NCBI GenBank assembly: GCA_965203175.1
Contig: OZ241867.1
Span: forward strand, 2,816,001-2,880,000
Length of the DNA stretch: 64,000 nt
Origin: Candidatus Latescibacterota bacterium
Lineage (GTDB): Bacteria; Latescibacterota; UBA2968; UBA8231
Direction: 5' to 3'
Part shown: positions 1 through 64,000 of the stretch, in pieces
How the letters are laid out: each line of letters opens with the position of its first letter
Numbering within the stretch: the stretch's first letter is position 1
Translations under genes and position numbers: made by a program
Notes under the pieces: generated by a model
Seen by the model: only the letters and a program-made list of their open reading frames with translations
Told to the model about the DNA's origin: nothing
Database searches by the model: none

Positions 1-1803
1 TCGTATTTCCCGACTAGCGCCGGCTTTTGTTTTGTGGTGGTTCTGCTGGCGAATGCACTGGTGCGGTGGGTGCGGCCCACGTGGGCGTTGCGGCCCGCCG
101 AGTTGGCTACGATTGTGATCATGGGCTTGGCGGCGACCGGGATTCCAACCTTTATCGTCGGGACCTTGCTGGCGATTATTTCATCGCCGTACTACGGAGC
201 CACTCCGGAAAACGACTGGGCGGGCAACATCCATCCCTACCTACCCGATTGGGTCGTACCTCGCGCCGACGGCGATGCTATGCGCTGGTTCTACGAGGGA
301 CTGCCCAAGGGGCAAGCCCTGCCGTTTGACGTCTGGATCGGGCCGCTGTTTTGGCTGTTGAGCCTGATCCTGACCGTGTACTTTGCCTGCTTTTGCTTGG
401 TAGTGATTTTCCGCCGTCAGTGGGTCGAGCACGAGCGGCTGGTCTTTCCCCTGATGGAGATGCCGAGGTTGCTGATCGACGACGACGGGCGGGCGATTGT
501 GCGCTCCAAGGGGTTTTGGATCGGCGCGGCGATTCCACTGGGGATGATCCTGTTCAACATCATTGGCTCGTTCTATATCGGCTTTCCCAAGATCAACTTC
601 AACCACGCCGTCAATCTACAACTGAGTCGGGAGTTTCCCACCATCAGCCTGATGCTCTACTTCCCGGTGATCGGCTTTATGTACCTGGTTAGCACCAGCG
701 TCTCGTTTAGCATTGTGTTCTTTTACTTGGTGGCTGTGGTGCAAGAGGGGATTACCAACCGCATTGGCTACGACGTGACGCGACCCGATGCTTTCGTCTG
801 GGGGATGCAGTCGCTTTCTTGGCAGGCGTGGGGCGGATTTACGGCAATGGTGCTGTTGAGCTTGTGGATGGCGCGGGGCCATCTAGTGGCAGTCGTGCGC
901 CAAGCCTTGGGGGGACGGCGGACTATAGACGACCGCGAGGAAATGATTTCCTATCGCACGGCGGTTTGTGGATTTATGGCCGCGTTGGTCTATGTTCTCG
1001 GCTGGCTGTGGCGGTCCGGGATGGATCTTCACATTGCCGCGCTCTTTGTCTTCGGCGTGTTAGTCGCCTACTACGGCATTACGCGGTTAGTGGTGCAGGC
1101 CGGGGTCTATTTTTTGACGCCGCCGGTGGGTGCTCAAGCCTTTGCTTTGGCGATAACCGGCACGAGTATAGGTGGGCACAATTTGGTGGCGCTGGGGGTT
1201 TCCTACACTTGGTTCGGGGACGTGCAATCGCTTTTTATGCCAGCGGCGGCACACGGCGCACGGCTCGGCGAACTGTACCGGATTCGCCGGTCGATGGCCC
1301 TGGCGCTGGGCATTGCTGCGGTTGTGGGCTTTACCACCTGTCTCTATTTCGTTCTCTCGCTGTGCTATAAGTACGGCGCGGGCAATTTCGGCTCTTGGTA
1401 CTTTATCGCTGGCGGTGGTGCCGGTGGCATGGCGTACAACGGAGTGATCCGCCACTTCAACGATCCTTGGCCGACCGACTGGAACAAGCTGTCGTACTTT
1501 GGGATCGGGATGGTGGTGTACTCGATTTTGGCCTTCCTCCAGTATCGCCTTCACTGGTGGCCGCTGCATCCGGTGGGCATTGCGGTAGCCCCGCTGTGGA
1601 TGACCCGACTCATTGCGTTCTCGGTCTTTCTGGCGTGGGTGGCCAAGAGCGCGATTATGCGCTATGGCGGGATCGCGGCGTACCGCCAGGCGCGGCCGTT
1701 TTTTATGGGATTGATCGCTGGGTATTTCCTGGGGATTGGGTTGTCGTATTTGGCGGATATTTTCTGGTTTATGGGTGAGGGGCACGCCTATTTTCACGGT
1801 TGA
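1..1803 (+). CDS. DUF6785/DUF6784-type (OPT-like) multipass membrane protein, 5'-truncated by the window edge
   Basis: Frame is open from base 1 (SYFPTSAGFCFVVVLL...) with many hydrophobic helices. Motifs YYGATPENDW, RRQWVEHERLVFPL, WWPLHPVG and RPFFMGLIAG recur in the C-terminal third of 46546..52803. Confidence 0.8.
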   Translation, partial: SYFPTSAGFCFVVVLLANALVRWVRPTWALRPAELATIVIMGLAATGIPTFIVGTLLAIISSPYYGATPENDWAGNIHPYLPDWVVPRADGDAMRWFYEGLPKGQALPFDVWIGPLFWLLSLILTVYFACFCLVVIFRRQWVEHERLVFPLMEMPRLLIDDDGRAIVRSKGFWIGAAIPLGMILFNIIGSFYIGFPKINFNHAVNLQLSREFPTISLMLYFPVIGFMYLVSTSVSFSIVFFYLVAVVQEGITNRIGYDVTRPDAFVWGMQSLSWQAWGGFTAMVLLSLWMARGHLVAVVRQALGGRRTIDDREEMISYRTAVCGFMAALVYVLGWLWRSGMDLHIAALFVFGVLVAYYGITRLVVQAGVYFLTPPVGAQAFALAITGTSIGGHNLVALGVSYTWFGDVQSLFMPAAAHGARLGELYRIRRSMALALGIAAVVGFTTCLYFVLSLCYKYGAGNFGSWYFIAGGGAGGMAYNGVIRHFNDPWPTDWNKLSYFGIGMVVYSILAFLQYRLHWWPLHPVGIAVAPLWMTRLIAFSVFLAWVAKSAIMRYGGIAAYRQARPFFMGLIAGYFLGIGLSYLADIFWFMGEGHAYFHG

Positions 1804-2588
1804 GTGCCCCTCGGCACATCGACGAGGAGTTGGCGTCCATTTAGCGGCTGCACCGGCCGATTGTTGCCATGAATGATAGCTGCAAATGTGGCTATTTGCG
1901 CTTCAGACAATTCAATGGGAGTCGTCAGCACAAACCATTTGACGCCTTCTGAACAAGGGGGCGTCGTCAACGAGCCATAGTAGCGATAGGAGGCCCTTGC
2001 GCTCGGCAATAAGTCGCCCGCGTCAATTGCGACCTGCTCAATCTGTTGCGCGGCACCTGGGGTGCTTGGTAAATGCGCCCAGAGCGGGTTGAATGCGATG
2101 TGGTCCTTACCGCGCTCAATGAGTACCCCAACGACCGTCAACGCGCCGTCCTTACTTTGATGAACGAGGTGCATCTCCATAGCAAACGGTTGGCCAGCCA
2201 CGGTATGTTCGCTCGGTGCGTGGAAATGGAATTGCAGCAGTTCATACCTCGTACTATCCACCTCAATCCAGTTTCCTTTAGGGAACGCCACTTCAATCGT
2301 ATGACCATTGTTGCGGATATTCAGAGTTGCTGGCTGGTAGTTGAAGGCGATAGCCGGAAGCGCTGCCGACGTGGGATTCACAAGGTCGATCGGCGATTGG
2401 TGCGTCCCCGCAGCGCAAAGGGCATATTCTGGGCTGAGCTGTCCCCAAACGGCAGGTCCGTTCTCGGTGCCGTAGCCCCACTCGATCTGATCGGGATGGG
2501 ATGACGCATTCCCTGACTCTGCGTAACTATTCATGCAAGAAGCTATGGCGATACAAATCACCCCAATACAAACATTGTATCTGTTCAT
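1794..2588 (-). CDS. Alpha-class carbonic anhydrase, periplasmic/secreted
   Basis: Signal-like N-terminus; WGY..GP..W, QSPID, QFHFH..SEH, EMHLVH (Zn ligands), GSLTTPPCSEGVKW, NNRPVQPLNGR. Confidence 0.95.
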   Translation of the reverse strand: MNRYNVCIGVICIAIASCMNSYAESGNASSHPDQIEWGYGTENGPAVWGQLSPEYALCAAGTHQSPIDLVNPTSAALPAIAFNYQPATLNIRNNGHTIEVAFPKGNWIEVDSTRYELLQFHFHAPSEHTVAGQPFAMEMHLVHQSKDGALTVVGVLIERGKDHIAFNPLWAHLPSTPGAAQQIEQVAIDAGDLLPSARASYRYYGSLTTPPCSEGVKWFVLTTPIELSEAQIATFAAIIHGNNRPVQPLNGRQLLVDVPRGTQP

Positions 2589-2736
2589 TTTCCTCTCCTT
2601 TTGCTTTGCAGATCGCTCAACTGTACTAAGGGTAATGTAAACATAGAAAGCAAAAGCAACTTCTCCGGCGAGTCGCGATCACGGGTTAGGGGCACGTCCA
2701 CTCCCGCGCTTGAACCCCCCCCGCCGATACCCTATC

Positions 2737-2764
2737 TTGACAGCCGCTCGTCCCATTCTATGAG
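2737..2764 (+). promoter_or_regulatory. Possible sigma70 promoter for the 2779 gene
   Basis: TTGACA at 2737-2742, 16-nt spacer, weak -10 TATGAG. Confidence 0.3.
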
Positions 2765-2778
2765 ACAAAGCGAATTTC

Positions 2779-5700
2779 ATGGCCAAACCCAGACTACTCA
2801 ATGCGTTCTTCTTAGTCTTCGCTGCCGCGATGATTGCGGTCGTCGGTTTCGGCAATCCGGGAGCAGTCAATCGCGCGGTAAATGATTTCTTCGGCTGGGC
2901 ACCCAACCCGCCCGTAGAGGCGCGGATGGTGGATCCCGCGCAAGCCGCCGAGCTTCGCGCTTTGGTCGCTGGCATTGACGAGGCGGACATTGCCGCTGAG
3001 ATCGCGCGCTTTGCCGCCTTTGGCTCGCGGGTGCCGGGTTATGCGGGGGAGCGGCAGGCCCGCGACTACGTGCGCCAGCGGTTTGAGGCGTTGGGGCTGG
3101 AGGACGTGCAGAGCGAGGCATTTAAGGTGGCCGTGCCCATCGATCGCGGCGGCGAGTTGGTGGTGCAAGGCGGCGACAGCAAGCGGCTCTACAGCTTGTG
3201 GCCCAACGGGGTGCGCACGCCCTCGCTGGGGCCGGACGGCGTGCGCGGCCCTCTGATCTACGGAGGCCAAGGCGAGCTCGAAGCATTGGACGGCCAGCCC
3301 GTGCAAGGCAGCATCGTGCTCTTGGACTTTGCCTGCGGCCAAAACTACCTCCACGCCGCATCGCTGGGAGCCAAGGCCATCGTCTTCTTCGACAACGGTG
3401 GCGTCAACCGCGAGCAGGCCGCGGACAAGTTCCTCAAGGTACCGGTTGACATCCCGCGATTTTGGCTCGAGCGGCAAGACGCGCTCGATCTGTTGGTGCG
3501 CCTGCAAGACGGGCCGGTCGTCGTCCACTTGAATGCGCGAATGGATTGGGAAGGGGTGGAAGCGCACAACGTATATGGCTACTTGCCCGGATCGCCAGAG
3601 ATGCTGCCGGCCAAGAGCCGCGAAAAGCCGCAGGCGTGGAAAGACCAAACTATCGTCATCCAAGCCTATTACGACGCCATATCGGCCGTGCCGGCCATCG
3701 CCCCGGGAGCGGAAAACGCGGCCGGGATCGTCGCCCTGCTCCAGCTAGTGGAACTGTTCAAGGAATATCGCCCGCACTACTCGGTGCTCTTTTTGGCGAC
3801 CTCCGGGCACTTTGAGGGCCTGTCCGGGATCAACGATTTCCTCTACCGGCACAGCCGCCGCAGCGACTATTTTCGCGAGCGCATGAGCGAAGACGAACGC
3901 ATTGACTTTGACCTGATGCTATCGCTGGATCTGTCGAGCCACGCCGACCGCACGGCCAGCTTTGGCATGGGCACCTTCTACAATCCCAAGTGGCGCACTG
4001 ACAACTACGTCAAATACATGTTGACGCCCTATTCCAAGCGACTGAGCCTCGCGGTCGAAGAGACCTTTGGCGATACCACGCGCCACTACGAGGGCATTGC
4101 TCCACCCAAGCGCACGTGGAAAAACTTCATGTCCATCCCGCTCGCCTTTGCCAGCGAGGCCGCGGCCTTCGTCGGCCAGAAGGCACTCGCCCTCGCCACG
4201 GCCAATGACGCGCGCGAGCGGGTCGACACGCCGCTCGACCTGCCGGAAGCGGTGGACGCGCAAAACCTCACGCGGCAGATCCAGACGCTCGCGGCCATGT
4301 TGGCGTGGGCTGGTCGCGACGCTGAGTTGCTCAAGCCGACCAAGTTGGAGTTGGAAGACTACGGCCACAGCTTGGCGGGCGCGATCTATTGGTTCGACCG
4401 CGATGTCAATTTTGCCGTGCCCAAGAAGCCGGTGCCGCAAGCGCTGGTGACCTATCAGCAACTCGGCCCGAACTCGGTCGGCGGGGTCCGCACCCTGATC
4501 GCGCAAGAGGCCGACAACGCGGGCCGCTTCCGCTTTGACATTATGCGCAACCGACTAGACAATGCCATCCGCGCGTACGAACTCGATCCCTACGGCGAGA
4601 TTATCTCGGCACCGGACATGGGCCAAGAGGGCGACGAGACGTACCCGACTGTGCATCCGTGGGGCTGGTGGGAAAACGAGATGCTGCAAGTGCTCTTCAA
4701 GTGCCGGGCGCTGAGTCTGTTCGAGACCGTTGACTCGCGCTACCTGTCGGTTTTGGACCACATGACCGTCCTCGACGACCGCGACGGTGTGCCGCAGTCG
4801 TGGGGGGCCGACTTCGTCGAAAAGCAGAGCAATGAGGAGGGCAAGGTAACGCTCGCCTCAGTGGTGTACGCCCAGCCCGGCACTCGGGTCAAAGCCCTGA
4901 TGAGCACGAGCCTTTTCGGCGTGCGCTATCTACTGAGTGGTGCGCCCGCCGAATGGGTGGCTGAGCCGGTGCGCCCGGCCGACGTGGATGAGCCGACGAT
5001 AGAGCGGGCGCTCGGGCGCGGCTATCTGGTGGATCAAGGCGTGGTGTTGCGCCCTGGGTACGCGGCCGCGCGCGACATGTGGGTTCTCGACGATGTGCGG
5101 ATCAAGCAGTTGGCGCGCTACGGGGTGCGCAACGACAAGTTCATGCGCCTGCACGAAGAGGCGCGCTTGGCCTTGTTGGAGGCTGAAGAGCACTTGCAGG
5201 CGCGGCGCTACAGCGAGTTCAAGCGGGCCACGCGCAAGGCGTGGGGCCTCGAAGGGCGGGGCTACCCAGACATCAAATCGACTGCGGATGACACGGTTTA
5301 TGGAGTGATCTTCTACTTCGCGCTGCTGCTGCCGTTTTCGTTTTGCTGCGAGCGGCTGTTTTTCGGCTTTGCCGACATCCGCCGCCAAGTGGCGGGCGCG
5401 GCGTTTTTCTTTTTGGCGATCTTCCTCATCATGCGCTTTATCCACCCGGCCTTCAAGCTGAGTTCGTCGCCGTACATCATCTTTTTGGCCTTCGTGATCT
5501 TCGCCATTGGCGGCACGGCCCTGATGATGATCTTAGGTCGCTTTACCCGGGCCGTCGGCCAGCGCAAGCGGGCCGCTGCTGGCGTCCACGAAGCGGACAT
5601 CGGTCGTCTCAGCGCCACGGCCGCGGCTGCGTCGCTGGGGATTTCCAACCTCCGCAAGCGCAAGTTGCGCACCGCGCTGACGGTCATCACGCTGACGCTT

Positions 5701-7386
5701 TTGACCTTTACGGCCCAGGCCTTCACCTCGGTGCAGAGCTATCTCAAGTTCTATCAGATCCCCCGTCCGAATGTGCCCAGCTACGAGGGTGCCCTGCTGC
5801 GCGACCGAGGCTGGAAGGGCTTGCAGCTATCAGTGCTCGACTATGCGGAGAGCGCGTTTGGCGACCAAGCGCAGGTGCTGCCGAGGTCGTGGATTACTTC
5901 CAAGGTCATTGGCGAGCGGGCCTATATTGACATTGAGCACAAGCCGGCACAGAAGAAGAGCTTTGCCTCAGCTCTCCTAGGAGTGACCTCGGGCGAGGGT
6001 GCGCTGATGGGGTTGGAAGAGTTGTTGGTGGGGCCGGAGAGCCGTTGGTTTGCGGACGGCGAGCGCGACGTGTGCATCCTGCCAGTGGCTATGGCGGAGA
6101 TCTTGGGCATTGGCCCGGAGGACGTGGGCACGGCCCACATTGGGCTGATGGGACGGTCCTATCGGGTCATTGGCTTAATCGACGGCGAGGTAATCGATGG
6201 TCTGCGCGACTTGGACAACGAGAGTCCGATGCCGGTAGATACGGTCGCCGAGGCCAAGAAGATGGAGGAAATGGCTGGCCTGGACCCGCGCCTGATGGAC
6301 ACGGCCGCGATTGAGACCTTTACCCACCTGTTGGCCAACAACGTGGCTTTTTTGCCCTATCAGCAGGTCGTCGATTTGGGCGGGACGCTGCGCTCAATTG
6401 CCATCGCTGGCTTTACTGATCGGGAGACTTTGCTCGCCGAGGTTGAGGAATTCGTGTCGCGGGTGGCCGTGCCGCTTTTTGTTGGGGCTGGCGAGCGCGT
6501 GCGGGTGTACACGTCTATGGGATCGGCGTCCTTGGCCGGGATTGGCAATCTCTTCGTGCCCTTGTTAATCGCCTCGCTGATCGTACTCAACACCATGCTC
6601 GGGGCCGTGTACGAGCGCTCTGGCGAGATTGGGGTGTACTCGTCGGTGGGGCTGGCGCCGAGTCACATTGCCGCGCTCTTCATAGCCGAGGCCCTCGTGT
6701 TTGCCATTGTCGGTGCGGTGCTGGGCTATTTAGTGGGTCAGACGACGACGCTGCTGCTGGCGCACTACGCGCTCTTGGGCGGGATGTTTCTCAACTACTC
6801 GTCGCTGTCGGCGATTTTTTCGACCTTGGTGGTGATGGTGGTGGTGGTGCTCTCGACTCTGTATCCAGCGCGCAAGGCCGCGGCCATGGCTGTGCCCGAT
6901 GTGACGCGGCGCTGGGAGTTTCCCCCGCCCGACGGCGACGACTGGCGCTTTGATTTCCCCTTTACGCTGGGGAAGGGCGATGCCTTGGGCTCGTGCGCGT
7001 ACCTGCACCGGGTCTTCTCGTCGTATGGCGAGGGGTCGGTGGGCGACTTTATGACTGAGGGCGTGGATTTCCACTTGGAGCAGGGCGGCGTGCAGCCGGT
7101 CTATCTATTGGAACTGATGGTGTGGCTCGCACCCTACGACTTGGGCGTGAGCCAGCGGGTGTTCCTGCGCACCTTGCCGACCGACGACATTCCGGGCATT
7201 TACCGCATCGAGATGCACTTGCAGCGCGTCAGCGGCGATGTGGTGAGCTGGCAGCGGCTTAACACCAGTTTCCTCAATGTGCTGCGCAAGCGCTTCTTGG
7301 TCTGGCGGACGATTGCGCCCGAGGTGCGGGAGGAATACTTGATTGAGGGCGAGAAGTTGGCGCAGGGGACGGAAGTGGGAGTTTAG
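2779..7386 (+). CDS. M28-like (degenerate) + PA domain ectodomain fused to a MacB/FtsX-type permease, 1535 aa
   Basis: GSRVPGYAGE..ARDYV (M28 N-terminus), PA domain (GSIVLLDF..AASLGAKAIVF), AYYD..APGAENAAG..SGHFEG, TM bundle, LGISNLRKRKLRTALT (MacB-like start), LNTMLGAVYERSGEIGVYSSVGL (FtsX signature). Confidence 0.85.
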   Translation: MAKPRLLNAFFLVFAAAMIAVVGFGNPGAVNRAVNDFFGWAPNPPVEARMVDPAQAAELRALVAGIDEADIAAEIARFAAFGSRVPGYAGERQARDYVRQRFEALGLEDVQSEAFKVAVPIDRGGELVVQGGDSKRLYSLWPNGVRTPSLGPDGVRGPLIYGGQGELEALDGQPVQGSIVLLDFACGQNYLHAASLGAKAIVFFDNGGVNREQAADKFLKVPVDIPRFWLERQDALDLLVRLQDGPVVVHLNARMDWEGVEAHNVYGYLPGSPEMLPAKSREKPQAWKDQTIVIQAYYDAISAVPAIAPGAENAAGIVALLQLVELFKEYRPHYSVLFLATSGHFEGLSGINDFLYRHSRRSDYFRERMSEDERIDFDLMLSLDLSSHADRTASFGMGTFYNPKWRTDNYVKYMLTPYSKRLSLAVEETFGDTTRHYEGIAPPKRTWKNFMSIPLAFASEAAAFVGQKALALATANDARERVDTPLDLPEAVDAQNLTRQIQTLAAMLAWAGRDAELLKPTKLELEDYGHSLAGAIYWFDRDVNFAVPKKPVPQALVTYQQLGPNSVGGVRTLIAQEADNAGRFRFDIMRNRLDNAIRAYELDPYGEIISAPDMGQEGDETYPTVHPWGWWENEMLQVLFKCRALSLFETVDSRYLSVLDHMTVLDDRDGVPQSWGADFVEKQSNEEGKVTLASVVYAQPGTRVKALMSTSLFGVRYLLSGAPAEWVAEPVRPADVDEPTIERALGRGYLVDQGVVLRPGYAAARDMWVLDDVRIKQLARYGVRNDKFMRLHEEARLALLEAEEHLQARRYSEFKRATRKAWGLEGRGYPDIKSTADDTVYGVIFYFALLLPFSFCCERLFFGFADIRRQVAGAAFFFLAIFLIMRFIHPAFKLSSSPYIIFLAFVIFAIGGTALMMILGRFTRAVGQRKRAAAGVHEADIGRLSATAAAASLGISNLRKRKLRTALTVITLTLLTFTAQAFTSVQSYLKFYQIPRPNVPSYEGALLRDRGWKGLQLSVLDYAESAFGDQAQVLPRSWITSKVIGERAYIDIEHKPAQKKSFASALLGVTSGEGALMGLEELLVGPESRWFADGERDVCILPVAMAEILGIGPEDVGTAHIGLMGRSYRVIGLIDGEVIDGLRDLDNESPMPVDTVAEAKKMEEMAGLDPRLMDTAAIETFTHLLANNVAFLPYQQVVDLGGTLRSIAIAGFTDRETLLAEVEEFVSRVAVPLFVGAGERVRVYTSMGSASLAGIGNLFVPLLIASLIVLNTMLGAVYERSGEIGVYSSVGLAPSHIAALFIAEALVFAIVGAVLGYLVGQTTTLLLAHYALLGGMFLNYSSLSAIFSTLVVMVVVVLSTLYPARKAAAMAVPDVTRRWEFPPPDGDDWRFDFPFTLGKGDALGSCAYLHRVFSSYGEGSVGDFMTEGVDFHLEQGGVQPVYLLELMVWLAPYDLGVSQRVFLRTLPTDDIPGIYRIEMHLQRVSGDVVSWQRLNTSFLNVLRKRFLVWRTIAPEVREEYLIEGEKLAQGTEVGV

Positions 7387-7414
7387 TTTGTTATCAAGCG
7401 TTCAGTTGTAGCCA

Positions 7415-8353
7415 ATGGATAAATTGCCGAATGTCATTCCCTTGACGCCCTATTACCGGGAGATGGTGTGGGGCGGACGCCGCTTAGCCGATCTTTACGG
7501 CAAGGCCCTGCCAGACGATGTGCTCATTGGCGAGTCTTTTGAACTGTCGGCGTACGAGGGCCGCGAGAGTCGGGCGGTGGATGGTCGTTCGCTGGGGGAG
7601 TTGGTGGAAACGCATCGCGCCGATTTGGTTGGTGCTGCGGTGTGGGAGCGTTACGGTGGGCGTTTCCCCTTGCTTATTAAGCTCCTCGACGCTCAGCAGG
7701 ATCTGTCGATCCAAGTGCATCCCGACGACGAGTACGCCCAGCGCAATGGGTTGGTGGACAGCGGCAAGATGGAGGCTTGGTACGTGCTGCAATCGGACGG
7801 CGGCCGCGTGGCTTGCGGGCTGGCCGAGGGCGTGGGCCGCGCAGAGTTTGTCGCCGCACACGCGGCCAAGCGCGTTGCCGAGGTCGTTCGCTTTTACCCG
7901 GTTGCGCAAGGGGACGTGCTCTTTTTGCCGCCGGGCACGGTACATGCCCTGTGCCAAGGGGTCGTCCTGTACGAGGTGCAGCAAACAAGCGACCTGACCT
8001 TCCGCATCTACGACTACGGCCGGCCGCGCGAATTGCACTGGGAGCAGGCTCTTGAGGTCATAGACTTTGCCCAACACCTGCCCGGGCCGGTGTCGCATCC
8101 CGTGCTGTGCGGCCAAGTGTTGGTAGAGTCCGAGCACTTTGTGCTGCGCGGCTGCGGCTTAGATAGCGGCCAAGCCGAACATCGGGCCGAGGGATCGTTT
8201 CTGTCGCTGACGGTCGTTCGCGGCCGGGCGCGTGTAGGGGAGTGCGCCTTGGACACGGGGGCGACTGCGCTGGTGCCGGCTGGGCGCGCTTGCGCGGTCG
8301 CTCCGCTGGGAGGCGAAAGACTGGAGTACCTAATCGCTTCCGTACCCACCTGA
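7415..8353 (+). CDS. manA: Mannose-6-phosphate isomerase, class I (cupin)
   Basis: VWGG, GESFELS, FPLLIKLLDA..DLSIQVHPDD, KMEAWY, PGTVHAL, EVQQTSDLTFRIYDYGR. Confidence 0.9.
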   Translation: MDKLPNVIPLTPYYREMVWGGRRLADLYGKALPDDVLIGESFELSAYEGRESRAVDGRSLGELVETHRADLVGAAVWERYGGRFPLLIKLLDAQQDLSIQVHPDDEYAQRNGLVDSGKMEAWYVLQSDGGRVACGLAEGVGRAEFVAAHAAKRVAEVVRFYPVAQGDVLFLPPGTVHALCQGVVLYEVQQTSDLTFRIYDYGRPRELHWEQALEVIDFAQHLPGPVSHPVLCGQVLVESEHFVLRGCGLDSGQAEHRAEGSFLSLTVVRGRARVGECALDTGATALVPAGRACAVAPLGGERLEYLIASVPT

Positions 8354-8424
8354 AAAGCCTTGCTGGAACGCCAGTCCCGATTATCATTAAACCAACGCAA
8401 CCACAAACAACGAAGGAGTATATT

Positions 8425-9210
8425 GTGAATCTATTTTCGCTAGCGGGAAAAGTCGCCCTCGTCACCGGCGCTAGTCGCGGCATTGGTCGCGGGGTGGCCG
8501 CAGGCATGGCTGAGGCCGGAGCCACGGTTATCTGCGCCGCCCGCACCCGCAGCCAACTCGACGAAGCTGTCGCTGCCATTGAGGCCGCAGGCGGCACGGC
8601 CCGCGCGGTCGAGTTGGACATGGCTGACCTAGAGGGCATGGATGCGGCCTTGGAGCAATGCGGGCCTATAGACATTCTGTTCAATAATGCCGGCATGAAC
8701 ATCCGCCAGCCCATCGTCGAGGTCTCAGAGGAAAACTACGATCAGATCATGGCCGTCAACCTCAAGGGCCTGTACTTCCTCAGCCAGAAGGTCGGCCGCC
8801 AGATGATCGAGCGCGGCCAAGGCGGCAAGATCATCAACATCGGTTCGCTGACCACGGGCTACGCCCTTGCCAAAGTGTCGGTGTACACCGCGACCAAGGG
8901 GGCCGTCGGCCAGCTCACCAAGGGCCAAGCCATTGAGTTCGGGCCGCACAACATCCAGGTCAATGCCATCTGCCCGGGCTTTATAATCACCTCGCTCAGT
9001 GAGAAGCTGTGGGCCGACGACACCATGCGTGCTTGGGGTGAGGGGCGGGTTGTGCTCAACCGCTTGGGGACGCCCGAAGACTTGGTCGGCACGGCCGTCT
9101 TTCTCGCCGCGCCAGCCTCGGATTACGTCACCGGGGAGTGCATTTACGTCGATGGCGGCTTCATGGCCGGCGACGAGTGGCCCTTGCCGCCGGTGGCTGG
9201 TAGCAAGTAG
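8425..9210 (+). CDS. SDR oxidoreductase (gluconate 5-dehydrogenase/KduD-like)
   Basis: GTG start after AAGGAG RBS; [23 protein letters not shown]. Confidence 0.88.
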
Positions 9211-9257
9211 TTTGTGCTATTGATGGCTATTTCTACTCTAATGAGGAGTTAGCTCGC

Positions 9258-11213
<1,956 letters not shown>

Positions 11214-13199
11214 GTGACCGCTGGTGCCTTAGTAATACCTGAAGGCAGCAAGGACAACTTCGCACTGCCTGAAGGCAGCGAGAACAGCGTTGCACGCGAG
11301 TGGCTGGAGACCAACGGCCTGGGCGGTTGGGCATCCTCTACGGTCAGCGGCGCGAACACCCGGCGCTACCACGGCCTGTTGGTTGTGGCGACCTGTCCGC
11401 CGGTTGGCCGGGTGGTGTTGCTGTCGCGGCTCGACGAGACCTTGGTTCTGCCCACGGCCCGCGTCGAGCTAAGTTGCAGCATTTTCCCCGGAGTCATTCA
11501 CCCACGGGGCGACCAATGGCTAACGGCCTTCGCGCCCGAGCCGGTGCCGACGTGGACGTACGCGGGGGATGGGTGGGTGTTGCGCAAGCGGCTGGCTTTG
11601 CTGGCGGGTGAGCATGCCTTGGTTGTCGCGTACGAACTAGTGGAAGCGTCCGAACCGCTTTGGTTGGAATTGTGTCCCCTTTTCGCGGCGCGAGACTATC
11701 ACCACTTAATGCAGGCCAACGATCAAGTCGCCCCAACAGCCGCTTGGGCTGAGGACGCGTTGGTCTATCGGCCCTATCGGGAGCAGCCTACCGCGCATAT
11801 CCTCGCCCCGGGCGCGTGCTGGGAGGCCGCTCCGGACTGGTACTACAACTTCCAATATCCGCGCGAGGAAGAGCGCGGCCTCGACTGCAGCGAAGACCTG
11901 TTCACGCCCGGCTACCTGCGTCTGCAACTCGTCCCCGGAGCCACCGTTGGCGTAGTCGCAGCCACTGAGCTTCCCTCCTGCCGCGACCCTCTCGCGCTCC
12001 TCGCCGACGAGATTGACCGCCGCCAGCAGGTGGAAATGCGCGCTCCTTGGACCGCTGACCCTTTGCTGCGGTCGCTGGCGCGGGCGGCCGATCAGTTTCT
12101 GGTGCGGCGCGGCGATGGCCTGCGCACCATTGTCGCGGGGTACCACTGGTTCACGGATTGGGGCCGCGACACTATGATCGCCCTGCCCGGCCTCTGCTTG
12201 GTCACCGGGCGTTTTGCCGAAGCGCGAGGTATCTTTGCAGCGTTTGCCGAGCACGTCAGCGAGGGCATGATCCCCAACCGCTTTCCCGACGCGGGAGAGG
12301 CTCCGGAATACCACGCTGTTGATGCGACCTTGTGGTTTTTTGTTGCGTTCTACAAGTATTTGCAATACACCGAGGACTACGAGTTTGCCTGCGAGCTCTG
12401 GCCGACGTTAGAGGACATAGCCGCTTGGCACGAGCGCGGCACGCGCCATCAGATTTGGGTTGATGCCGACGGCCTGCTCGCGGCTGGGGAGCCGGGGGTG
12501 CAATTGACGTGGATGGACGCCAAGGTCGGCGATTGGGTGGTCACGCCGCGCATGGGCAAGCCCGTGGAGGTCAATGCGCTTTGGTACAATGCGCTCAAAA
12601 TTTTGCAGCACTTGGGCGATACATTGGGTCAGCGCGCTGATTACGGCCAGCGCGCCGCTGAGGTGCAGGCGTCCTTTGATAGTATGTTCTGGTGCGAAGA
12701 GCGGGGGTACTTGTGCGACGTAGTCGCGTCCAAGGGGACGGATTGGTCGATTCGCCCCAATCAAATTTTTGCGCTCTCACTGCCTTTTCCGCTCGTCGAG
12801 GGCGAGCGGGCGCGGCGAGTCTTATCGGTGATTGACGAACACTTGCTGACCCCGCGCGGCCTGCGCAGCCTCTCGCCGTGCGATCCGGCGTACTGCGCCC
12901 GATATGCGGGTGGACCTTGGGAGCGCGACAGCGCGTATCACCAGGGCACGGTGTGGGGCTGGCTCATCGGTCCGTACATCACCGCCCTCTGTCGTTGCCA
13001 CGGTCTCGTGGGCCGCCAGCGCGGCCGCGCCCTCCTCGACGGCTTTGCCGCGCACCTGAACGAAGCGGGTTTGGGCACGGTCTCGGAGATATTTGACGCC
13101 GAGCCGCCTTTTGCGCCTCGCGGCTGTATCGCCCAGGCGTGGAGCGTGGGCGAGTTGTTGCGGGCCGGGGTGGAGGATGTGCTGGAGCCAAATGCATGA
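11214..13199 (+). CDS. Amylo-alpha-1,6-glucosidase / glycogen debranching enzyme (GH133, archaeal type)
   Basis: EWLETNGLGG, TRRYHGLL, AGYHWFTDWGRDTMI, LTWMDAK, YHQGTVW, QAWSVGE. Confidence 0.92.
   Translation: MTAGALVIPEGSKDNFALPEGSENSVAREWLETNGLGGWASSTVSGANTRRYHGLLVVATCPPVGRVVLLSRLDETLVLPTARVELSCSIFPGVIHPRGDQWLTAFAPEPVPTWTYAGDGWVLRKRLALLAGEHALVVAYELVEASEPLWLELCPLFAARDYHHLMQANDQVAPTAAWAEDALVYRPYREQPTAHILAPGACWEAAPDWYYNFQYPREEERGLDCSEDLFTPGYLRLQLVPGATVGVVAATELPSCRDPLALLADEIDRRQQVEMRAPWTADPLLRSLARAADQFLVRRGDGLRTIVAGYHWFTDWGRDTMIALPGLCLVTGRFAEARGIFAAFAEHVSEGMIPNRFPDAGEAPEYHAVDATLWFFVAFYKYLQYTEDYEFACELWPTLEDIAAWHERGTRHQIWVDADGLLAAGEPGVQLTWMDAKVGDWVVTPRMGKPVEVNALWYNALKILQHLGDTLGQRADYGQRAAEVQASFDSMFWCEERGYLCDVVASKGTDWSIRPNQIFALSLPFPLVEGERARRVLSVIDEHLLTPRGLRSLSPCDPAYCARYAGGPWERDSAYHQGTVWGWLIGPYITALCRCHGLVGRQRGRALLDGFAAHLNEAGLGTVSEIFDAEPPFAPRGCIAQAWSVGELLRAGVEDVLEPNA
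11235..11294 (+). repeat. Degenerate 30-bp tandem duplication at the 5' end of the debranching gene
   Basis: CCTGAAGGCAGC at 11238 and 11268; encodes IPEGSKDNFA / LPEGSENSVA. Confidence 0.75.
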
Positions 13200-13302
13200 A
13201 GGGGCGGGCCGGTATTTTTGTTATTATGATGGCATATAATGGCGAAGGGACCGCACCTCTTCAACTTTGAAGCTGATCGTCACTTTGAGAAGGAAGATTA
13301 TA

Positions 13303-13785
13303 GTGAGCGGAAGAGTGTACATTGAGACGACAATTCCCAGTGTATATTACGACACCCGAGATGACGCGGAGACTATCGCACGACGTAGTTGGACTCGACG
13401 ATGGTGGATTAGGTATCGCTATGACTACGAGATTGTCACAAGTAGCGCCGTTCTAGAGGAGTTGCAGAACGGAGAATTCGATTCGAGGGAGAATTGCTTG
13501 AGACTGCTTGATAACGTTCCACTTTTACCGGTTGAGCGGGGCATCGGAGAGGTAGTACAGACGTATGTCAATCACCACGTCATGCCGGCCGATCCCACGG
13601 GTGATGCGCTTCACTTGGCACTGGCGTCGTACCACAAGTGCGACTTCCTTCTCACTTGGAACTGCCGGCACCTGGCGAACGCTAACAAATTCAGCCATAT
13701 TCGGACAATAAATGGCCTTCTCGGCCTGTTTGTACCTAGTCTTGTGACACCCTTGGAACTCCTTGGAGGTGAGGATGATGTCTGA
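13303..13785 (+). CDS. PIN-domain (VapC-like) toxin
   Basis: VYIETTIPS, V..EL, DALHLALA, DFLLTWNCRHLAN; GTG at 13303 follows AGGAAG. Confidence 0.85.
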   Translation: MSGRVYIETTIPSVYYDTRDDAETIARRSWTRRWWIRYRYDYEIVTSSAVLEELQNGEFDSRENCLRLLDNVPLLPVERGIGEVVQTYVNHHVMPADPTGDALHLALASYHKCDFLLTWNCRHLANANKFSHIRTINGLLGLFVPSLVTPLELLGGEDDV

Positions 13786-13945
13786 GCACTCTAAAGATGT
13801 GATAGATCGAGTTCGAGCCATCCGCCGGAAGATATCCGAAGAAGTTGGGAACGATCCGCAGGAACTCGTCCGCCATTATCAGGAGTTGGACGAGAAGTAT
13901 CGGGCCAGAGTACTCCGCAGAAAACAGACTCCGCAAGAGAAATAA
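13778..13945 (+). CDS. Small helical protein, probable antitoxin of the PIN toxin
   Basis: GGAGGTGAGG RBS; overlaps the toxin stop; DVIDRVRAIRRKISEE pattern typical of small PIN partners. Confidence 0.65.
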   Translation: MSEHSKDVIDRVRAIRRKISEEVGNDPQELVRHYQELDEKYRARVLRRKQTPQEK

Positions 13946-13979
13946 GTGCTGGCTAAACTGCTCTTGGAACGGTGCGCCC

Positions 13980-14008
13980 TTGACAGATCTCAACGCGGCC
14001 CTTTTAAT
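13980..14008 (+). promoter_or_regulatory. Sigma70 promoter of the cobalamin operon
   Basis: TTGACA-17 nt-TTTAAT directly upstream of the riboswitch. Confidence 0.75.
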
Positions 14009-14019
14009 AGTCAAGCAAA

Positions 14020-14212
14020 TAACGGCGCAGGTGTCCGCTGCCGCAGGGCAGCGGAAGAATAGGGAAGGCAGTGCAAATCTGCCGCGGTCCCGCCACTGTG
14101 ACCGGTTGACGGCCCACCAGCCGTCGCGTCCCCGACATCAGCCACTGATTCCCAAGAGGATCGGGAAGGAGTCGGACGGCACATAACCGGAAGTCAGGAG
14201 ACCTGCCTGCGA
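14020..14212 (+). ncRNA. Cobalamin (AdoCbl-type) riboswitch
   Basis: AGGTG..AATAGGGAA..GTGCAAATC..GCGGTCCCGCCACTGTG..GCCACTG..GGGAAGG..AAGTCAGGAGACCTGCC (B12 box) upstream of TBDR/PduO/ABC genes. Confidence 0.95.
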
Positions 14213-14254
14213 CCGAGGTGAATGACACCCTTCGGTAGAAAGGTTGGTCCACCG

Positions 14255-16519
14255 GTGCCTAATACAAGCACCCAGACCCGCACTCATTCGAGGGCGGGCT
14301 TTTTTATTGTTTTCTTTTTGATGGCCCTGCCCCCTGAGGCTCTCTTGGCCGGGTCGCTACAGGGCCGGTTGCTCGATCAGGACGCGGGACGTCCCGTGTC
14401 CGGTGCCGTATTGACGCTGAGCGTCTCATCCGGCGCTGTCCATTCCATCCGCAGCGATACGACCGGCACCTTCTGCCTCGAAAATCTGGCAGCAGGCACT
14501 TGGGATTTGCGCGTGGAACGGCTGGGCTATCGGCCCTTGCAAGGCCACATTCAGATCGGCGCAGTCCCCACCTCAGTCGAGTTGCACCTGCAATCTCTGC
14601 CCATGATCATGGACGAGTTGGTGGTCCGCCCCCGCCGCAGCCCCGAGGGCAAGCACATTGCCTCTTTCGTCGAAACTATTGTCTTGGGCAACCAGCGCGC
14701 TCCCGGCGCAGATCTAGCTCAGACCCTCGACCGCGCTACCGGCGTCAACATCCGCCGCTACGGCGGGTTGGGCAGTTTTAGTACCCTTTCCATTCGCGGA
14801 TCCACGGCTGAACAGGTACAAGTTTTCCTCGATGGGGTGCCGCTCAACTCGGCTGTTGGTGGTGGCGTGGATTTAGGTGGCTTGCCCATCGGCGGCGTCG
14901 AAAGCGTCGATGTATATCGGGGCGCGGTGCCAGCGCGCTTTGGTGGCAACAGCCTTGGGGGCGTGGTCCACATCCGCACGCAGCCGCTCGGTGACAAAGT
15001 CCGCACGCGCTTGCACACGGCCTCCGGTTCGCACGGCACCCGTCGACTAGGTGCTTCGCTCAGCGGTCCCTATAAGGGCTGGGAGTACTTGGGGTTGGTC
15101 AACTACCAAGCCAGCCGCAATGACTTTCGCTTTTGGGACGACAACGGCACTGAGTACAACGCCCAAGACGACGGCTGGGCGCGACGGCTCAACAGCGATT
15201 TTCGCGGCGTGCGCGGTTTGGCCAAAATCGGGCGCAGCTTGGGCGCTAGCCGCTTGCAGATTCACAACACCTTTGACCTGAGCTACAAAGGCATTCCCGG
15301 CATTGGCAACAACCAATCTCTGCATACTCGCTACGACACGTGGCGTCATATCGCCGAAGCTGCGCTTTTCGGTCCGCTAGGGCACGGCCGCACTGGGTAC
15401 CGACTCAAAGCTCACCACTCGCGCGAAAAAGACGAGTACCGGGATCGGCACGGCGAAGTGGGCTTAGGCCGCCAGCACGACCGCAATATCACCCAGAGCT
15501 TGGGCTTGCGCGGCGAAGTGAATGCTCTGTTGCCTGGCCAGTCTCTGCTGACCGCTTTTGTCGCGGCTCGGCGCGAGACCTTTGTTCCCGACGATTTGCT
15601 TCGGTCCGACAGTCGGCTCTTGCGCAGTCGCCGCCGGGCGTTGGCCGTTGGGACCGAGGTGGAGGTGCCGGTGGGGCAGCGCTTGACTATCAACGTCGGC
15701 ACGCAGGCAGAGGGGTTTGATGACCGCTTTTTCGATCGGAAGAACTTCGCGCCCAGTGCGGTGTTGCCGAGTCGGGAAAACCGCGAAATCCTGTGGGGCT
15801 ATCGCGTGGGTGCGGCCTTGGACTTAGGCGCTGGCTTGGCGCTCAAGGCCCATAACGGCCGCTATCAGCGCGCGCCCAATTTCTTTGAACTCTTCGGCGA
15901 TCGGGGCGCGGTGATCGGCAATACCAACCTCGTCCGAGAAGAAGGGCACAACTGGGATTTGGGTTTCGTTTTCCGTGGTCCCGCCGAGGGGATGGGGTTG
16001 GCCTTGGCGGAGGTCGTGTACTACCACAATGGCGTCGAAGACCTCATTCGCTTCATACAGAACTCACAGCGGGTGTCGCGGCCTCATAATATGGGCCGGG
16101 CTTTGCTGCGCGGTGTAGAGACGCGGGTTGAGGCGCGGTTGTTGCCAAGGCTGGCACTGCGCGGCAATTACGCGTATCAGCGCGCTGAAAACCGCACTCC
16201 GTTCTCTTTTGAACGGGAAAATGATCTGCCCAATGCGCCGCGCCATCGGCTCAATGCGCGCGTATCCCTCGACTTGGGTCGCGCGGAACTATACGGCGAA
16301 TTCAGCCGCGAAAGTCGGCATTTTCTCGACCGGGCTAATCTGCGCACCGTGCCCGTCCGCGCCCTGTACAATCTCGGTGGCAGTGTGCCGCTAGTCGAGG
16401 GCATCGCCTTGTCTTGGGAGCTGCGCAACCTGACCAACAATCAAGTAGCCGATCTATGGGGCTACCCGCTGCCGGGCCGCTCGTATGGGCTTTCCGTTCG
16501 CTATGCTGCGCATCAGTAG
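14255..16519 (+). CDS. TonB-dependent receptor, BtuB-like, with N-terminal carboxypeptidase-regulatory-like domain (start uncertain: 14222/14255/14321)
   Basis: Plug motif GVNIRRYGGLGSFSTLSIRGS..QVQVFLDGVPLN; NLTN..GYPLPGRSY C-terminus; riboswitch context. Confidence 0.9.
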   Translation: MPNTSTQTRTHSRAGFFIVFFLMALPPEALLAGSLQGRLLDQDAGRPVSGAVLTLSVSSGAVHSIRSDTTGTFCLENLAAGTWDLRVERLGYRPLQGHIQIGAVPTSVELHLQSLPMIMDELVVRPRRSPEGKHIASFVETIVLGNQRAPGADLAQTLDRATGVNIRRYGGLGSFSTLSIRGSTAEQVQVFLDGVPLNSAVGGGVDLGGLPIGGVESVDVYRGAVPARFGGNSLGGVVHIRTQPLGDKVRTRLHTASGSHGTRRLGASLSGPYKGWEYLGLVNYQASRNDFRFWDDNGTEYNAQDDGWARRLNSDFRGVRGLAKIGRSLGASRLQIHNTFDLSYKGIPGIGNNQSLHTRYDTWRHIAEAALFGPLGHGRTGYRLKAHHSREKDEYRDRHGEVGLGRQHDRNITQSLGLRGEVNALLPGQSLLTAFVAARRETFVPDDLLRSDSRLLRSRRRALAVGTEVEVPVGQRLTINVGTQAEGFDDRFFDRKNFAPSAVLPSRENREILWGYRVGAALDLGAGLALKAHNGRYQRAPNFFELFGDRGAVIGNTNLVREEGHNWDLGFVFRGPAEGMGLALAEVVYYHNGVEDLIRFIQNSQRVSRPHNMGRALLRGVETRVEARLLPRLALRGNYAYQRAENRTPFSFERENDLPNAPRHRLNARVSLDLGRAELYGEFSRESRHFLDRANLRTVPVRALYNLGGSVPLVEGIALSWELRNLTNNQVADLWGYPLPGRSYGLSVRYAAHQ
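14277..14306 (+). terminator. Intrinsic-terminator-like hairpin downstream of the riboswitch
   Basis: CCCGCACTC-ATTC-GAGGGCGGG followed by CTTTTTTATTGTTTTC. Confidence 0.6.
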
Positions 16520-16576
16520 GGCAGTTGTCGACAAAGACAAGACGATTCTACTAACCACTAACTAAGGAGGATTTAC

Positions 16577-17986
16577 GTGTATCGCATTTCTATTTTGGCC
16601 GTCTCTCTCTTGTTGCTGGCGAACTCGGCGTCGGCACAGAGCGATCTCTTCGTTATCACCACGGATTTTTCTACCGGCAGCACGGCCTTTTTGGCCGCGG
16701 ATGCGGCCGAGGCCGAGGTGAATCTATTGGGCATCCATTCGGATGCAGTGGGGCACTACCACGATGGCCGCGTCTATATCGTCAACCGCTTGGGCCAGGA
16801 CAATATCTTGGTGCTGGACGCGATGGATTTGCGCACTCCGCTGACTCAGTTTTCGGTGGGCAATGGTGCCAACCCGCACGATATCGAAATTGTCGCACCC
16901 GACAAGGCGTATGTGACGCGCTACGACGCGGCATCTCTGTTGATCGTCAATCCCCAAGATGGCGCGGAATTGGGCCAAATCGATCTGAGCGCGTTCGCCG
17001 ACGCGGATGGTCTGCCCGAAGTATCGCAAATCGTCCGCGTCGGCAATCGGCTCTACTTGAGCTGTCAGCGCCTCGACCGCAACGGTGGCTGGGGGCCGGC
17101 TGACGTTAGCTACCTAATCGTCGTCGATCTGGCGACTGACACCTTGGTCGATGTGGACCCGGACGCCGAGGGCGTGCAGGGCATCGCGCTGAGCGCTGCC
17201 AATCCCAACAGCATGGCTGTCGTAGGCGAGCGGATCGCCGTGGGGGTAGTGGTCGGTTTTGGCGACCGGGCCGGTGGAGTGGAAATCGTCGATACGGCTA
17301 CCAACCGCAGCCTTGGATTGGCCGTCAGCGAGGAAGACTTGGGCGGCGACATTACGTCCATGGTGCTCGTCGATCAAAATCGGGGCTATGCCGTAGTCGC
17401 GGACGAAAACTTCGCCAATGGCGTCCGGCCCTTTGAGTTGTCCAGCGGTACTGTGGGTGCGCCCATAGAAAATATCAGCGGTGGTTTTATCCCCAGCTTA
17501 GCTGTAGATGGCGATCGCGTGATCGTCGCTGATCGAGGCTCTTTCTCCGATCCGGCTAGCGCGGGACTCAAATTCTACGATGCGGCTACAGGAGCGTTCC
17601 TGCACGGTCCCATCGACACCGGCTTGCCGCCGCAAGACATCGTGGTTCTGAGTGATGTGACTATTCCCACGGCTGTGGAGGAGACCGCTGACACCGGCTT
17701 GCCGCAGGAATTCGCCTTGGAGGCGGCCTATCCCAATCCCTTCAACTCCTCAGTGCAGATTCCCTTTGCGGTCTGGCGAGCCAACACTCCGGTCGAATTG
17801 ACCGTCCACGACGTGTTGGGCCGCACCGTCCGCACGCTGACTTCCGGTCCGGTAGCCGCCGGGCGACACGTTCTCCAATGGGACGGTCGCAATGCCGCAG
17901 GTGAGCCGGTGGGCAACGGCGCGTATCTAGTGCAGTTGCGCGCGGGCAGTCAACAGGCTGTGGGCAAGGTGATGTTGATAAAATGA
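16577..17986 (+). CDS. Secreted YncE/BtuG-like beta-propeller with C-terminal FlgD-Ig/T9SS-like domain
   Basis: AAGGAGG RBS, Sec signal (ASA-Q), propeller repeats (ANPHDI..KAYVTRY), C-terminal AYPNPFN..HDVLGRTVRTL..WDGRNAAGEPVGNGAYLVQL. Confidence 0.82.
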   Translation: MYRISILAVSLLLLANSASAQSDLFVITTDFSTGSTAFLAADAAEAEVNLLGIHSDAVGHYHDGRVYIVNRLGQDNILVLDAMDLRTPLTQFSVGNGANPHDIEIVAPDKAYVTRYDAASLLIVNPQDGAELGQIDLSAFADADGLPEVSQIVRVGNRLYLSCQRLDRNGGWGPADVSYLIVVDLATDTLVDVDPDAEGVQGIALSAANPNSMAVVGERIAVGVVVGFGDRAGGVEIVDTATNRSLGLAVSEEDLGGDITSMVLVDQNRGYAVVADENFANGVRPFELSSGTVGAPIENISGGFIPSLAVDGDRVIVADRGSFSDPASAGLKFYDAATGAFLHGPIDTGLPPQDIVVLSDVTIPTAVEETADTGLPQEFALEAAYPNPFNSSVQIPFAVWRANTPVELTVHDVLGRTVRTLTSGPVAAGRHVLQWDGRNAAGEPVGNGAYLVQLRAGSQQAVGKVMLIK

Positions 17987-17987
17987 A

Positions 17988-18067
17988 AGGCAACCACAGG
18001 GGTTTTAGGGCAACCACAAGGGTTGCCCCTACATAATTGTGGTAGGGGCGTCCCTTGTGGGCACCCT
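17988..18067. repeat. GTAG-type REP cluster (one partial and two inverted full copies)
   Basis: AGGGCAACCACAAGGGTTGCCCCTAC (18007-18032) and GTAGGGGCGTCCCTTGTGGGCACCCT (18042-18067); partial copy at 17988-18004. Confidence 0.85.
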
Positions 18068-18107
18068 TCATTTGGATAGGCCGATAAGCAAGGGAAAGGC
18101 AACAGAT

Positions 18108-18674
18108 ATGGTTACGCTATCTAAGCTCTACACCAAGACGGGCGACGGCGGCATGACGCGGCTGGGCGATATGTCGCAAGTGCCCAAGACGAGCGCCCGC
18201 ATCGCCGCTTATGGGTGCGTGGATGAGCTGAACTCGGTGATTGGGTTGGCTAGGGCTAGCGGTGCAGAGCACGACGATGTGCTCGCTCGGGTGCAAAACG
18301 ATCTCTTTGACTTGGGGGCCGATTTGTGCGTCCCGCAGGCGGATGGTGAAGAAGAGCGCCTGCGCGTGCAGCCGCAGCAGGTTCTTTTCCTAGAGCAGCA
18401 AATTGACGATCTCACGCGAGATTTGGCTCCTTTGTGGAGCTTTATCTTGCCTGGAGGACGGCTTCCCGCTGCTTGGCTTCACCTTGCGCGTACGGTGTGT
18501 CGGCGTGCCGAGCGGGCAGCTTGGCAACTCGCGGAGCAAGAGCAAGTCGGAGAGCCGGTTTTGCTGTATCTCAACCGGCTCTCCGATTTGCTGTTCGCGA
18601 TGGCGCGGGCCGCCAACGACGGTGGAGAGGCGGATGTGTTGTGGAAGCCGGGGGAGGGCGCGGATGATGCGTAA
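18108..18674 (+). CDS. pduO: ATP:cob(I)alamin adenosyltransferase, PduO type
   Basis: KLYTKTGDGGMT, AYGCVDELNS, QNDLFDLGADL, FILPGG, ARTVCRRAER, YLNRLSDLLF. Confidence 0.95.
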   Translation: MVTLSKLYTKTGDGGMTRLGDMSQVPKTSARIAAYGCVDELNSVIGLARASGAEHDDVLARVQNDLFDLGADLCVPQADGEEERLRVQPQQVLFLEQQIDDLTRDLAPLWSFILPGGRLPAAWLHLARTVCRRAERAAWQLAEQEQVGEPVLLYLNRLSDLLFAMARAANDGGEADVLWKPGEGADDA

Positions 18675-18698
18675 GTGGATTCTTGGTGGAGGCGTTTG

Positions 18699-19856
18699 AT
18701 GCGCAAAATGTGTTTTTGGGCGTGGCTGGCCCTCGGTGTGTCGGCAGCGAATGGGGATGACTGCGTCGATAGCTACGATTCGGCGAAGGACTATTTCCCC
18801 GACAAGGCTGAACTGCAATACGCCGAGAGTTTTGCGATTGAATACTTCGGCAACTACAAATTGGTCACTGTGCATACTCCGTGGCCCGGTGCCGAAGAAG
18901 CTGTTCAGTACTTATTGGTCCAACGCGGCACTCCCGCCCCCGAAGGGTATGAGGGCGTTCAGCGCATCACCGTGCCCATCCGTCGTCTCGCGGCTTTATC
19001 GACCACGCAATTGCCGCACCTCGAATTGTTGGACGCTCTCGAAAATCTAGTCGCGGTCAGTGACATTAAAATGGTGAATTCGCCGGGCATCAATCAGCGC
19101 TTTGCGGCTGGCAAAATTGCCGAAATCGGCCACGGTGCCGGGGTCAATCTCGAATTAGTGCTGGAACTGGAGACCGACGTAGTAATGACCGTAGCTTCAG
19201 CCCAATCCCAGTACAACGCCCACCCAGTTTTGCTGCAAGCCGGCGTGGCCGTGGCCATCAACGCCGAGTACACTGAGCCATCGCTGCTGGGCCGCACGGA
19301 ATGGCTCAAGTTCACCGCGGCCTTTTTCAACGCGGAGGCTCTGGCGGAAAAACGCTTTGCGGACATTGTGGCCCAGTACCAGCAATACGCGGCTTTGGTG
19401 CAGGAGGTGCCGACGGCCCAACGGCCCACGGTGTTCGGCGGTTCTCTCTGGCGCGACACTTGGCACGTCGCCGGTGGCAAGAGCTACGCAGCGCAATTGG
19501 TCGCCGCGGCTGGGGGTGCGTACCTGTGGGCCGACGACGATTCCGGGGGAAGTTTGCCTTTGGATTTTGAGGCCGTGTACGAAAAGGCCCACGCGGCCGA
19601 CGTTTGGCTGACCATGCGCAATGAATGGCATTCGCTGGCCGAGGTGGAGGCTGCGGACGAGCGCTACGCGGCGTTTGCAGCGTTGCAAAGCGGTCGAGTG
19701 TACAATGCCAACGCCCGACTCAACGCGCACGGCGGCAACGACTACTGGGAAGCTGGCCTTGTCGAACCCCATATCGTGCTGGCCGATCTTATAAAAATCC
19801 TGCATCCCGACCGCCTGCCGGACCACGCGCTCAAGTTCTATAAAAAACTGGACTGA
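18699..19856 (+). CDS. ABC substrate-binding protein (BtuF/cobalamin-Fe-siderophore class)
   Basis: GGAGG RBS, signal peptide, EYTEPSLLGRTEWLKF, GGNDYWE, ADLIKILHP. Confidence 0.88.
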   Translation: MRKMCFWAWLALGVSAANGDDCVDSYDSAKDYFPDKAELQYAESFAIEYFGNYKLVTVHTPWPGAEEAVQYLLVQRGTPAPEGYEGVQRITVPIRRLAALSTTQLPHLELLDALENLVAVSDIKMVNSPGINQRFAAGKIAEIGHGAGVNLELVLELETDVVMTVASAQSQYNAHPVLLQAGVAVAINAEYTEPSLLGRTEWLKFTAAFFNAEALAEKRFADIVAQYQQYAALVQEVPTAQRPTVFGGSLWRDTWHVAGGKSYAAQLVAAAGGAYLWADDDSGGSLPLDFEAVYEKAHAADVWLTMRNEWHSLAEVEAADERYAAFAALQSGRVYNANARLNAHGGNDYWEAGLVEPHIVLADLIKILHPDRLPDHALKFYKKLD

Positions 19857-19862
19857 GACGCC

Positions 19863-20951
19863 GTGGTGACTGCTTCCACCACAGATGCACAGGGCACTTC
19901 TTGGCCTCGGCTGGGTCCGCGCTGGGGACTCTTTCTTGGGATGGCCGGGGCCTTGCTCGGTTTTTTTGCTATCAGCTTGGGCGTGGGGTCGGTGTCCATT
20001 CCCCTCGATGCGGTGGTCGCCATCCTGTGGGGTGAAACCGACCAGAAGCCGAGTTGGAGTCACATTATTTACGCGATCCGCCTGCCGCGCGCGCTCACTG
20101 CGGTGTTGGCTGGCGCGGCCCTGAGCGCCAGCGGTTTGCAAATGCAGACCCTGTTCCGCAATCCCCTCGCCGACCCCTTCATCCTCGGCATCAGCGCTGG
20201 AGCTAGTCTGGGCGTGGCGTTGGTCGTCTTGGGCACGGGCGTCACTGGGGCTGGGTTGTTGGTCGGTCTGGGGCTTTTGGGTCAAGCCGGCGTGGTCGCC
20301 GCGGCCGTGGTTGGAGCGGCGCTGGTGCTGGGCTTAGTGCTTTTCGTGGGGCGGCGCGTGCAGCACACCATGACCTTGCTCATCCTCGGCCTCATGTTCG
20401 GCTATCTGACGAGTGCCGTGGTCAGCGTATTGCTCTACTTCAGCATCCCTGAACAGGTGCAGACCTACGTCCTGTGGACTTTTGGCAGCTTTGGCGCGGT
20501 CGCTTGGGGGCAACTCACTTTTTTAGTGCCGGTGGTGCTGGTGGGTTTAGGGATTGCCGGACTGCTAGTTAAGCCACTCAATGCCCTGCTGCTCGGGGAA
20601 ACGTATGCGCGCAGTATGGGCTTGGGCGCGCGGCGGGCGCGGCTGTGGATTATTGCTAGCGCCGCGCTGCTGGCTGGAGCGGTCACGGCCTATTGCGGCC
20701 CCATTGGGTTCTTAGGTGTGGCTGTGCCGCATTTGTGCCGCGCTCTTTTCAACACTTCGGACCACCGCGTACTGCTGCCGGCTAGCGTACTTTTGGGCGG
20801 CATCCTAGCCCTAACTGCGGATCTGGTGGCCCGTTTGCCCGGCAGCGAGGCCACCTTGCCGCTCAACGCGGTCACAGCCTTGATTGGCGCGCCCGTGGTC
20901 ACTTGGATCATCTTGCGCCGCCGCACGCTGCGGCAGGCCTTTGCCGCCTGA
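19863..20951 (+). CDS. FecCD/BtuC-family ABC permease
   Basis: IRLPRALTA, QTLFRNPLADPFILGISAGA, LLLGETYARSMG, GPIGFLG, LPLNAVTALIGAP. Confidence 0.93.
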   Translation: MVTASTTDAQGTSWPRLGPRWGLFLGMAGALLGFFAISLGVGSVSIPLDAVVAILWGETDQKPSWSHIIYAIRLPRALTAVLAGAALSASGLQMQTLFRNPLADPFILGISAGASLGVALVVLGTGVTGAGLLVGLGLLGQAGVVAAAVVGAALVLGLVLFVGRRVQHTMTLLILGLMFGYLTSAVVSVLLYFSIPEQVQTYVLWTFGSFGAVAWGQLTFLVPVVLVGLGIAGLLVKPLNALLLGETYARSMGLGARRARLWIIASAALLAGAVTAYCGPIGFLGVAVPHLCRALFNTSDHRVLLPASVLLGGILALTADLVARLPGSEATLPLNAVTALIGAPVVTWIILRRRTLRQAFAA

Positions 20952-20956
20952 ACGCC

Positions 20957-21964
20957 GTGGCTGCGACTATTTTACAAACGCGCGACCTGTGCATTGGCTA
21001 TGCGCCCAAGCGACGCCCGCGCGTTGAAGTGGCCGCGGACATTGGCGTGGAATTGCTCAAGGGGGAACTGGTCTGCTTGTTGGGACCCAATGGTGCGGGC
21101 AAATCCACGCTCATGCGCACGCTGGCTGGTCTGCAAAAGCCGCTGGTTGGTGAGGTGAACCTTGAGGGCTGCGATCTGCACGGGCTGACCGAGAGCGAAC
21201 GGGCGCGGCTTTTGGGCTTAGTCCTGACTGAGCGGGTGGACGTGGGCAATCTGTCGGCCTATGCACTCGTGGCGCTGGGTCGCTACCCGTACACGGGTTG
21301 GGATGGCCGTCTTTCTCATGCGGACGAAAAGGTGGTGCGCTGGGCTATTGACGCGGTGGGGGCTAGGAACTTGGCAGGGCGCAGCGTCGGCGAACTAAGC
21401 GATGGCGAACGGCAGAAGGTGATGATTGCCCGCGCCTTGGCGCAGGAACCAGCGGTGCTGCTCCTCGACGAACCTACGGCCTTTTTGGACTTGCCGCGCC
21501 GCGTCGAAGTCGTGCAGTTGTTGCGGCGCTTGGCCGGTGATAGCGATCGCGCTGTCTTGCTCTCCACGCACGATTTAGACTTGGCCCTGCGCTGCGCCGA
21601 CCGCCTTTGGCTGCTGCCGCTGGACGGGCCCTTGCAAACCGGGGCACCGGAAGACTTGGTGTTGAGCGGGGCTTTTCAGCGGGCGTTTGCGGACGTGGAA
21701 TTCGACCCGGCCATTGGTTCTTTTCAGCTAACGCAAGAGCCGGAAGGCGCAGTTGGCTTGGTGGGCGAGGGGCTCCATGCCCTGTGGACGGCGCGCGCGT
21801 TGGAACGGGCTGGTTTCTGCGTGGCGGAAGACTCGCCGACGTGCGTTGAAATTATCCGCGGCAATGGCGACGCGACTTGGCGACTTTACACGGCGACCGG
21901 CGACCGCGTCTGTGCCAACCTGTACGAATTGGTCAAATGCTTGAAACTAGACGCGATTGATTAA
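20957..21964 (+). CDS. ABC ATPase (FecE/BtuD-like)
   Basis: [28 protein letters not shown]. Confidence 0.93.
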   Translation: MAATILQTRDLCIGYAPKRRPRVEVAADIGVELLKGELVCLLGPNGAGKSTLMRTLAGLQKPLVGEVNLEGCDLHGLTESERARLLGLVLTERVDVGNLSAYALVALGRYPYTGWDGRLSHADEKVVRWAIDAVGARNLAGRSVGELSDGERQKVMIARALAQEPAVLLLDEPTAFLDLPRRVEVVQLLRRLAGDSDRAVLLSTHDLDLALRCADRLWLLPLDGPLQTGAPEDLVLSGAFQRAFADVEFDPAIGSFQLTQEPEGAVGLVGEGLHALWTARALERAGFCVAEDSPTCVEIIRGNGDATWRLYTATGDRVCANLYELVKCLKLDAID

Positions 21965-22061
21965 CGCTTCTGGGGGACCCGTGTCTTTTCAGACGACTCT
22001 GTTTGTTCCGCAGGATCAGCGCCACCGGAGAGCCGGGGCGTTCCGATTCGACTGGACAGTG

Positions 22062-23588
22062 TCACATCCTCGTCGGGGCCAGCGTCCAGGCTTGCAGCGA
22101 TTGCACCTTGGCCGCACCTCCGCGCGCAAACAGGCTGACGCCGAGGCTGTCGGTCCGCGTCGGATAGATGCGCTGGGTCACGCATTGGCGGCGATTGGCA
22201 AATACTTCGAGGATCGAACGGTCCAGGAAGATGCGCAGGGTCAGCAATTCGCCCGGAGCCAGTTCGAACGGCCCTTCCTGGGCGGTGACGTACTGTTCAC
22301 TCTCGGCCAGATGCGGCAGGGGCCTGCGGTAGCGGGTGTAGCGTATTTCCCGGTCGAGCGAAGACCGGCTGACATCGACTCGCAGCACGGCGGCAGTAGC
22401 GTCGTAGGAGACCGCGGTTTCTTCTTCGCCTCCTGGGGATCGCCGCACTTTCAGCCCCACCTCTCGCGCCTCACGGGGATCGATCTCAACGGCCAACTCC
22501 AGACAGTCGCCGCCGACTCCTGCAACCTCTATCTCGGAATCGGCGGGCACGTCAATGGACTCGTGCCGACGGGGATCCAACCGCAACACTTCGAGTTCTG
22601 GGACAGGATCGATCTGCAGGTGGCCGCCGGGATCCAGCGACAACAGGCGCGGAACGGTCATAACGCCCGACCATCCCGAGGCGCGCTCGCGGTCGTTGCC
22701 GCGCAGTTCGCGGACCCAGTCGAAGAAGATGCGTCGGCCGTTTGCATCCAGCAGGGTTCGCGGACCGCCGAGATGCCCTCCTTCCCAGCTCATGCGCCCG
22801 TGAACGTCTGGATAAAACCGTTCGTCTCGGACTTGGCCGATGTAGTACTGGGATCCCTGCAGATGGCTGCAGAAGAGCAGCATGTGCCGGTCGCCGAGCG
22901 GGAAGAAGTCCGGTACGGCGCAATCTTCGCCTCCTTCGGTCCACTCTCGTCGGGACTGGTAGAACAAATCGACGAACTCCCATGTGCGCAGGTCCGGCGA
23001 TTTGAACAGGTATGCCGCGTCCCCTTGGTCTTGCGGGTCGCGTTTGTTGATGGCGGCGTAATAGAGGTCGCCGGCCAACCAGCCGCAGGGATCGTGGATG
23101 GTGTAGCGGCCGAAGTCGGCGCTTCCTTCTTCTGGCTGGGGGATCACCGGATTGCCTGGGTCTTTCGTCCACTCGATCAGCAGATCGTCGCTGCTGCGGG
23201 CGAGGCAGAGGCCGTCGGGGTTGCCGTAGTAGATCAGTGTTGGAATCCCTTCCTTGCTGATCAAGGCTCCGCCGCTAAAGCAGCCGACGCGGTCCGGTCC
23301 ATCCGCGTCCGGCGTCAGCGCCACTGGATGGTGGACCCAGTGCACGAGGTCGGCGCTGGAGGCGTGGCCCCATTGAATGAGATTCCAGTAGGCGCCGTCC
23401 GGGTTGTACTGGTAGAAGATGTGGTAACGGCCCTTCCAGAACAGGGTGCCGTTGATGTCGTTCATCCACGCGGCTGGCGGCGTGAAGTGATAGGCTGGCC
23501 GATGCGGATCGCGGGCAAAGGCATCGGCGAGGTCGCCGGCCTCCCGGATCCGCTCTTCCATCTGTTCTATCTGGTTTTCAGTAGTCAT
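22062..23588 (-). CDS. Glycoside hydrolase family 32 protein with atypical catalytic motifs
   Basis: HRPAYHF..WMNDING, YHIFYQYNP, WGHASS.DLVHW, FSG, HDP, C-terminal LRIFLDRSILEVFAN. Confidence 0.9.
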   Translation of the reverse strand: MTTENQIEQMEERIREAGDLADAFARDPHRPAYHFTPPAAWMNDINGTLFWKGRYHIFYQYNPDGAYWNLIQWGHASSADLVHWVHHPVALTPDADGPDRVGCFSGGALISKEGIPTLIYYGNPDGLCLARSSDDLLIEWTKDPGNPVIPQPEEGSADFGRYTIHDPCGWLAGDLYYAAINKRDPQDQGDAAYLFKSPDLRTWEFVDLFYQSRREWTEGGEDCAVPDFFPLGDRHMLLFCSHLQGSQYYIGQVRDERFYPDVHGRMSWEGGHLGGPRTLLDANGRRIFFDWVRELRGNDRERASGWSGVMTVPRLLSLDPGGHLQIDPVPELEVLRLDPRRHESIDVPADSEIEVAGVGGDCLELAVEIDPREAREVGLKVRRSPGGEEETAVSYDATAAVLRVDVSRSSLDREIRYTRYRRPLPHLAESEQYVTAQEGPFELAPGELLTLRIFLDRSILEVFANRRQCVTQRIYPTRTDSLGVSLFARGGAAKVQSLQAWTLAPTRM

Positions 23589-23701
23589 GGGTTCGCTCGC
23601 AGGTTAGCTGCCCGGAATTTCGAGCAGCGGGCTTTGGGAAGATAGGAAACGGAGATGGGAGCTGTCGAGCTATTAAAACATTACTTTTGAAGTAGATGAG
23701 A

Positions 23702-23721
23702 TATAACTAATTAGTTATAAT
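23702..23721 (+). promoter_or_regulatory. Perfect 18-bp palindromic operator overlapping the -10 box of the TA operon
   Basis: TATAACTAATTAGTTATA (23702-23719); TATAAT at 23716-23721, 7 nt before the ATG. Confidence 0.8.
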
Positions 23722-23728
23722 TTAGAAC

Positions 23729-24112
23729 ATGGAGCGCGAAGGTGTACCTCTTAGAAGAGTCCGGTGGGTTGGAGATTCTAGAGAACAACTACAGAAGTTT
23801 CCCAGCCAAGTCCGCAAAGATATTGGACATGCGCTCTACCTAGTGCAGACCGGACAAACACCGCCCTCTAGCAAGCCGATGAGAGGACTTGAATCCGGCG
23901 TGTTTGAGATTGTTGATGACTATGATACAAACGCCTACCGTGCTGTTTATACGGTCAAGATCGGTAGGAGCCTTTACGTGCTACATGCGTTTCAGAAGAA
24001 ATCGAAAAGAGGCATCGCTACCCCTAAGAAAGAGATTGACCAAATCAAAAGACGCCTGAGACAAGCTAAAGAGTTGGCTAAGCAGGAGGCAGACTATGGA
24101 CGAAGACATTAA
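23729..24112 (+). CDS. RelE/ParE-family (HigB2/Gp49-like) toxin
   Basis: W.GDSRE.L..FP, KPMRGL.SGVFEI, YRAVYTVK, YVLHAFQKKSKRGIATPK. Confidence 0.93.
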   Translation: MEREGVPLRRVRWVGDSREQLQKFPSQVRKDIGHALYLVQTGQTPPSSKPMRGLESGVFEIVDDYDTNAYRAVYTVKIGRSLYVLHAFQKKSKRGIATPKKEIDQIKRRLRQAKELAKQEADYGRRH

Positions 24113-24422
24113 AATCGAACAGAGCAGTGGCAACATTTTTTCGGACTTGGGCTTTAGTGAGGAGGAAGCAAAAGAAGAGTTGCTCAAAGCCCAACTTGGT
24201 GCGGAGATTTTTCGGATTCTCGAACACCGCAAGCTGACTCAGACAAAGGCCTCGCGGATTCTAGAAGTTAAGCAATCGGAAATCTCCCGACTTAAGAGCG
24301 GTAAGTTCTCTTATTACAGTGTCGAACGGCTGATGCGGTTCCTTGAACGCCTCAATTGTGAGGTGAGTATTCATATTGCTTGGCCGGAGAGTGAAGGAAT
24401 CCAAAAGGTTATTGCGATATAG
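24096..24422 (+). CDS. XRE-family HTH antitoxin (HigA-like)
   Basis: SSGNIFSDLG, LTQ..A..L.VKQSEISRL..GK...SVERLMRFL; overlaps the toxin; AGGAGG RBS. Confidence 0.92.
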   Translation: MDEDIKIEQSSGNIFSDLGFSEEEAKEELLKAQLGAEIFRILEHRKLTQTKASRILEVKQSEISRLKSGKFSYYSVERLMRFLERLNCEVSIHIAWPESEGIQKVIAI

Positions 24423-24497
24423 TTAAGTAGTCACTAGCTACAAGCTATTCCTCACCTTTGCCAGCACAGCAGCACTGGCATTTTGGAGGCTCTATCC

Positions 24498-25418
24498 ATG
24501 AACCGCATCGTTTCTCTGTTGCCCAGCAGTACTGAAATCATCTGCGCCCTCGGCTGCGGCGAGCACTTGGTCGGTCGTTCCCATGAGTGCGACTATCCTG
24601 CCGGCGTTGGCGATCTGCCTGTGTGCACGGCTCCCAAATTCGACCCGGACGGGACCTCGTATCAGATCGACCAGCGGGTCAAAGCCATTTTGCAGGAAGC
24701 TACTTCGGTGTACCGGGTGGATGCTGACCTACTCGACGAGTTGGCACCGGATTGGTTGGTGACGCAATCGCAGTGCGAAGTGTGCGCCGTCAGTCTCAAA
24801 GATGTCGAGGAGGCTGCCTGTCAATTGGTGCGCTCGCAGCCTGCCATCCTATCGTTGGAGCCCAATGCCTTGGCCGATGTCTGGGGAGATATCAAGCGGG
24901 TGGCTACGGCGCTAGAAGTGGAGAAGCAAGGTCGCGCCTTGGTAGCCCAATTGCGGGATCGGCTAGACCTGATCGCCGCTCGCACTCGCCATATCGACCC
25001 TCGTCCGCGCATCGCCTGCATCGAGTGGTTCGAGCCGCTGATGGCTGCGGGCAATTGGATTCCCGAATTGGTGGAGATCGCCGGTGGCCAAAACCTCTTC
25101 GCGGCGGCAGGGACGCATTCTCCTTGGCTGTCGTGGGAGGAACTAGTGGAAGCCCAGCCGGAGATTATCGCCTTGATGCCCTGCGGTTTTGATATGTCTC
25201 GCTCTCGACGCGAGTCGCCAGCGCTCACTCAGCATCCGCTGTGGTCTCGGCTGCAAGCCGTGCAGCAAGGGCAGGTGTTCCTCACTGACGGCAATCAGTT
25301 TTTCAACCGCCCAGGGCCACGCTTGGTGGAGTCGGCTGAAATTCTCGCCGAGATTTTCCATCCCCAACACTTCGGCGGCACGCACGAGCATCGGGGCTGG
25401 GAGCGGTGGGAAGCCTGA
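24498..25418 (+). CDS. Cobalamin-binding-protein-like (BtuF-type fold) protein with no evident signal peptide
   Basis: RIVSLLPSSTEI..LG..LVGRSHECDYP, TQSQCEVCAV, AGNWIPEL, FNRPGPRLVES.EILA. Confidence 0.85.
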   Translation: MNRIVSLLPSSTEIICALGCGEHLVGRSHECDYPAGVGDLPVCTAPKFDPDGTSYQIDQRVKAILQEATSVYRVDADLLDELAPDWLVTQSQCEVCAVSLKDVEEAACQLVRSQPAILSLEPNALADVWGDIKRVATALEVEKQGRALVAQLRDRLDLIAARTRHIDPRPRIACIEWFEPLMAAGNWIPELVEIAGGQNLFAAAGTHSPWLSWEELVEAQPEIIALMPCGFDMSRSRRESPALTQHPLWSRLQAVQQGQVFLTDGNQFFNRPGPRLVESAEILAEIFHPQHFGGTHEHRGWERWEA

Positions 25419-25480
25419 GCGAGCTTGCGGCACGCCCAATAGAACCATTGTGAATTATTGATGTTACGTACGCGCACCTT

Positions 25481-25550
25481 GGGTATGGGATGCTGTCTCG
25501 CCTGAAGTCGAGGTAAAGCGACTCCGCTGCGCTACGCTCAGCATGACAAG
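25481..25550. repeat. REP-like element (GATGCTTCG..CGCTCAGCATGACA family), single copy with internal insertion
   Basis: Matches the arms of the inverted repeat at 44109-44207. Confidence 0.8.
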
Positions 25551-25563
25551 GAAGAAATCGGGG

Positions 25564-26322
25564 ATGACGCTACAGGAGGCCTTACACGAATTGGGGGTGC
25601 GAGACGATACGCTCTCTCAGGCCGAGAAGGCGCACTTGGATAGCGAAGGCTATGTGCTCCTGCCCAATATCCTCTCGGCCACGCAGATCACCTTAATATG
25701 CAGTGCAATGGACGGGGTGTACGCCGCTGAGGGCACGGGGCAAAAGGATGGGCCGGCCGAAAGTAGCTACATGCAGAACAAAACTGCCGGTCTCGACATT
25801 TGCTTTACCCATCCGCGCGTTCTGGCCGCCATCTGTCATGTCTTGGACGGTTGTATCAAGTCCTTCGGCGTTCACGGTCGCCCCCATCCGCCCGACGGAG
25901 AACAGCAGGCCCTGCACGTCGATTACAACGGCCCCGCACCCCATGCAGACCGCTATGCCGTGTGCAACTCGCTGTGGATGTTGACGGAATTCACGCCGGA
26001 AAACGGAGCCACGCGGGTGATTCCCGGCACCCACCGGAGCGGTCAGGACCCCAAAGAGGCGCTGGATGACCCCGCCGCAGACCATCCGCGTCAAAAGCTA
26101 TTGCTCGGCGCGGCTGGCACGGTCGCCGTTTTCAACAGCCATATCTGGCACGGCACTACCCGCAACCGCAGCGCTAGCAGCCGCCCCAGTCTCACCAGTT
26201 TCTTTTGCCGCCGCGACGACCCACACATGGTTTTTTCCAGTGCCCTCAGCCCGGCAGCCGCTCAGCGCTTGCGCCCGGCGGCCCGCTGTCTATTCGCCGA
26301 TCCCGAGCCTTGGACGGGTTAG
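25564..26322 (+). CDS. Phytanoyl-CoA dioxygenase (PhyH) family Fe/2OG enzyme
   Basis: LHVD, FTPENGATRVIPGTH, IWHG; the ATG at 25543 lies inside the repeat, so 25564 is preferred. Confidence 0.9.
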   Translation: MTLQEALHELGVRDDTLSQAEKAHLDSEGYVLLPNILSATQITLICSAMDGVYAAEGTGQKDGPAESSYMQNKTAGLDICFTHPRVLAAICHVLDGCIKSFGVHGRPHPPDGEQQALHVDYNGPAPHADRYAVCNSLWMLTEFTPENGATRVIPGTHRSGQDPKEALDDPAADHPRQKLLLGAAGTVAVFNSHIWHGTTRNRSASSRPSLTSFFCRRDDPHMVFSSALSPAAAQRLRPAARCLFADPEPWTG

Positions 26323-26331
26323 CGAGGCTCC

Positions 26332-27429
26332 TTACCTCGTCGAAAATTTGTGTATTGTAACCGTCCGGTAGGTCTCCCCCGGACGCAACACCACCGACGG
26401 AAAGCCCGGCTGGTTGATCGAGTCGGGATAGTGCTGGGTCTCTAGGCACAGGCCGTGGTACTGATTGTAGATTGTCCCGTCCTTGCCCATCACGCCGTCG
26501 AGGTGAATGGCCGAGTAGAATTGGACTCCCGGTTCGGTAGTGTACAGCTCCATCACCCGTCCGCTCTCCGGTTCGTATACCTCGGCGGCCAGCCCCGGCT
26601 CAGCTCGACCCCCATTGTCGAGCACGTAGTTGTGGTCGTAGCCGCCGATATCTGCGATCTGCCCGATTCGCCCGCCGATGGCGGTTGGTTTGACAAAGTC
26701 GAGGGGGGTGCCAGCGACCGGCAAAATGCGTCCAGTGGGGATTTGGTTGGCGTCCGGTTCGGTATAGTAGCGGGCGTGGAGTGTGAGAATATGCCCGAGC
26801 ACGGGGCCGCTGCCGGCCAAGTTGAAATAGGAATGGTTGGTCAGATTGATCGGCGTAGGCTTGTCCGTGGTCGCCTCGTATGCGATGACTAGTTCGTCGT
26901 CGTGGGTCAAGGTGTACGTCACGCTCGCTGGTACGGTGCCTGGATAACCCTCCTCGCCGTCTTGACTCACGTAGTGTAAGCGCACCGCTGGTCCGCGTTT
27001 GTCGTCCACGACCTCGGCATCCCAGACGACCTTGTCGAAGCCCACGATCCCGCCGTGCAGGTGATTGGGCCCGTTGTTGACGGCGAGCGTGTAATCTTGG
27101 CCATCTATAGAGAACTTGCCGCCGGCAATGCGGTTGGCGACTCGTCCGGTGATACAGCCGAAGTACGGATTTTCCTTCTCGTACTGCTCTAAGTGGTCAA
27201 AGCCTAGTACTACGTCGCCTAGCATTCCGGCGCGATCGCGCACGAGGAGTTCGGTGATGATCCCGCCATAGGTGATAACGCGGGCCATAGTGCCGTGGTC
27301 ATTTTCGAGGGTATAGCGATCGACGGACTGTCCCGCCGCGGTTGTTCCAAAGATGTCTTTGCTCACGTTGGCCTCTCCTGCGGTGGCGGCCAAGGCGACC
27401 GCCAGTACTATTGCGCTGGGCTTTTGCAT
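26332..27429 (-). CDS. galM: Aldose 1-epimerase (mutarotase), signal-peptide bearing
   Basis: GRVANRI, NHLHGG, GYPG, NLTNHSYFNL, GYDHNY, CLETQHYPDS. Confidence 0.93.
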   Translation of the reverse strand: MQKPSAIVLAVALAATAGEANVSKDIFGTTAAGQSVDRYTLENDHGTMARVITYGGIITELLVRDRAGMLGDVVLGFDHLEQYEKENPYFGCITGRVANRIAGGKFSIDGQDYTLAVNNGPNHLHGGIVGFDKVVWDAEVVDDKRGPAVRLHYVSQDGEEGYPGTVPASVTYTLTHDDELVIAYEATTDKPTPINLTNHSYFNLAGSGPVLGHILTLHARYYTEPDANQIPTGRILPVAGTPLDFVKPTAIGGRIGQIADIGGYDHNYVLDNGGRAEPGLAAEVYEPESGRVMELYTTEPGVQFYSAIHLDGVMGKDGTIYNQYHGLCLETQHYPDSINQPGFPSVVLRPGETYRTVTIHKFSTR

Positions 27430-27495
27430 GGCCCCTCCTTTGTCGTTGATCTTGCGCGTCCTTTCTGCCGGACGTAACATAGGCATTCCGCATTT

Positions 27496-27523
27496 GCAGG
27501 GGCAACCACGAGCGTTGCCCTGC
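27496..27523. repeat. Degenerate copy of the GTAG-type REP / hairpin in the galM-ABC divergent intergenic region
   Basis: GCAGGGGCAACCACGAGCGTTGCCCTGC resembles GTAGGGGCAACCCTTGTGGTTGCCCT. Confidence 0.55.
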
Positions 27524-27587
27524 CCTCGTCGAGGGCGCGGCGGCCATGAGCAGGCGTCGTCCCTTAAACTTCCTAGCGAGATACATT

Positions 27588-28580
27588 ATGAAAACGCTTC
27601 TTTTGCTCCTCGCCTTAATTTTTGTCGCCTGTAGTGACGCGCCACAACCGGCGGCCAATCCCCAAGTTGCCTTTGTCACCAATGGCGTTGGTCCCTTTTG
27701 GACCATTGCCGCCAAAGGAGTCGAGGCCGCAGCCGCCGAATTTGCCGCCGACGCCGAGGTGCAAATGCCCGGCGAAGGGGTTGCCGACCAGAAGCGCATC
27801 GTCCAAGCCCTGCTGGCCCGCGGCATCGACGGCATGGCCATAAGCCCCATTGACCCGGACAATCAAACCAATCTGCTCAACGAGGCCGCCGCTCACACCA
27901 ATCTGATCACCCACGACTCGGACGCTCCGAAGAGCAATCGCCTTTGCTTTATTGGCATCGACAACTACTCGGCTGGTCGCGCCTGCGGAGCGCTGGTCAA
28001 AGAAGCCCTGCCCGACGGCGGCAATATCATGATTTTCGTCGGCCGCCTCGAACAGCTCAACGCCCGTCAGCGCCGCCAGGGCCTCATTGATGAACTGCTC
28101 GGTCGCTCCTTTGACCCGACGCGCCACGACCCCAACAGCGGCCCGATCGCCGGCGACCAATACACCATTCTCGACACCCGCACCGACCAGTTCGACTACG
28201 CCAAAGCCAAAGCCCAAGTCGAGGACGCCATTGCCAAGTACCCAGACCTCCACGGCGTCGTCGGCCTATTTGCCTACAATCCGCCGATGTGTCTCGAAGC
28301 CATCAAGGAAGCCGACAAGACCGGCCAGATCCAAATCATCGCCTTTGACGAGGAAGCGCCCACTCTCCAAGGCATCATCGATGGCCACATCTACGGCACG
28401 GTAGTGCAAAACCCGTACCGCTACGGGTACGAGTCGGTGCGCATCCTCGCCGCCCTTGCTCGCGGTGACCGCTCGGTTTTGCCCGAGGGTGGGGTGCTCG
28501 ATGTGCCGGCGCGGTCCATCCGCCGTGACAATGTCGAAGCCTTTTGGGACGAACTGAAAACCCTGACCGGAACTAATTAA
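27588..28580 (+). CDS. Sugar ABC substrate-binding lipoprotein (RbsB-like)
   Basis: Lipobox FVAC; FWTIA..G, GMAISP, THDSDAP..R..FIGIDNY, VVQNPY..GY. Confidence 0.9.
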   Translation: MKTLLLLLALIFVACSDAPQPAANPQVAFVTNGVGPFWTIAAKGVEAAAAEFAADAEVQMPGEGVADQKRIVQALLARGIDGMAISPIDPDNQTNLLNEAAAHTNLITHDSDAPKSNRLCFIGIDNYSAGRACGALVKEALPDGGNIMIFVGRLEQLNARQRRQGLIDELLGRSFDPTRHDPNSGPIAGDQYTILDTRTDQFDYAKAKAQVEDAIAKYPDLHGVVGLFAYNPPMCLEAIKEADKTGQIQIIAFDEEAPTLQGIIDGHIYGTVVQNPYRYGYESVRILAALARGDRSVLPEGGVLDVPARSIRRDNVEAFWDELKTLTGTN

Positions 28581-30070
28581 TGGCGCTGTTGGCTGCGCGC
28601 GGCATTAGCAAGCGCTTTCCCGGGGTCCTGGCCCTCGACGCGGTGGATATGGCGGTGGAGGCAGGAGAAGTTCTCGCTGTCATCGGCGAAAATGGGGCTG
28701 GCAAATCCACCCTGATGAAAATTCTCGCTGGTATTGAGACCCCGGACAGCGGCCAGATTGTGCGCGATGGGGAGTCGGTGATCATCGACTCGCCGCGCCG
28801 CGCCGCTGCGCTCGGCATCGCCCTGATCCATCAAGAACTCAACTTTTGCGCCAATCTTTCGGTTGCCGCCAATCTCTACCTTGGCCGCGAGCCTCAGCAG
28901 TGGGGGATGATCGACCGCGCCACCATTCGCGAAGGAGCTGTCCAAGCCCTCGCGCAACTGGGGATTGAGGTGTCGCCGGACACCCTGATGGGTGACTTGC
29001 CCATTGGCCATCAGCAGCTCGTCGAAATTGCTAAGGCGCTGTCGACCGAGGCGCGGGTGCTAATTATGGACGAGCCGACCTCCAGCCTCACCAACCAAGA
29101 GGCCGAGGCTCTATTCGCGGTTATTAACGAGTTGCGCGAGCGCGGCGTGGCCATCATCTATATCTCCCACCGCCTCGGCGAGGTCGAAGCGTTAGCGGAT
29201 CGCGTCTTGGTCCTCTGCGACGGGCAAAACGCTGGCGAGCTGGATCGAGCGGAGATCAGCCACGACGCTATGGTGGCGAAGATGGTCGGCCGCGACGTGG
29301 CTCAGTACTACGCGCACGAACCCCATCCAGCCGGCGACATCGCCCTGCAAGCCGAGGACTTGGTCATCCCTGCTTGGCCTGATCACCGGCTCAACTTTGC
29401 GGTCCGACGCGGTCAGCTCGTCGGCATCGCCGGTCTCGTCGGCGCGGGGCGCACCGAGCTGTTGCAGGTGCTCTTTGGCATCGTTCCCGCGCTCGGTGGC
29501 CGCGTCCTTATCGACGGCGCTCCGCACGTGATTCGCTCACCGGTCGATGCCATTCGCGCTGGCTTGGCCCTCGTGCCCGAAGACCGCAAGCAACAGGGCC
29601 TGATCCTCGAAATGGCCCTGAGCGACAACATCGGCCTGCCCGGCTTGGGGCGCTACCAGCGCGTTGCTGGTTGGGCCAATTTTGCCCGCCAAGCCGCGGA
29701 CGCCGATCAGATGATCGAACGCCTCGCCATCCGCACTCCCGGCCCGACCCAAATCGTCCAGTACCTATCCGGCGGCAACCAGCAAAAGGTGGTGCTGGGC
29801 AAGTGGCTGGCGCTCGCGCCTCGCGTGTTGCTACTCGACGAACCAACTCGCGGCATCGACGTGGGGGCCAAGCAAGCGATTTACCACCTGATGGAAGAGT
29901 TGGCCGCCAGTGGCGTGGCCGTGCTGTTTGCGTCGAGTGAGTTGGAGGAAATTCTGGGGATGGCCGATGAGGTGTTGGTCATGCACGAAGGCCGCATTAC
30001 CGGCCAACTCCAGCGAGATGCTCTCAGTGAGGAAGTGATTATGCACTTGGCGACGGGGAAGGCGGCTTAG
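28580..30070 (+). CDS. Sugar ABC ATPase (RbsA-like, two NBDs)
   Basis: [56 protein letters not shown]. Confidence 0.95.
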
Positions 30071-30073
30071 AAG

Positions 30074-31042
30074 ATGAAGAAGATACTGGGTATCCTCGGC
30101 TTGTTACTGGCGATTTTTGTGGTCACTTGGATCGTCGAACCCAAGTTTGTCAGCGCCTATAACCTGCAAAACATCATCCGCTGGACCTCGCTATTTGGCA
30201 TTATTTCCATTGGCGTGGCCTTTGTCATCATCACGGGCGGTATTGACTTGTCGATTGGTTCGTTGATCGGCTTGGTGGGTTGTCTGCTGCCCATGCTCTT
30301 GGCCGCTGGATATTCGCCGGCCATTGCGCTGTTGGCCGTCGTGGTTTTGTCGTTGGCCATTGGGTTGATGCACGGCTTGCTGATCACGCGTCTGGGGCTG
30401 CAGCCGTTTGTCGTTACTCTGTGCGGTCTGCTGTTCTACCGCGGCTTTGCCCGCTGGCTCACCCATGACCAAGTCCAGGGCTTTGGCTCGTCCTACGAGG
30501 GCCTGCGCCAGTTGGCGATTGGCAAGGTCTCGCTGGGCGGCGGTTTTGCACTGCCGATTCCGTTTTTCCTCTTATTGCTTGCCGGGGGTCTCGCCGCCCT
30601 CTTCCTCAACCGCACGATATGGGGCCGCTACCTGTTGGCACTGGGCCGCAACGAGACCGCTGCACGGTATAGCGGCATCCAAATTGAGCGGATGAAAGTG
30701 TTGGCGTACGTCTTGTGCTCAGGCACCGCTGGCTTGGGGGGCATCCTCTTTGCCCTCGACGTCAACTCAGTGCAACCGGCTGCGCACGGCAATTTCTACG
30801 AACTGTACGCGATTGCCGCGGCCGTGTTGGGGGGCTGTTCCCTGCGCGGCGGCGAGGGGTCGATTTTGGGAGTCGTCATTGGTGCGGCCGTCATGCGGTT
30901 GCTCTACAATGCCATCAATGTCTCGGGCATCCCCACTCAACTCGAATTTGCCATTATCGGCGCGGTGATTTTGGCGGGGGTTATCGCCGACGAGTTGATC
31001 CGCCGCGTGGCGAGTAGGAGACGAGCGGGTCGAGGAGATTAA
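30074..31042 (+). CDS. Sugar ABC permease (RbsC-like)
   Basis: IITGGIDLSIGS, PFVVTL, GRNETAARYSGI, YELYAIAAAVLGG.SL.GG.G. Confidence 0.95.
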   Translation: MKKILGILGLLLAIFVVTWIVEPKFVSAYNLQNIIRWTSLFGIISIGVAFVIITGGIDLSIGSLIGLVGCLLPMLLAAGYSPAIALLAVVVLSLAIGLMHGLLITRLGLQPFVVTLCGLLFYRGFARWLTHDQVQGFGSSYEGLRQLAIGKVSLGGGFALPIPFFLLLLAGGLAALFLNRTIWGRYLLALGRNETAARYSGIQIERMKVLAYVLCSGTAGLGGILFALDVNSVQPAAHGNFYELYAIAAAVLGGCSLRGGEGSILGVVIGAAVMRLLYNAINVSGIPTQLEFAIIGAVILAGVIADELIRRVASRRRAGRGD

Positions 31043-31062
31043 TTTCGCAGGGAGATAGGACA

Positions 31063-32193
31063 ATGGAACAAAAAAAATATCGCGCTGGCGTCATTGGCTT
31101 GGGGTGGATGGGGTTTCTCTACGACTTGGGGAAGCGGGATTACGAGCGCATCGGCGGGTCGCACAAAAACCCCATATACGATGTCGAAAGCGCCGACCGG
31201 CCCCTGCCGGATGGACTCGATATCAACCGGACGTTTCACCTCTACGATCACCCTGGGAGGGAGGGGCTGGGTTCTTCGTATTCTGCGGCTCTTTCCGACC
31301 GGCCCGAAGTGGAATTAGTGGCTGGGGCCGACCGGGATCCGCGGCGACGGGCTATGTTCGGGGAGCGCTTCGGCATTGAGGCCTTGTACGCGGACGCGCT
31401 GGAGATGTTGAACGAAGAGGGGCTGGACATCGTGGCGATTGCGACGAACACGAAGGGGCGGTCTGCGCTGACGGTGGCAGCGGTCGACGCTGGGGTGCGG
31501 GGCGTGTTGGTAGATAAGCCGATGGTGTTCTCGCTGGCCGAAGCCGACGCCATGGTCGGCGCGTGCGCCGAGGCTGGAGTGCCGCTGGTGGGTGGGGCGA
31601 CGAGCGTTTCGCATCCGTCGTTTGCGCGGGCCAAGTCGCTGGTGGAGGAGGGGGCGATTGGGGAAGTGCGGTCGCTCGAAGCGCGCGTCCCGGTTTTCGC
31701 TCAGCATCAGGACTGGAGCTACTTTTTGACCAGCGACCCAATTTGGGTGTGCGGCACGGGCGATCAGCCGCGTCGGGAGCGCGGCAGCACTGAATTCATG
31801 GGGCAGGGGATGATCGCGTGCAGCGATGGCACGGTGGTCCACATCCGCGCTGGCGCGCCCGAGGTGCGGATTTCGGGGAGTCGGGGGGAGATGTTTTTTG
31901 AGCACAATCAGTGGCGGCTCTATCAAGACGTGGAAACCCCAACTGCTGGACGGGCGGAAATGCCGTGGCCCGCGCCGCAGTTTTTGTCGGGCATGCGGAC
32001 GGTGTACTGCCTCGACGACCTGATCGACTGCATGGAGGGGCGGTTGGACGAGCCGAAAAATTCTGGGCGGCGGGTCGCTGTTGCGCTGGAAGTGGAACTG
32101 GGGCTGAAACAGTCGTCAGCGCGGGGCGGCGAGCGCGTGGAATTGCCACTGGCCGACCGCAGCTTGGCGCTGACGTACGATTGGTTCCGCTAG
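31063..32193 (+). CDS. Gfo/Idh/MocA-family oxidoreductase
   Basis: GVIGLGWMG, LDIVAIAT, VDKPM, GAIGEV. Confidence 0.85.
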   Translation: MEQKKYRAGVIGLGWMGFLYDLGKRDYERIGGSHKNPIYDVESADRPLPDGLDINRTFHLYDHPGREGLGSSYSAALSDRPEVELVAGADRDPRRRAMFGERFGIEALYADALEMLNEEGLDIVAIATNTKGRSALTVAAVDAGVRGVLVDKPMVFSLAEADAMVGACAEAGVPLVGGATSVSHPSFARAKSLVEEGAIGEVRSLEARVPVFAQHQDWSYFLTSDPIWVCGTGDQPRRERGSTEFMGQGMIACSDGTVVHIRAGAPEVRISGSRGEMFFEHNQWRLYQDVETPTAGRAEMPWPAPQFLSGMRTVYCLDDLIDCMEGRLDEPKNSGRRVAVALEVELGLKQSSARGGERVELPLADRSLALTYDWFR

Positions 32194-32206
32194 AGGATAC
32201 GAGCCG

Positions 32207-32935
32207 ATGCGGGTATTGGTTACGGGCGCGGCTAGTGCATTGGGTCAAGAGGTAGCCGCTGCGCTGGCGGCGGATGAAAATGCGCAACTGCGGCTGCTAG
32301 ACGACTGCGCGGCGCAGCGACAAGACGTCGAATGGATCGATGCTCGACTGACGGATCCAGACGCGGTACGGCAGGCGGTGTGGGATGTAGATGTTGTCGT
32401 CCACACGGGTGAGCCGCCGCCCGCGCCCGAGAGCGAAGAGGCTCTGTTGGACCGAGCGACGCGCGGGACGCACGTGCTGTTGCAGACGGCGGTGGAGGCA
32501 GGCGTTAAGCGGTTTGTGTATGGCAGCACTCTCGAAGTGTTTCGCGGATACCCCGACACGGTGTACGTCACTGAATATTACAAGCCATTGCCACCGACCG
32601 AAATGACGGTGCTGGCGCGATATTTGGGCGAGATTACGTGCCGCGAATTTGCGCGCGAGTATCCCATCACGGTCACGGCGTTGCGCCTCGGCAAGCTGGT
32701 GTGGGAAGAGGAGGTCGCCGGGCAAGAATGTGATTTGATGTGGGTCGATATTCGCGATGCAGCGCAGGCGTTTTGCGCGGCGTTGGCGCGGGACGCGAGC
32801 GCGTCCCTAAATTGGGTGCCGCGCTGGGCTGTGTACCACATTGCCGCGCCCATTGCCCATCCCAAATTTTTGCTCGACCGAGCCAAGTCCATGGGCTATC
32901 AGCCGCAGCGCGAGTTTCGAGGAGCCGACGCATGA
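32207..32935 (+). CDS. NAD-dependent epimerase/dehydratase (extended SDR)
   Basis: VLVTGAASALG, GVKRFVYGST, WVDIRDAAQA; the canonical YxxxK is not evident. Confidence 0.78.
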   Translation: MRVLVTGAASALGQEVAAALAADENAQLRLLDDCAAQRQDVEWIDARLTDPDAVRQAVWDVDVVVHTGEPPPAPESEEALLDRATRGTHVLLQTAVEAGVKRFVYGSTLEVFRGYPDTVYVTEYYKPLPPTEMTVLARYLGEITCREFAREYPITVTALRLGKLVWEEEVAGQECDLMWVDIRDAAQAFCAALARDASASLNWVPRWAVYHIAAPIAHPKFLLDRAKSMGYQPQREFRGADA

Positions 32936-33651
32936 AGAAAAAGGTGTTGCTGCTAGGGGCCTCGGGGATGATCGCTCCCGATCTGCTGCCCGGTCTCGAA
33001 GATACGTACGATGTGAAGCTGGCTGACGTTGCCCCGCACCCGGACGGCAAGCCCATATTGCATTGCGATGTGTCGTCGCGGGAGCAGGTGCGGGACGCGG
33101 CTGCGGGCATGGACGCGATTATGAATTTTTCAGTCGTGCGCGATCATCCCGAGCAGAGTTTTCACGTCAACATGCGCGGGGCGCTCAATGTGATGCAGGC
33201 CGCGGTTGAGCACGGGATCAAAAAGGTGATTCACTCCGGCCCGCAATTCGTCCGCAGCACGTATGACCACGACTTTGACATTGCGGACGTGCCGCCGGTT
33301 TTGACTACAGGTTATTACTGTTTGACGAAGGGCTTGGCGAGCGAGATTTGCCGGACGTATGCACGGGCGCATGACATTCAGACGATCAGCTTTTTGTTCA
33401 ATGGCTTGGGGCCGCGCCCGACGCAAAGTGCTGGAGATTTTCAGCCCTTTACGGTGGTGTGGGAGGATTTGCATCAGGCCTGTCGGCTGGCGCTGGAAAT
33501 TCCAGCAGTGCCGGACTGCTTTCAGGAGTTCAACTTGCTTAGCTGGGAGGGACACGGGAAGTACAATGTCGATAAAGCCCGGCGCATCTTGGGCTTTGAG
33601 CCGACGGAGCGTTGGGAGCGGTATTTTGCACGCAATGTAAATGACCACTAA
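32932..33651 (+). CDS. NAD-dependent epimerase/dehydrogenase (uronate-dehydrogenase-like extended SDR)
   Basis: ATGA overlap with the upstream gene; LLGASGMI, VN..G..NV, YCLTK, KARRILGFEP. Confidence 0.82.
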   Translation: MKKKVLLLGASGMIAPDLLPGLEDTYDVKLADVAPHPDGKPILHCDVSSREQVRDAAAGMDAIMNFSVVRDHPEQSFHVNMRGALNVMQAAVEHGIKKVIHSGPQFVRSTYDHDFDIADVPPVLTTGYYCLTKGLASEICRTYARAHDIQTISFLFNGLGPRPTQSAGDFQPFTVVWEDLHQACRLALEIPAVPDCFQEFNLLSWEGHGKYNVDKARRILGFEPTERWERYFARNVNDH

Positions 33652-33668
33652 AGACTAGGAGCTTTTCC

Positions 33669-34463
33669 ATGAGCGAAATTGTCGCGGATACAGCTCAAAT
33701 CCCCGAGTTTGAAGACCAACTCGACGCGCTCGATCGGCACGGCTTCCTATTGGTGCGCAACGCGCTGCCCGAGGACGTGGTGCTGGCCTGGCGGGAGTGC
33801 TTGGTGCGGAAGTACGAGCGGCGGGAATGGGACATTAGCAACGAAGTGGGCAATGTGGCTTTTGACCATTTGTTGGAGCAAGAACCTGAGTTGGCCCAGC
33901 CCATGGTCGGCCATCCCTCAGTGGCGCCGTATTTGCAGGCCATGCTCGGGCGGCAATGCCAGTTGCGGAGCTTTCGCGCGCACATCAATCCGGGGGCTTA
34001 TACCCAAGAGTGGCACAAGGATTTTGGCTATTATTGGGACGCGCCCGACGAGGCGCGGCACGCGCTGCGGCCACTGTGCATAAACACCACATTTTATCTG
34101 ACGGATAACGCGCCAGAGACCGGGCGCTTGACCTTCATCAATAACTTCTGCCACAACGCCCTGCCGGAAGAAATTCGCCACCTAGGCGGGTACAATTCCG
34201 ACAATCCCTTTTACCAGTGGTGCGAGCGGCAGGAGCACATCCATCTGCACCCCATGACCGGCGATGCAGTGGTGTTCTTCAGCCACATCCCGCACCAAGG
34301 TGCAAAGCTAAAGGAAGATGCCGACGCCCCTATCCGCGGCAACGTGGTGCTGCACTATCAGCAGACGCCGATGTTCCCGGGGATTCCCTTTGTCAGCTCG
34401 CCGCTGCCAGCCATTGCCGCGCTCGGGTACAATGGGACCTTTCCGTTTGCCGAGGGGCGCTAG
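33669..34463 (+). CDS. PhyH-family dioxygenase
   Basis: GFLLVRNAL, WHKD, YLTD, GDAVVF..HIPHQG. Confidence 0.85.
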   Translation: MSEIVADTAQIPEFEDQLDALDRHGFLLVRNALPEDVVLAWRECLVRKYERREWDISNEVGNVAFDHLLEQEPELAQPMVGHPSVAPYLQAMLGRQCQLRSFRAHINPGAYTQEWHKDFGYYWDAPDEARHALRPLCINTTFYLTDNAPETGRLTFINNFCHNALPEEIRHLGGYNSDNPFYQWCERQEHIHLHPMTGDAVVFFSHIPHQGAKLKEDADAPIRGNVVLHYQQTPMFPGIPFVSSPLPAIAALGYNGTFPFAEGR

Positions 34464-34489
34464 GGTTTTAACATCACAAGAAAAGGAGA

Positions 34490-35407
34490 ATGCTTATGCG
34501 TCACTTTACTCGCACACCCCATTACAGCGGGCCGGACGATCCCGAAATCGGCCAAGTGCGCGGCTCTTTGGAGCTCGGAGAAACCGTCATCATCGAGACC
34601 ACTGGCGGAGCGGACAACGACTTTGAAGCGGCCGGGGAGACCCGCGCTGGCATGATTACTTCCGGGGAGAGCCATCGCCGCTACGCCCGCCCCGGTGGTC
34701 CCTTTCTCATCGAGGACATTGGGCCGGACGATTGGGTGGCTATCGAGATTATTGATATCGAGGTCGGCCCCTACGGCTTCTATCGCAACGGCGGTCCCAA
34801 TTGGGGCAATTGGCGCTGCGTGGCGCCGGTGCGCGACGGACTGATTCACTTTCCGCCGGATTTTGTCGTGCCGGTGCGGCCCATGATCGGCGTCGTCCAG
34901 CTCGAATCGTGGGCACCCAATGCCATAGATCACGGCGGCAACATGGATTTCAATGCCATCCAGCCCGGCAGCACCGTCCACATCCGCGCGCAAAAGCCCG
35001 GAGGATTGCTCTCGCTGGGCGATGTCCACGCGCGCATGGGCGACGGCGAGTTGACCGGGGCTGGGGTCGAGATCGACTCGGCCATCACGCTCAAAGTGGA
35101 TCGCTCGCCCGGATTCCCCAACAGCAGTCCCGTGGTTGAGACCACTAGGGTTGTGGAAGACGCCGAGGAATATCTCACCAGTGCGCGTGCGGAAGAGTGG
35201 GGCGACGCGCTCAAAGCGGCGTGGCTCGAAATGGTGGCCCTGATTTGCGACCGCTACGACACCACGTACGAATACGCCAACATGATCGTCGGTACCATTG
35301 GGGACGCGCGTCCGGGCTTTGCCACTGGCTACATGGGCGGGTACGCGACCTGTCAGATCGCAGTGACCAAGAAGCTGCGGCGCACGGGTGAGCCGTACCA
35401 GCCCTAG
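34490..35407 (+). CDS. Acetamidase/formamidase family protein
   Basis: PMIGV, HGGNMD, GLLSLGDVHARMGDGE..G.GVE; AAGGAG RBS. Confidence 0.88.
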   Translation: MLMRHFTRTPHYSGPDDPEIGQVRGSLELGETVIIETTGGADNDFEAAGETRAGMITSGESHRRYARPGGPFLIEDIGPDDWVAIEIIDIEVGPYGFYRNGGPNWGNWRCVAPVRDGLIHFPPDFVVPVRPMIGVVQLESWAPNAIDHGGNMDFNAIQPGSTVHIRAQKPGGLLSLGDVHARMGDGELTGAGVEIDSAITLKVDRSPGFPNSSPVVETTRVVEDAEEYLTSARAEEWGDALKAAWLEMVALICDRYDTTYEYANMIVGTIGDARPGFATGYMGGYATCQIAVTKKLRRTGEPYQP

Positions 35408-35427
35408 GGCCAGAAGGGAAGGGCCGC

Positions 35428-36240
35428 ATGGCAACGTCATTGCAGGTAGAGCAATACCACGAGCAGGGGTATTTCATCGTCGACGACGCAGTCGCCCCGG
35501 ACATGCTAGCGGCTTTGGAGGTCGGCGCGCGGCGCGCGGTGGAAAAGGTGCGCTCCGGCGCGGTGGTGGCTACGGCCGAGCAGATCAGCACCGGCGGCCC
35601 GGGTGTGGAGCCGCGTAACATCTTGGGTTTGATCGCGCCCGAGTTTGGCGAGCCGATCTTTGCCGAATACCTCATGTCCGAGCCGGTGGAGACCTACGTG
35701 CGCGCCTTGGTGGGAAGTCCGTTGCGCTTGGGCTGGGTGGGGATGATTGTCCTACACGGCCCGACTGAATACGACACGGGTTGGCACCGCGACTTTGGCA
35801 AAGAGGAGCGCGACGGCAGTCGGGAGGTGGAACTGGAAATTCTGAGCCGCTACCGCAAGAATTTGGTCAAGTGGCACTTGGCCTTGGTGGACGACGCCTG
35901 TTTGTGGCTGGTGCCGGGCAGCCAGCGCCGCTACCGCACCGAGCAGGAGCGCGAAGTGCTGATCAACAATCGCAAGGGTGACGTGCCCAATGCACAACAA
36001 ATAGTGCTACAAAAGGGGCAGACTATTTTCTGGAACGGCAATACCATTCACCGGGGTCTCTTGTCCGCTGGCGCGACTGAGCGGCTGACCCTGACGGGTG
36101 CGTTAGTCAAGCACGAGGAAGATCAGCGCGAAGCCCTCGACGGGCGCTTCCGCTGGCAATTGGCCGACAATGTGCGGGCTGGGCTGTCCGCGCGGATGCA
36201 GGACTACTACGACCGCTGGCGTCGGGTGCAGGACGTTTAG
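35428..36240 (+). CDS. PhyH-family dioxygenase
   Basis: GYFIV, WHRD, LWLVPGS, GQTIFWNGNTIHRG. Confidence 0.82.
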   Translation: MATSLQVEQYHEQGYFIVDDAVAPDMLAALEVGARRAVEKVRSGAVVATAEQISTGGPGVEPRNILGLIAPEFGEPIFAEYLMSEPVETYVRALVGSPLRLGWVGMIVLHGPTEYDTGWHRDFGKEERDGSREVELEILSRYRKNLVKWHLALVDDACLWLVPGSQRRYRTEQEREVLINNRKGDVPNAQQIVLQKGQTIFWNGNTIHRGLLSAGATERLTLTGALVKHEEDQREALDGRFRWQLADNVRAGLSARMQDYYDRWRRVQDV

Positions 36241-36257
36241 CGCCTATGCGTTAGATA

Positions 36258-37454
36258 CTAGACGGACGATAACCACTCATCGCCGGGCATGATACGCTGC
36301 ATGAATTGGTCGAACATGGGGACGGTGAACGCGGTATCGCCGTGACTTGGGCTCCAGATCATGCCTTTGTTGATTAGCTGGTTGCGAGTAGGAGCTAAAG
36401 AGCTTACTGGGCGGTTCAATGTATTGGCAATATCACCGGAGCGGTGAGGCCCTGCACCGAGTTGGGCCATCGCCCGCATATACCTTTTTTCCGCAGGCGT
36501 AAGCCTATCAAACCTGACCGAGAAGAAGCTTTGATCTAGAGCCGCTATGGCCTGTTGGGACGCGACTTCAACATTAGCCGCGGTGATGGGAGTGCGCTCG
36601 GCAACATCCCAGACATGCTTGCCCCATTCTTGCAGGAAGTAGGGATAGCATTGAGTTTGGGAAACAATGTCGTCGAGCGCGAGTGGTTCGATTGCTACTC
36701 CTTCGTCTTTTGCAGGCTTCGCAATTGCCCGCTTGGCATCTTCGGGCGATAGTGGTCCGATTGCGGGAAACTCAAAAAGCCGTTCGGCATAAGATTTTGC
36801 CTGCCCCATGCGACCGCGTACTTGGGGTAGGCCAGCGCCAAGCATGACCACGGGTAGTTTGCGCTGAGCCATTCGGTGCAAGGCGGTGATCAGTGCCGCT
36901 AGCTCAGTCTCTTTCACATATTGAAGTTCGTCGACAAATAGGGCCACACAGGTCGCATCCGCTTTGGCGGCAGCACCGACGACTTCAAACAAGGCCTGCA
37001 AGTCGATTTCTAAGTCCCCATTGTCTGCCAACCCAGACTCAGGCTCAAAGTCCAACCCGACCTCGATGTCCTGATACTTCACTTTTAGGGCCCCAACAAA
37101 TCCCGCGAGTCCCCTAAGTGCCCTTTGCGCTAGTTGCTTTGCTGCCTGCTTATTCGAGAGTCTCAACAGCGCCACACGCAGTTGAGGTACCAGCATGGCG
37201 GGAAGGGAACGGTTTTCAGGTGCTTCGATACGTAGGGCGTAGATGCCGCTTGCCTCGGCTTGTTCTCGCATGAGGTCCAATAGCACGGTTTTACCAACGC
37301 CGCGTAAGCCGACCATCAGCATACTCTTGGTGGGACGCCCTATTTTGGTCCGCTCCAATGCAATGCGTGCGGATTCGCGGATGTCATCGCGGCCGGCTAG
37401 CTCCGGCGGCGGGGTGCCCGCTCCAGGCGCGTATGGGTTGCGTATAGGGTCCAC
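36258..37454 (-). CDS. Stand-alone AAA (AAA_16/STAND-like) ATPase with C-terminal winged helix
   Basis: NPYAPGAG.PP.LAGR, GLRGVGKT, FVDELQ, YPYFLQ, LINKGMIWSP. Confidence 0.88.
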   Translation of the reverse strand: MDPIRNPYAPGAGTPPPELAGRDDIRESARIALERTKIGRPTKSMLMVGLRGVGKTVLLDLMREQAEASGIYALRIEAPENRSLPAMLVPQLRVALLRLSNKQAAKQLAQRALRGLAGFVGALKVKYQDIEVGLDFEPESGLADNGDLEIDLQALFEVVGAAAKADATCVALFVDELQYVKETELAALITALHRMAQRKLPVVMLGAGLPQVRGRMGQAKSYAERLFEFPAIGPLSPEDAKRAIAKPAKDEGVAIEPLALDDIVSQTQCYPYFLQEWGKHVWDVAERTPITAANVEVASQQAIAALDQSFFSVRFDRLTPAEKRYMRAMAQLGAGPHRSGDIANTLNRPVSSLAPTRNQLINKGMIWSPSHGDTAFTVPMFDQFMQRIMPGDEWLSSV

Positions 37455-37600
37455 GAGGCAAAATTTATAGGATAATTATAAAATTTATAAAGTTTATGAG
37501 TAAAAGATAACTTAGCTAATTTCACTAGTTTTAGCAATTTGATTGCCATCCCGGAAGGCTCAGATCACTGCGACGACCTTGGAGCATAGGGATCATCACG

Positions 37601-38836
37601 TCAGTCGGCGCGGAAGACGCCTTCCTTTTTGACGCGGTCGTGGACTTTGGCGAACTCGGCCGAGCCGTCGTCTTCCCAAATCGAGGAGCGGAAGCCGCGG
37701 TCAACGCCCTCCTGATGGCCGGTAATGCTGGTCGGGGAGATGTAGGACGGGCCGTAGTACGTGTGTCCGCCGGGCATCTGCAGGACGCCGACGTGGGTTG
37801 GACGCTCGACGAGCGATTGAGCCGCCACCCGAGCCAAGGCATCCTCATCGACTGTAAAGCCCAAGCCCGGTCCGTTGGGTACGGGGGAGGCTCCATCGAC
37901 GACGGGAATGGTTTCGGTGGTGTAGTCTTCGGCGTACTGGTCGTCGAGGTTGATCGAGTGAGCGGTGTGAGTCGGCAGCACCGAGGCCATGTGCATGGCC
38001 ATAGCCTTGCCCAGAGTACCTCCTTCAAATTGCAGCAGAACTTGCACATTGGCCCGGCCACAGGCCCAGCCGGCGGCCATGGTGTCTTCGAGCGTGCCGC
38101 CGATCATGTACATATCGGCGAGGCCGTAGATCAGTTCTTGGACTCCGCCCAAGGGCGTGCCGTGCATGATTAGCGGCAGACTGGTCTGCTGGCGCAGGCG
38201 CTTCCAGCCGTCGATGTCACTTTTGTCGAACGGGTCTTCGATGTAGCCGACGATGGGGAAGTTTCTTTCGAGTTCGGCGATGATCGGCAGGGCGCTGCCG
38301 AGGCTGCGGTTGTGGTTGAAGTCGTAGTGGATGCGGAAGCTCTCCGGGGCGACCTCTGTGGCCAGACGGGTTTGTTCGAAGACGTCGTGGTAGGTGCAGG
38401 TGTGGATTTTGAAGACGCGGTAGCCCTCGGCCGCGGCGCGTTTAATCTCGTCGCGGAAGATTTCTGGGGAGGCGGGTCGGGTCCAGGCGGCCACGGCGAT
38501 GGCGTTGCGCTTTTTCTGGCCGAGGAGTTTGTGAACGGGCAGGTCTAAGTGTTTGCCCATCGCGTCGTACAGGGCGCAGAGCAGGCCCGAGGGGACGGCG
38601 GAGCGATGGTCGTTGATGAAGTCAAAGGGGCTGAGGCCGACAAATTGGGCGACGGTGTCGCGGGACGGTTTGGCGTAGGGGCGCACTCGCATGTCGCCGT
38701 AGCCGGTGATGCCGGCGTCGGTGTGGACTTTGTACACGACGCGGCAGTCGATGCCGTAGAGATCGACGCGGCGCGCGGCGTAGCGGTTGGCCAGCTTGGG
38801 AAAGATGGGGATGACTTCGATATTGGTGATTTTCAT
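37601..38836 (-). CDS. Enolase-superfamily (mandelate racemase/MLE-like) enzyme
   Basis: TDAGITGYGD, ALYDAMGK..LPVHKLLG, FKIH, DFN, IEDP, PGLG. Confidence 0.88.
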   Translation of the reverse strand: MKITNIEVIPIFPKLANRYAARRVDLYGIDCRVVYKVHTDAGITGYGDMRVRPYAKPSRDTVAQFVGLSPFDFINDHRSAVPSGLLCALYDAMGKHLDLPVHKLLGQKKRNAIAVAAWTRPASPEIFRDEIKRAAAEGYRVFKIHTCTYHDVFEQTRLATEVAPESFRIHYDFNHNRSLGSALPIIAELERNFPIVGYIEDPFDKSDIDGWKRLRQQTSLPLIMHGTPLGGVQELIYGLADMYMIGGTLEDTMAAGWACGRANVQVLLQFEGGTLGKAMAMHMASVLPTHTAHSINLDDQYAEDYTTETIPVVDGASPVPNGPGLGFTVDEDALARVAAQSLVERPTHVGVLQMPGGHTYYGPSYISPTSITGHQEGVDRGFRSSIWEDDGSAEFAKVHDRVKKEGVFRAD

Positions 38837-39019
38837 CTTGGAAGGCTCCTTGATGGACGGAGAAGGTGGTTGGCGGCCAAGTTACGGGAGGGGGAGAGGA
38901 GACGCAAGCGTTGAGTGTCGTTGGTTGGCCAGGTGGGATGCATCCATTCTTTTTGCACAAGTTGGTCCCTCAAACCATTTTATCAGCCCAAACGCAAGAC
39001 CACTTCAAAGGAGGAGACC

Positions 39020-41503
39020 ATGGGCACCTACACACCGCTGGACTTGAACTCGCTGTACAATGCCGGGTTGGACATCTTGGGAGGCCAAGGGCCGCTCGGC
39101 GCACAAAGCTTTCGCGGCTTGCCCTTTGCGCTCGGCAGCGATGCTGGGCGCTGTCTGATCGCTTGCAATGGAGAGCGGTCCGGTGTGGAAATACCGGTTG
39201 GTCGTCGGGTGACTTGGATGATTGTGGCGCATCGCCTGTTGGAATCGCGGATTGCCGAGAATGGGCCGCTGGCGACGCTGGTAGCTGAATACGCGCTGCA
39301 CTACGAGGACGGCGAGGTGCTCAAGGTGCCCGTGCGCGACCGCTTTGAAATTTCGACTGTGCCGTCGTCGTATGGTGGCACGCCGTTTGTGGCGGTGCCC
39401 GATACGAGCGATCAGCTCTTGCCGCGCACTGAAGGTCCGTGGGATATGGCCGGGCGTCGTCAGACTGAGGTCGATGGCGGGCGCGCGCAGAACTTCGTGC
39501 TCTGGGCGTGGCCGAATCCGCACCCAGACAAGGAGCTGGAGAAAATCGTCATCGAGGCCGCGGGCCCGGCCTTTGTCATCGGCGGGATCACCCTGAGCGA
39601 TTTGGACGAAGAGCCGATCTGCCGCGAGGGCACGCGCGAGGTCATTATCACTCTGCCGCAAGAGGAGGACGCGCGCGAGTCCGCTGCTCTTGAAGTAGAG
39701 GTTGATCGAGGCGTTGCGACCTATCCCTATCCATTGCCGGAGGCAACGGCCGAGGATTTTATCGATGGGCGCAAAGGCTGGGGTGAAGCCCAAAACGAGG
39801 GTAGCAGCCCTTCATACCTGGAAATTGCCGCCAATCCTTCGGCCACTGTGCAGGTTAAGCGAGACGGAGAAGTTTTGGGCGAGGCTAGCTGGGGGGAGGT
39901 GCGGCAGCAGGGCCGCGTAGAGGCTTCGCCGCGAGTGCAGATAGAAGTGGTGGAGCGCGGGCGCAACTGGGTGCACACTAAGGTCATTGACGACGCCACG
40001 GGAAAACCCGTGCCCTGCCGCGTCCACTTCCGCTCGCCGGAGGGCATTCCCTACGCTCCGCACGGCCACCACGCCCACGTCAACTCCAATATGGGGACTT
40101 GGCACTTCGACGTGGGCGGCGATGTGCGCTTGGGGCAGATCACGTATGCGTATATCGACGGCACCTGCCAAGGCTGGCTGCCGCGCGGCGAGGTGATCGT
40201 GGATGTGGCGCGAGGCTACGAATACGAGCCGCTGCGCACCAAAGTGGAGATCGAGCCCGGTCAGCGCACCTTGGAACTGCGATTGAAGCGCTGGCGGCAG
40301 ATGAATGAGGAAGGCTGGTACAGCGGCGACTCGCATGTGCATTTCCTGTCGGCGCAGGGCAGCCTCACCGAGGCGCAGGGCGAGGATTTGAACGTGGTCA
40401 ATTTGCTGCAATCGCAGTGGGGCGGGCTGTTTACCAATACCGAAGAATTTACCGGCGGCGAGATGGCCACGGACAATGGCGATTACATTGTCTATGTGTC
40501 CCAAGAAAACAGGCAGCACTTTTTGGGGCATTTGATCCTCATGGGACTAAAGGAACCGGTGATGCCGTGGTGTTCGGACGGTCCGGGCGAAGCCGAGTTG
40601 GGCGGGACGCTCGAAGTGCCCATGGCCGAGTGGGCCGACCGCTGCCGAGCGCAGGGCGGCAGTGTGGTGATCCCGCATTTGCCCAGCCCCAACGGCGAGC
40701 CAGCCGCCCTGATTGCCACCGGGCGAGCCGACGCCGTGGAGATGCTCCGACACGGCACGTACATGCACGGCGAGTACTACCGCTACCTCAATTGCGGCTA
40801 CAAGCTGCCGCTGGTTGGCGGTACGGATAAAATGAGTAGCGACGTGCCGGTGGGTATCTATCGCACCTACGTGCAGATCCCCAAGGACGAGCCATTCACC
40901 TACGACAACTGGTGCAAGTACATGGCTGCGGGCCGCACCTTCCACAGCGGCGGCCCGCTGATCCGCTTCAGCGTCGATGGCCACGAAGTGGGGGACACGG
41001 TGCAGTTACCGGGTAATGGCGGCACGGTGGAGGTGCTCGCCGAGGCCGAGTCGGTGGTGCCAATCCACACGTTGGAAGTGGTGCAGGAGGGGCGGGTGGT
41101 AGCCTCTGCGGAAGAGACTAAGGGAACGCGCAAGTTGAGCCTGAAGGCCGAGGTAAAAGTGGAAGGCCACTCGTGGCTAGCGGCGCGGTGCAGCGGGCCG
41201 GGCTACGAGCAGAGCGTGCCGCACTTTGATGGCTGGGGGCGGGGGATCATGGCGCACACCTCGCCGGTGTATCTGGCCTGCGGCGGCGAGTGGTGGATGT
41301 TCAACCAAGAGACGGCGCAGTACATGCTGACCTTAGTGGATGGCTCACTGCACTACATCCGCCACAACAGCCGTCTGCATTTGCGCGACGACATTACGCA
41401 CCACCACGGCGAGGAGGATCACCTCGCCTATCTGGAGCGGCCCTTCCTCCAAGCGCGGGAGGCGATCCATCGCCGGATGCACCAGTTGGGGGTGCCGCAC
41501 TAA
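39020..41503 (+). CDS. CehA/McbA-family PHP-like metallohydrolase, paralog 1
   Basis: AAGGAGGAG RBS; GDSHVHF, QENRQHFLGH, PHLP, YRYLNCG, GGTDKMS, AHTSPVY. Confidence 0.85.
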   Translation: MGTYTPLDLNSLYNAGLDILGGQGPLGAQSFRGLPFALGSDAGRCLIACNGERSGVEIPVGRRVTWMIVAHRLLESRIAENGPLATLVAEYALHYEDGEVLKVPVRDRFEISTVPSSYGGTPFVAVPDTSDQLLPRTEGPWDMAGRRQTEVDGGRAQNFVLWAWPNPHPDKELEKIVIEAAGPAFVIGGITLSDLDEEPICREGTREVIITLPQEEDARESAALEVEVDRGVATYPYPLPEATAEDFIDGRKGWGEAQNEGSSPSYLEIAANPSATVQVKRDGEVLGEASWGEVRQQGRVEASPRVQIEVVERGRNWVHTKVIDDATGKPVPCRVHFRSPEGIPYAPHGHHAHVNSNMGTWHFDVGGDVRLGQITYAYIDGTCQGWLPRGEVIVDVARGYEYEPLRTKVEIEPGQRTLELRLKRWRQMNEEGWYSGDSHVHFLSAQGSLTEAQGEDLNVVNLLQSQWGGLFTNTEEFTGGEMATDNGDYIVYVSQENRQHFLGHLILMGLKEPVMPWCSDGPGEAELGGTLEVPMAEWADRCRAQGGSVVIPHLPSPNGEPAALIATGRADAVEMLRHGTYMHGEYYRYLNCGYKLPLVGGTDKMSSDVPVGIYRTYVQIPKDEPFTYDNWCKYMAAGRTFHSGGPLIRFSVDGHEVGDTVQLPGNGGTVEVLAEAESVVPIHTLEVVQEGRVVASAEETKGTRKLSLKAEVKVEGHSWLAARCSGPGYEQSVPHFDGWGRGIMAHTSPVYLACGGEWWMFNQETAQYMLTLVDGSLHYIRHNSRLHLRDDITHHHGEEDHLAYLERPFLQAREAIHRRMHQLGVPH

Positions 41504-41571
41504 AGTCGCCTTGATTGGGAATTTTGGTAAGGATATATTGAGCGGCCATTCACTGTAGAAAGGAAGCTGCG

Positions 41572-44061
41572 ATGAGCGATTCGTTTGTACCGTTGGATTT
41601 GAGCGCAACTTACAACGCTGGCACTGGCAATGTTGAGTCTGAAGACGGCAAACTCTGGCCGGCACCCGACGACGCGCCCGACAATACGCCGCTCGTGGGG
41701 CTGCCCTGGGGTGAGCATCAGTTTTGGGGCGTGCCCTTTAGCTTGGCAGCCGCTGGGGCTGACCGGGCCGTGGTACTGGTAGCGCAAGAGGCTGGAGACG
41801 AGTTGAGTGCGTCGGTGGAGATCCCGGTAAACGACAAGGCGCGGCGCATCCTCTACGCCCACACTTGTGCGCCGGTGTCGGGAGAATGGGCCACGGTCGA
41901 AGGCACGGGCGAGGAGATTGGGACCTATCGCGTCCTCTATGCCGATGGTAGCTCGGTCGAGCAGCCATTGCGCCGTCGCTTTGAAATCCACGACGTGCAG
42001 ATACCTTGGGGGCATCATCCCTTTCTCTGCCGCAATTGTCGCCACTACTACTCGATACCGCTGAACAGCCGCGAGCACAGCTATGGCATGGCGCAGACTG
42101 GGGCCCTTACGCGCGAAGGCGGAGACCTCCAGGGTTGGTGGCTCTACGACTGGGAAAATCCCGCACCCGACAAGGAGATTGCGGCGATTGAAGTATCGGC
42201 GGCTGGTCCTACGGCGCTAGCTTTGGCCGGTATTACTCTCTGCCACGAGGAGTGCGATCCCTTTGCTTGGCCGGCGCGGCAGGAAGTGGTGCTACGGGTC
42301 GATGCCGAAGGAGCGCCCGAGGTGGCGATGGAGCGCGGCGAAATCGTGCGCCAGGATCAGCTCTGGGTGCCGAGCGCGGATTTTCTCACTTCCGAGGAGG
42401 CGGGCTGGGGCAGGGGTGGACAGGAGACGGTCGATGGTGGCTATCTGGAAATCCATGGATCAACAGAAGGGCAACTCGCCATCACGGCTGGGGACGACGT
42501 CGAAGAGCGCATTTGTTGGGGTGACGTGCTGAAAGAAAAGAAGGTCGCCCAGGGGAAAGTGCGTATTGAGGTCGTCGCACCGTCCGGCAAGCAGTGGGTC
42601 CACGTGCGGGTCGAGGACGCGGATACCGGCCAGCCCGTGGGAACCCGCGTCCACTTCCGCACTGAGAACGGAGCCTATCTGGCGCCGCACGGGCACCAAG
42701 CCGACGTCAATGTGGCGTGGTTCGAGGACATGGGCGGCGACTGTAAGACCGGGGGCGTGCCCTACGCGTACATCGACGGCACCTGCCAGATCGACTTGCC
42801 CATCGGCCCGGTGTACGCCGAGGTCGTGCGCGGTTTTGAATATCAGCCGCTGCGTCAGCAAGTTGAGATCAAGCCTGGACAAAACGCGCTGACCCTCAAG
42901 GTCAAACGCGCCTTTGACATGAAACAGCGCGGGTACTATTCGGGGGATACCCACGTGCATTTTCTATCCTCTCAGTCGTCGCGCCTAGAGGCCGAAGGCG
43001 AAGACCTCAATGTGGTGCATTTGTTGGCCAGCCAGTGGGGTCGGCTGTTTACTTCGTGGGAGGAGTTTACCGGCGGCTTGGCACCGACTAGCAGTGACAA
43101 TCACTTGGTTTGGGTCAGCCAGGAGAACCGGCAGCACGTACTTGGGCACATTAGTTTGCTCGGCCTCAAGGAACTGGTCGCGCCGATGTGTACCGGCGGG
43201 GCCAATGAGGATTGGGTCGGCGGCTCGGTGGATGCGCTGATGGCCGATTGGGCCGAAGAGTGCAAAAAACAGGGCGGGCTGGTCATTATGCCGCACATGC
43301 CGCTGCCCGACTTTGAGAACGCGGCCAACATCGTCTTGGGCCACGCTGACGCCGGCGAGATGTGCTGGATTTGGGAAGGCGAGCAGATCAGTTCGGCTGA
43401 GCTGGGCTACTACCGCTGGCTCAACGTGGGTCAGAAGCTGCCGATTGTCGGAGGCACGGACAAGATGTCCAATAACCGCATTTTGGGCGGCTCGCGCACG
43501 TACGTCAAGCTGCGCGATGACGAGGAGTTTACCTTTGACAATTGGTGCCAAGCCGTGCGCCGCGGTCAGACGTTTGCCAGCACTGGCGCGATGATTGATC
43601 TGAAGGTCGAGGGGCGGGAGATGGGCGAGGAAATCCACCTGCCCGGCAACGGCGGTACGGTCGAGGTGGTGGCGACCGCGGAAAGCGTCTGGCCGCTTAC
43701 TGGGCTGGAGCTGATTTGCAATGGCGAGTCTGTTGCGCGCGAAGCCGCCGCGCCCGGTGCCCAGCAGATCGAACTGAAGTTCAAGCTCAAGGCCAGTCGT
43801 TCCTGCTGGGTCGCGGCCCGCTGCTGGGGGCCACATTATACGGACGCCGGGCCGGTGATGGCCCATTCTTCGCCGGTCTATATCGACGTAGGAAGGCGCT
43901 GCGTGTTTGCGCCGGCGGAGGGCAATTATCTGCTGACGCACATGGAAGGTGGCATTGCTTGGGCCGAGAGAATCGGCGTCTTCCGCGACGAGGCGATCCG
44001 CCAGCGGCTGATTGGCCTGTTTAACGAGGCTCGGGGCGAGTTGCTCCGGCGAATGCAGTAA
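41572..44061 (+). CDS. CehA/McbA-family PHP-like metallohydrolase, paralog 2
   Basis: GDTHVHF, QENRQHVLGH, PHMP, YRWLNVG, GGTDKMS, AHSSPVY; collinear with paralog 1. Confidence 0.85.
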   Translation: MSDSFVPLDLSATYNAGTGNVESEDGKLWPAPDDAPDNTPLVGLPWGEHQFWGVPFSLAAAGADRAVVLVAQEAGDELSASVEIPVNDKARRILYAHTCAPVSGEWATVEGTGEEIGTYRVLYADGSSVEQPLRRRFEIHDVQIPWGHHPFLCRNCRHYYSIPLNSREHSYGMAQTGALTREGGDLQGWWLYDWENPAPDKEIAAIEVSAAGPTALALAGITLCHEECDPFAWPARQEVVLRVDAEGAPEVAMERGEIVRQDQLWVPSADFLTSEEAGWGRGGQETVDGGYLEIHGSTEGQLAITAGDDVEERICWGDVLKEKKVAQGKVRIEVVAPSGKQWVHVRVEDADTGQPVGTRVHFRTENGAYLAPHGHQADVNVAWFEDMGGDCKTGGVPYAYIDGTCQIDLPIGPVYAEVVRGFEYQPLRQQVEIKPGQNALTLKVKRAFDMKQRGYYSGDTHVHFLSSQSSRLEAEGEDLNVVHLLASQWGRLFTSWEEFTGGLAPTSSDNHLVWVSQENRQHVLGHISLLGLKELVAPMCTGGANEDWVGGSVDALMADWAEECKKQGGLVIMPHMPLPDFENAANIVLGHADAGEMCWIWEGEQISSAELGYYRWLNVGQKLPIVGGTDKMSNNRILGGSRTYVKLRDDEEFTFDNWCQAVRRGQTFASTGAMIDLKVEGREMGEEIHLPGNGGTVEVVATAESVWPLTGLELICNGESVAREAAAPGAQQIELKFKLKASRSCWVAARCWGPHYTDAGPVMAHSSPVYIDVGRRCVFAPAEGNYLLTHMEGGIAWAERIGVFRDEAIRQRLIGLFNEARGELLRRMQ

Positions 44062-44108
44062 AAGTGGCCAGTGATTAGATCGCTCTATAAGTACACGACA
44101 GTAGAAGT

Positions 44109-44207
44109 GGTATGGGATGCTTCGCTTACGCTCAGCATGACAAGACCGCCGAGTGACCGCCGCTGTCATGCTGAGCGGAGCGCAGCGGAGTCGAAGCATC
44201 TGATACC
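44109..44207. repeat. Inverted pair of REP-like elements (long hairpin)
   Basis: GGTATGGGATGCTTCG..CGCTCAGCATGACA (44109-44142) and TGTCATGCTGAGCG..CGAAGCATCTGATACC (44164-44207). Confidence 0.88.
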
Positions 44208-44255
44208 TCGATCCCTATGCGTACCCACCACTCACTACTAACCGAAACGAATCCC

Positions 44256-45140
44256 ATGCTCAACCAAGCACAAATCGATGAATTTCACCGCAACGGCTTT
44301 CTCAATGGCGGGCGGGTACTCTCCGACGAGGAGCTCGGCGAATTGAGCGACGCGCTCGACGAAATCTTGGACAAAGGCCCCGATGGCTTTGCCCCCGGTG
44401 AAGCGCAGCCGGTATCCTTCCGCGACCTAGCCGGCGGCGGTGGCGTCAGCGACCATCCCGTATGGCAGATCGTCAATATCTGGGAAGCTGCGCCCGCTTG
44501 GGAGCGGCTCATTTACCAGCCGGCTGTCGTGCGGGGGATCAGTCAACTCACCGGCCATGCCGATCTCCAAGTCTGGCACGACCAGATCCAGTACAAACCC
44601 GCGCGCTACGGCGGCTCAACCCACTGGCACCAAGACGCGCCCCTGTGGCCGATTATCAAGCCAATGACGCCGGTCTCGGCGTGGATCCCCTTGGACGACG
44701 CGACCGAGGAAAACGGCTGCATGTGGATGGTGCCCGGCAGCCACAAGTGGGGCAACCAGATTGCATTTTTGCGCACGCAGGGCGATTTGTCGCTGTTGGA
44801 AAACTTCAAGGATTTACAGGGCTTTATTCCGCCGGCCGACGCTGAGATCCGCGAGGTGGCAGCGCGGCCGTGTCCGGTGATGCGCGGGGAGGTGTCCTTC
44901 CACCATTCCATGACTTGGCACGGCTCGCCCTTCAATCAGTCGCCGCGACCTCGGCGCGCCATTGCCGTCCACTACATGACCGGCGCGGCGCGCTTCGACC
45001 AAAGCGGCGAGCACTTGATGAAGCAGTTCGTCGATTTGCCCGACAATGCGCCCATGGCCGAGGCTGGCCCGCACTTTCCGGTGGTGTGCCGCAATGGGGA
45101 GCCGGTGGGGGTACCGGAGCGGTTGCGGGTGACGAGCTAA
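44256..45140 (+). CDS. PhyH-family dioxygenase (start 44256 or 44217)
   Basis: F..NGF, WHDQIQYKP, WHQD, WIPLDDATEENGCM..VPGSH, TWHGS..N.S..PRR. Confidence 0.92.
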   Translation: MLNQAQIDEFHRNGFLNGGRVLSDEELGELSDALDEILDKGPDGFAPGEAQPVSFRDLAGGGGVSDHPVWQIVNIWEAAPAWERLIYQPAVVRGISQLTGHADLQVWHDQIQYKPARYGGSTHWHQDAPLWPIIKPMTPVSAWIPLDDATEENGCMWMVPGSHKWGNQIAFLRTQGDLSLLENFKDLQGFIPPADAEIREVAARPCPVMRGEVSFHHSMTWHGSPFNQSPRPRRAIAVHYMTGAARFDQSGEHLMKQFVDLPDNAPMAEAGPHFPVVCRNGEPVGVPERLRVTS

Positions 45141-45141
45141 G

Positions 45142-46383
45142 CTACTCGGACTTCTGAGGAGTGGCTGGCGACTGGGCAAAAACGGTTGACCAGTCCATCC
45201 GACCAGTGAGCTGCATGGCGACAAAAAGGGTGGCGATGCACAGGACGGTAATGGCCAAGCCGGTATAGCCGACGAAGAAGAAGGTGTAGGAAAAGAGCAC
45301 CAAGTAGATGAATTGGGCCAAGCCAATCTCCACCAAGGCCAGCCGCAGGCCGACTACCAGACGCATGTAGGAGACGACCAAGAAAACAGACACTGCCGCA
45401 GCCAGAAAAAAGGCGTAGTGGATGAGCAAATGGTCGGCTAGATAGGCCAAAAGCAAGTGAAAGCTGAAAAAGGCCGCGCCGATGAAGAAGTAATTCATCG
45501 GATGGATGTCGATGCCTTTGACCGTGGCAAAGACGAAGAGAACAAAGAAAAAGAGAAAGAGGGATATGGGCGCGGCTTGGGTCACGTCTTGTACCCAAGG
45601 ACCTGGATTGAGGCGGGCAGGCATGACCATGCCGAGGGAAGCCCCAGTGAGCAGGCGGTCGTACTGCCAAGTGAGACGCCAGCCATCGGCGGTGCGCTCC
45701 TTTTGAGTGGGTGCTAGGCTTTCGCGCGGGAAGTCGATGGCGTCGAAATCAGTGTGCATAACCAATTCAAAGTCGGAGACTTGCTCGACGTGGTCGCCGA
45801 AGCGGTACCACCATTCTTCTAAACCCTGCGATTGATAGGAAAGACGGATCTGGCGACTCTGGCCCGGCGCTAAGTGCAACGGCTGTTGCAAGTGCCCTTC
45901 TGCCAGCGGCAGCGGGGCGATGGGTTGGCCGTCGATGGACAGGGTGAAATCATCGTACACAGCTTGGGAAGTAGGCAGGGCTAGATCGAACGTCAGGTCT
46001 AGGGGATAGTCGGTCTCGTTGGTCGCAGTATAGGTGGCGTTCAGTGCCACTTGGTAGGTGGAGTACCACAGCAGGCCCTTGCGGCGGTGTTCGAGGTGTA
46101 GATCGACTTGTAGGCGGCTGGCTTCTAGGGGCAGGAGATGTCGCCGCTCTTTGGAGTGCTCTGTCGCTTGGCCGTCAGGGGTCTGTGTGACGACGGTTTC
46201 CTCAGTGGTCCAGTACAGGAGGGGGGCGCGTTGGGACTGAGAAGTGCCCCACAATTGGCCCACCGCGGCTTTGAGCTTGGTGTCTTGCTGGTGGGTGCGG
46301 TGCGAGACGACCTGTGCCAAGATGATCCAAGCGACACTTGTGCAGGCAAAGATAAAGCCGATAGCGGCAATGCGGTATAGCAT
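45142..46383 (-). CDS. CreD-like inner membrane protein
   Basis: N-terminal TM helix, periplasmic domain with RRKGLLWY, C-terminal TM bundle with IHPMNY..F..FHLLLAYL.DH; GAAGGAGG RBS before ATG 46383. Confidence 0.72.
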   Translation of the reverse strand: MLYRIAAIGFIFACTSVAWIILAQVVSHRTHQQDTKLKAAVGQLWGTSQSQRAPLLYWTTEETVVTQTPDGQATEHSKERRHLLPLEASRLQVDLHLEHRRKGLLWYSTYQVALNATYTATNETDYPLDLTFDLALPTSQAVYDDFTLSIDGQPIAPLPLAEGHLQQPLHLAPGQSRQIRLSYQSQGLEEWWYRFGDHVEQVSDFELVMHTDFDAIDFPRESLAPTQKERTADGWRLTWQYDRLLTGASLGMVMPARLNPGPWVQDVTQAAPISLFLFFFVLFVFATVKGIDIHPMNYFFIGAAFFSFHLLLAYLADHLLIHYAFFLAAAVSVFLVVSYMRLVVGLRLALVEIGLAQFIYLVLFSYTFFFVGYTGLAITVLCIATLFVAMQLTGRMDWSTVFAQSPATPQKSE

Positions 46384-46545
46384 GGAGCCCTCCTTCAACT
46401 GCGTTTGAACGTCTCGCCGATAGCTAAAGTTCCGCGTATAGATAAAGTAATCGCCTCAGGGGCGGTCCTCCAGCCAGTGCTGAAAGAAGCCGCGTCCGTC
46501 GGTTTGCTTGCTAGACGGAATGCTTGGGGCCGATATTGGAACGCT

Positions 46546-49500
46546 ATGACTGCGCTGATTGCCTTTTTGGTCGTTTTTGCTATCGGCCCGGTGGCGGCTT
46601 CTACAGGGCCGCGGGCTGTTGTGGAGCATCTGTCCTCGCTGGGATCGCGGGTGGCGGGCTATCCGGGGAGTGCTCAGGCGGCGGAGTATATAGAAGGGCA
46701 GTTGCAGGCGTTGGGACTGGCGACGCGACGCGACTCCTTTGCGGTGGTGGTGCCGATGGACCGGGGCGGACGGTTGGAATGGGAAGATGAGTCGGTCGCT
46801 TTGTACGCGGTGTGGCCGAATGGGGTGCGGACTTCGACCGTGCCGCCGGAGGGGTTGCGAGTGCCAGCGATTTGGGGTGGTGATGGGAATTGGGGGGATT
46901 TTAATGGGCGGGAGGTGGCTGGGCGGGTGGTGGTGCTGGACTTTGCCAGTGAGGACGCTTGGTTGAAGGCCGCGTCGTTGGGGGCGCGGGCGGTGGTGTT
47001 TGTGGCTGCGGAGTCGGCTACTACGCAGCAGGCGCAGGGCAAGTACGTGCAGGTACCGTTGGATGTGCCGCGCTTTTGGGTGGAGGGGGCCGCTGGGGAG
47101 CGGCTGCGGCGGCGGTTGGTAGATGGAGAGGTGGAGGTGGGGCTGTGGGGGCGGATGGATTGGCAGAAGCGGATGGCGTACAACGTGTGGGCGGTAGTGC
47201 CGGGGAAGGATGCGGGGACCTTGCGGGATAAGACAGTGCTCGTCCATGCGTATTACGACGCGCCGTCGGTGGTGCCCGCGCGAGCACCAGGGGCAGAGGC
47301 GGCGGTGAGCGTAGCGGCGCTGTTGGAGGTGGCCACTCGCTTGCGAGAGAACCCACCGGCGCACACGGTGATACTCGCCGCGCTGAGTGCCCACTTCCAA
47401 GGGCGGCAGGGCATGGTCGCCTTTCTCGACAGGCACGCCCGCCGCCAAGAGCACTACGCGGCCCGGCTCGCCGAGCCGCTGGATATTGCCCTGTTCATTG
47501 GCCTCGATTTGTCCAGCCACGGCGAGCGGGTGGTGCTGTGGAACAACACGGACAGCTACGCGCTCAAGCGGTTTTTCGTGCCCTTTGGCCGTCGCTTTAC
47601 CGAGTACGCGGAGGCACTGGGCCGCGGCGAGGCAGTGGCCAATGGCATCAGCCCAATTCGGGGGATGGATTGGGACAGCTACATGCCCGGGGGGTTGGCC
47701 GCCGATGGGGAGTTGGCGCTCGAGGCGGGATTTCCGTCGCTGACGCTGGCCACGGTGGGCGACGCTCGTTTTGCGCTGGATTTGCCGCTGGGCGAGAAAC
47801 TGGCGTGGGATAATGTGGAAGGACAGGCGGCGTTAGTGGCCGATCTGCTGGCTCATGCGTTGGCCGATACGGCGCTATTGGCTGGGCGGGAGCGGCTCGA
47901 GGCGGTGTTGAAAGATCGGTTGCGGGATTTGCGGGTCAAAGCGCGGACGTTCCCCCGGCGCAGTCAGGTGCCGGACCGGCCGGTGGCCGGGGCGCTGGTG
48001 GCGGTGCAGGTGGAGCAAGAAGAGCGCAAAGGAGTGCGCGACGTGCGCTACTTTCTCACGGATGCCGCTGGGCTGGCGCGGGTACCTGGGCTGGTACAGG
48101 GGACGTATCCGCTGGTGGTAGCGGTGCTGAACGCCGAGCGGGGGACGCTTACTCACGTAGTGAACTTGAGTAAGCGCGCGCAAGCGCACCACGGGAAACC
48201 GCGGGCGGATGGTCGCTTGGCCAAGAATGTGCGCTGGCTGCAAAACGAGCAGATCGCCGTGCTATTTCCCGGAGTGGGTCGTCCCCTGTACGGCTTGGTC
48301 GAGCCGCGCCTTTTGCGCGCGTTGAACCAAGTAAAAGTGTTGTCGGCGGCCGGGAGCGAGCCGGGCCAGTACGGGTACGCGCTGGGTTCAAGCAGCATCG
48401 GCTCGGTGGGGGTGATCTACGGGCCGGTCGATGCCACAGCCGGCGACCGCGTCAAAGTGATTTTGGACGGTCAGTTTTTGCTGCTCAACAGCGAGGGCAG
48501 CCAAAGCGAGGCCGAGGCGCGGGGCCAGGGGTTTCTGCTGATCGAGGAGGGATTTGGGAGCGCGACGCTACAGGCGGCGCGGGACCTGTGGAACTTGGAT
48601 GCGGCGCGGTTGGGGATACTCAAGGAGCACGGCATTGAAAATCAGCGGTTGACGCGCCTGCACGCGCAGACGGCGACGGCCATAGCCGAGGCGGAAGTAG
48701 CGGCTGAGCAGCTAAAGTGGGATGAGCACGTGGCGTGGAGCCGCAAGGCGCTGGGCTTGGAGACGCGGGCCTATCCAGAGGTCTTGGCGACGCTCAACGA
48801 CGTCCTCGAAGGGGTGATCTTCTTTATGGCGCTGTTGTTGCCGGCAGCCTTTTTCGGGGAGCGGCTGTTGTTTGCCGCGGCCGATATTCGCCGGCAGCTC
48901 GCTGGCTTTGGGCTGTTATTGCTGGCGATTTGGCTGATTTTGGCGCAGGTGCATCCAGCCTTTGAGTTGGCCGAGCCGCTGGTGGTGCTGTTGGCGTTTG
49001 CCATCATGGCAATGGCTGCCTTCGTGCTCTTTATGCTGGTAAGCCGGTTCAATCGCGTCATGGCCCAGCACCAGAGCCAACAGATGCGGGTCCACACCCA
49101 AGACCTGAGTCGCTTGAGCGCGAGTTATGCGGCCTTCATGTTGGGGATTTCCAATATGCGGCGGCGCCCCTTGCGCACCGGTCTGACACTGGCGACGCTG
49201 ACGCTTTTGACGTTTACCCTGCTCTCTTTTACCTCGTTTGAACAGCAAATCCGCTACGCGAGTTTCCGGCTGCCTCACGCTGGAGCGTACCCCGGAATCC
49301 TCATCCGCGACCGCGGCTGGGAGCGCCTGACGCCGGAGGCGCTCGATTACGCCGAGTCGCACTTTGGCGGCAGCGGCTGGATGGGGCGGCGCGGTTGGTA
49401 CGCGGCCGAAGGCGGCAAGGGAGGCTGGATCGCGGTGGCGGCAGCAGGGAACGCAGTGCGGGCCACGGGTTTGTTGGGCCTGACGCCGGAGGAGGCGCAG

Positions 49501-52500
49501 ATCACCGAGGTGGATAAGAGCTTGGTGGCCGGGTCGTTTTTTGCCGCGGATGACGAGGCTACCTGCATCCTGCCATTGGACATGGCTGAGGCGTTGGGCG
49601 TCGGGGTTGGGGACCAGATCGAGGTGTTCGGGCGCGCGCTGGAGGTGCGCGGGATTGCCGACTCAGAGCGGTTGGGTGAATTGCGCGACCTCGACGACGA
49701 GAGCATGATGCCAGCCGATTTTGTCCTGTCGAGCGCAGAGATGCTTCAGCTAGGGACGGCGCAGGACGTGGATATTGCCAGCGAGGAGGAGCTACGCGAA
49801 CTGCGGCCCTTCATCCACCTAAAGCCGCACCACGTGGTCCTCGTACCCTATCAAACGCTGGCCGAGGCCGGGGGCAGCTTGCGCTCGGTGGCCGTGCGCT
49901 TTCCAGAAGCGACCGACGGGCAGGCGCTGGTCGAGGACTATCTGACGCGGGTAGCGGTTACCTTGTTCGTCAGCTCGCCGGCAGGGGAGGTGATGGCCCT
50001 CAGTTCGGTGGGACTGACGGCTGTGCAGGGGCTGGGGGCGCTGGCGATTCCTGCGCTGGTGGCCGCACTCATTGTACTCAATGCGATGCTGGGGGCGGTG
50101 TACGAACGCCTGCGCGAGATCGGCATCTACTCTTCGGTGGGGCTGGCACCCTTGCACATCGCGCTGCTGTTTGTGGCCGAAGCCTGTGTCTATGCGGTGC
50201 TGGGGACGACGTTGGGCTATTTGTTGGGTCAGGGGTTGGGGAAGGTGCTGTTGGCGCTGGGGCTGTTGCAGGGCATTACCCTGAACTACTCGTCGCTGGC
50301 GGCGATTGGGGCCGCGCTGGCGGTGATGGGGGTGGTGTTGCTATCGACGATCTATCCGGCGCGGCAGGCGGCGCGGCAGGCGGTGCCAGACGTGGTGCGT
50401 CGCTGGCGGCCGGACCCGCCCAGCGGCGACGAGTGGCTGTTTGAGTTCCCCTTCATGCTCGGTGAGGGAGAGGTCGAGGGGGTGTGCGGCTTTTTGGCCA
50501 ACTACTTTGGGGCCTTTGGTCGGGCGACGCTGGGGGATTTTTACGTCGAGGATATGCAAGTTGCGCAGGCCGATGGCTATCGCCTCTCGTTTACCCTATG
50601 GCTGGCCCCGTTTGACTTGGGAGTGAGCCAAGAGGTGGTCGTGGAGTTCGCGTCGGCTGGTGCGCGCACGCGGGCGATGGAAGTCCGGTTGCGCCGACTG
50701 AGTGGCGAGCATCACTACTGGCAGCGGCTCAACCTGCGGCTGGTAGAGGCCCTGCGCAAGCAGATGTTGATTTGGTACGCACTCCGGGAGGCCGAGCGCG
50801 TCCAGCACGTGGAGTCAGCGCGGGCGCTGGCAGCCGAGCAGACCGAGGAGCGCGTGGAGGAACAATCGGGAGCGGAATCGCCGGTGTCCTTTACTTGGCG
50901 GGGGTTTGCCGTGGGGGCGCTGTTGGCCTTGTGCATCGGCGTGGGGGCACCCTACGCGATAATTATGCTGCAAGGGTCGTACATGGCGCTCAACAGTTCG
51001 TCACCCGGGGCGATCTTTCTGTTTTTTATCTTGGTGGTGGTGGTCAATACCCTGCTACGGGCGCTGGGCCGCGGCCTCGCCTTGGGGCGGGCCGATTTGG
51101 TGCTCATTTACGCGATGATGCTGTTGGCCTCGGCCGTGCCGACGCAGGCATTTGTCGGCTACCTGATTCCGATCATCAGCGGGCTGTACTACTACGCGAC
51201 CCCGGAAAACAACTGGGGTGACATTTTCTTTCCGCACGTGACGCCGTGGCTGGCGCCGCAGGACCGACAGGCGATTGTCGATTTGCACGAGGGGCTGCCG
51301 CCCGGGGAGGGCATTCCGTGGGCGGCTTGGAGCGAGACCCTGAGCTATTGGTACGTGTTCTTTTTAGTGCTGAGTTTTATGATGCTCTGCATGAGTTCCA
51401 TCCTGCACCGGCAGTGGTCGCAGCACGAGCGGCTGGCCTATCCCATGGTGCAACTGCCGCTCAAGATGGTAGAGGAGGGCCGGCCGGGGTCTAAGCTGGG
51501 GCCGCTTTTTAAGCAGCGGCTGTTGTGGATCGGCTTTGCGGTGCCGTTTGTCTTGTTGTCGCTCAAGGGGCTGCACTACTACTTCCCGGCAGTGCCACTG
51601 CCGATCCAGTCGGCTGGGCAACTGCCGTGGATCGGCACTAAGCTGAATTCGCATTGGGTGTATGCGTGGATCGGCTTTTTCTATTTGGTCAACTTGGATA
51701 TTTCCTTTTCAATTTGGTTTTTCTACCTCTTCAACAAGGCGCAAGAGGGGATTTTCTCCTCGTTGGGCATTGCCAGTACCGAAAAGCTCAGTCTCTACTC
51801 CTACTCGCAGACTGCGGATCTGACGCACGAGGTGATGGGGGCCTGTCTGATTTTTGTTGGCTATACCTTGTGGATGGGGCGGCGGCACTTGGGGGCGGTA
51901 TGGCGCAAGGCGTGGCGCGGCGATCCGACGGTGGATGATTCAGGAGAAATGCTTTCCTATCGGGTGGCGTTCTTTGGCTTTTTGGCCAGCCTGCTTTTCG
52001 TGGGCGTGTGGCTGTGGGCGTCTGGGGTGCCGCTGGCGATTTTGCCGCTGTTTTTGCTAGTGTGCTTGATCTTCTACGTGTTCGTCACGCGGGCAGTAGC
52101 CACGGCCGGACTAGCGACGGCGCGCTCGCCGATGGTGGCGGCGTTTTTCGTCATTTCCGCGGTTGGCGCACCGGTGATTGGTGCCAAGGGGCTGACGGCC
52201 CTGACCTTTACCTACGTCTGGCAGTCTGAGATGCGGCTTTTTCCGATGATTGCCGCGGCCAATTCGCTCAAGCTGGCCGAGGCGGTGGTTGGCTCTAAAA
52301 GGCGGCTGTTTTGGGGGATGGCGCTGGCGTTGGTGGTGAGTTTAGCCGGGGCGACGTGGATTATTTTTCAGGTGTGCTATGAGCACGGCGGGATCAATTT
52401 GCATCCGTTTTTTATGACCCGTCAGGCCAATCGCACGTTTACCGATATGGCGCGGCCGATCGTCGATCCGCTGCCAGCCGATATGCGCGGTTGGTTGTTC

Positions 52501-52803
52501 ACCGGCATCGGCGGACTCTTTGAGGCCGTGCTCTTGTGGGGACATCATCGGTTTTACTGGTGGCCGTTGCACCCGCTGGGGTTTATCGTCAGCGTTGGCT
52601 GGCTGGCTAATCAGGTGTGGTTTTCGGTGTTCATCGCGTGGGCGCTCAAGTTGGGCATTGTCAAGTGGGGTGGGATGCCGCTCTACGAGCGGGCCAAGCC
52701 CTTTTTCCTAGGGCTGATTTTGGGCGAGGCGACCGCGGCCGGATTGTGGCTGTGCATCGATGGCGTGTTGGAAGAAACCGGGCATTTTCTGTCGTATATG
52801 TGA
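46546..52803 (+). CDS. ~2085-aa fusion: degenerate M28/PA ectodomain + MacB/FtsX permease + DUF6785/6784-type multipass domain
   Basis: N-terminal ~1430 aa are collinear with 2779..7386 and C-terminal ~640 aa with <1..1803; one uninterrupted frame with a charged linker at ~50790-50890; signal peptide at ATG 46546. Confidence 0.85.
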   Translation: MTALIAFLVVFAIGPVAASTGPRAVVEHLSSLGSRVAGYPGSAQAAEYIEGQLQALGLATRRDSFAVVVPMDRGGRLEWEDESVALYAVWPNGVRTSTVPPEGLRVPAIWGGDGNWGDFNGREVAGRVVVLDFASEDAWLKAASLGARAVVFVAAESATTQQAQGKYVQVPLDVPRFWVEGAAGERLRRRLVDGEVEVGLWGRMDWQKRMAYNVWAVVPGKDAGTLRDKTVLVHAYYDAPSVVPARAPGAEAAVSVAALLEVATRLRENPPAHTVILAALSAHFQGRQGMVAFLDRHARRQEHYAARLAEPLDIALFIGLDLSSHGERVVLWNNTDSYALKRFFVPFGRRFTEYAEALGRGEAVANGISPIRGMDWDSYMPGGLAADGELALEAGFPSLTLATVGDARFALDLPLGEKLAWDNVEGQAALVADLLAHALADTALLAGRERLEAVLKDRLRDLRVKARTFPRRSQVPDRPVAGALVAVQVEQEERKGVRDVRYFLTDAAGLARVPGLVQGTYPLVVAVLNAERGTLTHVVNLSKRAQAHHGKPRADGRLAKNVRWLQNEQIAVLFPGVGRPLYGLVEPRLLRALNQVKVLSAAGSEPGQYGYALGSSSIGSVGVIYGPVDATAGDRVKVILDGQFLLLNSEGSQSEAEARGQGFLLIEEGFGSATLQAARDLWNLDAARLGILKEHGIENQRLTRLHAQTATAIAEAEVAAEQLKWDEHVAWSRKALGLETRAYPEVLATLNDVLEGVIFFMALLLPAAFFGERLLFAAADIRRQLAGFGLLLLAIWLILAQVHPAFELAEPLVVLLAFAIMAMAAFVLFMLVSRFNRVMAQHQSQQMRVHTQDLSRLSASYAAFMLGISNMRRRPLRTGLTLATLTLLTFTLLSFTSFEQQIRYASFRLPHAGAYPGILIRDRGWERLTPEALDYAESHFGGSGWMGRRGWYAAEGGKGGWIAVAAAGNAVRATGLLGLTPEEAQITEVDKSLVAGSFFAADDEATCILPLDMAEALGVGVGDQIEVFGRALEVRGIADSERLGELRDLDDESMMPADFVLSSAEMLQLGTAQDVDIASEEELRELRPFIHLKPHHVVLVPYQTLAEAGGSLRSVAVRFPEATDGQALVEDYLTRVAVTLFVSSPAGEVMALSSVGLTAVQGLGALAIPALVAALIVLNAMLGAVYERLREIGIYSSVGLAPLHIALLFVAEACVYAVLGTTLGYLLGQGLGKVLLALGLLQGITLNYSSLAAIGAALAVMGVVLLSTIYPARQAARQAVPDVVRRWRPDPPSGDEWLFEFPFMLGEGEVEGVCGFLANYFGAFGRATLGDFYVEDMQVAQADGYRLSFTLWLAPFDLGVSQEVVVEFASAGARTRAMEVRLRRLSGEHHYWQRLNLRLVEALRKQMLIWYALREAERVQHVESARALAAEQTEERVEEQSGAESPVSFTWRGFAVGALLALCIGVGAPYAIIMLQGSYMALNSSSPGAIFLFFILVVVVNTLLRALGRGLALGRADLVLIYAMMLLASAVPTQAFVGYLIPIISGLYYYATPENNWGDIFFPHVTPWLAPQDRQAIVDLHEGLPPGEGIPWAAWSETLSYWYVFFLVLSFMMLCMSSILHRQWSQHERLAYPMVQLPLKMVEEGRPGSKLGPLFKQRLLWIGFAVPFVLLSLKGLHYYFPAVPLPIQSAGQLPWIGTKLNSHWVYAWIGFFYLVNLDISFSIWFFYLFNKAQEGIFSSLGIASTEKLSLYSYSQTADLTHEVMGACLIFVGYTLWMGRRHLGAVWRKAWRGDPTVDDSGEMLSYRVAFFGFLASLLFVGVWLWASGVPLAILPLFLLVCLIFYVFVTRAVATAGLATARSPMVAAFFVISAVGAPVIGAKGLTALTFTYVWQSEMRLFPMIAAANSLKLAEAVVGSKRRLFWGMALALVVSLAGATWIIFQVCYEHGGINLHPFFMTRQANRTFTDMARPIVDPLPADMRGWLFTGIGGLFEAVLLWGHHRFYWWPLHPLGFIVSVGWLANQVWFSVFIAWALKLGIVKWGGMPLYERAKPFFLGLILGEATAAGLWLCIDGVLEETGHFLSYM

Positions 52804-52865
52804 ATCTGTATATACCTATATATTGTCATTGTATCTATATTTACACATTATGTTGTATATAACGG
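52804..52865 (+). promoter_or_regulatory. AT-rich promoter/operator region upstream of the TBDR
   Basis: TGTAT(A/C)TA three times (52807, 52830, 52854); the first contains the palindrome GTATATAC. Confidence 0.5.
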
Positions 52866-52925
52866 GGCGGTTCGCTAGCTGTTTAGAGTTTAATCACGTC
52901 AGACACTTAATCGGGAGGATTTATT

Positions 52926-55598
52926 ATGCGGAGCATGGATGCGGACTTGGCCGGTCTAATGCGCCTATTGGGGACGGCGGCCCTGAGCCTCGTCCTCGTC
53001 AGTTCGCTCGTCATCGGGCAGGCGGCATGGTCCGAGGAAGCTGAGACGGAGGAAGAGGACGAGGAAGGGGCCTATACCGAGGACATCTATCTGATGGAAG
53101 AAGCCATCGTCGTGGGGTCGCGCCACGCGCCGCGCTCGGAGAAGGAGTCGGCCGCGCCCGTAGATGTGCTGAATGCCGACCAACTGCGCACGCAGGCTGC
53201 GGTCGATATGGACGACATGCTGCGCACCCTGGCTCCGTCGTACAATATTCAGCGGCACGGTATTGACGACGAAGCGACCTTGGTGCGCCCGGCCACGCTG
53301 CGGGGCCTGCCGCCGGACAACCTGCTGGTGCTGGTCAACGGCAAGCGCCGCCATCGCTCCGGCGTAATCGCACTGCTGGGCAGTTCGCTCAATACGGGGT
53401 CGCAAGGGCCGGATTTGAGCGTGATCCCGGCCATTGCCTTGACGCAAATGGAACTGCTGCGCGACGGCGCGGCGGCCCAGTACGGATCCGACGCCATCGC
53501 CGGGGTGCTGAATCTGCGATTGCGCGAAGCCTCCGAAGGGGTGCTAATGGAATCGCGAGCAGGCCAGTACTTCGAGGGCGACGGCCGCTTGTCCCAAGTC
53601 GCGGCCAATGTCGGCCTGCCGCTTAGCGAGGACGGTTTTTTCAACGTCAGCGTCGAGTACCGCCAGAGCGATCCAACCATCCGCAGTGGTCAACGCACCA
53701 ATGCGGAGACGCTGAGAAATAGGGGCTATCCTGTCAAAGAGCCGGCGCAGATTTGGGGCAGTCCCGACCTCGACGGCGTGTGGAATACTTTTTTCAACAG
53801 TGGAGTTGATCTCGGCAATGGATCTGAAGCCTATAGCTTCGGTGGCTGGGCCAAGCGCCGCGCCGAAGGAGGCTTTTTCTTTCGCGCTCCGGGTACTTCC
53901 TCGGCGCGCAGCAGCGTATTTCGCATTGGCGATCAGCGGGCCGTAGCCGATCTCGATCCCGACGACGATGTTGATCCTGCGAACTTGGAAGTGCCCTCTC
54001 TGGACGCGCCCTTCCAAGAGGTCGAGGGTTTTGTCGAGCAGTATAAGGACGATCTCTTCCTATTCAACGAGCGCTTTCCCGGTGGTTTTACGCCGCGCTT
54101 TGGAGCCGACATCCTCGATATGAGCTTGGTGGCTGGCCTGCGCAGTGCCCGCTCTGGCGGCCTCAAGTGGGATGCCAGTGTCAGCGCCGCCCGCAGCAAT
54201 ATCGAATTTTTCATCTTCAATACCATCAACGCCTCGCTGGGGCCGGACACGCCGACATCGTTCCGCCCGCGCGACTACATCCAGACCGAAGTCGCGGCCA
54301 ACCTCGACTTCTCCTACGCGATGGAGGTGGGTGGTTTGGCCTCGCCGCTCGGCCTCGCTTGGGGTGCGGAATGGCGCCAAGAGACGTTCGAGTCCGTGGC
54401 TGGCGATGAAGCCTCCTACGTGGTGGGCCCCTTTGCGCCCCAGGGCTTTAGCAGCGGTTCCAATGGCTATCAGGGGCTGCACCCAAGTAACGCCGGCAAG
54501 TGGGATCGCCCCAACTATGCCTTGTACGTGGATTTGCAGGCAGACGTAGTGCCGCAGCTCCAGCTAGGCACGGCCGTGCGCTACGAGGATTTCTACGCCG
54601 ATTTTGGCAATACCCTCAACGGCAAGCTCTCGGCCCTGTTGCGGGCTAGCGACCGGGTCAACCTGCGCTCGACGGTTAGCACTGGGTTCCGCGCTCCGTC
54701 GCCCGGCCAGGCCAATCTCCGCGCCGTGACCACCGGCTTTTCCGGCACCGGCGGCTTGACTGAGCAGGGGCAGGTGCCGCCCACCCATCCCATAGCCGCG
54801 GCCTTGGGCGGTGAGGAACTGACTGAGGAGAAGTCCGTGGGATTTTCCGTCGGCACCGCCATGGAACTCACCGACGATTTCGATCTGACCCTCGACTACT
54901 TCGCCATTGACATCGAGGACCGCATCGCCCTGACCGGAAATATCAAGATCACCGACCAAATCGCCCAGATCATCCGGGACGATGAATCCCTCCAGGGCGT
55001 CAGCGTCCTCCAAGAGGTCAAGTTCTTCTCCAATGACTTTGATACCCGCACCCAGGGTATTGACTTGGTGCTGTCGTGGACGCGGACGTGGAACCCCCAA
55101 TCCCTGTCTCACATCGATGTCGCCTATAACTGGACCCGGACCACGCTTGAGGACTTTTCGCAAGAGCGGACAAGAGACGAATTTCTGGGCAAACCCTTGG
55201 ACGAACCGATCAAATTCAAACTGATGACGCCCCGGCGCGAGGTGGAACTGGAGGAAATGAACCCCGAGCACCGCTTGGTGGTTACCGGCAGTCACCAAAT
55301 GGGCGCTTGGAGCGGTATGCTGCGGCCCAGCTACTTCAGCGCTTGGAAAGCCTGCCGCTTCCAAGACAACAGTTGCGGTGATCTCGACGCCTTTGACGGA
55401 GGCGTCATTGTCGATGCCGAAATAGGCTATGCCTTTGGCGATAGCTATCAGTTGAGCTTGGGGGCGCAGAATATTTTAGACTCAGTGCCCGAAACCGCGC
55501 CCGAAGAGACCGCAGGCCAGGGCAATCTGCGCCCGGAAAGCACGCCTTGGGATTACAATGGTGCTTTCTGGTACACGCGCTTATTTGTGGAATTTTAG
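52926..55598 (+). CDS. TonB-dependent receptor, substrate unknown
   Basis: GGAGG RBS; VVGSR, LRGLPPD..LVLVNGKRRH, LRDGAAAQYGSDAIAGVLN; C-terminal Phe. Confidence 0.93.
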   Translation: MRSMDADLAGLMRLLGTAALSLVLVSSLVIGQAAWSEEAETEEEDEEGAYTEDIYLMEEAIVVGSRHAPRSEKESAAPVDVLNADQLRTQAAVDMDDMLRTLAPSYNIQRHGIDDEATLVRPATLRGLPPDNLLVLVNGKRRHRSGVIALLGSSLNTGSQGPDLSVIPAIALTQMELLRDGAAAQYGSDAIAGVLNLRLREASEGVLMESRAGQYFEGDGRLSQVAANVGLPLSEDGFFNVSVEYRQSDPTIRSGQRTNAETLRNRGYPVKEPAQIWGSPDLDGVWNTFFNSGVDLGNGSEAYSFGGWAKRRAEGGFFFRAPGTSSARSSVFRIGDQRAVADLDPDDDVDPANLEVPSLDAPFQEVEGFVEQYKDDLFLFNERFPGGFTPRFGADILDMSLVAGLRSARSGGLKWDASVSAARSNIEFFIFNTINASLGPDTPTSFRPRDYIQTEVAANLDFSYAMEVGGLASPLGLAWGAEWRQETFESVAGDEASYVVGPFAPQGFSSGSNGYQGLHPSNAGKWDRPNYALYVDLQADVVPQLQLGTAVRYEDFYADFGNTLNGKLSALLRASDRVNLRSTVSTGFRAPSPGQANLRAVTTGFSGTGGLTEQGQVPPTHPIAAALGGEELTEEKSVGFSVGTAMELTDDFDLTLDYFAIDIEDRIALTGNIKITDQIAQIIRDDESLQGVSVLQEVKFFSNDFDTRTQGIDLVLSWTRTWNPQSLSHIDVAYNWTRTTLEDFSQERTRDEFLGKPLDEPIKFKLMTPRREVELEEMNPEHRLVVTGSHQMGAWSGMLRPSYFSAWKACRFQDNSCGDLDAFDGGVIVDAEIGYAFGDSYQLSLGAQNILDSVPETAPEETAGQGNLRPESTPWDYNGAFWYTRLFVEF

Positions 55599-55620
55599 TG
55601 CGGAAATTACCTGCCTCGCA

Positions 55621-55663
55621 GCGGCCTAGGGCGACGTAGCAACGGCAAGTTGCCCTAGGCCGC
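55621..55663. terminator. Strong hairpin between convergent genes (terminator or REP-derived)
   Basis: GCGGCCTAGGGCGAC / GTTGCCCTAGGCCGC, 12 perfect bp plus 3; no U-tract. Confidence 0.6.
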
Positions 55664-55671
55664 CGAACTCC

Positions 55672-57126
55672 TCAACAGCGCACCACATCCTCGACGGCTG
55701 CGACTGGCAGGGTGTCTTCGTGCAGGGGCTGCACTGTTTGTCCCCACGCCGTCAGAAGATGCATATCCCGCGTCAGTTCAGTGCAGCGCTGGGCTACCTG
55801 CTCTGGATCCCAACCAGCGTAGAGTTGGTCGAGCAGCTCTTGCCGCAGGGCAGCGTAGGCACCAGCGCTGCCCAAGTCGTTCCATTCCCCTGGGTCGTCT
55901 GCTAGATTGAACAAAGCCGGTGGGGTGTCGTCGTGGTATTTGTAGAGTTTCCACGGTCCCTGCCGGATCATGCGCGAAGGAGGATCGCCGCGCGAGGGCC
56001 CCAATTCGCTGAGGGTAGTATCGGGGCGGGCATTATCTGCGTGACCCTGTAGTTCGCGCCACAGAGAATGGCCGTCTCCCGCGGGCAGGGGCTCGCCGCC
56101 GGCCACTTCTACGGCGGTGGGTGCCCAATCGAGCAAATTGCACAGCACGGGGTTTTCCACGCCCGCTGGTATCACGTCGGGCAAACGGGCGATGAAGGGA
56201 ACGCCGACCGAGCCTTCGTAGTAGTTGCTCTTCCACCAGCAGCCGTGCTCGCCGGCCATCTCGCCGTGGTCGCTGGAGTAGATCACCAACGTATTGTCGC
56301 GCAAGCCGGTCTCGTCGAGTTTGTCGAGGAGTTGGCCGACTTTGCGGTCGAAGTATTCGCACAGACCAAAATAGGCCGCTCGCGCCACGCGGATGCGCTC
56401 TTCGGGCAGGGGTTCGTCGATGAGGCGGCGCTTTTTGAAATTAGTCACTGCCGCTGGCTCTCTGGTCGGGTCGGGTTGCGGCACATCGACGCGGTCGTAG
56501 TAATAATCGTAGAGATCCTTGGGGGCGAAGAATGGGCAGTGTGGCAGCACAAAGCCCGCTACTGCGGCAAAGGGCCGGTCGGGCGTTTGCGCCTTTTCCT
56601 CCAAATAGGCGCAAGCCGCCTCGGCGACTCGGTCGTCAAAGGCTTGGTACGTAGTGCGGCCGTACCCGGCTATTTCTACACATTCACGAGTCTGGCCCGA
56701 CGTGCTGGAGGGAATGTTCTTGAACAGCGGCCCGCCCTGTTGGGCTGCACCCGGATGTCGGGCGGTGTGCTCGCCGATGGGCCGGCGCTCAAAGCCGTGG
56801 CGCTGGTCGGGGCCGACAAAGTGCATGCGGCCAAGCAGCGCGGTCTCGTATCCAGCCGCGCCCACGGCGTGAGCCCAAGTCGGCAGCGCCGAGTTGAGGA
56901 TGTGGTCGTTGCCCCAGACTTGGTTGGCGCTGGGCCGCCGCCCGGTCATAAAGGCCATGCGCGCTGGCGCGCACAAAGGCGAGGGAGTGTACGCATTGGC
57001 AAAGCGCATGCCCTCGCTGGCCAAGCGGTCGAGGTGCGGGGTGCGCACCAGTGGGTCGCCGTAGCAGCCGAGGTGGAATTTGCTGTGCTGGTCGGAGAGG
57101 ATGAAGAGGATATTGGGTCGGGCCAT
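55672..57126 (-). CDS. Formylglycine-dependent sulfatase (choline-sulfatase-like)
   Basis: PNILFILSDQH, CAPAR (CxPxR), GRMHF, SDHGEMAGEHG.W.K, LFNL..DP.E. Confidence 0.93.
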   Translation of the reverse strand: MARPNILFILSDQHSKFHLGCYGDPLVRTPHLDRLASEGMRFANAYTPSPLCAPARMAFMTGRRPSANQVWGNDHILNSALPTWAHAVGAAGYETALLGRMHFVGPDQRHGFERRPIGEHTARHPGAAQQGGPLFKNIPSSTSGQTRECVEIAGYGRTTYQAFDDRVAEAACAYLEEKAQTPDRPFAAVAGFVLPHCPFFAPKDLYDYYYDRVDVPQPDPTREPAAVTNFKKRRLIDEPLPEERIRVARAAYFGLCEYFDRKVGQLLDKLDETGLRDNTLVIYSSDHGEMAGEHGCWWKSNYYEGSVGVPFIARLPDVIPAGVENPVLCNLLDWAPTAVEVAGGEPLPAGDGHSLWRELQGHADNARPDTTLSELGPSRGDPPSRMIRQGPWKLYKYHDDTPPALFNLADDPGEWNDLGSAGAYAALRQELLDQLYAGWDPEQVAQRCTELTRDMHLLTAWGQTVQPLHEDTLPVAAVEDVVRC

Positions 57127-57217
57127 AGGTGAGCTACTCTCGGTACCTACTGTCACTTTAGTTCGTTCATTCGAACAAGGGTGTGAAAGTTAGAAAAAAA
57201 TGAGAGGAAATGCACTT

Positions 57218-58843
57218 CTACGGTTCTTCGACTCGCAGGACCTGATCGACGGTGACGTTTTCGAGGGTCTGTACTTGACCGGAGGGCCACGTGATTTCGA
57301 CGCGGGCACGGGTGGCCGTTCCCAAGCCGAAGTGGAGCCGCGGGTCGTGGCTGGCCAAGTAGCTGCCGCCCGATTGGCGCTCCTGGGTCTGCCGGACGCC
57401 GCCAGCGGTGACGGCCACGCGGGCACCGAGGGCGTCGGGATGGGTCCGGCCGGTGAGGAAGATTTGCAGCCAGTGGTGGCGGTGGCCACTGTCGTTGCGC
57501 AACAGGCGCGGTGGAGCGGCCACGGTGGTGACTAGCAGGTCGAGATCGCCGTCGTCGTCGTAGTCGGCCACGGCTGTGCCGCGCCCGACATTGGCTTGAG
57601 CGAAGGCTGGTCCCATACTGGCAGAGACGTCGGCGAAGTGTTGGCCGTCCTCGTTGCGGAATAGCTGATTGGTCTGGCGGTAGGTCTGGGTCGAGTCCCA
57701 TTCGGCGACCACGTCCATGACGTGTCCGTTGGCGACAAAGAGGTCGAGGTCGCCGTCCAAGTCGTAGTCGAAAAAGCGGGTGCCAAAGCCGAGGGGCCGG
57801 AGCGAGGCCTCACCCAGTCCGAGCCGCCCAGAGGCAATGGTGAACTGGCCTTGGCCGTCGTTTTGGTAGAGCGTGTTGGTCTCAAAGGCAAAATTAGTGA
57901 CGAAAAGGTCCATGTCGCCATCGCGGTCGTAATCGCCGAAGTCAGTGCCCATGCCGGCCTCGGCGTGGCCGTGCTCGTCGTAGCGGGTGCCGGCCGCCTG
58001 ACCGACCTCGGCGAAAGTGCCGCGCTGATTCTCGTAGAGAAAGTTCATCGTCCCGTCGTTGGCCACGTAGAGATCGGTATCGCCGTCCAAGTCGTAGTCG
58101 GCAAACGCTACGCCGAGGCCGCGGCCCTCTAAGGTGATGCCGGCGGGGTCGCTGACGTCGGTGAAGCGGTCGCCGTCGTTGCGGTAGAGGATGTCGCCGA
58201 TTGGGGAATAGGCGGCCGGCTCGCAGTAGGAACGGGTCTTGCCGACCTTGCAGACGATATTGGCGTCGAGGCGGAAGTGAACGTAGTTGGCGACGAAGAG
58301 GTCGAGGTCGCCGTCCAAGTCGTAGTCGAAAAAGCCGGCGCTGGTACCCCAGCGTGGGTCTTCGACGCCGACCCCATTGCGGGCGAAGGTACCGCTGTCA
58401 TTGCGATAGAGGGCGTTGGGCCCGTAGTTGGCGACGAAGAGGTCCTGATCGCCATCGCCGTCGTAGTCGGCGGCCGCAACTCCGAAGCCGTAGCCCGGGT
58501 CGGCTGCGGCGGTGGGGCCGCTGGCGTTGTGGAAGGTTCCTTGGCCCTGATTTTGGTAGAGGTGATTGCGCGGCAAGGGGTCGGGGGGGAGTCCTTTTAG
58601 GTAGGTGCCGTTGACTAGGTAGAGATCGAGGTCCCAATCGCCGTCGTAGTCGAGGAAGGCGGCCCCACCGCCGAATGTTTCGACGTAGTAGTACTCCCCG
58701 GAAAAGCCATTGAAGTGGGTAAAGTCCAAGCCAGCGTCCCGGCCGACATCGACAAAGTGGATCGGGGCAGCGGGCGCAGGAGGCTCAGCGGTGCAGCCGC
58801 TCAACAGCGCGAGGGCGGCCAGCCAAGGCCACGAAGTACTCAC
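57218..58843 (-). CDS. CRTAC1-family protein (FG-GAP/VCBS repeats + ASPIC/UnbV), probable lipoprotein
   Basis: LSGC lipobox; repeated DYDxDGDxDLFVAN; ALGARV, GGSYLAS.D.RLHFGLG, WPSG. Confidence 0.92.
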   Translation of the reverse strand: MSTSWPWLAALALLSGCTAEPPAPAAPIHFVDVGRDAGLDFTHFNGFSGEYYYVETFGGGAAFLDYDGDWDLDLYLVNGTYLKGLPPDPLPRNHLYQNQGQGTFHNASGPTAAADPGYGFGVAAADYDGDGDQDLFVANYGPNALYRNDSGTFARNGVGVEDPRWGTSAGFFDYDLDGDLDLFVANYVHFRLDANIVCKVGKTRSYCEPAAYSPIGDILYRNDGDRFTDVSDPAGITLEGRGLGVAFADYDLDGDTDLYVANDGTMNFLYENQRGTFAEVGQAAGTRYDEHGHAEAGMGTDFGDYDRDGDMDLFVTNFAFETNTLYQNDGQGQFTIASGRLGLGEASLRPLGFGTRFFDYDLDGDLDLFVANGHVMDVVAEWDSTQTYRQTNQLFRNEDGQHFADVSASMGPAFAQANVGRGTAVADYDDDGDLDLLVTTVAAPPRLLRNDSGHRHHWLQIFLTGRTHPDALGARVAVTAGGVRQTQERQSGGSYLASHDPRLHFGLGTATRARVEITWPSGQVQTLENVTVDQVLRVEEP

Positions 58844-60372
58844 AGCAGATGCGCCAAGATCACGGCGAGCAATAAGCCGAGCGAGACCCAGCCAAGCAGG
58901 ATTTGGACGCTGGCGAGGAGTTTGAGCTTGCCAGTCGCGTACCAGGGGTAGGGATCGGTTCGGGTGAAGGCGTGGATGCTGAAGCGTATGCAGTCGGCGA
59001 GGGTGGGGTGTTCATCGCCGTTGACGGACTGCAAGATACTAGGGACCAGCCGATAGATCAGCGCCCAAAGGAGGATGCTGCCGAGGATGCAGAGGACGAG
59101 TTGTAGTGGGGAGGTGCCGTAGCGCGAACAGAGATTCCACAACTCTAACGTCCAACGTTGGGGCACGGCCCAGCTAAGGGCGCGGCGCTGGCGGTCTAGA
59201 CGCTCGACCTCGCAGGCTACAGCGTCGTCTTTTAGCCCTTGGGCGAGGAAGTGATGCCGCAGGCTGTTGTAGGCCGGGTCGAGTGCGGCGACCAACGTCG
59301 AGTCCGTAGTGGCTAGGCGGTGGCGCATGTGCGCCCAGCGGACGCGGAGGAGATCAAAATAGGCTTGCTGCAAGTAGAGTTGGGCGCTTGCGGCAAAGGT
59401 CGAATCGGCTTGGGCACTTGGGTGCAGATCGAGGGTGCCGATAGCGGCGCGGCGCAGGTCGAGGGTGCGGTTGAAAAAGGAATTGAAACGCAGGGTCCGC
59501 GCTTGGACGCCGCTAAAATCGGCTTCTTTGCGGAAGTAGCTGCCGCCAAAATCCGCGCGGGCAAAGTCCGCATCGGCGAAGTGGGCGGCTTGGGCAAAGG
59601 TGAAGTCGGCGAAATGAGCTTGGTCGGCGAAGGTGGCTCGGTTGAAAGAAATCTCCCCGTCGGCGCGGGCCGCGGCAAAGTCGGCCGCGGCGAAAAACTG
59701 GGTTCGCCAGAAGAGGGCGCGTTCGGCAAAGCGGGCACCGGCAAAGGAAGCCGGGCCATTCCAACGGGCGTCCTTGAAGGAGGCTACGCCGGCAAAGCGG
59801 GCGTCGGCAAAGTCGGTCTGGCCGGCGAAGTGAGTGCCTTCAAAGTAGGCAGCGGTCGCAAAATGGGTGCGGACGAAGCGGGTGGCAGCGGCGAAACGGG
59901 CGTTGATAAACGAATTGGGACCAGCGAAATCGCCGTCGGTAAAGTCGGCGTCGGCACCGAAGACGGCCTGTTTGAAATTGAGGTGCTTGCCAGACCGGCT
60001 TGCGCGCAGGCCGAATGCGCTGTGGAAATGGGCATTTGTTAGCGAGAGACCGTTGGCGAATGTGGTGCGCTCACCTTGCACCGGACCGAGGAAGACCACG
60101 TTGTTGAGGGTGACCTCGTCTAAGAAAAAGACATCGTCGAACTGGAGAGAGGCGCGCACGGTGTCGAGACCGGCAGTTGGAGCGTAGAGCGGGCCGACGA
60201 CAGCGGTGGCGCGGAGGTGGATCGGCTCTTGTGCCCGTTGTAGCCTCGAGAGCAAGTCAGCCGCCGGAAGCAGGGCATAGGTCTGGTCGGCGATGGTGGT
60301 GTCGGCGCGGTCAGCGCGTGCGCCAAGCGGTATTAGGAGGAGGCAGCAAAGCGCCCACAGGGGGGTGACCAT
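58840..60372 (-). CDS. Pentapeptide-repeat protein with C-terminal two-TM ion-channel-like domain
   Basis: AxF/xxF repeats (ADFAAARA, AHFADADF); YG..P..L TM1, FSI..FT pore-helix-like segment, final TM. Confidence 0.78.
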   Translation of the reverse strand: MVTPLWALCCLLLIPLGARADRADTTIADQTYALLPAADLLSRLQRAQEPIHLRATAVVGPLYAPTAGLDTVRASLQFDDVFFLDEVTLNNVVFLGPVQGERTTFANGLSLTNAHFHSAFGLRASRSGKHLNFKQAVFGADADFTDGDFAGPNSFINARFAAATRFVRTHFATAAYFEGTHFAGQTDFADARFAGVASFKDARWNGPASFAGARFAERALFWRTQFFAAADFAAARADGEISFNRATFADQAHFADFTFAQAAHFADADFARADFGGSYFRKEADFSGVQARTLRFNSFFNRTLDLRRAAIGTLDLHPSAQADSTFAASAQLYLQQAYFDLLRVRWAHMRHRLATTDSTLVAALDPAYNSLRHHFLAQGLKDDAVACEVERLDRQRRALSWAVPQRWTLELWNLCSRYGTSPLQLVLCILGSILLWALIYRLVPSILQSVNGDEHPTLADCIRFSIHAFTRTDPYPWYATGKLKLLASVQILLGWVSLGLLLAVILAHLL

Positions 60373-62066
60373 CAGCTTTGGGCGGTGGTGTACTGCTTCA
60401 AATGAGCTTCGTGGATGGTTATCGGATAGATTTTACGCAGACTACGCACGTATTCGACGTAGCGGTTCTGGGCCTTGTCGATGAGTACGTAGGCCCGGGC
60501 GCGTCGCTGTGAGTCCTCATTGTAGGGGATGTGTTCGCGTTGGCGGTCCACGACTTTGAATACCGAATAGCCCCGCTGGGTGCGGACTGGGCCGCCCACT
60601 TGGCCGACCTCGAGGTCTTGGGCCAAGTCCGAGACGCCAGGGAAGAATTGCTCGGTGTAGATATTGAAGTTGATACGTCCATTGTGGTGGAGGACCTCAG
60701 CGCGTTTGCTGTGGCGCACGGCGAGGGTTTCGGCCTCGGCTTCGGTGGCTTGCGCCAACTCAGTGAACAGATGCTGGGCTAGCGAGTCGCTGGAAACCAG
60801 AATTTCGATGGCGACAGTGGTCGTGGGTTTGGTAAATTTTTCCGGATGCTCGTCGTAGAAGGTGCGCGCCTCTTCTGGGGTGACCGATAGCTGTTGGTCA
60901 ACCATGATCTTGCGGAGGCCGGTCACCATAAGTTCTTGGCGCTTGGCGGCGATGCTGGCGCGGAACTCGGGGTCTTGGTCCAGCCCGGCGCTGATGATCT
61001 CAGACATGAATAGGTGTTCGGGGATGACTCGGCGGTCGAGCAAGTCCGCAGCGTTCGCAGTGTCAATCAGCATTTGCGGCGCTATTTTCATCTGGCGGAT
61101 GGTCTCGACGAAATTCCCCAAGCCGATGGGGTTTCCCTTGCTAAAGGTGCAGACAGGCAAGGGCGCGTCGGCCTCGGCGAGGGCGAATTCCTCGCCGGTG
61201 AACTGGCTAATGCGCTCGGCCAATAGGGCGAGATTCTGCGGCTGCGGTTGGGGCTGGTATTCGCCTCGCAGCGAATCGAGCATGGTTTGCAGGCGCTGGT
61301 TGCGCTGGGCGATGAGCAATTCTTCGCGGATGCGGTCCTCGGAGGCTTCGAGCGGTGCCGGGATTTCGTCGAGGATGGTGAAGATGGCAAACTTTTGCTC
61401 GCGGGCTACGAACATCGACACCGGCGGAGCAATTTCGCCGATTTCTAGGTCGGCTACTTTGGCTACGACTTCGGGCATGAGTTGGTCGCGCAACTGGTAC
61501 AGCCCAGTATCGCCGCCGCGCTCGGCGCTTTCGCGGTGGACCGAATGAGTGCGGGCTAGTTGGTGAAAGTCGGCACCATCTTGAAGCTGCTGGTAGAGAT
61601 CGTTGGCCTCTTCTTCGGTATCGACCATGATGCCGCCGAGGCGGATTGAGCGGTCGCGGCGGGTTGCGCGGTAGTGGGCTTCGACCATTTCCTCGGTGAT
61701 GTTCAGCTTGCTGATGATTTCTCGTTGCTCGTACAGGCGCAGGATGCGCGAGCGTTCATAGTTGGTCAACTCGTCGATAAACCAAATCATATTTTCGACG
61801 TTGGACGCCTGTGCTTCTTGGAGAAGTAATTCTTTGTCGATTAGGCTATTGAGCAGATTGCGGGACACGGCCAATGGCGTGGCCCCTTGGCGCATACCTT
61901 CGGGGATCTTGGAGGAGAATTCGGCGAACTCAGCCGCGGTGATCGACTTGTCGCCAGCCTCGGCAACAATGAGTTCGGCCGGCGAGGCCGGCGGTTGATC
62001 CTGACTGCCGCAGGCGGCGAAGAGCCAACTGAGTAAGAGCAAGGCGTTGAGATGCTTCATTTTCAT
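60372..62066 (-). CDS. PpiC/parvulin-type peptidyl-prolyl isomerase lipoprotein (PrsA/SurA-like, two rotamase domains)
   Basis: FAAC lipobox; GADFHQLARTHS..SAERGGDTG, GQVGGPVRTQRGYSVFKV; TGATG coupling to the next gene. Confidence 0.85.
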   Translation of the reverse strand: MKMKHLNALLLLSWLFAACGSQDQPPASPAELIVAEAGDKSITAAEFAEFSSKIPEGMRQGATPLAVSRNLLNSLIDKELLLQEAQASNVENMIWFIDELTNYERSRILRLYEQREIISKLNITEEMVEAHYRATRRDRSIRLGGIMVDTEEEANDLYQQLQDGADFHQLARTHSVHRESAERGGDTGLYQLRDQLMPEVVAKVADLEIGEIAPPVSMFVAREQKFAIFTILDEIPAPLEASEDRIREELLIAQRNQRLQTMLDSLRGEYQPQPQPQNLALLAERISQFTGEEFALAEADAPLPVCTFSKGNPIGLGNFVETIRQMKIAPQMLIDTANAADLLDRRVIPEHLFMSEIISAGLDQDPEFRASIAAKRQELMVTGLRKIMVDQQLSVTPEEARTFYDEHPEKFTKPTTTVAIEILVSSDSLAQHLFTELAQATEAEAETLAVRHSKRAEVLHHNGRINFNIYTEQFFPGVSDLAQDLEVGQVGGPVRTQRGYSVFKVVDRQREHIPYNEDSQRRARAYVLIDKAQNRYVEYVRSLRKIYPITIHEAHLKQYTTAQS

Positions 62067-62320
62067 GGTGCTGGGATACTCCTAAATTTTGAGGAAAAGA
62101 AAAAAACGAATATAAAGAAAAAGGGGGGGAATGAAAGGTAAAACGCCGGGGCGATAGGATGAGGCCAGGTGGGTAAAGATGCTTGCGGCGTTAAGGGCTA
62201 TTGATTATAAATAGTTGGCCAACTAGGAGATCGCGCAGTAGTAAGTTGCGCATAATGTCTTTAGTAATAAAGAACTTATTGGATTTTCGGATCCGATTCA
62301 CTTGTCGACAACTCTTGCCT

Positions 62321-64000
62321 ATGAAACGCGCTAGTGTATGTGCTCTCTTATTGTGCCTACTCGGAGGCTGGTCGGCTGTCGCTGAAGTCGTGATCGTCGG
62401 CAGCGAAGGCGGTTTGGATTGGGCCAGCGGTGGTGGAGAGATTCAAGCTACGGTCATCCGCAGCGCGACTTCGGTGGAGAATACCAACGCGCCCGGCGGG
62501 GTTATAGACTTCAATGCGGAGGGTTTCAGAAACTGGATTTTTCCCCAGCGCGCTGATACCACGCTCAATATCGCCGTCGGCGCTAATTCCGAGGCCCGCG
62601 GTGGCTCGATCACCTCGCCTAATACCATCAACATCCGGCCGGAATTGCCTAGCATCATCGACAATGATGGCGAGACAGCGCTGGATTTGCGCGCCAGTGC
62701 CGGTGGCCAGAGCGCGCGCGTGTTGGGCATTATCATCGATCTGGACTTAGGTGCCCGCTTCGGGGTCAATCGCTTCAAGTTTTTTCCCCGCAACGCCGAT
62801 CCAGCGTTCCCCGCTCCGTCATTCCCATACCAGAACGATTTTATGCGCGCCTTTGAGATATTTATTAACGACGGTACACCCGAGACCCAGCGCGAGGGGG
62901 TGCCGATCCGCGAGACCGTGGTACTGGTCAACCAAAACGAAGATCCGGTAGTTGACGTGCACATCCCGCCCCAGTACGTGCGATTCGTGCGGCTCAAATC
63001 GCTGACGTCAACGGGCTTTGACTTGGCTGAATTCCAAGTCTTTGGCACCGGCTTTGTGCCCGAGGCCACTTATATATCCAATGTCTTTGACTTCGGCGAC
63101 CTGTCGCTCTTTGGAACGCTGCGCTGGGTCGAGCAGAAAATGGGAGACAGCGGGCTGTCGCGGGTCTTGATCCGCACGCGCACTGGCAACGATCCGCAGC
63201 CGGTCGAATACAACAAAATTCGCCCAGGTGAGCAGATCTTTCGCTTGGGCGGTGGGTCCAGACAGACGGGGACTACGGCCCGCGGCGACGAAGTGCCGTG
63301 GAAATTTGCCGCTGACGTCGAGGATGCCGAGTTGAAAACCTTAGTTGAGACGGTACTCGACAACGAAGATGTCGATTTGCGCGAGGCGCTGCAGATATTC
63401 AAGGATCTGCCACTGGATCAGCAAGAGCAGATCTCACTGACGGCCGCCGACTTCGGCCGGTTGCGCAATGAGGATAAGGGCAATATCCGCAACGATGTGA
63501 CCAACTGGAGCGCTTGGTCGCCTCCCTATCCGGTCAGCGCACTGGTTGAGTCGGACGCCGATTTGGCCGACGCATTGCAGGGGATACCGGTGGTCTCGCC
63601 GAGTCCGCGGCGCTATTTTCAGTTCGCGATTGAGTTCTCTAGCGACGAATTCGAGTCGGCTACCGGCGTTGGGGGGATTTCCTTTGAGGTACTGCCTTCG
63701 CCTTTTGCCGAGGAGTTAATCGCCGAGATCGTCCCGCGCCAAGCGGCGCTGGGCAAAAAGACGGACTTTACCCTTGCCGTGTTGAGCAAACTTCGCCCAG
63801 GACTCGACCGCGGCTTCAATCGGCTACAGATTGATACCCCACTCAAGGTCGAAAACGTGGGGCTGATAGAAATTCGGCGCCCGGACGGCACGGCGGATGA
63901 GGCCGACTTCAGCGGTGCGACACTCGACCAGTTGCCGCTCCAGCGCGGCGACTTTGCGGTGGTTGAGGCCGCCGACAACAGCTTTATCTTCGAGTTTCCA
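62321..64000 (+). CDS. Large secreted protein with discoidin/F5-8-like beta-sandwich, 3'-truncated (absent from the ORF track)
   Basis: Hand translation from ATG 62321: MKRASVCALLLCLLGGWSAVA signal, then IDLDLGARFGVNRFKFFPR, VRFVRL, AEFQVFGTGF, IRTRTG, WSAWSPPY, SPSPRRYFQF; no stop seen before the window edge. Confidence 0.8.
   Translation, partial: MKRASVCALLLCLLGGWSAVAEVVIVGSEGGLDWASGGGEIQATVIRSATSVENTNAPGGVIDFNAEGFRNWIFPQRADTTLNIAVGANSEARGGSITSPNTINIRPELPSIIDNDGETALDLRASAGGQSARVLGIIIDLDLGARFGVNRFKFFPRNADPAFPAPSFPYQNDFMRAFEIFINDGTPETQREGVPIRETVVLVNQNEDPVVDVHIPPQYVRFVRLKSLTSTGFDLAEFQVFGTGFVPEATYISNVFDFGDLSLFGTLRWVEQKMGDSGLSRVLIRTRTGNDPQPVEYNKIRPGEQIFRLGGGSRQTGTTARGDEVPWKFAADVEDAELKTLVETVLDNEDVDLREALQIFKDLPLDQQEQISLTAADFGRLRNEDKGNIRNDVTNWSAWSPPYPVSALVESDADLADALQGIPVVSPSPRRYFQFAIEFSSDEFESATGVGGISFEVLPSPFAEELIAEIVPRQAALGKKTDFTLAVLSKLRPGLDRGFNRLQIDTPLKVENVGLIEIRRPDGTADEADFSGATLDQLPLQRGDFAVVEAADNSFIFEFP

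Follow-up and report, generated by a model that had tools for sequence, protein, structure and literature searches.

M28-fold heads of membrane complexes that are non-catalytic are known mainly from eukaryotes, where they are represented by nicastrin, nicalin, GPAA1 and the transferrin receptor (TfR), and the TfR illustrates that such a head can act as a protein-binding platform. Among the enzymes with an M28-type fold, the glutaminyl cyclases use one zinc ion, and in the aminopeptidase AAP the Zn1 site is the site of higher affinity. Known FtsX-type modules pair with ATPases of the FtsE, LolD or MacB type, while OPT proteins are not known to require a receptor subunit. Here we describe a giant bacterial membrane protein, P0001, that combines an M28-fold head with an FtsX-type module and is encoded next to a predicted permease of the OPT fold. 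The gene is found in a 64,000-nucleotide stretch of DNA from a Candidatus Latescibacterota bacterium (contig OZ241867.1), which is called the window below; all coordinates refer to the window, and all features lie on its forward strand. A literature search yielded no paper on DUF6785/DUF6784 and, judging by titles and the beginnings of abstracts, none on the giant protein, although annotations may exist in supplements.

Architecture of the giant protein and its paralog

The open reading frame of P0001 (2779..7386) translates into 1535 aa. The protein is composed, in this order, of a signal-anchor transmembrane (TM) segment, a PA/M28-like ectodomain, a beta-rich middle part, a cluster of three TM segments, a MacB/FtsX-type module and a C-terminal domain of ~160 aa. 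Eight TM segments were counted, seven of which are hydrophobic segments above the hydropathy threshold (aa 6-24, 839-857, 871-889, 898-916, 1252-1270, 1297-1315, and 1343-1361), while the eighth (aa ~965-985) exceeds this threshold only in the paralog. The PA and M28-fold ectodomain, taken as the stretch used for alignment and for folding, covers aa 40-560 (2896..4458) and includes the span discussed in the earlier note (2980-4330, corresponding to aa 68-517). Its protease-associated (PA) insert (aa 155-236; 3241..3486) is recognized by Pfam PF02225, which scores 23.4 bits (E = 6.8e-5) on the whole of P0001, slightly below the cut-off of 23.9, and 25.4 bits on the ectodomain alone, and which matches 21 of 27 family members. 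The C-terminal domain (aa 1373-1535; 6895..7383) is predicted to be cytoplasmic from the TM count. No family was recognized for it, as Pfam and NCBIfam gave no matches and the ESM Atlas nothing usable, and it is kept in the paralog.

This paralog, P0002 (2132 aa; 46405..52803), has the same giant architecture followed by a C-terminal DUF6785/DUF6784 fusion (aa 1497-2124; 50893-52776), and the two proteins are 38% identical across 1476 aa. A gene for a TonB-dependent receptor comes after P0002. Seven copies of the giant are present in the source genome, and the family was found in 108 of the 121 genomes sampled from the phylum; at a threshold of E <= 1e-30 it comprises no fewer than 612 representative clusters. 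A search among shorter proteins yielded 40 matches, nearly all of which are fragments of the same family, and no free-standing form.

Relationship to M28 aminopeptidases, nicastrin and nicalin

The head of the giant is a true homolog of the bacterial PA-domain M28 aminopeptidases. Pfam Peptidase_M28 (PF04389) matches 27 of 27 family domains (best E = 1e-12), scoring 27.5 bits on the P0001 domain against a gathering cut-off of 21.3. A sequence profile of the 27 family domains was searched against all PDB sequences, and the top matches were bacterial PA-M28 aminopeptidases (2ek8, E = 2.2e-13, 53 bits; BSAP, 2.9e-8), with AAP next (4.7e-7 to 1.4e-5). Comparison with the canonical M28 proteins of the same genome by hhalign gave a probability of 99.7% and an E-value of 1.8e-25. 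Similar results were obtained with the AF2 model of the ectodomain (pLDDT 81.4, pTM 0.84), for which Foldseek against pdb returned 2ek8 at 1.8e-24. With VIA, AAP (1amp) reached Z 29.0 when the 1000 best Foldseek chains were compared (rmsd 2.6 Å, 271 of 291 residues) and Z 28.9 when all 48,161 representatives were used, the two comparisons together giving an rmsd of 2.6-2.7 Å over 271-272 residues.

The head shares its fold and domain order with the PA-M28 aminopeptidases of Aneurinibacillus AM-1 (2ek8), B. subtilis (BSAP/YwaD, 6hc6), P. aeruginosa (PaAP, 8acg) and Shewanella (3iib), the PA domain being likewise located within the M28 core, and the fold matches to these enzymes and to the PA-less prototype AAP (1amp/1rtq) are in the range of Z 27-29. 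A scaffold of motifs, namely xYD, PGA-acid, G-L-x-G, L-D, and DTPxD, is also common to the head and the bacterial M28 proteins. In contrast to the M28 enzymes, the head carries family-specific inserts, seen as low-pLDDT segments of the model (359-376 and 402-411), and unlike the soluble secreted members it is fused to ~1000 more residues that include the FtsX module.

The earlier note had proposed that the domain is a pseudo-peptidase related to nicastrin and nicalin. While the loss of the zinc site is supported by the family alignment discussed below, the profile, Pfam and fold searches speak against the specific relationship. Nicalin is detectable with the profile, at 3.5e-5 (26 bits over 56 profile positions only) and 9.7e-5, and can be aligned without gaps from the HxD-type to the GA-acid motif, Pfam Nicastrin (PF05450) weakly matches 7 of the 27 members (best E = 0.047), and nicastrin, nicalin and the giant's head are all M28-fold heads of membrane complexes. 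However, the active bacterial M28 enzymes are far ahead, nicalin does not outscore AAP, and the nicastrin chains in the PDB, with E-values of 1.1-1.2, are not significant, which places the head no closer to nicastrin or nicalin than to ordinary M28 proteins. Moreover, nicalin keeps the His of motif 1 and the Asp of motif 2 where the giant family has Tyr and Glu, and the active-site substitutions are therefore not common to the two. A 76-aa query across the motifs of P0002 retrieved no M28 protein, nicastrin or nicalin from the PDB at E <= 10. In the Foldseek and VIA comparisons the top places are taken by active aminopeptidases, and the best 50 matches of each of the three fold searches (Foldseek against pdb, VIA on 1000 chains, and VIA on 48,161 representatives, where rank 50 is at Z 17.7) include active M28/M20 enzymes, glutaminyl cyclases (Z 24-26), TfR (Z 25.9), GCPII and GPAA1 (Z 18.9), but neither nicastrin nor nicalin. 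It is thus extremely improbable that the ectodomains of eukaryotic nicastrin or nicalin have in this domain a prokaryotic relative, be it a sister or an ancestor.

Like nicastrin in gamma-secretase, nicalin in the BOS complex, GPAA1 in the GPI transamidase, and TfR, the head is the M28-fold outer head of a membrane protein with a dizinc site that is not intact, and it resembles these proteins as an analogue only and not as specific kin. It differs from them in the nature of the substitutions, in a membrane context that consists of an FtsX module and OPT-fold permeases, and in a highly conserved pocket. The giant's head would represent a widespread bacterial case of a non-catalytic M28-fold head, of independent origin.

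Zinc-site motifs and their conservation

The altered motifs reported in the earlier note were found at the places given there, both in P0001 (AYYD, APGAENAAG, and SGHFEGL) and in P0002 (AYYD, APGAEAAVS, and SAHFQGR; 47248..47406, with AYYD at 47248-47259, APGAE from 47284, and SAHFQGR at 47386-47406). In motif 1 of P0001 (aa 296-299; 3664..3675), Y297 stands in place of the zinc-ligand His (His97 of AAP), while D299, the equivalent of Asp99, is retained. In motif 2 (APGAENAAG, from aa 308; 3700..3726), E312 lies at or beside the position of the bridging Asp, and in motif 3 (aa 342-348; 3802..3822) H344 is found for the general base Glu151 and F345 for the ligand Glu152. The equivalences in motifs 1 and 3 were obtained by HMMER alignment to solved aminopeptidases, in which the PGAE-N stretch faces their PGAD-D-D; MAFFT and hhalign pair E312 with the bridging Asp, preceded by a deletion of one residue, whereas hmmsearch moves the pairing by one residue. 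Beyond the EE motif, MAFFT with the canonical M28 proteins of the genome and global hhalign are unreliable, and the remaining equivalences were assigned from the motifs and the order of helices and strands in the AF2 model. On this basis D384 (3928..3930), located at a strand end after the motif-3 helices (strand E340-345 of the model ends at D384), would be the counterpart of the ligand Asp179 and thus kept, and E460-A461 (4156..4161) would correspond to the Asp-His pair in the final M28 motif, in which the ligand His256 is replaced by A461. The conserved C-terminal M28-type motif region R479...D483-T-P-x-D487 (4213..4239) aligns, as a second domain match of low score, with the corresponding motif of 2ek8 and BSAP.

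Compared with the active M28 enzymes, the head has other residues at three of the five zinc-ligand positions, a Glu for the bridging Asp, and a His in place of the general base. To judge from the sequence, the two-zinc centre of the giant's head appears to be dismantled, with its Zn1 half erased by the replacement of Glu152 by Phe and of His256 by Ala. Three canonical M28 genes of the same genome have their HxD, D-N-A-S/A-G, EE and SDH motifs intact.

To describe these positions across the family, we used a set of 266 domains with a mean pairwise identity of 40%. The canonical ligand set (His, Asp, Glu, Asp, His) is present in none of them, which agrees with the earlier claim that the zinc and catalytic residues have been lost. 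Position 297 is occupied by Tyr in 178, His in 49 and Phe in 29 domains, and D299 is present in 265. Glu is found in 231 and Asp in 19 domains at position 312. The general-base position 344 is His in 263 domains and Glu or Asp in a single one, and position 345 is Phe in 205, His in 18, Tyr in 13 and never Glu. Toward the C-terminus, D384 is present in 260 domains and E460 in 236, position 461 is Ala in 148, Val in 42 and never His, and the last motif is kept to a similar extent (R479 in 263, D483 in 244, the Pro in 263 and D487 in 263). All three residues of a Zn2-type triad (His, Asp/Glu, Asp) are retained by 47 of the 266 members.

The substitutions that had been noticed in both paralogs thus hold for the family as a whole, and they are not due to chance, being kept by paralogs at 38% identity and by 266 domains at 40%. 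Across the entire domain, few columns are as conserved as the positions of the former active site: D299, E312, H344, D384, E460, R479, and D487 are conserved at 87-100%, and D299, H344, D384, R479, and D487 at about 98% or more. This suggests that the putative pocket was remodelled and did not decay, and that it is probably still under selection, in line with the proviso of the earlier note that another site could be formed by the conserved new residues.

The FtsX module and the OPT-fold partner

The head is fused to a membrane module of the MacB/FtsX type without a nearby ATPase gene. This module (5656..6894), which comprises one TM segment, a predicted periplasmic core domain and three further TM segments, is recognized by Pfam FtsX (PF02687; 50.6 bits for P0001 at aa 1260-1370 and 49.3 bits for P0002, cut-off 25.5) and weakly by NCBIfam MacB, LolC and LolE. 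MacB_PCD (PF12704) scores 25.3 bits in P0002, which is below the cut-off of 27; it is not listed for P0001 and is precomputed for several homologs of the giant. As in the type VII ABC permeases MacB, LolC/LolE and FtsX, there is a C-terminal FtsX domain, and a putative MacB-like periplasmic core would lie between the first TM segment of the module and the last three. In contrast to these permeases, the giant has no ATPase gene in cis, and it has a huge N-terminal ectodomain, three extra TM segments, a unique C-terminal domain, and an OPT-fold neighbor. None of the seven genomic copies has an ABC ATPase, searched for as an ORF with a Walker-A and a signature motif, within 10 kb, and of the 55 ABC-motif ORFs in the genome one alone lies within 15 kb of a giant, at a distance of 10 kb. 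Among 80 related loci, ABC-motif ORFs were present only in L039, where they encode UvrA and, at a distance of 7.9 kb, an Opp-type ATPase. The giant could still be served by an ATPase acting in trans.

The partner gene (1..1803; its 5' end is cut by the window, and the full-length protein has 634 aa) encodes a predicted permease of the OPT/Yellow-Stripe fold with matches to Pfam DUF6785 and DUF6784 (2e-97 and 2.7e-22). The predicted fold (AF2 model, pLDDT 88.7) is like that of barley HvYS1, an OPT/Yellow-Stripe-like protein, the structures of which (7wsr/7wst) were the only Foldseek matches at E <= 0.001 (2.4e-7, TM 0.66-0.71 over ~600 residues), the next one being at 0.037. Unlike OPT proteins, however, the partner has no OPT match at the sequence level: it is matched by DUF6785/DUF6784 only and not by Pfam OPT (PF03169), and its profile gave no matches among the PDB sequences, so that the relation to OPT comes from the fold search alone.

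The association of this partner with the giant rests on gene order and fusion. A DUF6785-like ORF is located within 1 kb of, or fused to, all seven giants of the genome, and in 72 of the 80 related loci a DUF6785-like gene, a second OPT-like membrane gene or both lie within 5 kb. Seven of the eight loci without a partner are shortened by contig ends, while L021 is full-length and has none. The second partner has no Pfam match and is OPT-like by an ESM Atlas feature similarity of 0.98, which is a lead and not a proof. The 80 loci are not independent because many of them are close orthologs, 22 being at least 92% identical. In the genome the partner family is represented by 56 copies, 8 of which are fused to one of the seven giants or lie no more than 5 kb from one; the remaining copies stand alone, suggesting that most of them work without a giant.

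Possible function of the head

On balance, we consider it somewhat probable that the head is a remodelled, non-classical M28 receptor on an FtsX scaffold, which presents or gates a ligand for the OPT-fold partner. Read this way, the region codes for a periplasmic head, borne by a giant protein of the inner membrane, and this head probably no longer acts as a classical co-catalytic aminopeptidase. The putative pocket formed by the seven conserved residues, with the PA domain as its lid, would recognize a periplasmic ligand, most simply a free peptide end or another OPT-type substrate, and the head would present this ligand to the partner permease or gate its access, while the FtsX module would serve as a membrane scaffold or transmission element. 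In a bolder version, which we regard as unlikely, Glu312, His344, and Asp384 together with Tyr/His297 would make up a novel receptor whose single site binds either a metal chelate or the end of a peptide, and the giant would be the first known periplasmic substrate receptor for secondary transporters of the OPT/Yellow-Stripe fold, mechanically coupled via an ATPase-less FtsX module.

It is also conceivable, though doubtful, that the head is still an enzyme in which a mononuclear or metal-independent site made of E312, H344, and D384 (with Y/H297) trims peptides or cleaves another bond in the periplasm and thereby feeds OPT-fold importers. The high conservation of exactly these residues and the similarity of the model to the one-zinc glutaminyl cyclases are in keeping with this idea. 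Furthermore, the title of PDB entry 2anp, the paper behind which is reportedly that of Bzymek et al. from 2005, calls the Glu151-to-His mutant of AAP "functional"; since, in addition, the full Zn2-type triad is kept by 47 family members, residual or altered hydrolysis is possible. However, the half of the site that would hold Zn1 is gone in all 266 domains, with no Glu at the Glu152 position and no His at the His256 position, and Phe is tolerated at position 297 in 29 members, suggesting that this position is not an essential ligand.

The giant could likewise be viewed as a mechanotransducer of the type VII ABC class (MacB/Lol/FtsEX-like), the ATPase of which is encoded elsewhere and the head of which acts on an envelope substrate by export, extraction, or activation, the OPT-like neighbors being secondary. 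This would agree with the FtsX and MacB-type matches and with the ABC-motif ORFs available in the genome. However, no ABC ATPase is encoded within 10 kb of the seven copies and only unrelated ones occur in the related loci, whereas the conserved and at times fused neighbor is an OPT-fold protein, and the family-specific C-terminal domain is found at a place where known FtsX proteins have none, which together make this view quite improbable. We consider it very improbable that the M28-like head has only a structural role as a relic, serving as a spacer or dimerization platform without a ligand pocket. Although the loss of the dizinc site and the similarity to the TfR head would fit such a role, the pocket of a relic should drift, whereas here its positions stand out as conserved in a domain of 40% overall identity.

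If the head does serve these permeases as a receptor or as an unusual enzyme, it would define a new architecture by which uncultured Latescibacterota and Gemmatimonadota take up nutrients or metals, and DUF6785 and DUF6784 would also gain a function. The natural 2132-aa fusion P0002 is a ready target for cryo-EM, and the TonB-dependent receptor gene behind it gives a hint of an uptake route from the outer to the inner membrane.

Substituted M28 motifs in P0001 and P0002

The M28-like domain that an earlier note had placed at 2980-4330 lies entirely within the ORF of P0001 (2779-7386, + strand), a giant membrane protein of 1535 aa that shares 38% identity across 1476 aa with its paralog P0002 (46405-52803, + strand, 2132 aa). 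The substituted motifs were found in both proteins where that note had put them, all on the + strand, namely AYYD at nt 3664-3675, APGAENAAG from nt 3700 and SGHFEGL at nt 3802-3822 in P0001, and AYYD from nt 47248, APGAEAAVS from nt 47284 and SAHFQGR at nt 47386-47406 in P0002.

Residue equivalences were taken from HMMER alignments of P0001, and of a profile built from 27 family members (alignment A1), to solved aminopeptidases, and the numbering of the motif 1-3 counterparts in AAP, the PA-less prototype M28 aminopeptidase, was counted from the chain coordinates in the profile-versus-PDB alignment. Y297 of P0001 stands opposite the zinc ligand His97, D299 opposite Asp99, the PGAE-N stretch opposite the PGAD-D-D stretch holding the bridging Asp117, H344 opposite the general base Glu151, and F345 opposite the zinc ligand Glu152. 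The genome also has three canonical M28 genes with intact motifs, which served as a control; in MAFFT and hhalign alignments to these, E312, immediately preceded by a single-residue deletion, pairs directly with the bridging Asp, a register from which the hmmsearch alignment differs by one residue. The last two zinc ligands of AAP are Asp179 and His256. D384 is probably the counterpart of Asp179, because it ends the first strand (E340-345 of the model) after the post-motif-3 helices, and A461 probably that of His256, because S-E-A...F..G resembles the canonical S-D-H..F...G of the genome's own M28s; both assignments stay provisional since hhalign is unreliable across that half of the domain.

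Conservation of the pocket

A word-indexed search, in which 7999 candidates were scored, returned 527 family proteins at E ≤ 0.001, mostly of ~1530 aa and mostly from MAGs of Latescibacterota, Gemmatimonadota and Planctomycetota, while an exhaustive search of cluster representatives gave 1759 matches at E ≤ 0.001 (1255 at ≤ 1e-10, 612 at ≤ 1e-30). The family alignment comprised the 266 of 308 proteins whose domain spans the core, with a mean pairwise identity of 40%. None of these 266 domains has the canonical five-ligand M28 set, Glu at position 345 or His at position 461. Judged from sequence, the co-catalytic dizinc site is therefore lost across the entire family, which bears out the loss of zinc and catalytic residues described earlier. 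Position 297 is Y in 178 domains, H in 49 and F in 29; position 345 is F in 205, H in 18 and Y in 13; and position 461 is A in 148 and V in 42. Conservation of the old active-site shell is nevertheless among the highest in the domain, with D299 in 265 of 266 members, H344, R479 and D487 in 263 each, D384 in 260, D483 in 244, E460 in 236 and E312 in 231 (D in 19).

Because this shell is highly conserved despite the lost dizinc site, a remodelled, functional pocket fits the conservation better than a decayed one. The pseudo-peptidase proposed in the earlier note thus remains plausible, but its site appears remodelled rather than dead. The main rival explanation is a pocket that has kept catalysis, using a single metal or no metal; it is supported by the invariance of H344, by a complete Zn2-type triad (His, Asp/Glu, Asp) in 47 of the 266 domains and by the title of PDB entry 2anp, which calls a Glu151-to-His mutant of AAP 'functional'.

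Fold and relatives of the head

The AF2 model of P0001 aa 40-560 (pLDDT 81.4, pTM 0.84) is of low confidence only at its termini and in inserts particular to the family (359-376 and 402-411 in model numbering). Bacterial PA-M28 aminopeptidases lead the Foldseek search of the PDB (2ek8 at 1.8e-24, PaAP, BSAP, 3iib), followed by the transferrin receptor (TfR; ~1e-20) and GCPII (~1e-17). VIA-align on the 1000 best Foldseek chains gave AAP a Z of 29.0 (rmsd 2.6 Å, 271/291 residues), and on all 48,161 representatives the Z values were AAP 28.9, LapB 27.6, 2ek8 27.3, TfR 25.9, glutaminyl cyclases 24-26, GCPII 22.7, M20 enzymes 18-22 and GPAA1 18.9, with 17.7 at rank 50. Similarly, the family profile matched 2ek8 (2.2e-13), BSAP (2.9e-8), AAP (4.7e-7 to 1.4e-5) and, via the N-terminal/PA part, TfR (2.4e-3) among all PDB sequences.

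In the same profile search nicalin was matched at 3.5e-5 and 9.7e-5 over 56 positions only, and nicastrin had no significant match (E 1.1). Pfam M28 matches 27 of 27 family members, Pfam Nicastrin seven of 27 with a best E of 0.047. In the HMMER alignment nicalin still has, in motifs 1 and 2, the His and Asp replaced in the giants, so the active-site substitutions are not common to both. These profile E-values, Pfam matches and unshared substitutions do not support the special kinship with nicastrin or nicalin that had been suggested: by sequence, ordinary M28s resemble the head at least as closely as either of these does, and bacterial PA-M28 aminopeptidases far more closely. The nicastrin ectodomain is considered peptidase-derived in a gamma-secretase review (PMC2647162), and the likeness is at most a functional analogy.

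Membrane module

Hydropathy places an N-terminal anchor at aa 6-24 of P0001, three TMs at aa 839-916, a weaker one at aa ~965-985 that passes the threshold in P0002 only, and three FtsX TMs at aa 1252-1361. Pfam detects an FtsX domain at aa 1260-1370 (50.6 bits) and, below threshold, a MacB periplasmic core in P0002; NCBIfam gives weak MacB, LolC and LolE matches. By TM count, the ectodomain (aa ~26-835) is predicted to be periplasmic and the last ~160 residues cytoplasmic, the latter matching no recognisable family in Pfam, NCBIfam or the ESM Atlas. In three members of 2769-3053 aa (P0128, P0129, P0130) the head is preceded by a further ~1100-1200 residues at the N-terminus, which include bacterial Ig-like (Big_5) domains.

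The OPT-fold partner

A DUF6785 + DUF6784 gene (Pfam; 1-1803, cut by the window edge) lies upstream of P0001, and the same two domains are fused to the C-terminus of P0002. Throughout this single-contig genome of 6.58 Mb, all seven giants have a DUF6785-like ORF fused or within 1 kb. The genome holds 56 such DUF6785/DUF6784-like ORFs, some as tandem pairs; for a single transporter-like family this expansion is very large. Eight of the ORFs are fused to or within 5 kb of a giant and the others stand alone. Among 80 related loci, which include many close orthologs so that partner counts overstate independence, 52 have a DUF6785-like ORF (HMM), 47 a second, different type of polytopic membrane gene and 72 one or both within 5 kb; of the eight with neither, seven are cut short at contig ends and one (L021) is full length.

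The AF2 model of the full-length gene upstream of P0001 (pLDDT 88.7, pTM 0.89) gave only two Foldseek matches at E ≤ 0.001, both barley Yellow Stripe 1 (7wsr, 7wst; E 2.4e-7, TM 0.66-0.71), the next match being at E 0.037 (probability 0.13). The partner is therefore, as modelled, an OPT/Yellow-Stripe-fold permease; its profile (alignment A2, 21 paralogs) found no PDB match by sequence. The second membrane gene has no Pfam match and adjoins partly OPT-annotated 'peptide transporter' clusters in the ESM Atlas (score 0.98), a lead to an OPT-like protein. One paralog subgroup (~1630 aa, 27 residues inserted behind motif 3) has no DUF6785 gene next to it; what follows it is the gene for a membrane protein of 684 aa that has at least 11 TMs and matches nothing in Pfam (L039:14724-16778). 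This gene, which the ESM Atlas puts beside OPT-annotated clusters, occupies the same position in ~20 loci; this genome has five of its type close to giants, one of them at C1:2809765-2811825, 6 kb ahead of the window, which spans C1:2816001-2880000.

Possible mechanism

The giants thus combine M28 homology and a conserved pocket lacking the dizinc site with a fused FtsX module, no ATPase in cis and an adjacent or fused OPT-fold partner. The head may recognise a periplasmic ligand, most simply a peptide end or other OPT-type substrate, with the PA domain acting as a lid, and would serve the permease, the FtsX module being a scaffold or transmission element. The nearest of the genome's 55 ABC-motif ORFs is 10 kb from a giant, and no other comes within 15 kb of one; an ATPase may alternatively act in trans. 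No paper on the giant family or on DUF6785/DUF6784 was found in a literature search covering papers apart from their supplementary files; the main interest lies in this undescribed head-FtsX-OPT module.

Distribution and other neighbours

The family occurs in 108 of 121 sampled genomes of the phylum (44 of 52 high-quality ones) and in 13 of 14 sampled taxonomic families, with 1 to 11 matches per genome; taxonomic family f10 gave no match (0 of 13 genomes, 64-97% complete). L055 was left out of the alignment; when its tblastn match range (L055:10001-11576) is translated in the stated frame, 17 stop codons appear, and the cause may be an offset, a frameshift or a damaged copy.

An alpha (eukaryotic-type) carbonic anhydrase gene (1794-2588, - strand; Pfam 8.5e-45) separates P0001 from its DUF6785 partner. 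In a 97% identical locus (L002) this gap is instead filled by a PIN-domain gene together with a small ORF, and the spacer between the partner genes is therefore variable. The 829-aa ORF at 41572-44061 (+ strand) matches no Pfam family at E ≤ 0.001. P0002 is preceded by a divergent gene for a CreD-like inner-membrane protein (45142-46398, - strand), and a TonB-dependent receptor gene (52926-55598, + strand) comes after this fused paralog.

Follow-up and report, generated by a model that had tools for sequence, protein, structure and literature searches.

Type VII ABC systems, which include MacB, LolCDE, FtsEX and YtrF, are among the described systems that come closest to the locus reported here. 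Characterised members move substrates outward from the membrane or the periplasm, and we know of no characterised type VII system with a linked or fused OPT-fold permease. One type VII permease, BceB, forms a complex with BceS, a polytopic membrane protein, and EnvC, which belongs to the FtsEX system, has a degenerate LytM domain. Inactive M28-like ectodomains, such as those of nicastrin (gamma-secretase), nicalin (BOS complex) and the transferrin receptor, act as substrate receptors, and in TRAP and TTT transporters, whose components are fused in some cases, an extracytoplasmic receptor supplies an ion-driven permease. A literature search found no description of the architecture discussed below, in agreement with the original prediction, for which no characterised system of this kind was known.

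The window, a stretch of 64,000 nucleotides from a Candidatus Latescibacterota genome, carries this architecture in a fused and a split form. We call the large FtsX permease with a PA/M28-like head the giant (G), the DUF6785/6784 protein D, and a divergent D paralogue C. The features are:

1..1803, forward strand: free-standing DUF6785/6784 gene of the split locus, 5' end lost at the window edge
2779..7386, forward strand: free-standing giant of the split locus, 1535 aa, with PA/M28-like head, MacB/FtsX permease and C-terminal domain
46546..52803, forward strand: fused gene, encoding in order a signal peptide, PA/M28 pseudo-peptidase head, MacB/FtsX permease, cytoplasmic C-terminal domain and DUF6785/6784 OPT-like permease
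46582..47844, forward strand: periplasmic aminopeptidase-like head (PA and M28; Pfam Peptidase_M28), roughly residues 60-480 in the frame that opens at 46405
47845..48774, forward strand: additional periplasmic region with a putative helical stalk, roughly residues 481-790, conserved among the seven paralogues
48781..49239, forward strand: three extra hydrophobic helices (about 793-877), cytoplasmic loop and FtsX TM1 (927-945), from a hydropathy scan
49240..50043, forward strand: MacB-like periplasmic core domain between TM1 and TM2 (sub-threshold Pfam MacB_PCD; alignment with MacB 5nik)
50044..50379, forward strand: FtsX TM2-TM4 with a conserved ERxxEIG segment (Pfam FtsX, PDB sequence matches, invariant columns)
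50380..50856, forward strand: family-specific cytoplasmic C-terminal domain of about 160 aa, motif WLAPFDLGVSQ (AF2 model)
50857..50892, forward strand: short acidic linker at the fusion junction (translation; indel-free contig cover from two studies)
50893..52776, forward strand: DUF6785 and DUF6784, multipass permease of OPT/YSL-type fold (Pfam; AF2 and Foldseek)

The fusion in one frame, on which the original prediction was built, was borne out. An uninterrupted open frame of 2132 codons (46405-52803, forward strand) encodes an inactive aminopeptidase-like head (PA/M28), followed by a type VII ABC permease of the MacB/FtsX kind and, as the third module, a multipass DUF6785+DUF6784 protein. 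Since the first residue of the orthologues matches the ATG at 46546, this is likely the true start, and the fused protein is likely 2085 aa long. DNA contigs from two studies cover 49900-51899, spanning the junction with no indel nearby, and homologues run through it uninterrupted, both at 12 of 80 related loci and in protein database clusters, where 35 of 36 long DUF6785 proteins combine FtsX with DUF6785 (52-96% identity). On a tree of 86 giants, the 13 fused ones formed one group (1 change, SH-like support 85) with branch lengths up to 0.54. Because independent contigs bridge the junction, and the fused genes recur at these 12 loci and form one clade, we consider the fusion confirmed as genuine, not an assembly artefact, and as kept in that clade; it seems to have arisen only once. 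Its expression is hinted at.

The split copies with which the fused gene had been paired are also real. They lie 976 bases apart on the same strand, and all four motif pairs quoted as common to fused and split copies are present in the translations. The complete D gene corresponds to L016:9900-11804 and starts ~100 bases upstream of the window; a carbonic-anhydrase gene on the opposite strand (1794-2588), which had been missed, sits between D and the giant. The split giant is 38-39% identical to the fused one and has a Pfam FtsX domain, with a PA match slightly below the cut-off (23.4 vs. 23.9 bits). Altogether the source genome holds seven giants, six free and one fused.

In the fused protein, Pfam recognised Peptidase_M28 (residues 260-386; 25.6 bits, cut-off 21.3), MacB_PCD (1013-1107; 25.3 bits, slightly below the cut-off of 27), FtsX (1214-1325; 49.3 bits), DUF6785 (1497-1995; 414 bits) and DUF6784 (2030-2124; 100 bits), and the sole match in the stalk region was a sub-threshold CarboxypepD_reg (17.2 bits, cut-off 32.3). 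The FtsX module is of the MacB/LolC/YtrF kind by sequence, as had been proposed: these three were its PDB matches, and MacB (5nik) aligned from the periplasmic core onward. The module shares with type VII ABC systems the FtsX C-terminal domain with ERxxEIG and the MacB-like periplasmic core between TM1 and TM2 (Pfam slightly sub-threshold), and the motif GISNMRRRxLRT is conserved before TM1. Unlike those systems, the giant has about 800 extra N-terminal residues (PA/M28 head and stalk), three extra TM helices and its own cytoplasmic C-terminal domain, most giant loci have no adjacent ATPase gene, and the giant has an OPT-fold permease as its linked or fused partner. The predicted topology is consistent with the fusion: a signal peptide at the N-terminus is followed by three TM helices and FtsX TM1-4, and the C-terminus that leads into D is cytoplasmic. 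AF2 modelled the C-terminal domain (pLDDT 86.6) with a beta-alpha-4 beta-2 alpha layout; Foldseek gave no PDB match at E ≤ 1e-3, and weak Bet v 1/START-like similarity (TM 0.25-0.41). A nucleotide-binding domain was rejected for this region on the AF2 layout and the Foldseek result.

The head had been called a pseudo-peptidase, and its profile (A3) upholds that description, matching the aminopeptidases 2ek8 (E 6e-15) and YwaD (6hc6, 3.3e-13), nicalin (6e-6) and, very weakly, nicastrin (E 0.94). An alignment confined to the beginning of the M28 active site shows substituted catalytic positions, with Tyr aligned to the His of the H-x-D motif and His-Phe to the Glu-Glu pair. The loss of these residues suggests a receptor rather than an enzyme, and the head may retain some metal binding. 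Like the nicastrin, nicalin and transferrin-receptor ectodomains, it is an M28-like domain with substituted catalytic positions, placed outside the membrane on a polytopic complex; unlike them, it is bacterial, forms a covalent part of an ABC-type permease and is associated with neither an intramembrane protease nor a translocon. Pfam found no LysM domain in the fused or the split giant; LysM occurs in 19% of the members of one Atlas cluster of giant-like proteins.

For the D module, AF2 gave a model (pLDDT 83.9, pTM 0.87) whose only Foldseek matches at E ≤ 1e-3 were to barley Yellow Stripe 1 (7wst and 7wsr, TM 0.61-0.68), so that D, by its predicted fold, belongs to the OPT/YSL superfamily. 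Weak matches to the OPT family PF03169 in 4 of 12 C proteins, and Atlas clusters in which PF03169 and PF20581 are mixed, agree with this placement, and the proposed resemblance of DUF6785/6784 to OPT transporters is thereby upheld. D nevertheless stands apart from described OPT/YSL proteins: it is 14-15% identical to Yellow Stripe 1, gave no PF03169 match at E ≤ 0.01 in the Pfam search of the fused protein, is present in 56 copies in one genome and is partnered with an ABC-type permease. Its profile had no match in the PDB by sequence. By hhalign, the homology between C and D extends over 566 columns (probability 95.6%).

Giant and D genes keep close company. Each of the seven giants in the source genome has a D gene 18-942 bases away on the same strand, and none of 20,000 random placements put 6/6 giants within 1.5 kb of a D gene; the pairing is far beyond chance. 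In 80 loci from about 75 other assemblies, D or C lay within 10 kb of the giant in 79, the single exception being a 3-kb contig without flank. The gene orders were D>G>C (22), G>C (17), fused (12), D>G (10), G>D (3) and other (16), and the reading frames of giant and partner mostly overlap or abut in linked loci. Across 121 genomes of the phylum, with the family-specific C-terminal domain as marker for the giant, D was found in 107, the marker in 107 and both in 106, whereas neither was found in the 13 genomes of family f10. In an all-against-all comparison of the seven giant loci, only giant, D and C recurred across most of them. This near-universal neighbourhood points to an undescribed envelope transport machine, and we think it probable that the giant and the OPT-like permease are functional or physical partners, including in the split forms.

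The linkage upholds in general terms the two-module partnership first proposed, which had overlooked C and had not anticipated that D is not a dedicated partner. Of the 56 D copies in the source genome, 48 lie away from any giant; the eight giant-linked ones are scattered in the D tree (8 changes for 8 rows, equalled by 500 of 500 shuffles), and the closest paralogue of the fused D is a stand-alone gene (60% identity). The neighbours of stand-alone D genes are heterogeneous, so that no substrate class emerges, and those sampled include genes for catabolic enzymes (gamma-glutamyltranspeptidase, sulfatase, esterase). C is a third partner, more exclusive to giants than D, with all five copies in the source genome in giant loci. 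No C was found near the fused genes in the fused loci surveyed, and C and D may thus be alternatives rather than members of a three-part set. A TonB-dependent receptor gene lies 3' of the fused gene; the same holds at only 1 of 12 other fused loci, and it therefore provides no evidence for uptake.

The ATP-driven step of the original prediction could not be read from this locus: in the source genome, the 10 kb around each of the seven giants hold no ABC ATPase gene. Elsewhere, 8 of 80 loci have a LolD/MacB-type ATPase close to the giant and the other 72 have none, and in four of the eight a 220-aa FtsX-only permease directly follows G-C and precedes the ATPase. In one of these clusters (L067), a GGDEF/GAF protein comes next. 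The source genome has an orthologous pair (permease L097:6076-6777 and ATPase 5279-6055, both on the reverse strand) that scores below all NCBIfam LolD, FtsE and MacB cut-offs and sits among glycosyltransferase and rhamnose-pathway genes. In the small permease, only some 50 residues separate TM1 from TM2. Of 121 genomes, 101 carry a single copy of it; none of the 13 f10 genomes yielded one, nor did seven genomes that hold giants, each of these seven being ≤89% complete. In the single-giant genomes G005, G011, G016 and G035, the small permease gene sits 3.5-4 kb downstream of the giant. From this linkage in a minority of lineages, and from a phylogenetic profile that amounts to essentially one independent event (f10), we lean slightly towards this permease and its LolD/MacB/DevA-type candidate ATPase, a further likeness to type VII systems, being a shared engine for giants, encoded in trans. 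Giant and small permease might then form a heterodimer of unlike halves, as in LolC/LolE. ADOP orphan FtsX permeases are likewise encoded without an adjacent ATPase, and the giants match TIGR03434 weakly (18.9 bits); unlike ADOP proteins, they show no permease duplication, and their score is far from the cut-off of 622.

Our main reading, to which we give a probability of roughly 45%, is a multi-component inner-membrane machine for the uptake of peptide-like molecules, found specifically in Latescibacterota and some neighbouring lineages. Its core would be the giant, with the dead PA/M28 head on its exported N-terminus, working with D or a dedicated C, covalently so in one clade. ATP energy would come in trans from the single-copy minimal FtsX permease, which has no periplasmic domain, and its ATPase, one such pair serving all giants where a genome has several. 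In the periplasm, the head would bind a ligand resembling a peptide or glycopeptide, ATP-driven mechanotransmission by way of the MacB-type periplasmic domain would move or unload the head, and the OPT-like permease would then carry the ligand across the membrane, presumably by proton symport as in OPT transporters. That the system takes up peptide-like ligands is itself a tentative proposal. The order of parts recalls TRAP and TTT by analogy; those have no sequence or fold relation to the giant system, whose receptor is tethered on an ABC-type mechanotransmitter with a probable ATP input. If correct, this would be an undescribed envelope transport machine in which a MacB/FtsX-type motor with a dead aminopeptidase head is combined with a peptide-transporter-like channel; the original interpretation is, overall, partly supported.

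An unlikely alternative, modelled on FtsEX-EnvC, is that the dead head switches periplasmic hydrolases while the OPT-like permease recycles (muro)peptides, in the service of cell-wall or surface turnover rather than nutrient capture. A degenerate peptidase on a FtsX/MacB-type motor would parallel EnvC, and the LysM-bearing Atlas cluster, a D-aminopeptidase (M55) gene between giant and D in L015 and the surroundings of the small FtsX/ATPase pair fit this idea. However, genomes carry one to nine giants with rapidly diversifying heads, a pattern more in keeping with varied ligands than with a single housekeeping role, giant loci have no recurrent peptidoglycan hydrolase, and the fused and split giants lack LysM. 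It is also rather improbable that the proteins are co-regulated in one pathway yet physically independent, one exporting or processing and the other importing, with the fusion an accident of gene order that a single clade has tolerated. The variable gene order (D before, D after, C after), the seemingly single origin of the fusion and the lack of a distinct giant-linked D subfamily would allow this, but the fusion has stayed intact across lineages at about 51-57% identity, linkage is near-universal with mostly overlapping or abutting frames, and C is confined to giant loci in the source genome.

We regard as improbable an exporter like MacAB or LolCDE, in which a lipid-linked or peptide product would leave the membrane or cytoplasm through the OPT-like conduit and be expelled from the periplasm by the MacB-type module. 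Analogy with the outward-working type VII systems and the polysaccharide-synthesis neighbourhood of the small pair in the source genome favour it; against it, giant loci have no recurrent gene for a MacA-type adaptor or an outer-membrane channel, the literature on the OPT family describes its members as proton-coupled symporters, and the sampled stand-alone D genes adjoin catabolic enzymes. Least probable of all is a BceAB-BceS-like sensor that signals ligand load with little net transport, for which one might cite, by analogy, the lateral association of type VII permeases with other polytopic proteins and, from the loci themselves, the GGDEF/GAF protein of L067 and a giant (L012) whose next gene encodes a sigma-54 activator with Reg_prop repeats, but such regulators do not recur as giant, D and C do, and the giant's partner is no histidine kinase: the fold of D and C is that of a complete transporter, and stand-alone D genes have undergone massive expansion.

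The fused gene at 46546-52803 (+) lies in an open frame that runs from 46405 to 52803 on the same strand (2132 codons). Because the first residue of its orthologues (2088–2139 residues), whose N-termini resemble signal peptides, corresponds to the ATG at 46546, the extent given in the original prediction is likely that of the gene. Its product joins a ‘giant’ (a PA/M28-like head, a MacB/FtsX permease and a cytoplasmic C-terminal domain) to an OPT-like DUF6785/6784 module, here called D.

Pfam domains of the fused protein (residues numbered in the frame from 46405)
260-386: Peptidase_M28 (PF04389), 25.6 bits against a cut-off of 21.3
1013-1107: MacB_PCD (PF12704), 25.3 bits, slightly below the cut-off of 27
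1214-1325: FtsX (PF02687)
1497-1995: DUF6785 (PF20581), 414 bits, above the cut-off
2030-2124: DUF6784 (PF20580), 100 bits, above the cut-off

The FtsX family scored 49.3 and 50.6 bits (Pfam cut-off 25.5). At the start of the window, 1-1803 (+) is a DUF6785/6784 gene truncated by the window edge (complete at L016:9900-11804, a fetched locus), with full-length matches to PF20581 and PF20580 of 333 and 79 bits, above the Pfam cut-offs, and 2779-7386 (+) encodes an FtsX protein of 1535 aa, which matches the PA domain (PF02225) at 23.4 bits, slightly below the cut-off of 23.9. These genes are paralogues of the two halves of the fused gene, as had been predicted, and every motif quoted as shared between the copies is present in the translations. 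An alpha-type (‘eukaryotic-type’) carbonic anhydrase gene (1794-2588, −; Pfam, 153.8 bits) lies between them.

Contigs from two studies, 12 other fused loci and 35 protein clusters led us to reject both an assembly artefact and stop read-through at the junction. The original prediction had asked for read coverage there; independent DNA contigs cover 49900-51899 with no indel near the junction; the first (17.5 kb) carries 9 differences, and the second carries 98, with a compensating +1/−1 pair about 800 bases downstream of the junction. In a relative's contig (run X10), a 1-base insertion and a 1-base deletion lie five bases apart at 51647-51652, inside the D module; the frame is restored, and the pair is strain variation rather than a break. 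When the search for relatives of the DUF6785 part was restricted to long proteins, 35 of 36 had both FtsX and DUF6785 (52–96% identity), and one, from Candidatus Latescibacteria, is named M28 family peptidase by its source. The runs matching this stretch are labeled as sponge metagenomes. In one metatranscriptome library, contigs flank the junction (49983-50660 and 50898-51263) and none bridges it; these contigs belong to a relative, with 34 differences over 582 bases, and may stem from DNA carry-over.

The 13 fused giants group together in a FastTree tree of 86 giants; two long branches in that group are about 51% identical to the window's fused copy. Sequences that scored below 800 with the HMM, stopped short of the giant model's end, or had fewer than 500 residues were left out of this tree (e.g. 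L041 and the split L092). A single change (support 85, a moderate value) suffices, several independent origins are not supported, and we read the tree as one fusion event kept through substantial divergence. At L038:9662-16566, the giant and D occupy different, long overlapping open frames; this locus is counted here as unfused, and a fusion broken by a frameshift, an error of sequencing and a true giant-then-D pair are all conceivable.

In the window's genome, a single contig of 6.58 Mb, 56 DUF6785 genes pass the Pfam cut-off, and the one at 46546-52803 alone is fused. The genome also encodes seven giants, 33–53% identical to each other, and each (7/7) lies 18–942 bases from a D gene on the same strand. 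All six free giants fall within 1.5 kb of a D, an outcome never seen in 20,000 random placements. Several D copies stand in tandem pairs (e.g. 3855425/3857506, 3888376/3890426 and 5406351/5408577).

All-against-all comparison of the seven giant loci revealed a third recurrent gene, C, whose ~660-aa multipass product matched no Pfam family at E ≤ 0.001. By its similarity to D (BLASTP E 7e-7; hhalign probability 95.6% over 566 columns), C is recognizable as a distant relative. All five copies in the genome lie in giant loci, and they form one clade (support 100) in a tree that covers all 61 proteins of the D and C families. The eight giant-linked D genes are dispersed over the same tree (8 changes, no better than shuffled labels), the nearest paralogue of the fused D in the genome being a stand-alone gene at 60% identity, and we rejected the idea of a specialized giant-linked D subfamily. 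Because C is confined to giant loci and to one clade and the giant-linked D genes are scattered, C appears to be the dedicated partner and D a large transporter family that supplies the giants' neighbors. Two C proteins (L011:13164-16391 and L013:13477-15897) have an insertion between residues ~545 and 582 of the 660-aa form, which in L011 contains PDZ domains and yields a 1075-aa protein; many C genes of other genomes encode 800–1080 aa.

The same linkage was found in other genomes. With one genome per species scanned, at least 586 loci with a giant came to light, of which the best 80, from about 75 assemblies, were fetched and scanned with HMMs built from our own alignments. Submitters label these best 80 mostly as Latescibacterota and some as Gemmatimonadota, Omnitrophota or Armatimonadota. 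D or C lay within 10 kb of the giant in 79 of the 80 (67 of the 68 unfused loci), the sole exception being a 3-kb contig with no flank.

Gene order at the best 80 of at least 586 giant loci (G, giant)
D>G>C: 22 loci
G>C: 17 loci
fused G-D: 12 loci
D>G: 10 loci
G>D: 3 loci
other: 16 loci

Among these best 80 loci, the giant and OPT-like families are fused in 12 and elsewhere separate and, but for that exception, linked, which is the Rosetta-stone pattern. The two families also co-occur, a check that the original prediction had named. Of 121 sampled genomes of the phylum, 107 have D (with as many as 68 first-look candidates in one genome), 107 the giant's C-terminal domain (1–9 copies), and 106 both; each occurred alone once, in genomes 57% and 67% complete, and neither was found in any of the 13 genomes of one family (f10). 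Given that relatives are not independent, this profile amounts to a single joint presence/absence event, which fits a shared function and falls short of statistical proof.

The FtsX module matches MacB (5nik, E 1.6e-7), YtrF and LolC, and its TM2–TM4 helices carry a conserved coupling segment, as expected of a type VII ABC permease: the E, R, I and G of ERxxEIG are invariant in 21 giants, and the equivalent region of MacB is a helix that contacts the ATPase. In a hydropathy scan, a signal peptide and the head are followed by three helices, FtsX TM1, a putative periplasmic domain of ~268 residues (between the hydrophobic segments 927–945 and 1214–1232), TM2–4 and the tail. Combined with the topology of MacB, this layout implies a periplasmic head and a cytoplasmic fusion point. 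The tail has a confident predicted fold (pLDDT 86.6) with no PDB relative at E ≤ 1e-3; its weak Bet v 1/START-like matches were the only ones, and it is not a nucleotide-binding domain.

As a single sequence, the head had no relative of solved structure, but its profile (A3) matched the PA-containing M28 aminopeptidase 2ek8 (E 6e-15 over 277 positions), YwaD (E 3e-13), nicalin (E 6e-6) and, very weakly, nicastrin; with the PF04389 match, this indicates an M28/PA fold. In M28 enzymes, a zinc-ligand His sits in an H-x-D motif, and a Glu-Glu forms the catalytic/ligand pair. When the head was aligned to 2ek8 and YwaD, the His was replaced by Tyr (AYYD) and Glu-Glu by His-Phe, or by His-His in one paralogue, so the residues of an active metallo-aminopeptidase are not all present; the two C-terminal metal ligands were not confidently aligned. 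Because both positions are substituted, ‘pseudo-peptidase’ is a fair reading of the head sequence, and the pairing of such a head with an FtsX permease stands as predicted.

The predicted fold of the D module (pLDDT 83.9, pTM 0.87) resembled only 7wst and 7wsr in a Foldseek search of the PDB (E 1e-7 to 6e-7, probability 1.00, TM 0.61–0.68), chains of the barley Yellow Stripe 1 transporter; the next hit had E 0.024 and TM 0.09–0.13. The model thus shares the OPT/YSL fold, and the suspected likeness of DUF6785/6784 to OPT transporters is upheld at the level of predicted structure. In sequence, D had no relative of solved structure and no match to the Pfam OPT family (PF03169) at E ≤ 0.01, let alone above its cut-off. 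C matched PF03169 weakly in 4 of 12 proteins (best E 1e-5), and Atlas clusters mix OPT and DUF6785 annotations. Thus, the fold match, the weak C hits and the mixed clusters make D and C divergent members of the OPT/YSL superfamily, which abstracts describe as carrying oligopeptides, glutathione and metal chelates by proton-coupled symport.

The ATP-driven motor of the original prediction fared less evenly. None of the seven giants in the genome has an ABC ATPase (PF00005) within 10 kb, so the adjacent or fused nucleotide-binding subunit of a type VII permease is missing there; a LolD/MacB-type ATPase does lie near the giant, on the same strand, in 8 of the best 80 of at least 586 loci. In four of these (L046, L048, L056 and L058) the ATPase is upstream of D-G-C. 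In the other four (L062, L067, L072 and L085) it follows a 220-aa FtsX-only permease, which itself follows G-C, and at L067 the giant, C, small FtsX and ATPase genes abut. The window's genome has one orthologous small FtsX/ATPase pair, both members of which score below the NCBIfam cut-offs for LolD, FtsE, MacB and FtsX.

Small FtsX/ATPase pair
L097:6076-6777 (−): small permease of the orthologous pair, far from all giants of the genome
L097:5279-6055 (−): ATPase, 60–77% identical to the ATPases of giant-linked loci

Because only ~50 residues separate its TM1 and TM2, the small permease has no periplasmic domain of its own. It is single-copy in 101 of the 121 genomes and was not found in any of the 13 f10 genomes or in seven giant-holding genomes (all ≤89% complete). 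In G005, G011, G016 and G035, which have one giant each, it lies downstream of that giant at a distance of 3.5–4 kb. From this linkage and orthology we infer that the cognate ATPase is encoded in trans, with this pair as the candidate. The ancestral cluster may have been G-C-small FtsX-ATPase, from which the giants multiplied while the engine stayed single and became unlinked.

The reading that we prefer, tentatively and with a probability of roughly 45%, is a receptor-assisted permease. The dead aminopeptidase head would capture a periplasmic ligand, ATP-driven mechanotransmission would shift or unload the head, and the OPT-fold permease, tethered in the fused clade, would move the ligand inward. 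The linkage and the identities of the parts were observed; the direction, the substrate, the ATP coupling and the contact between the split proteins are what we infer from them. It is possible, and on balance unlikely, that the system is a hybrid primary/secondary transporter, in which an ATP-run receptor loads a proton-driven OPT-fold permease. A giant and a minimal FtsX half, with two LolD-type ATPases, would form a heterodimeric type VII motor that operates the nicastrin-like dead-aminopeptidase receptor. Uptake would then be modular, as many as nine interchangeable giant/permease cassettes in a genome drawing on a single-copy engine, a logic like that of TonB, one engine for many receptors.

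Neighbors of the fused gene in the window

38915-41503 (+) and 41572-44061 (+): two paralogous proteins of 862 and 829 aa, 41% identical, no Pfam family
44217-45140 (+): PhyH-type dioxygenase, upstream of the fused gene
52926-55598 (+): TonB-dependent receptor, 123 bases after the fused gene

Among the best 80 of at least 586 loci, 8 of the 12 other fused loci, including the divergent L042 (70–73% identity), retain the upstream order of the 862-aa/829-aa pair and PhyH. The TonB-dependent receptor has a tblastn match in only one of the 12 (L017), and we rejected it as a conserved partner; in the remaining fused loci the subsequent gene directly follows the fused gene, so the receptor looks like a recent insertion. 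Nor did the neighbors of 20 stand-alone D genes (same strand, within 200 bases; 20 of 48 neighbor genes) show a common theme that would indicate a substrate class. The uptake reading is weakened by the poor conservation of the TonB-dependent receptor, by the heterogeneous neighbors of stand-alone D genes, and by the position of the genome's small FtsX/ATPase pair among glycosyltransferase genes. Among the rival readings, a regulator that acts on envelope hydrolases in the manner of FtsEX-EnvC, while peptides are recycled, is one that we consider rather improbable. We give little weight to mere co-regulation of the giant and the OPT-like permease, the two being joined in one frame in the fused clade. 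An exporter seems less probable again, the tethered partner having the fold of a symporter family, and a BceAB-like sensor is the least probable of all. An uncontrolled complex prediction for the split pair of L014 (giant residues 1240–1548, a guessed segment, with D; own alignments A4 and A5) scored 0.21 against a mark of 0.32 and speaks neither for nor against binding.

Type VII ABC systems expel or extract substrates or switch periplasmic enzymes, and we know of none that couples to a secondary-transporter fold; the OPT-like fusion and linkage would extend their working modes to one in which mechanotransmission feeds a permease. In eukaryotes, nicastrin and nicalin are dead M28 ectodomains that act as receptors in membrane complexes, and the giants would be a bacterial counterpart. 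Literature searches turned up nothing on DUF6785/DUF6784 or on an FtsX-M28-OPT architecture, and only plant and fungal papers on OPT. The folds are known; as far as these searches go, the combination of a type VII permease, a nicastrin-like head and an OPT-fold partner, coupled or fused, is not, with a shared engine probably encoded in trans. It would be the first functional handle on DUF6785/6784, present in dozens of copies per Latescibacterota genome and also in archaea, and the sharing of one ATPase engine by several permease cassettes is directly testable. If the bacteria are sponge-associated, the system may bear on the harvest of host- or seawater-derived organic matter.

Other features of these loci and families were noted. 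A SurA-like PPIase family is expanded in the genome (~35 proteins of 450–640 aa, e.g. in L105, L108 and L112, L016:1940-3817 and window 60372-62066, −), and one member stands immediately ahead of C at the split locus; the case for the family as a recurring partner of D is weak (6/35 within 3 kb of D or C). Upstream of one giant locus, L011:1795-5346 and the preceding gene (genome 4436225-4443345) encode tandem 1180-aa WD40/PD40 beta-propellers, 78% identical, and in L015 a giant is separated from its D by a D-aminopeptidase gene (11769-12596, −; Peptidase_M55, 216 bits). The Atlas contains giant-like clusters of 1371–1863 aa under generic names, one with LysM in 19% of its members, and, at lower scores and as leads only, ~1000-aa FtsX-containing proteins from Thermoproteota and DUF6785 clusters from archaea.
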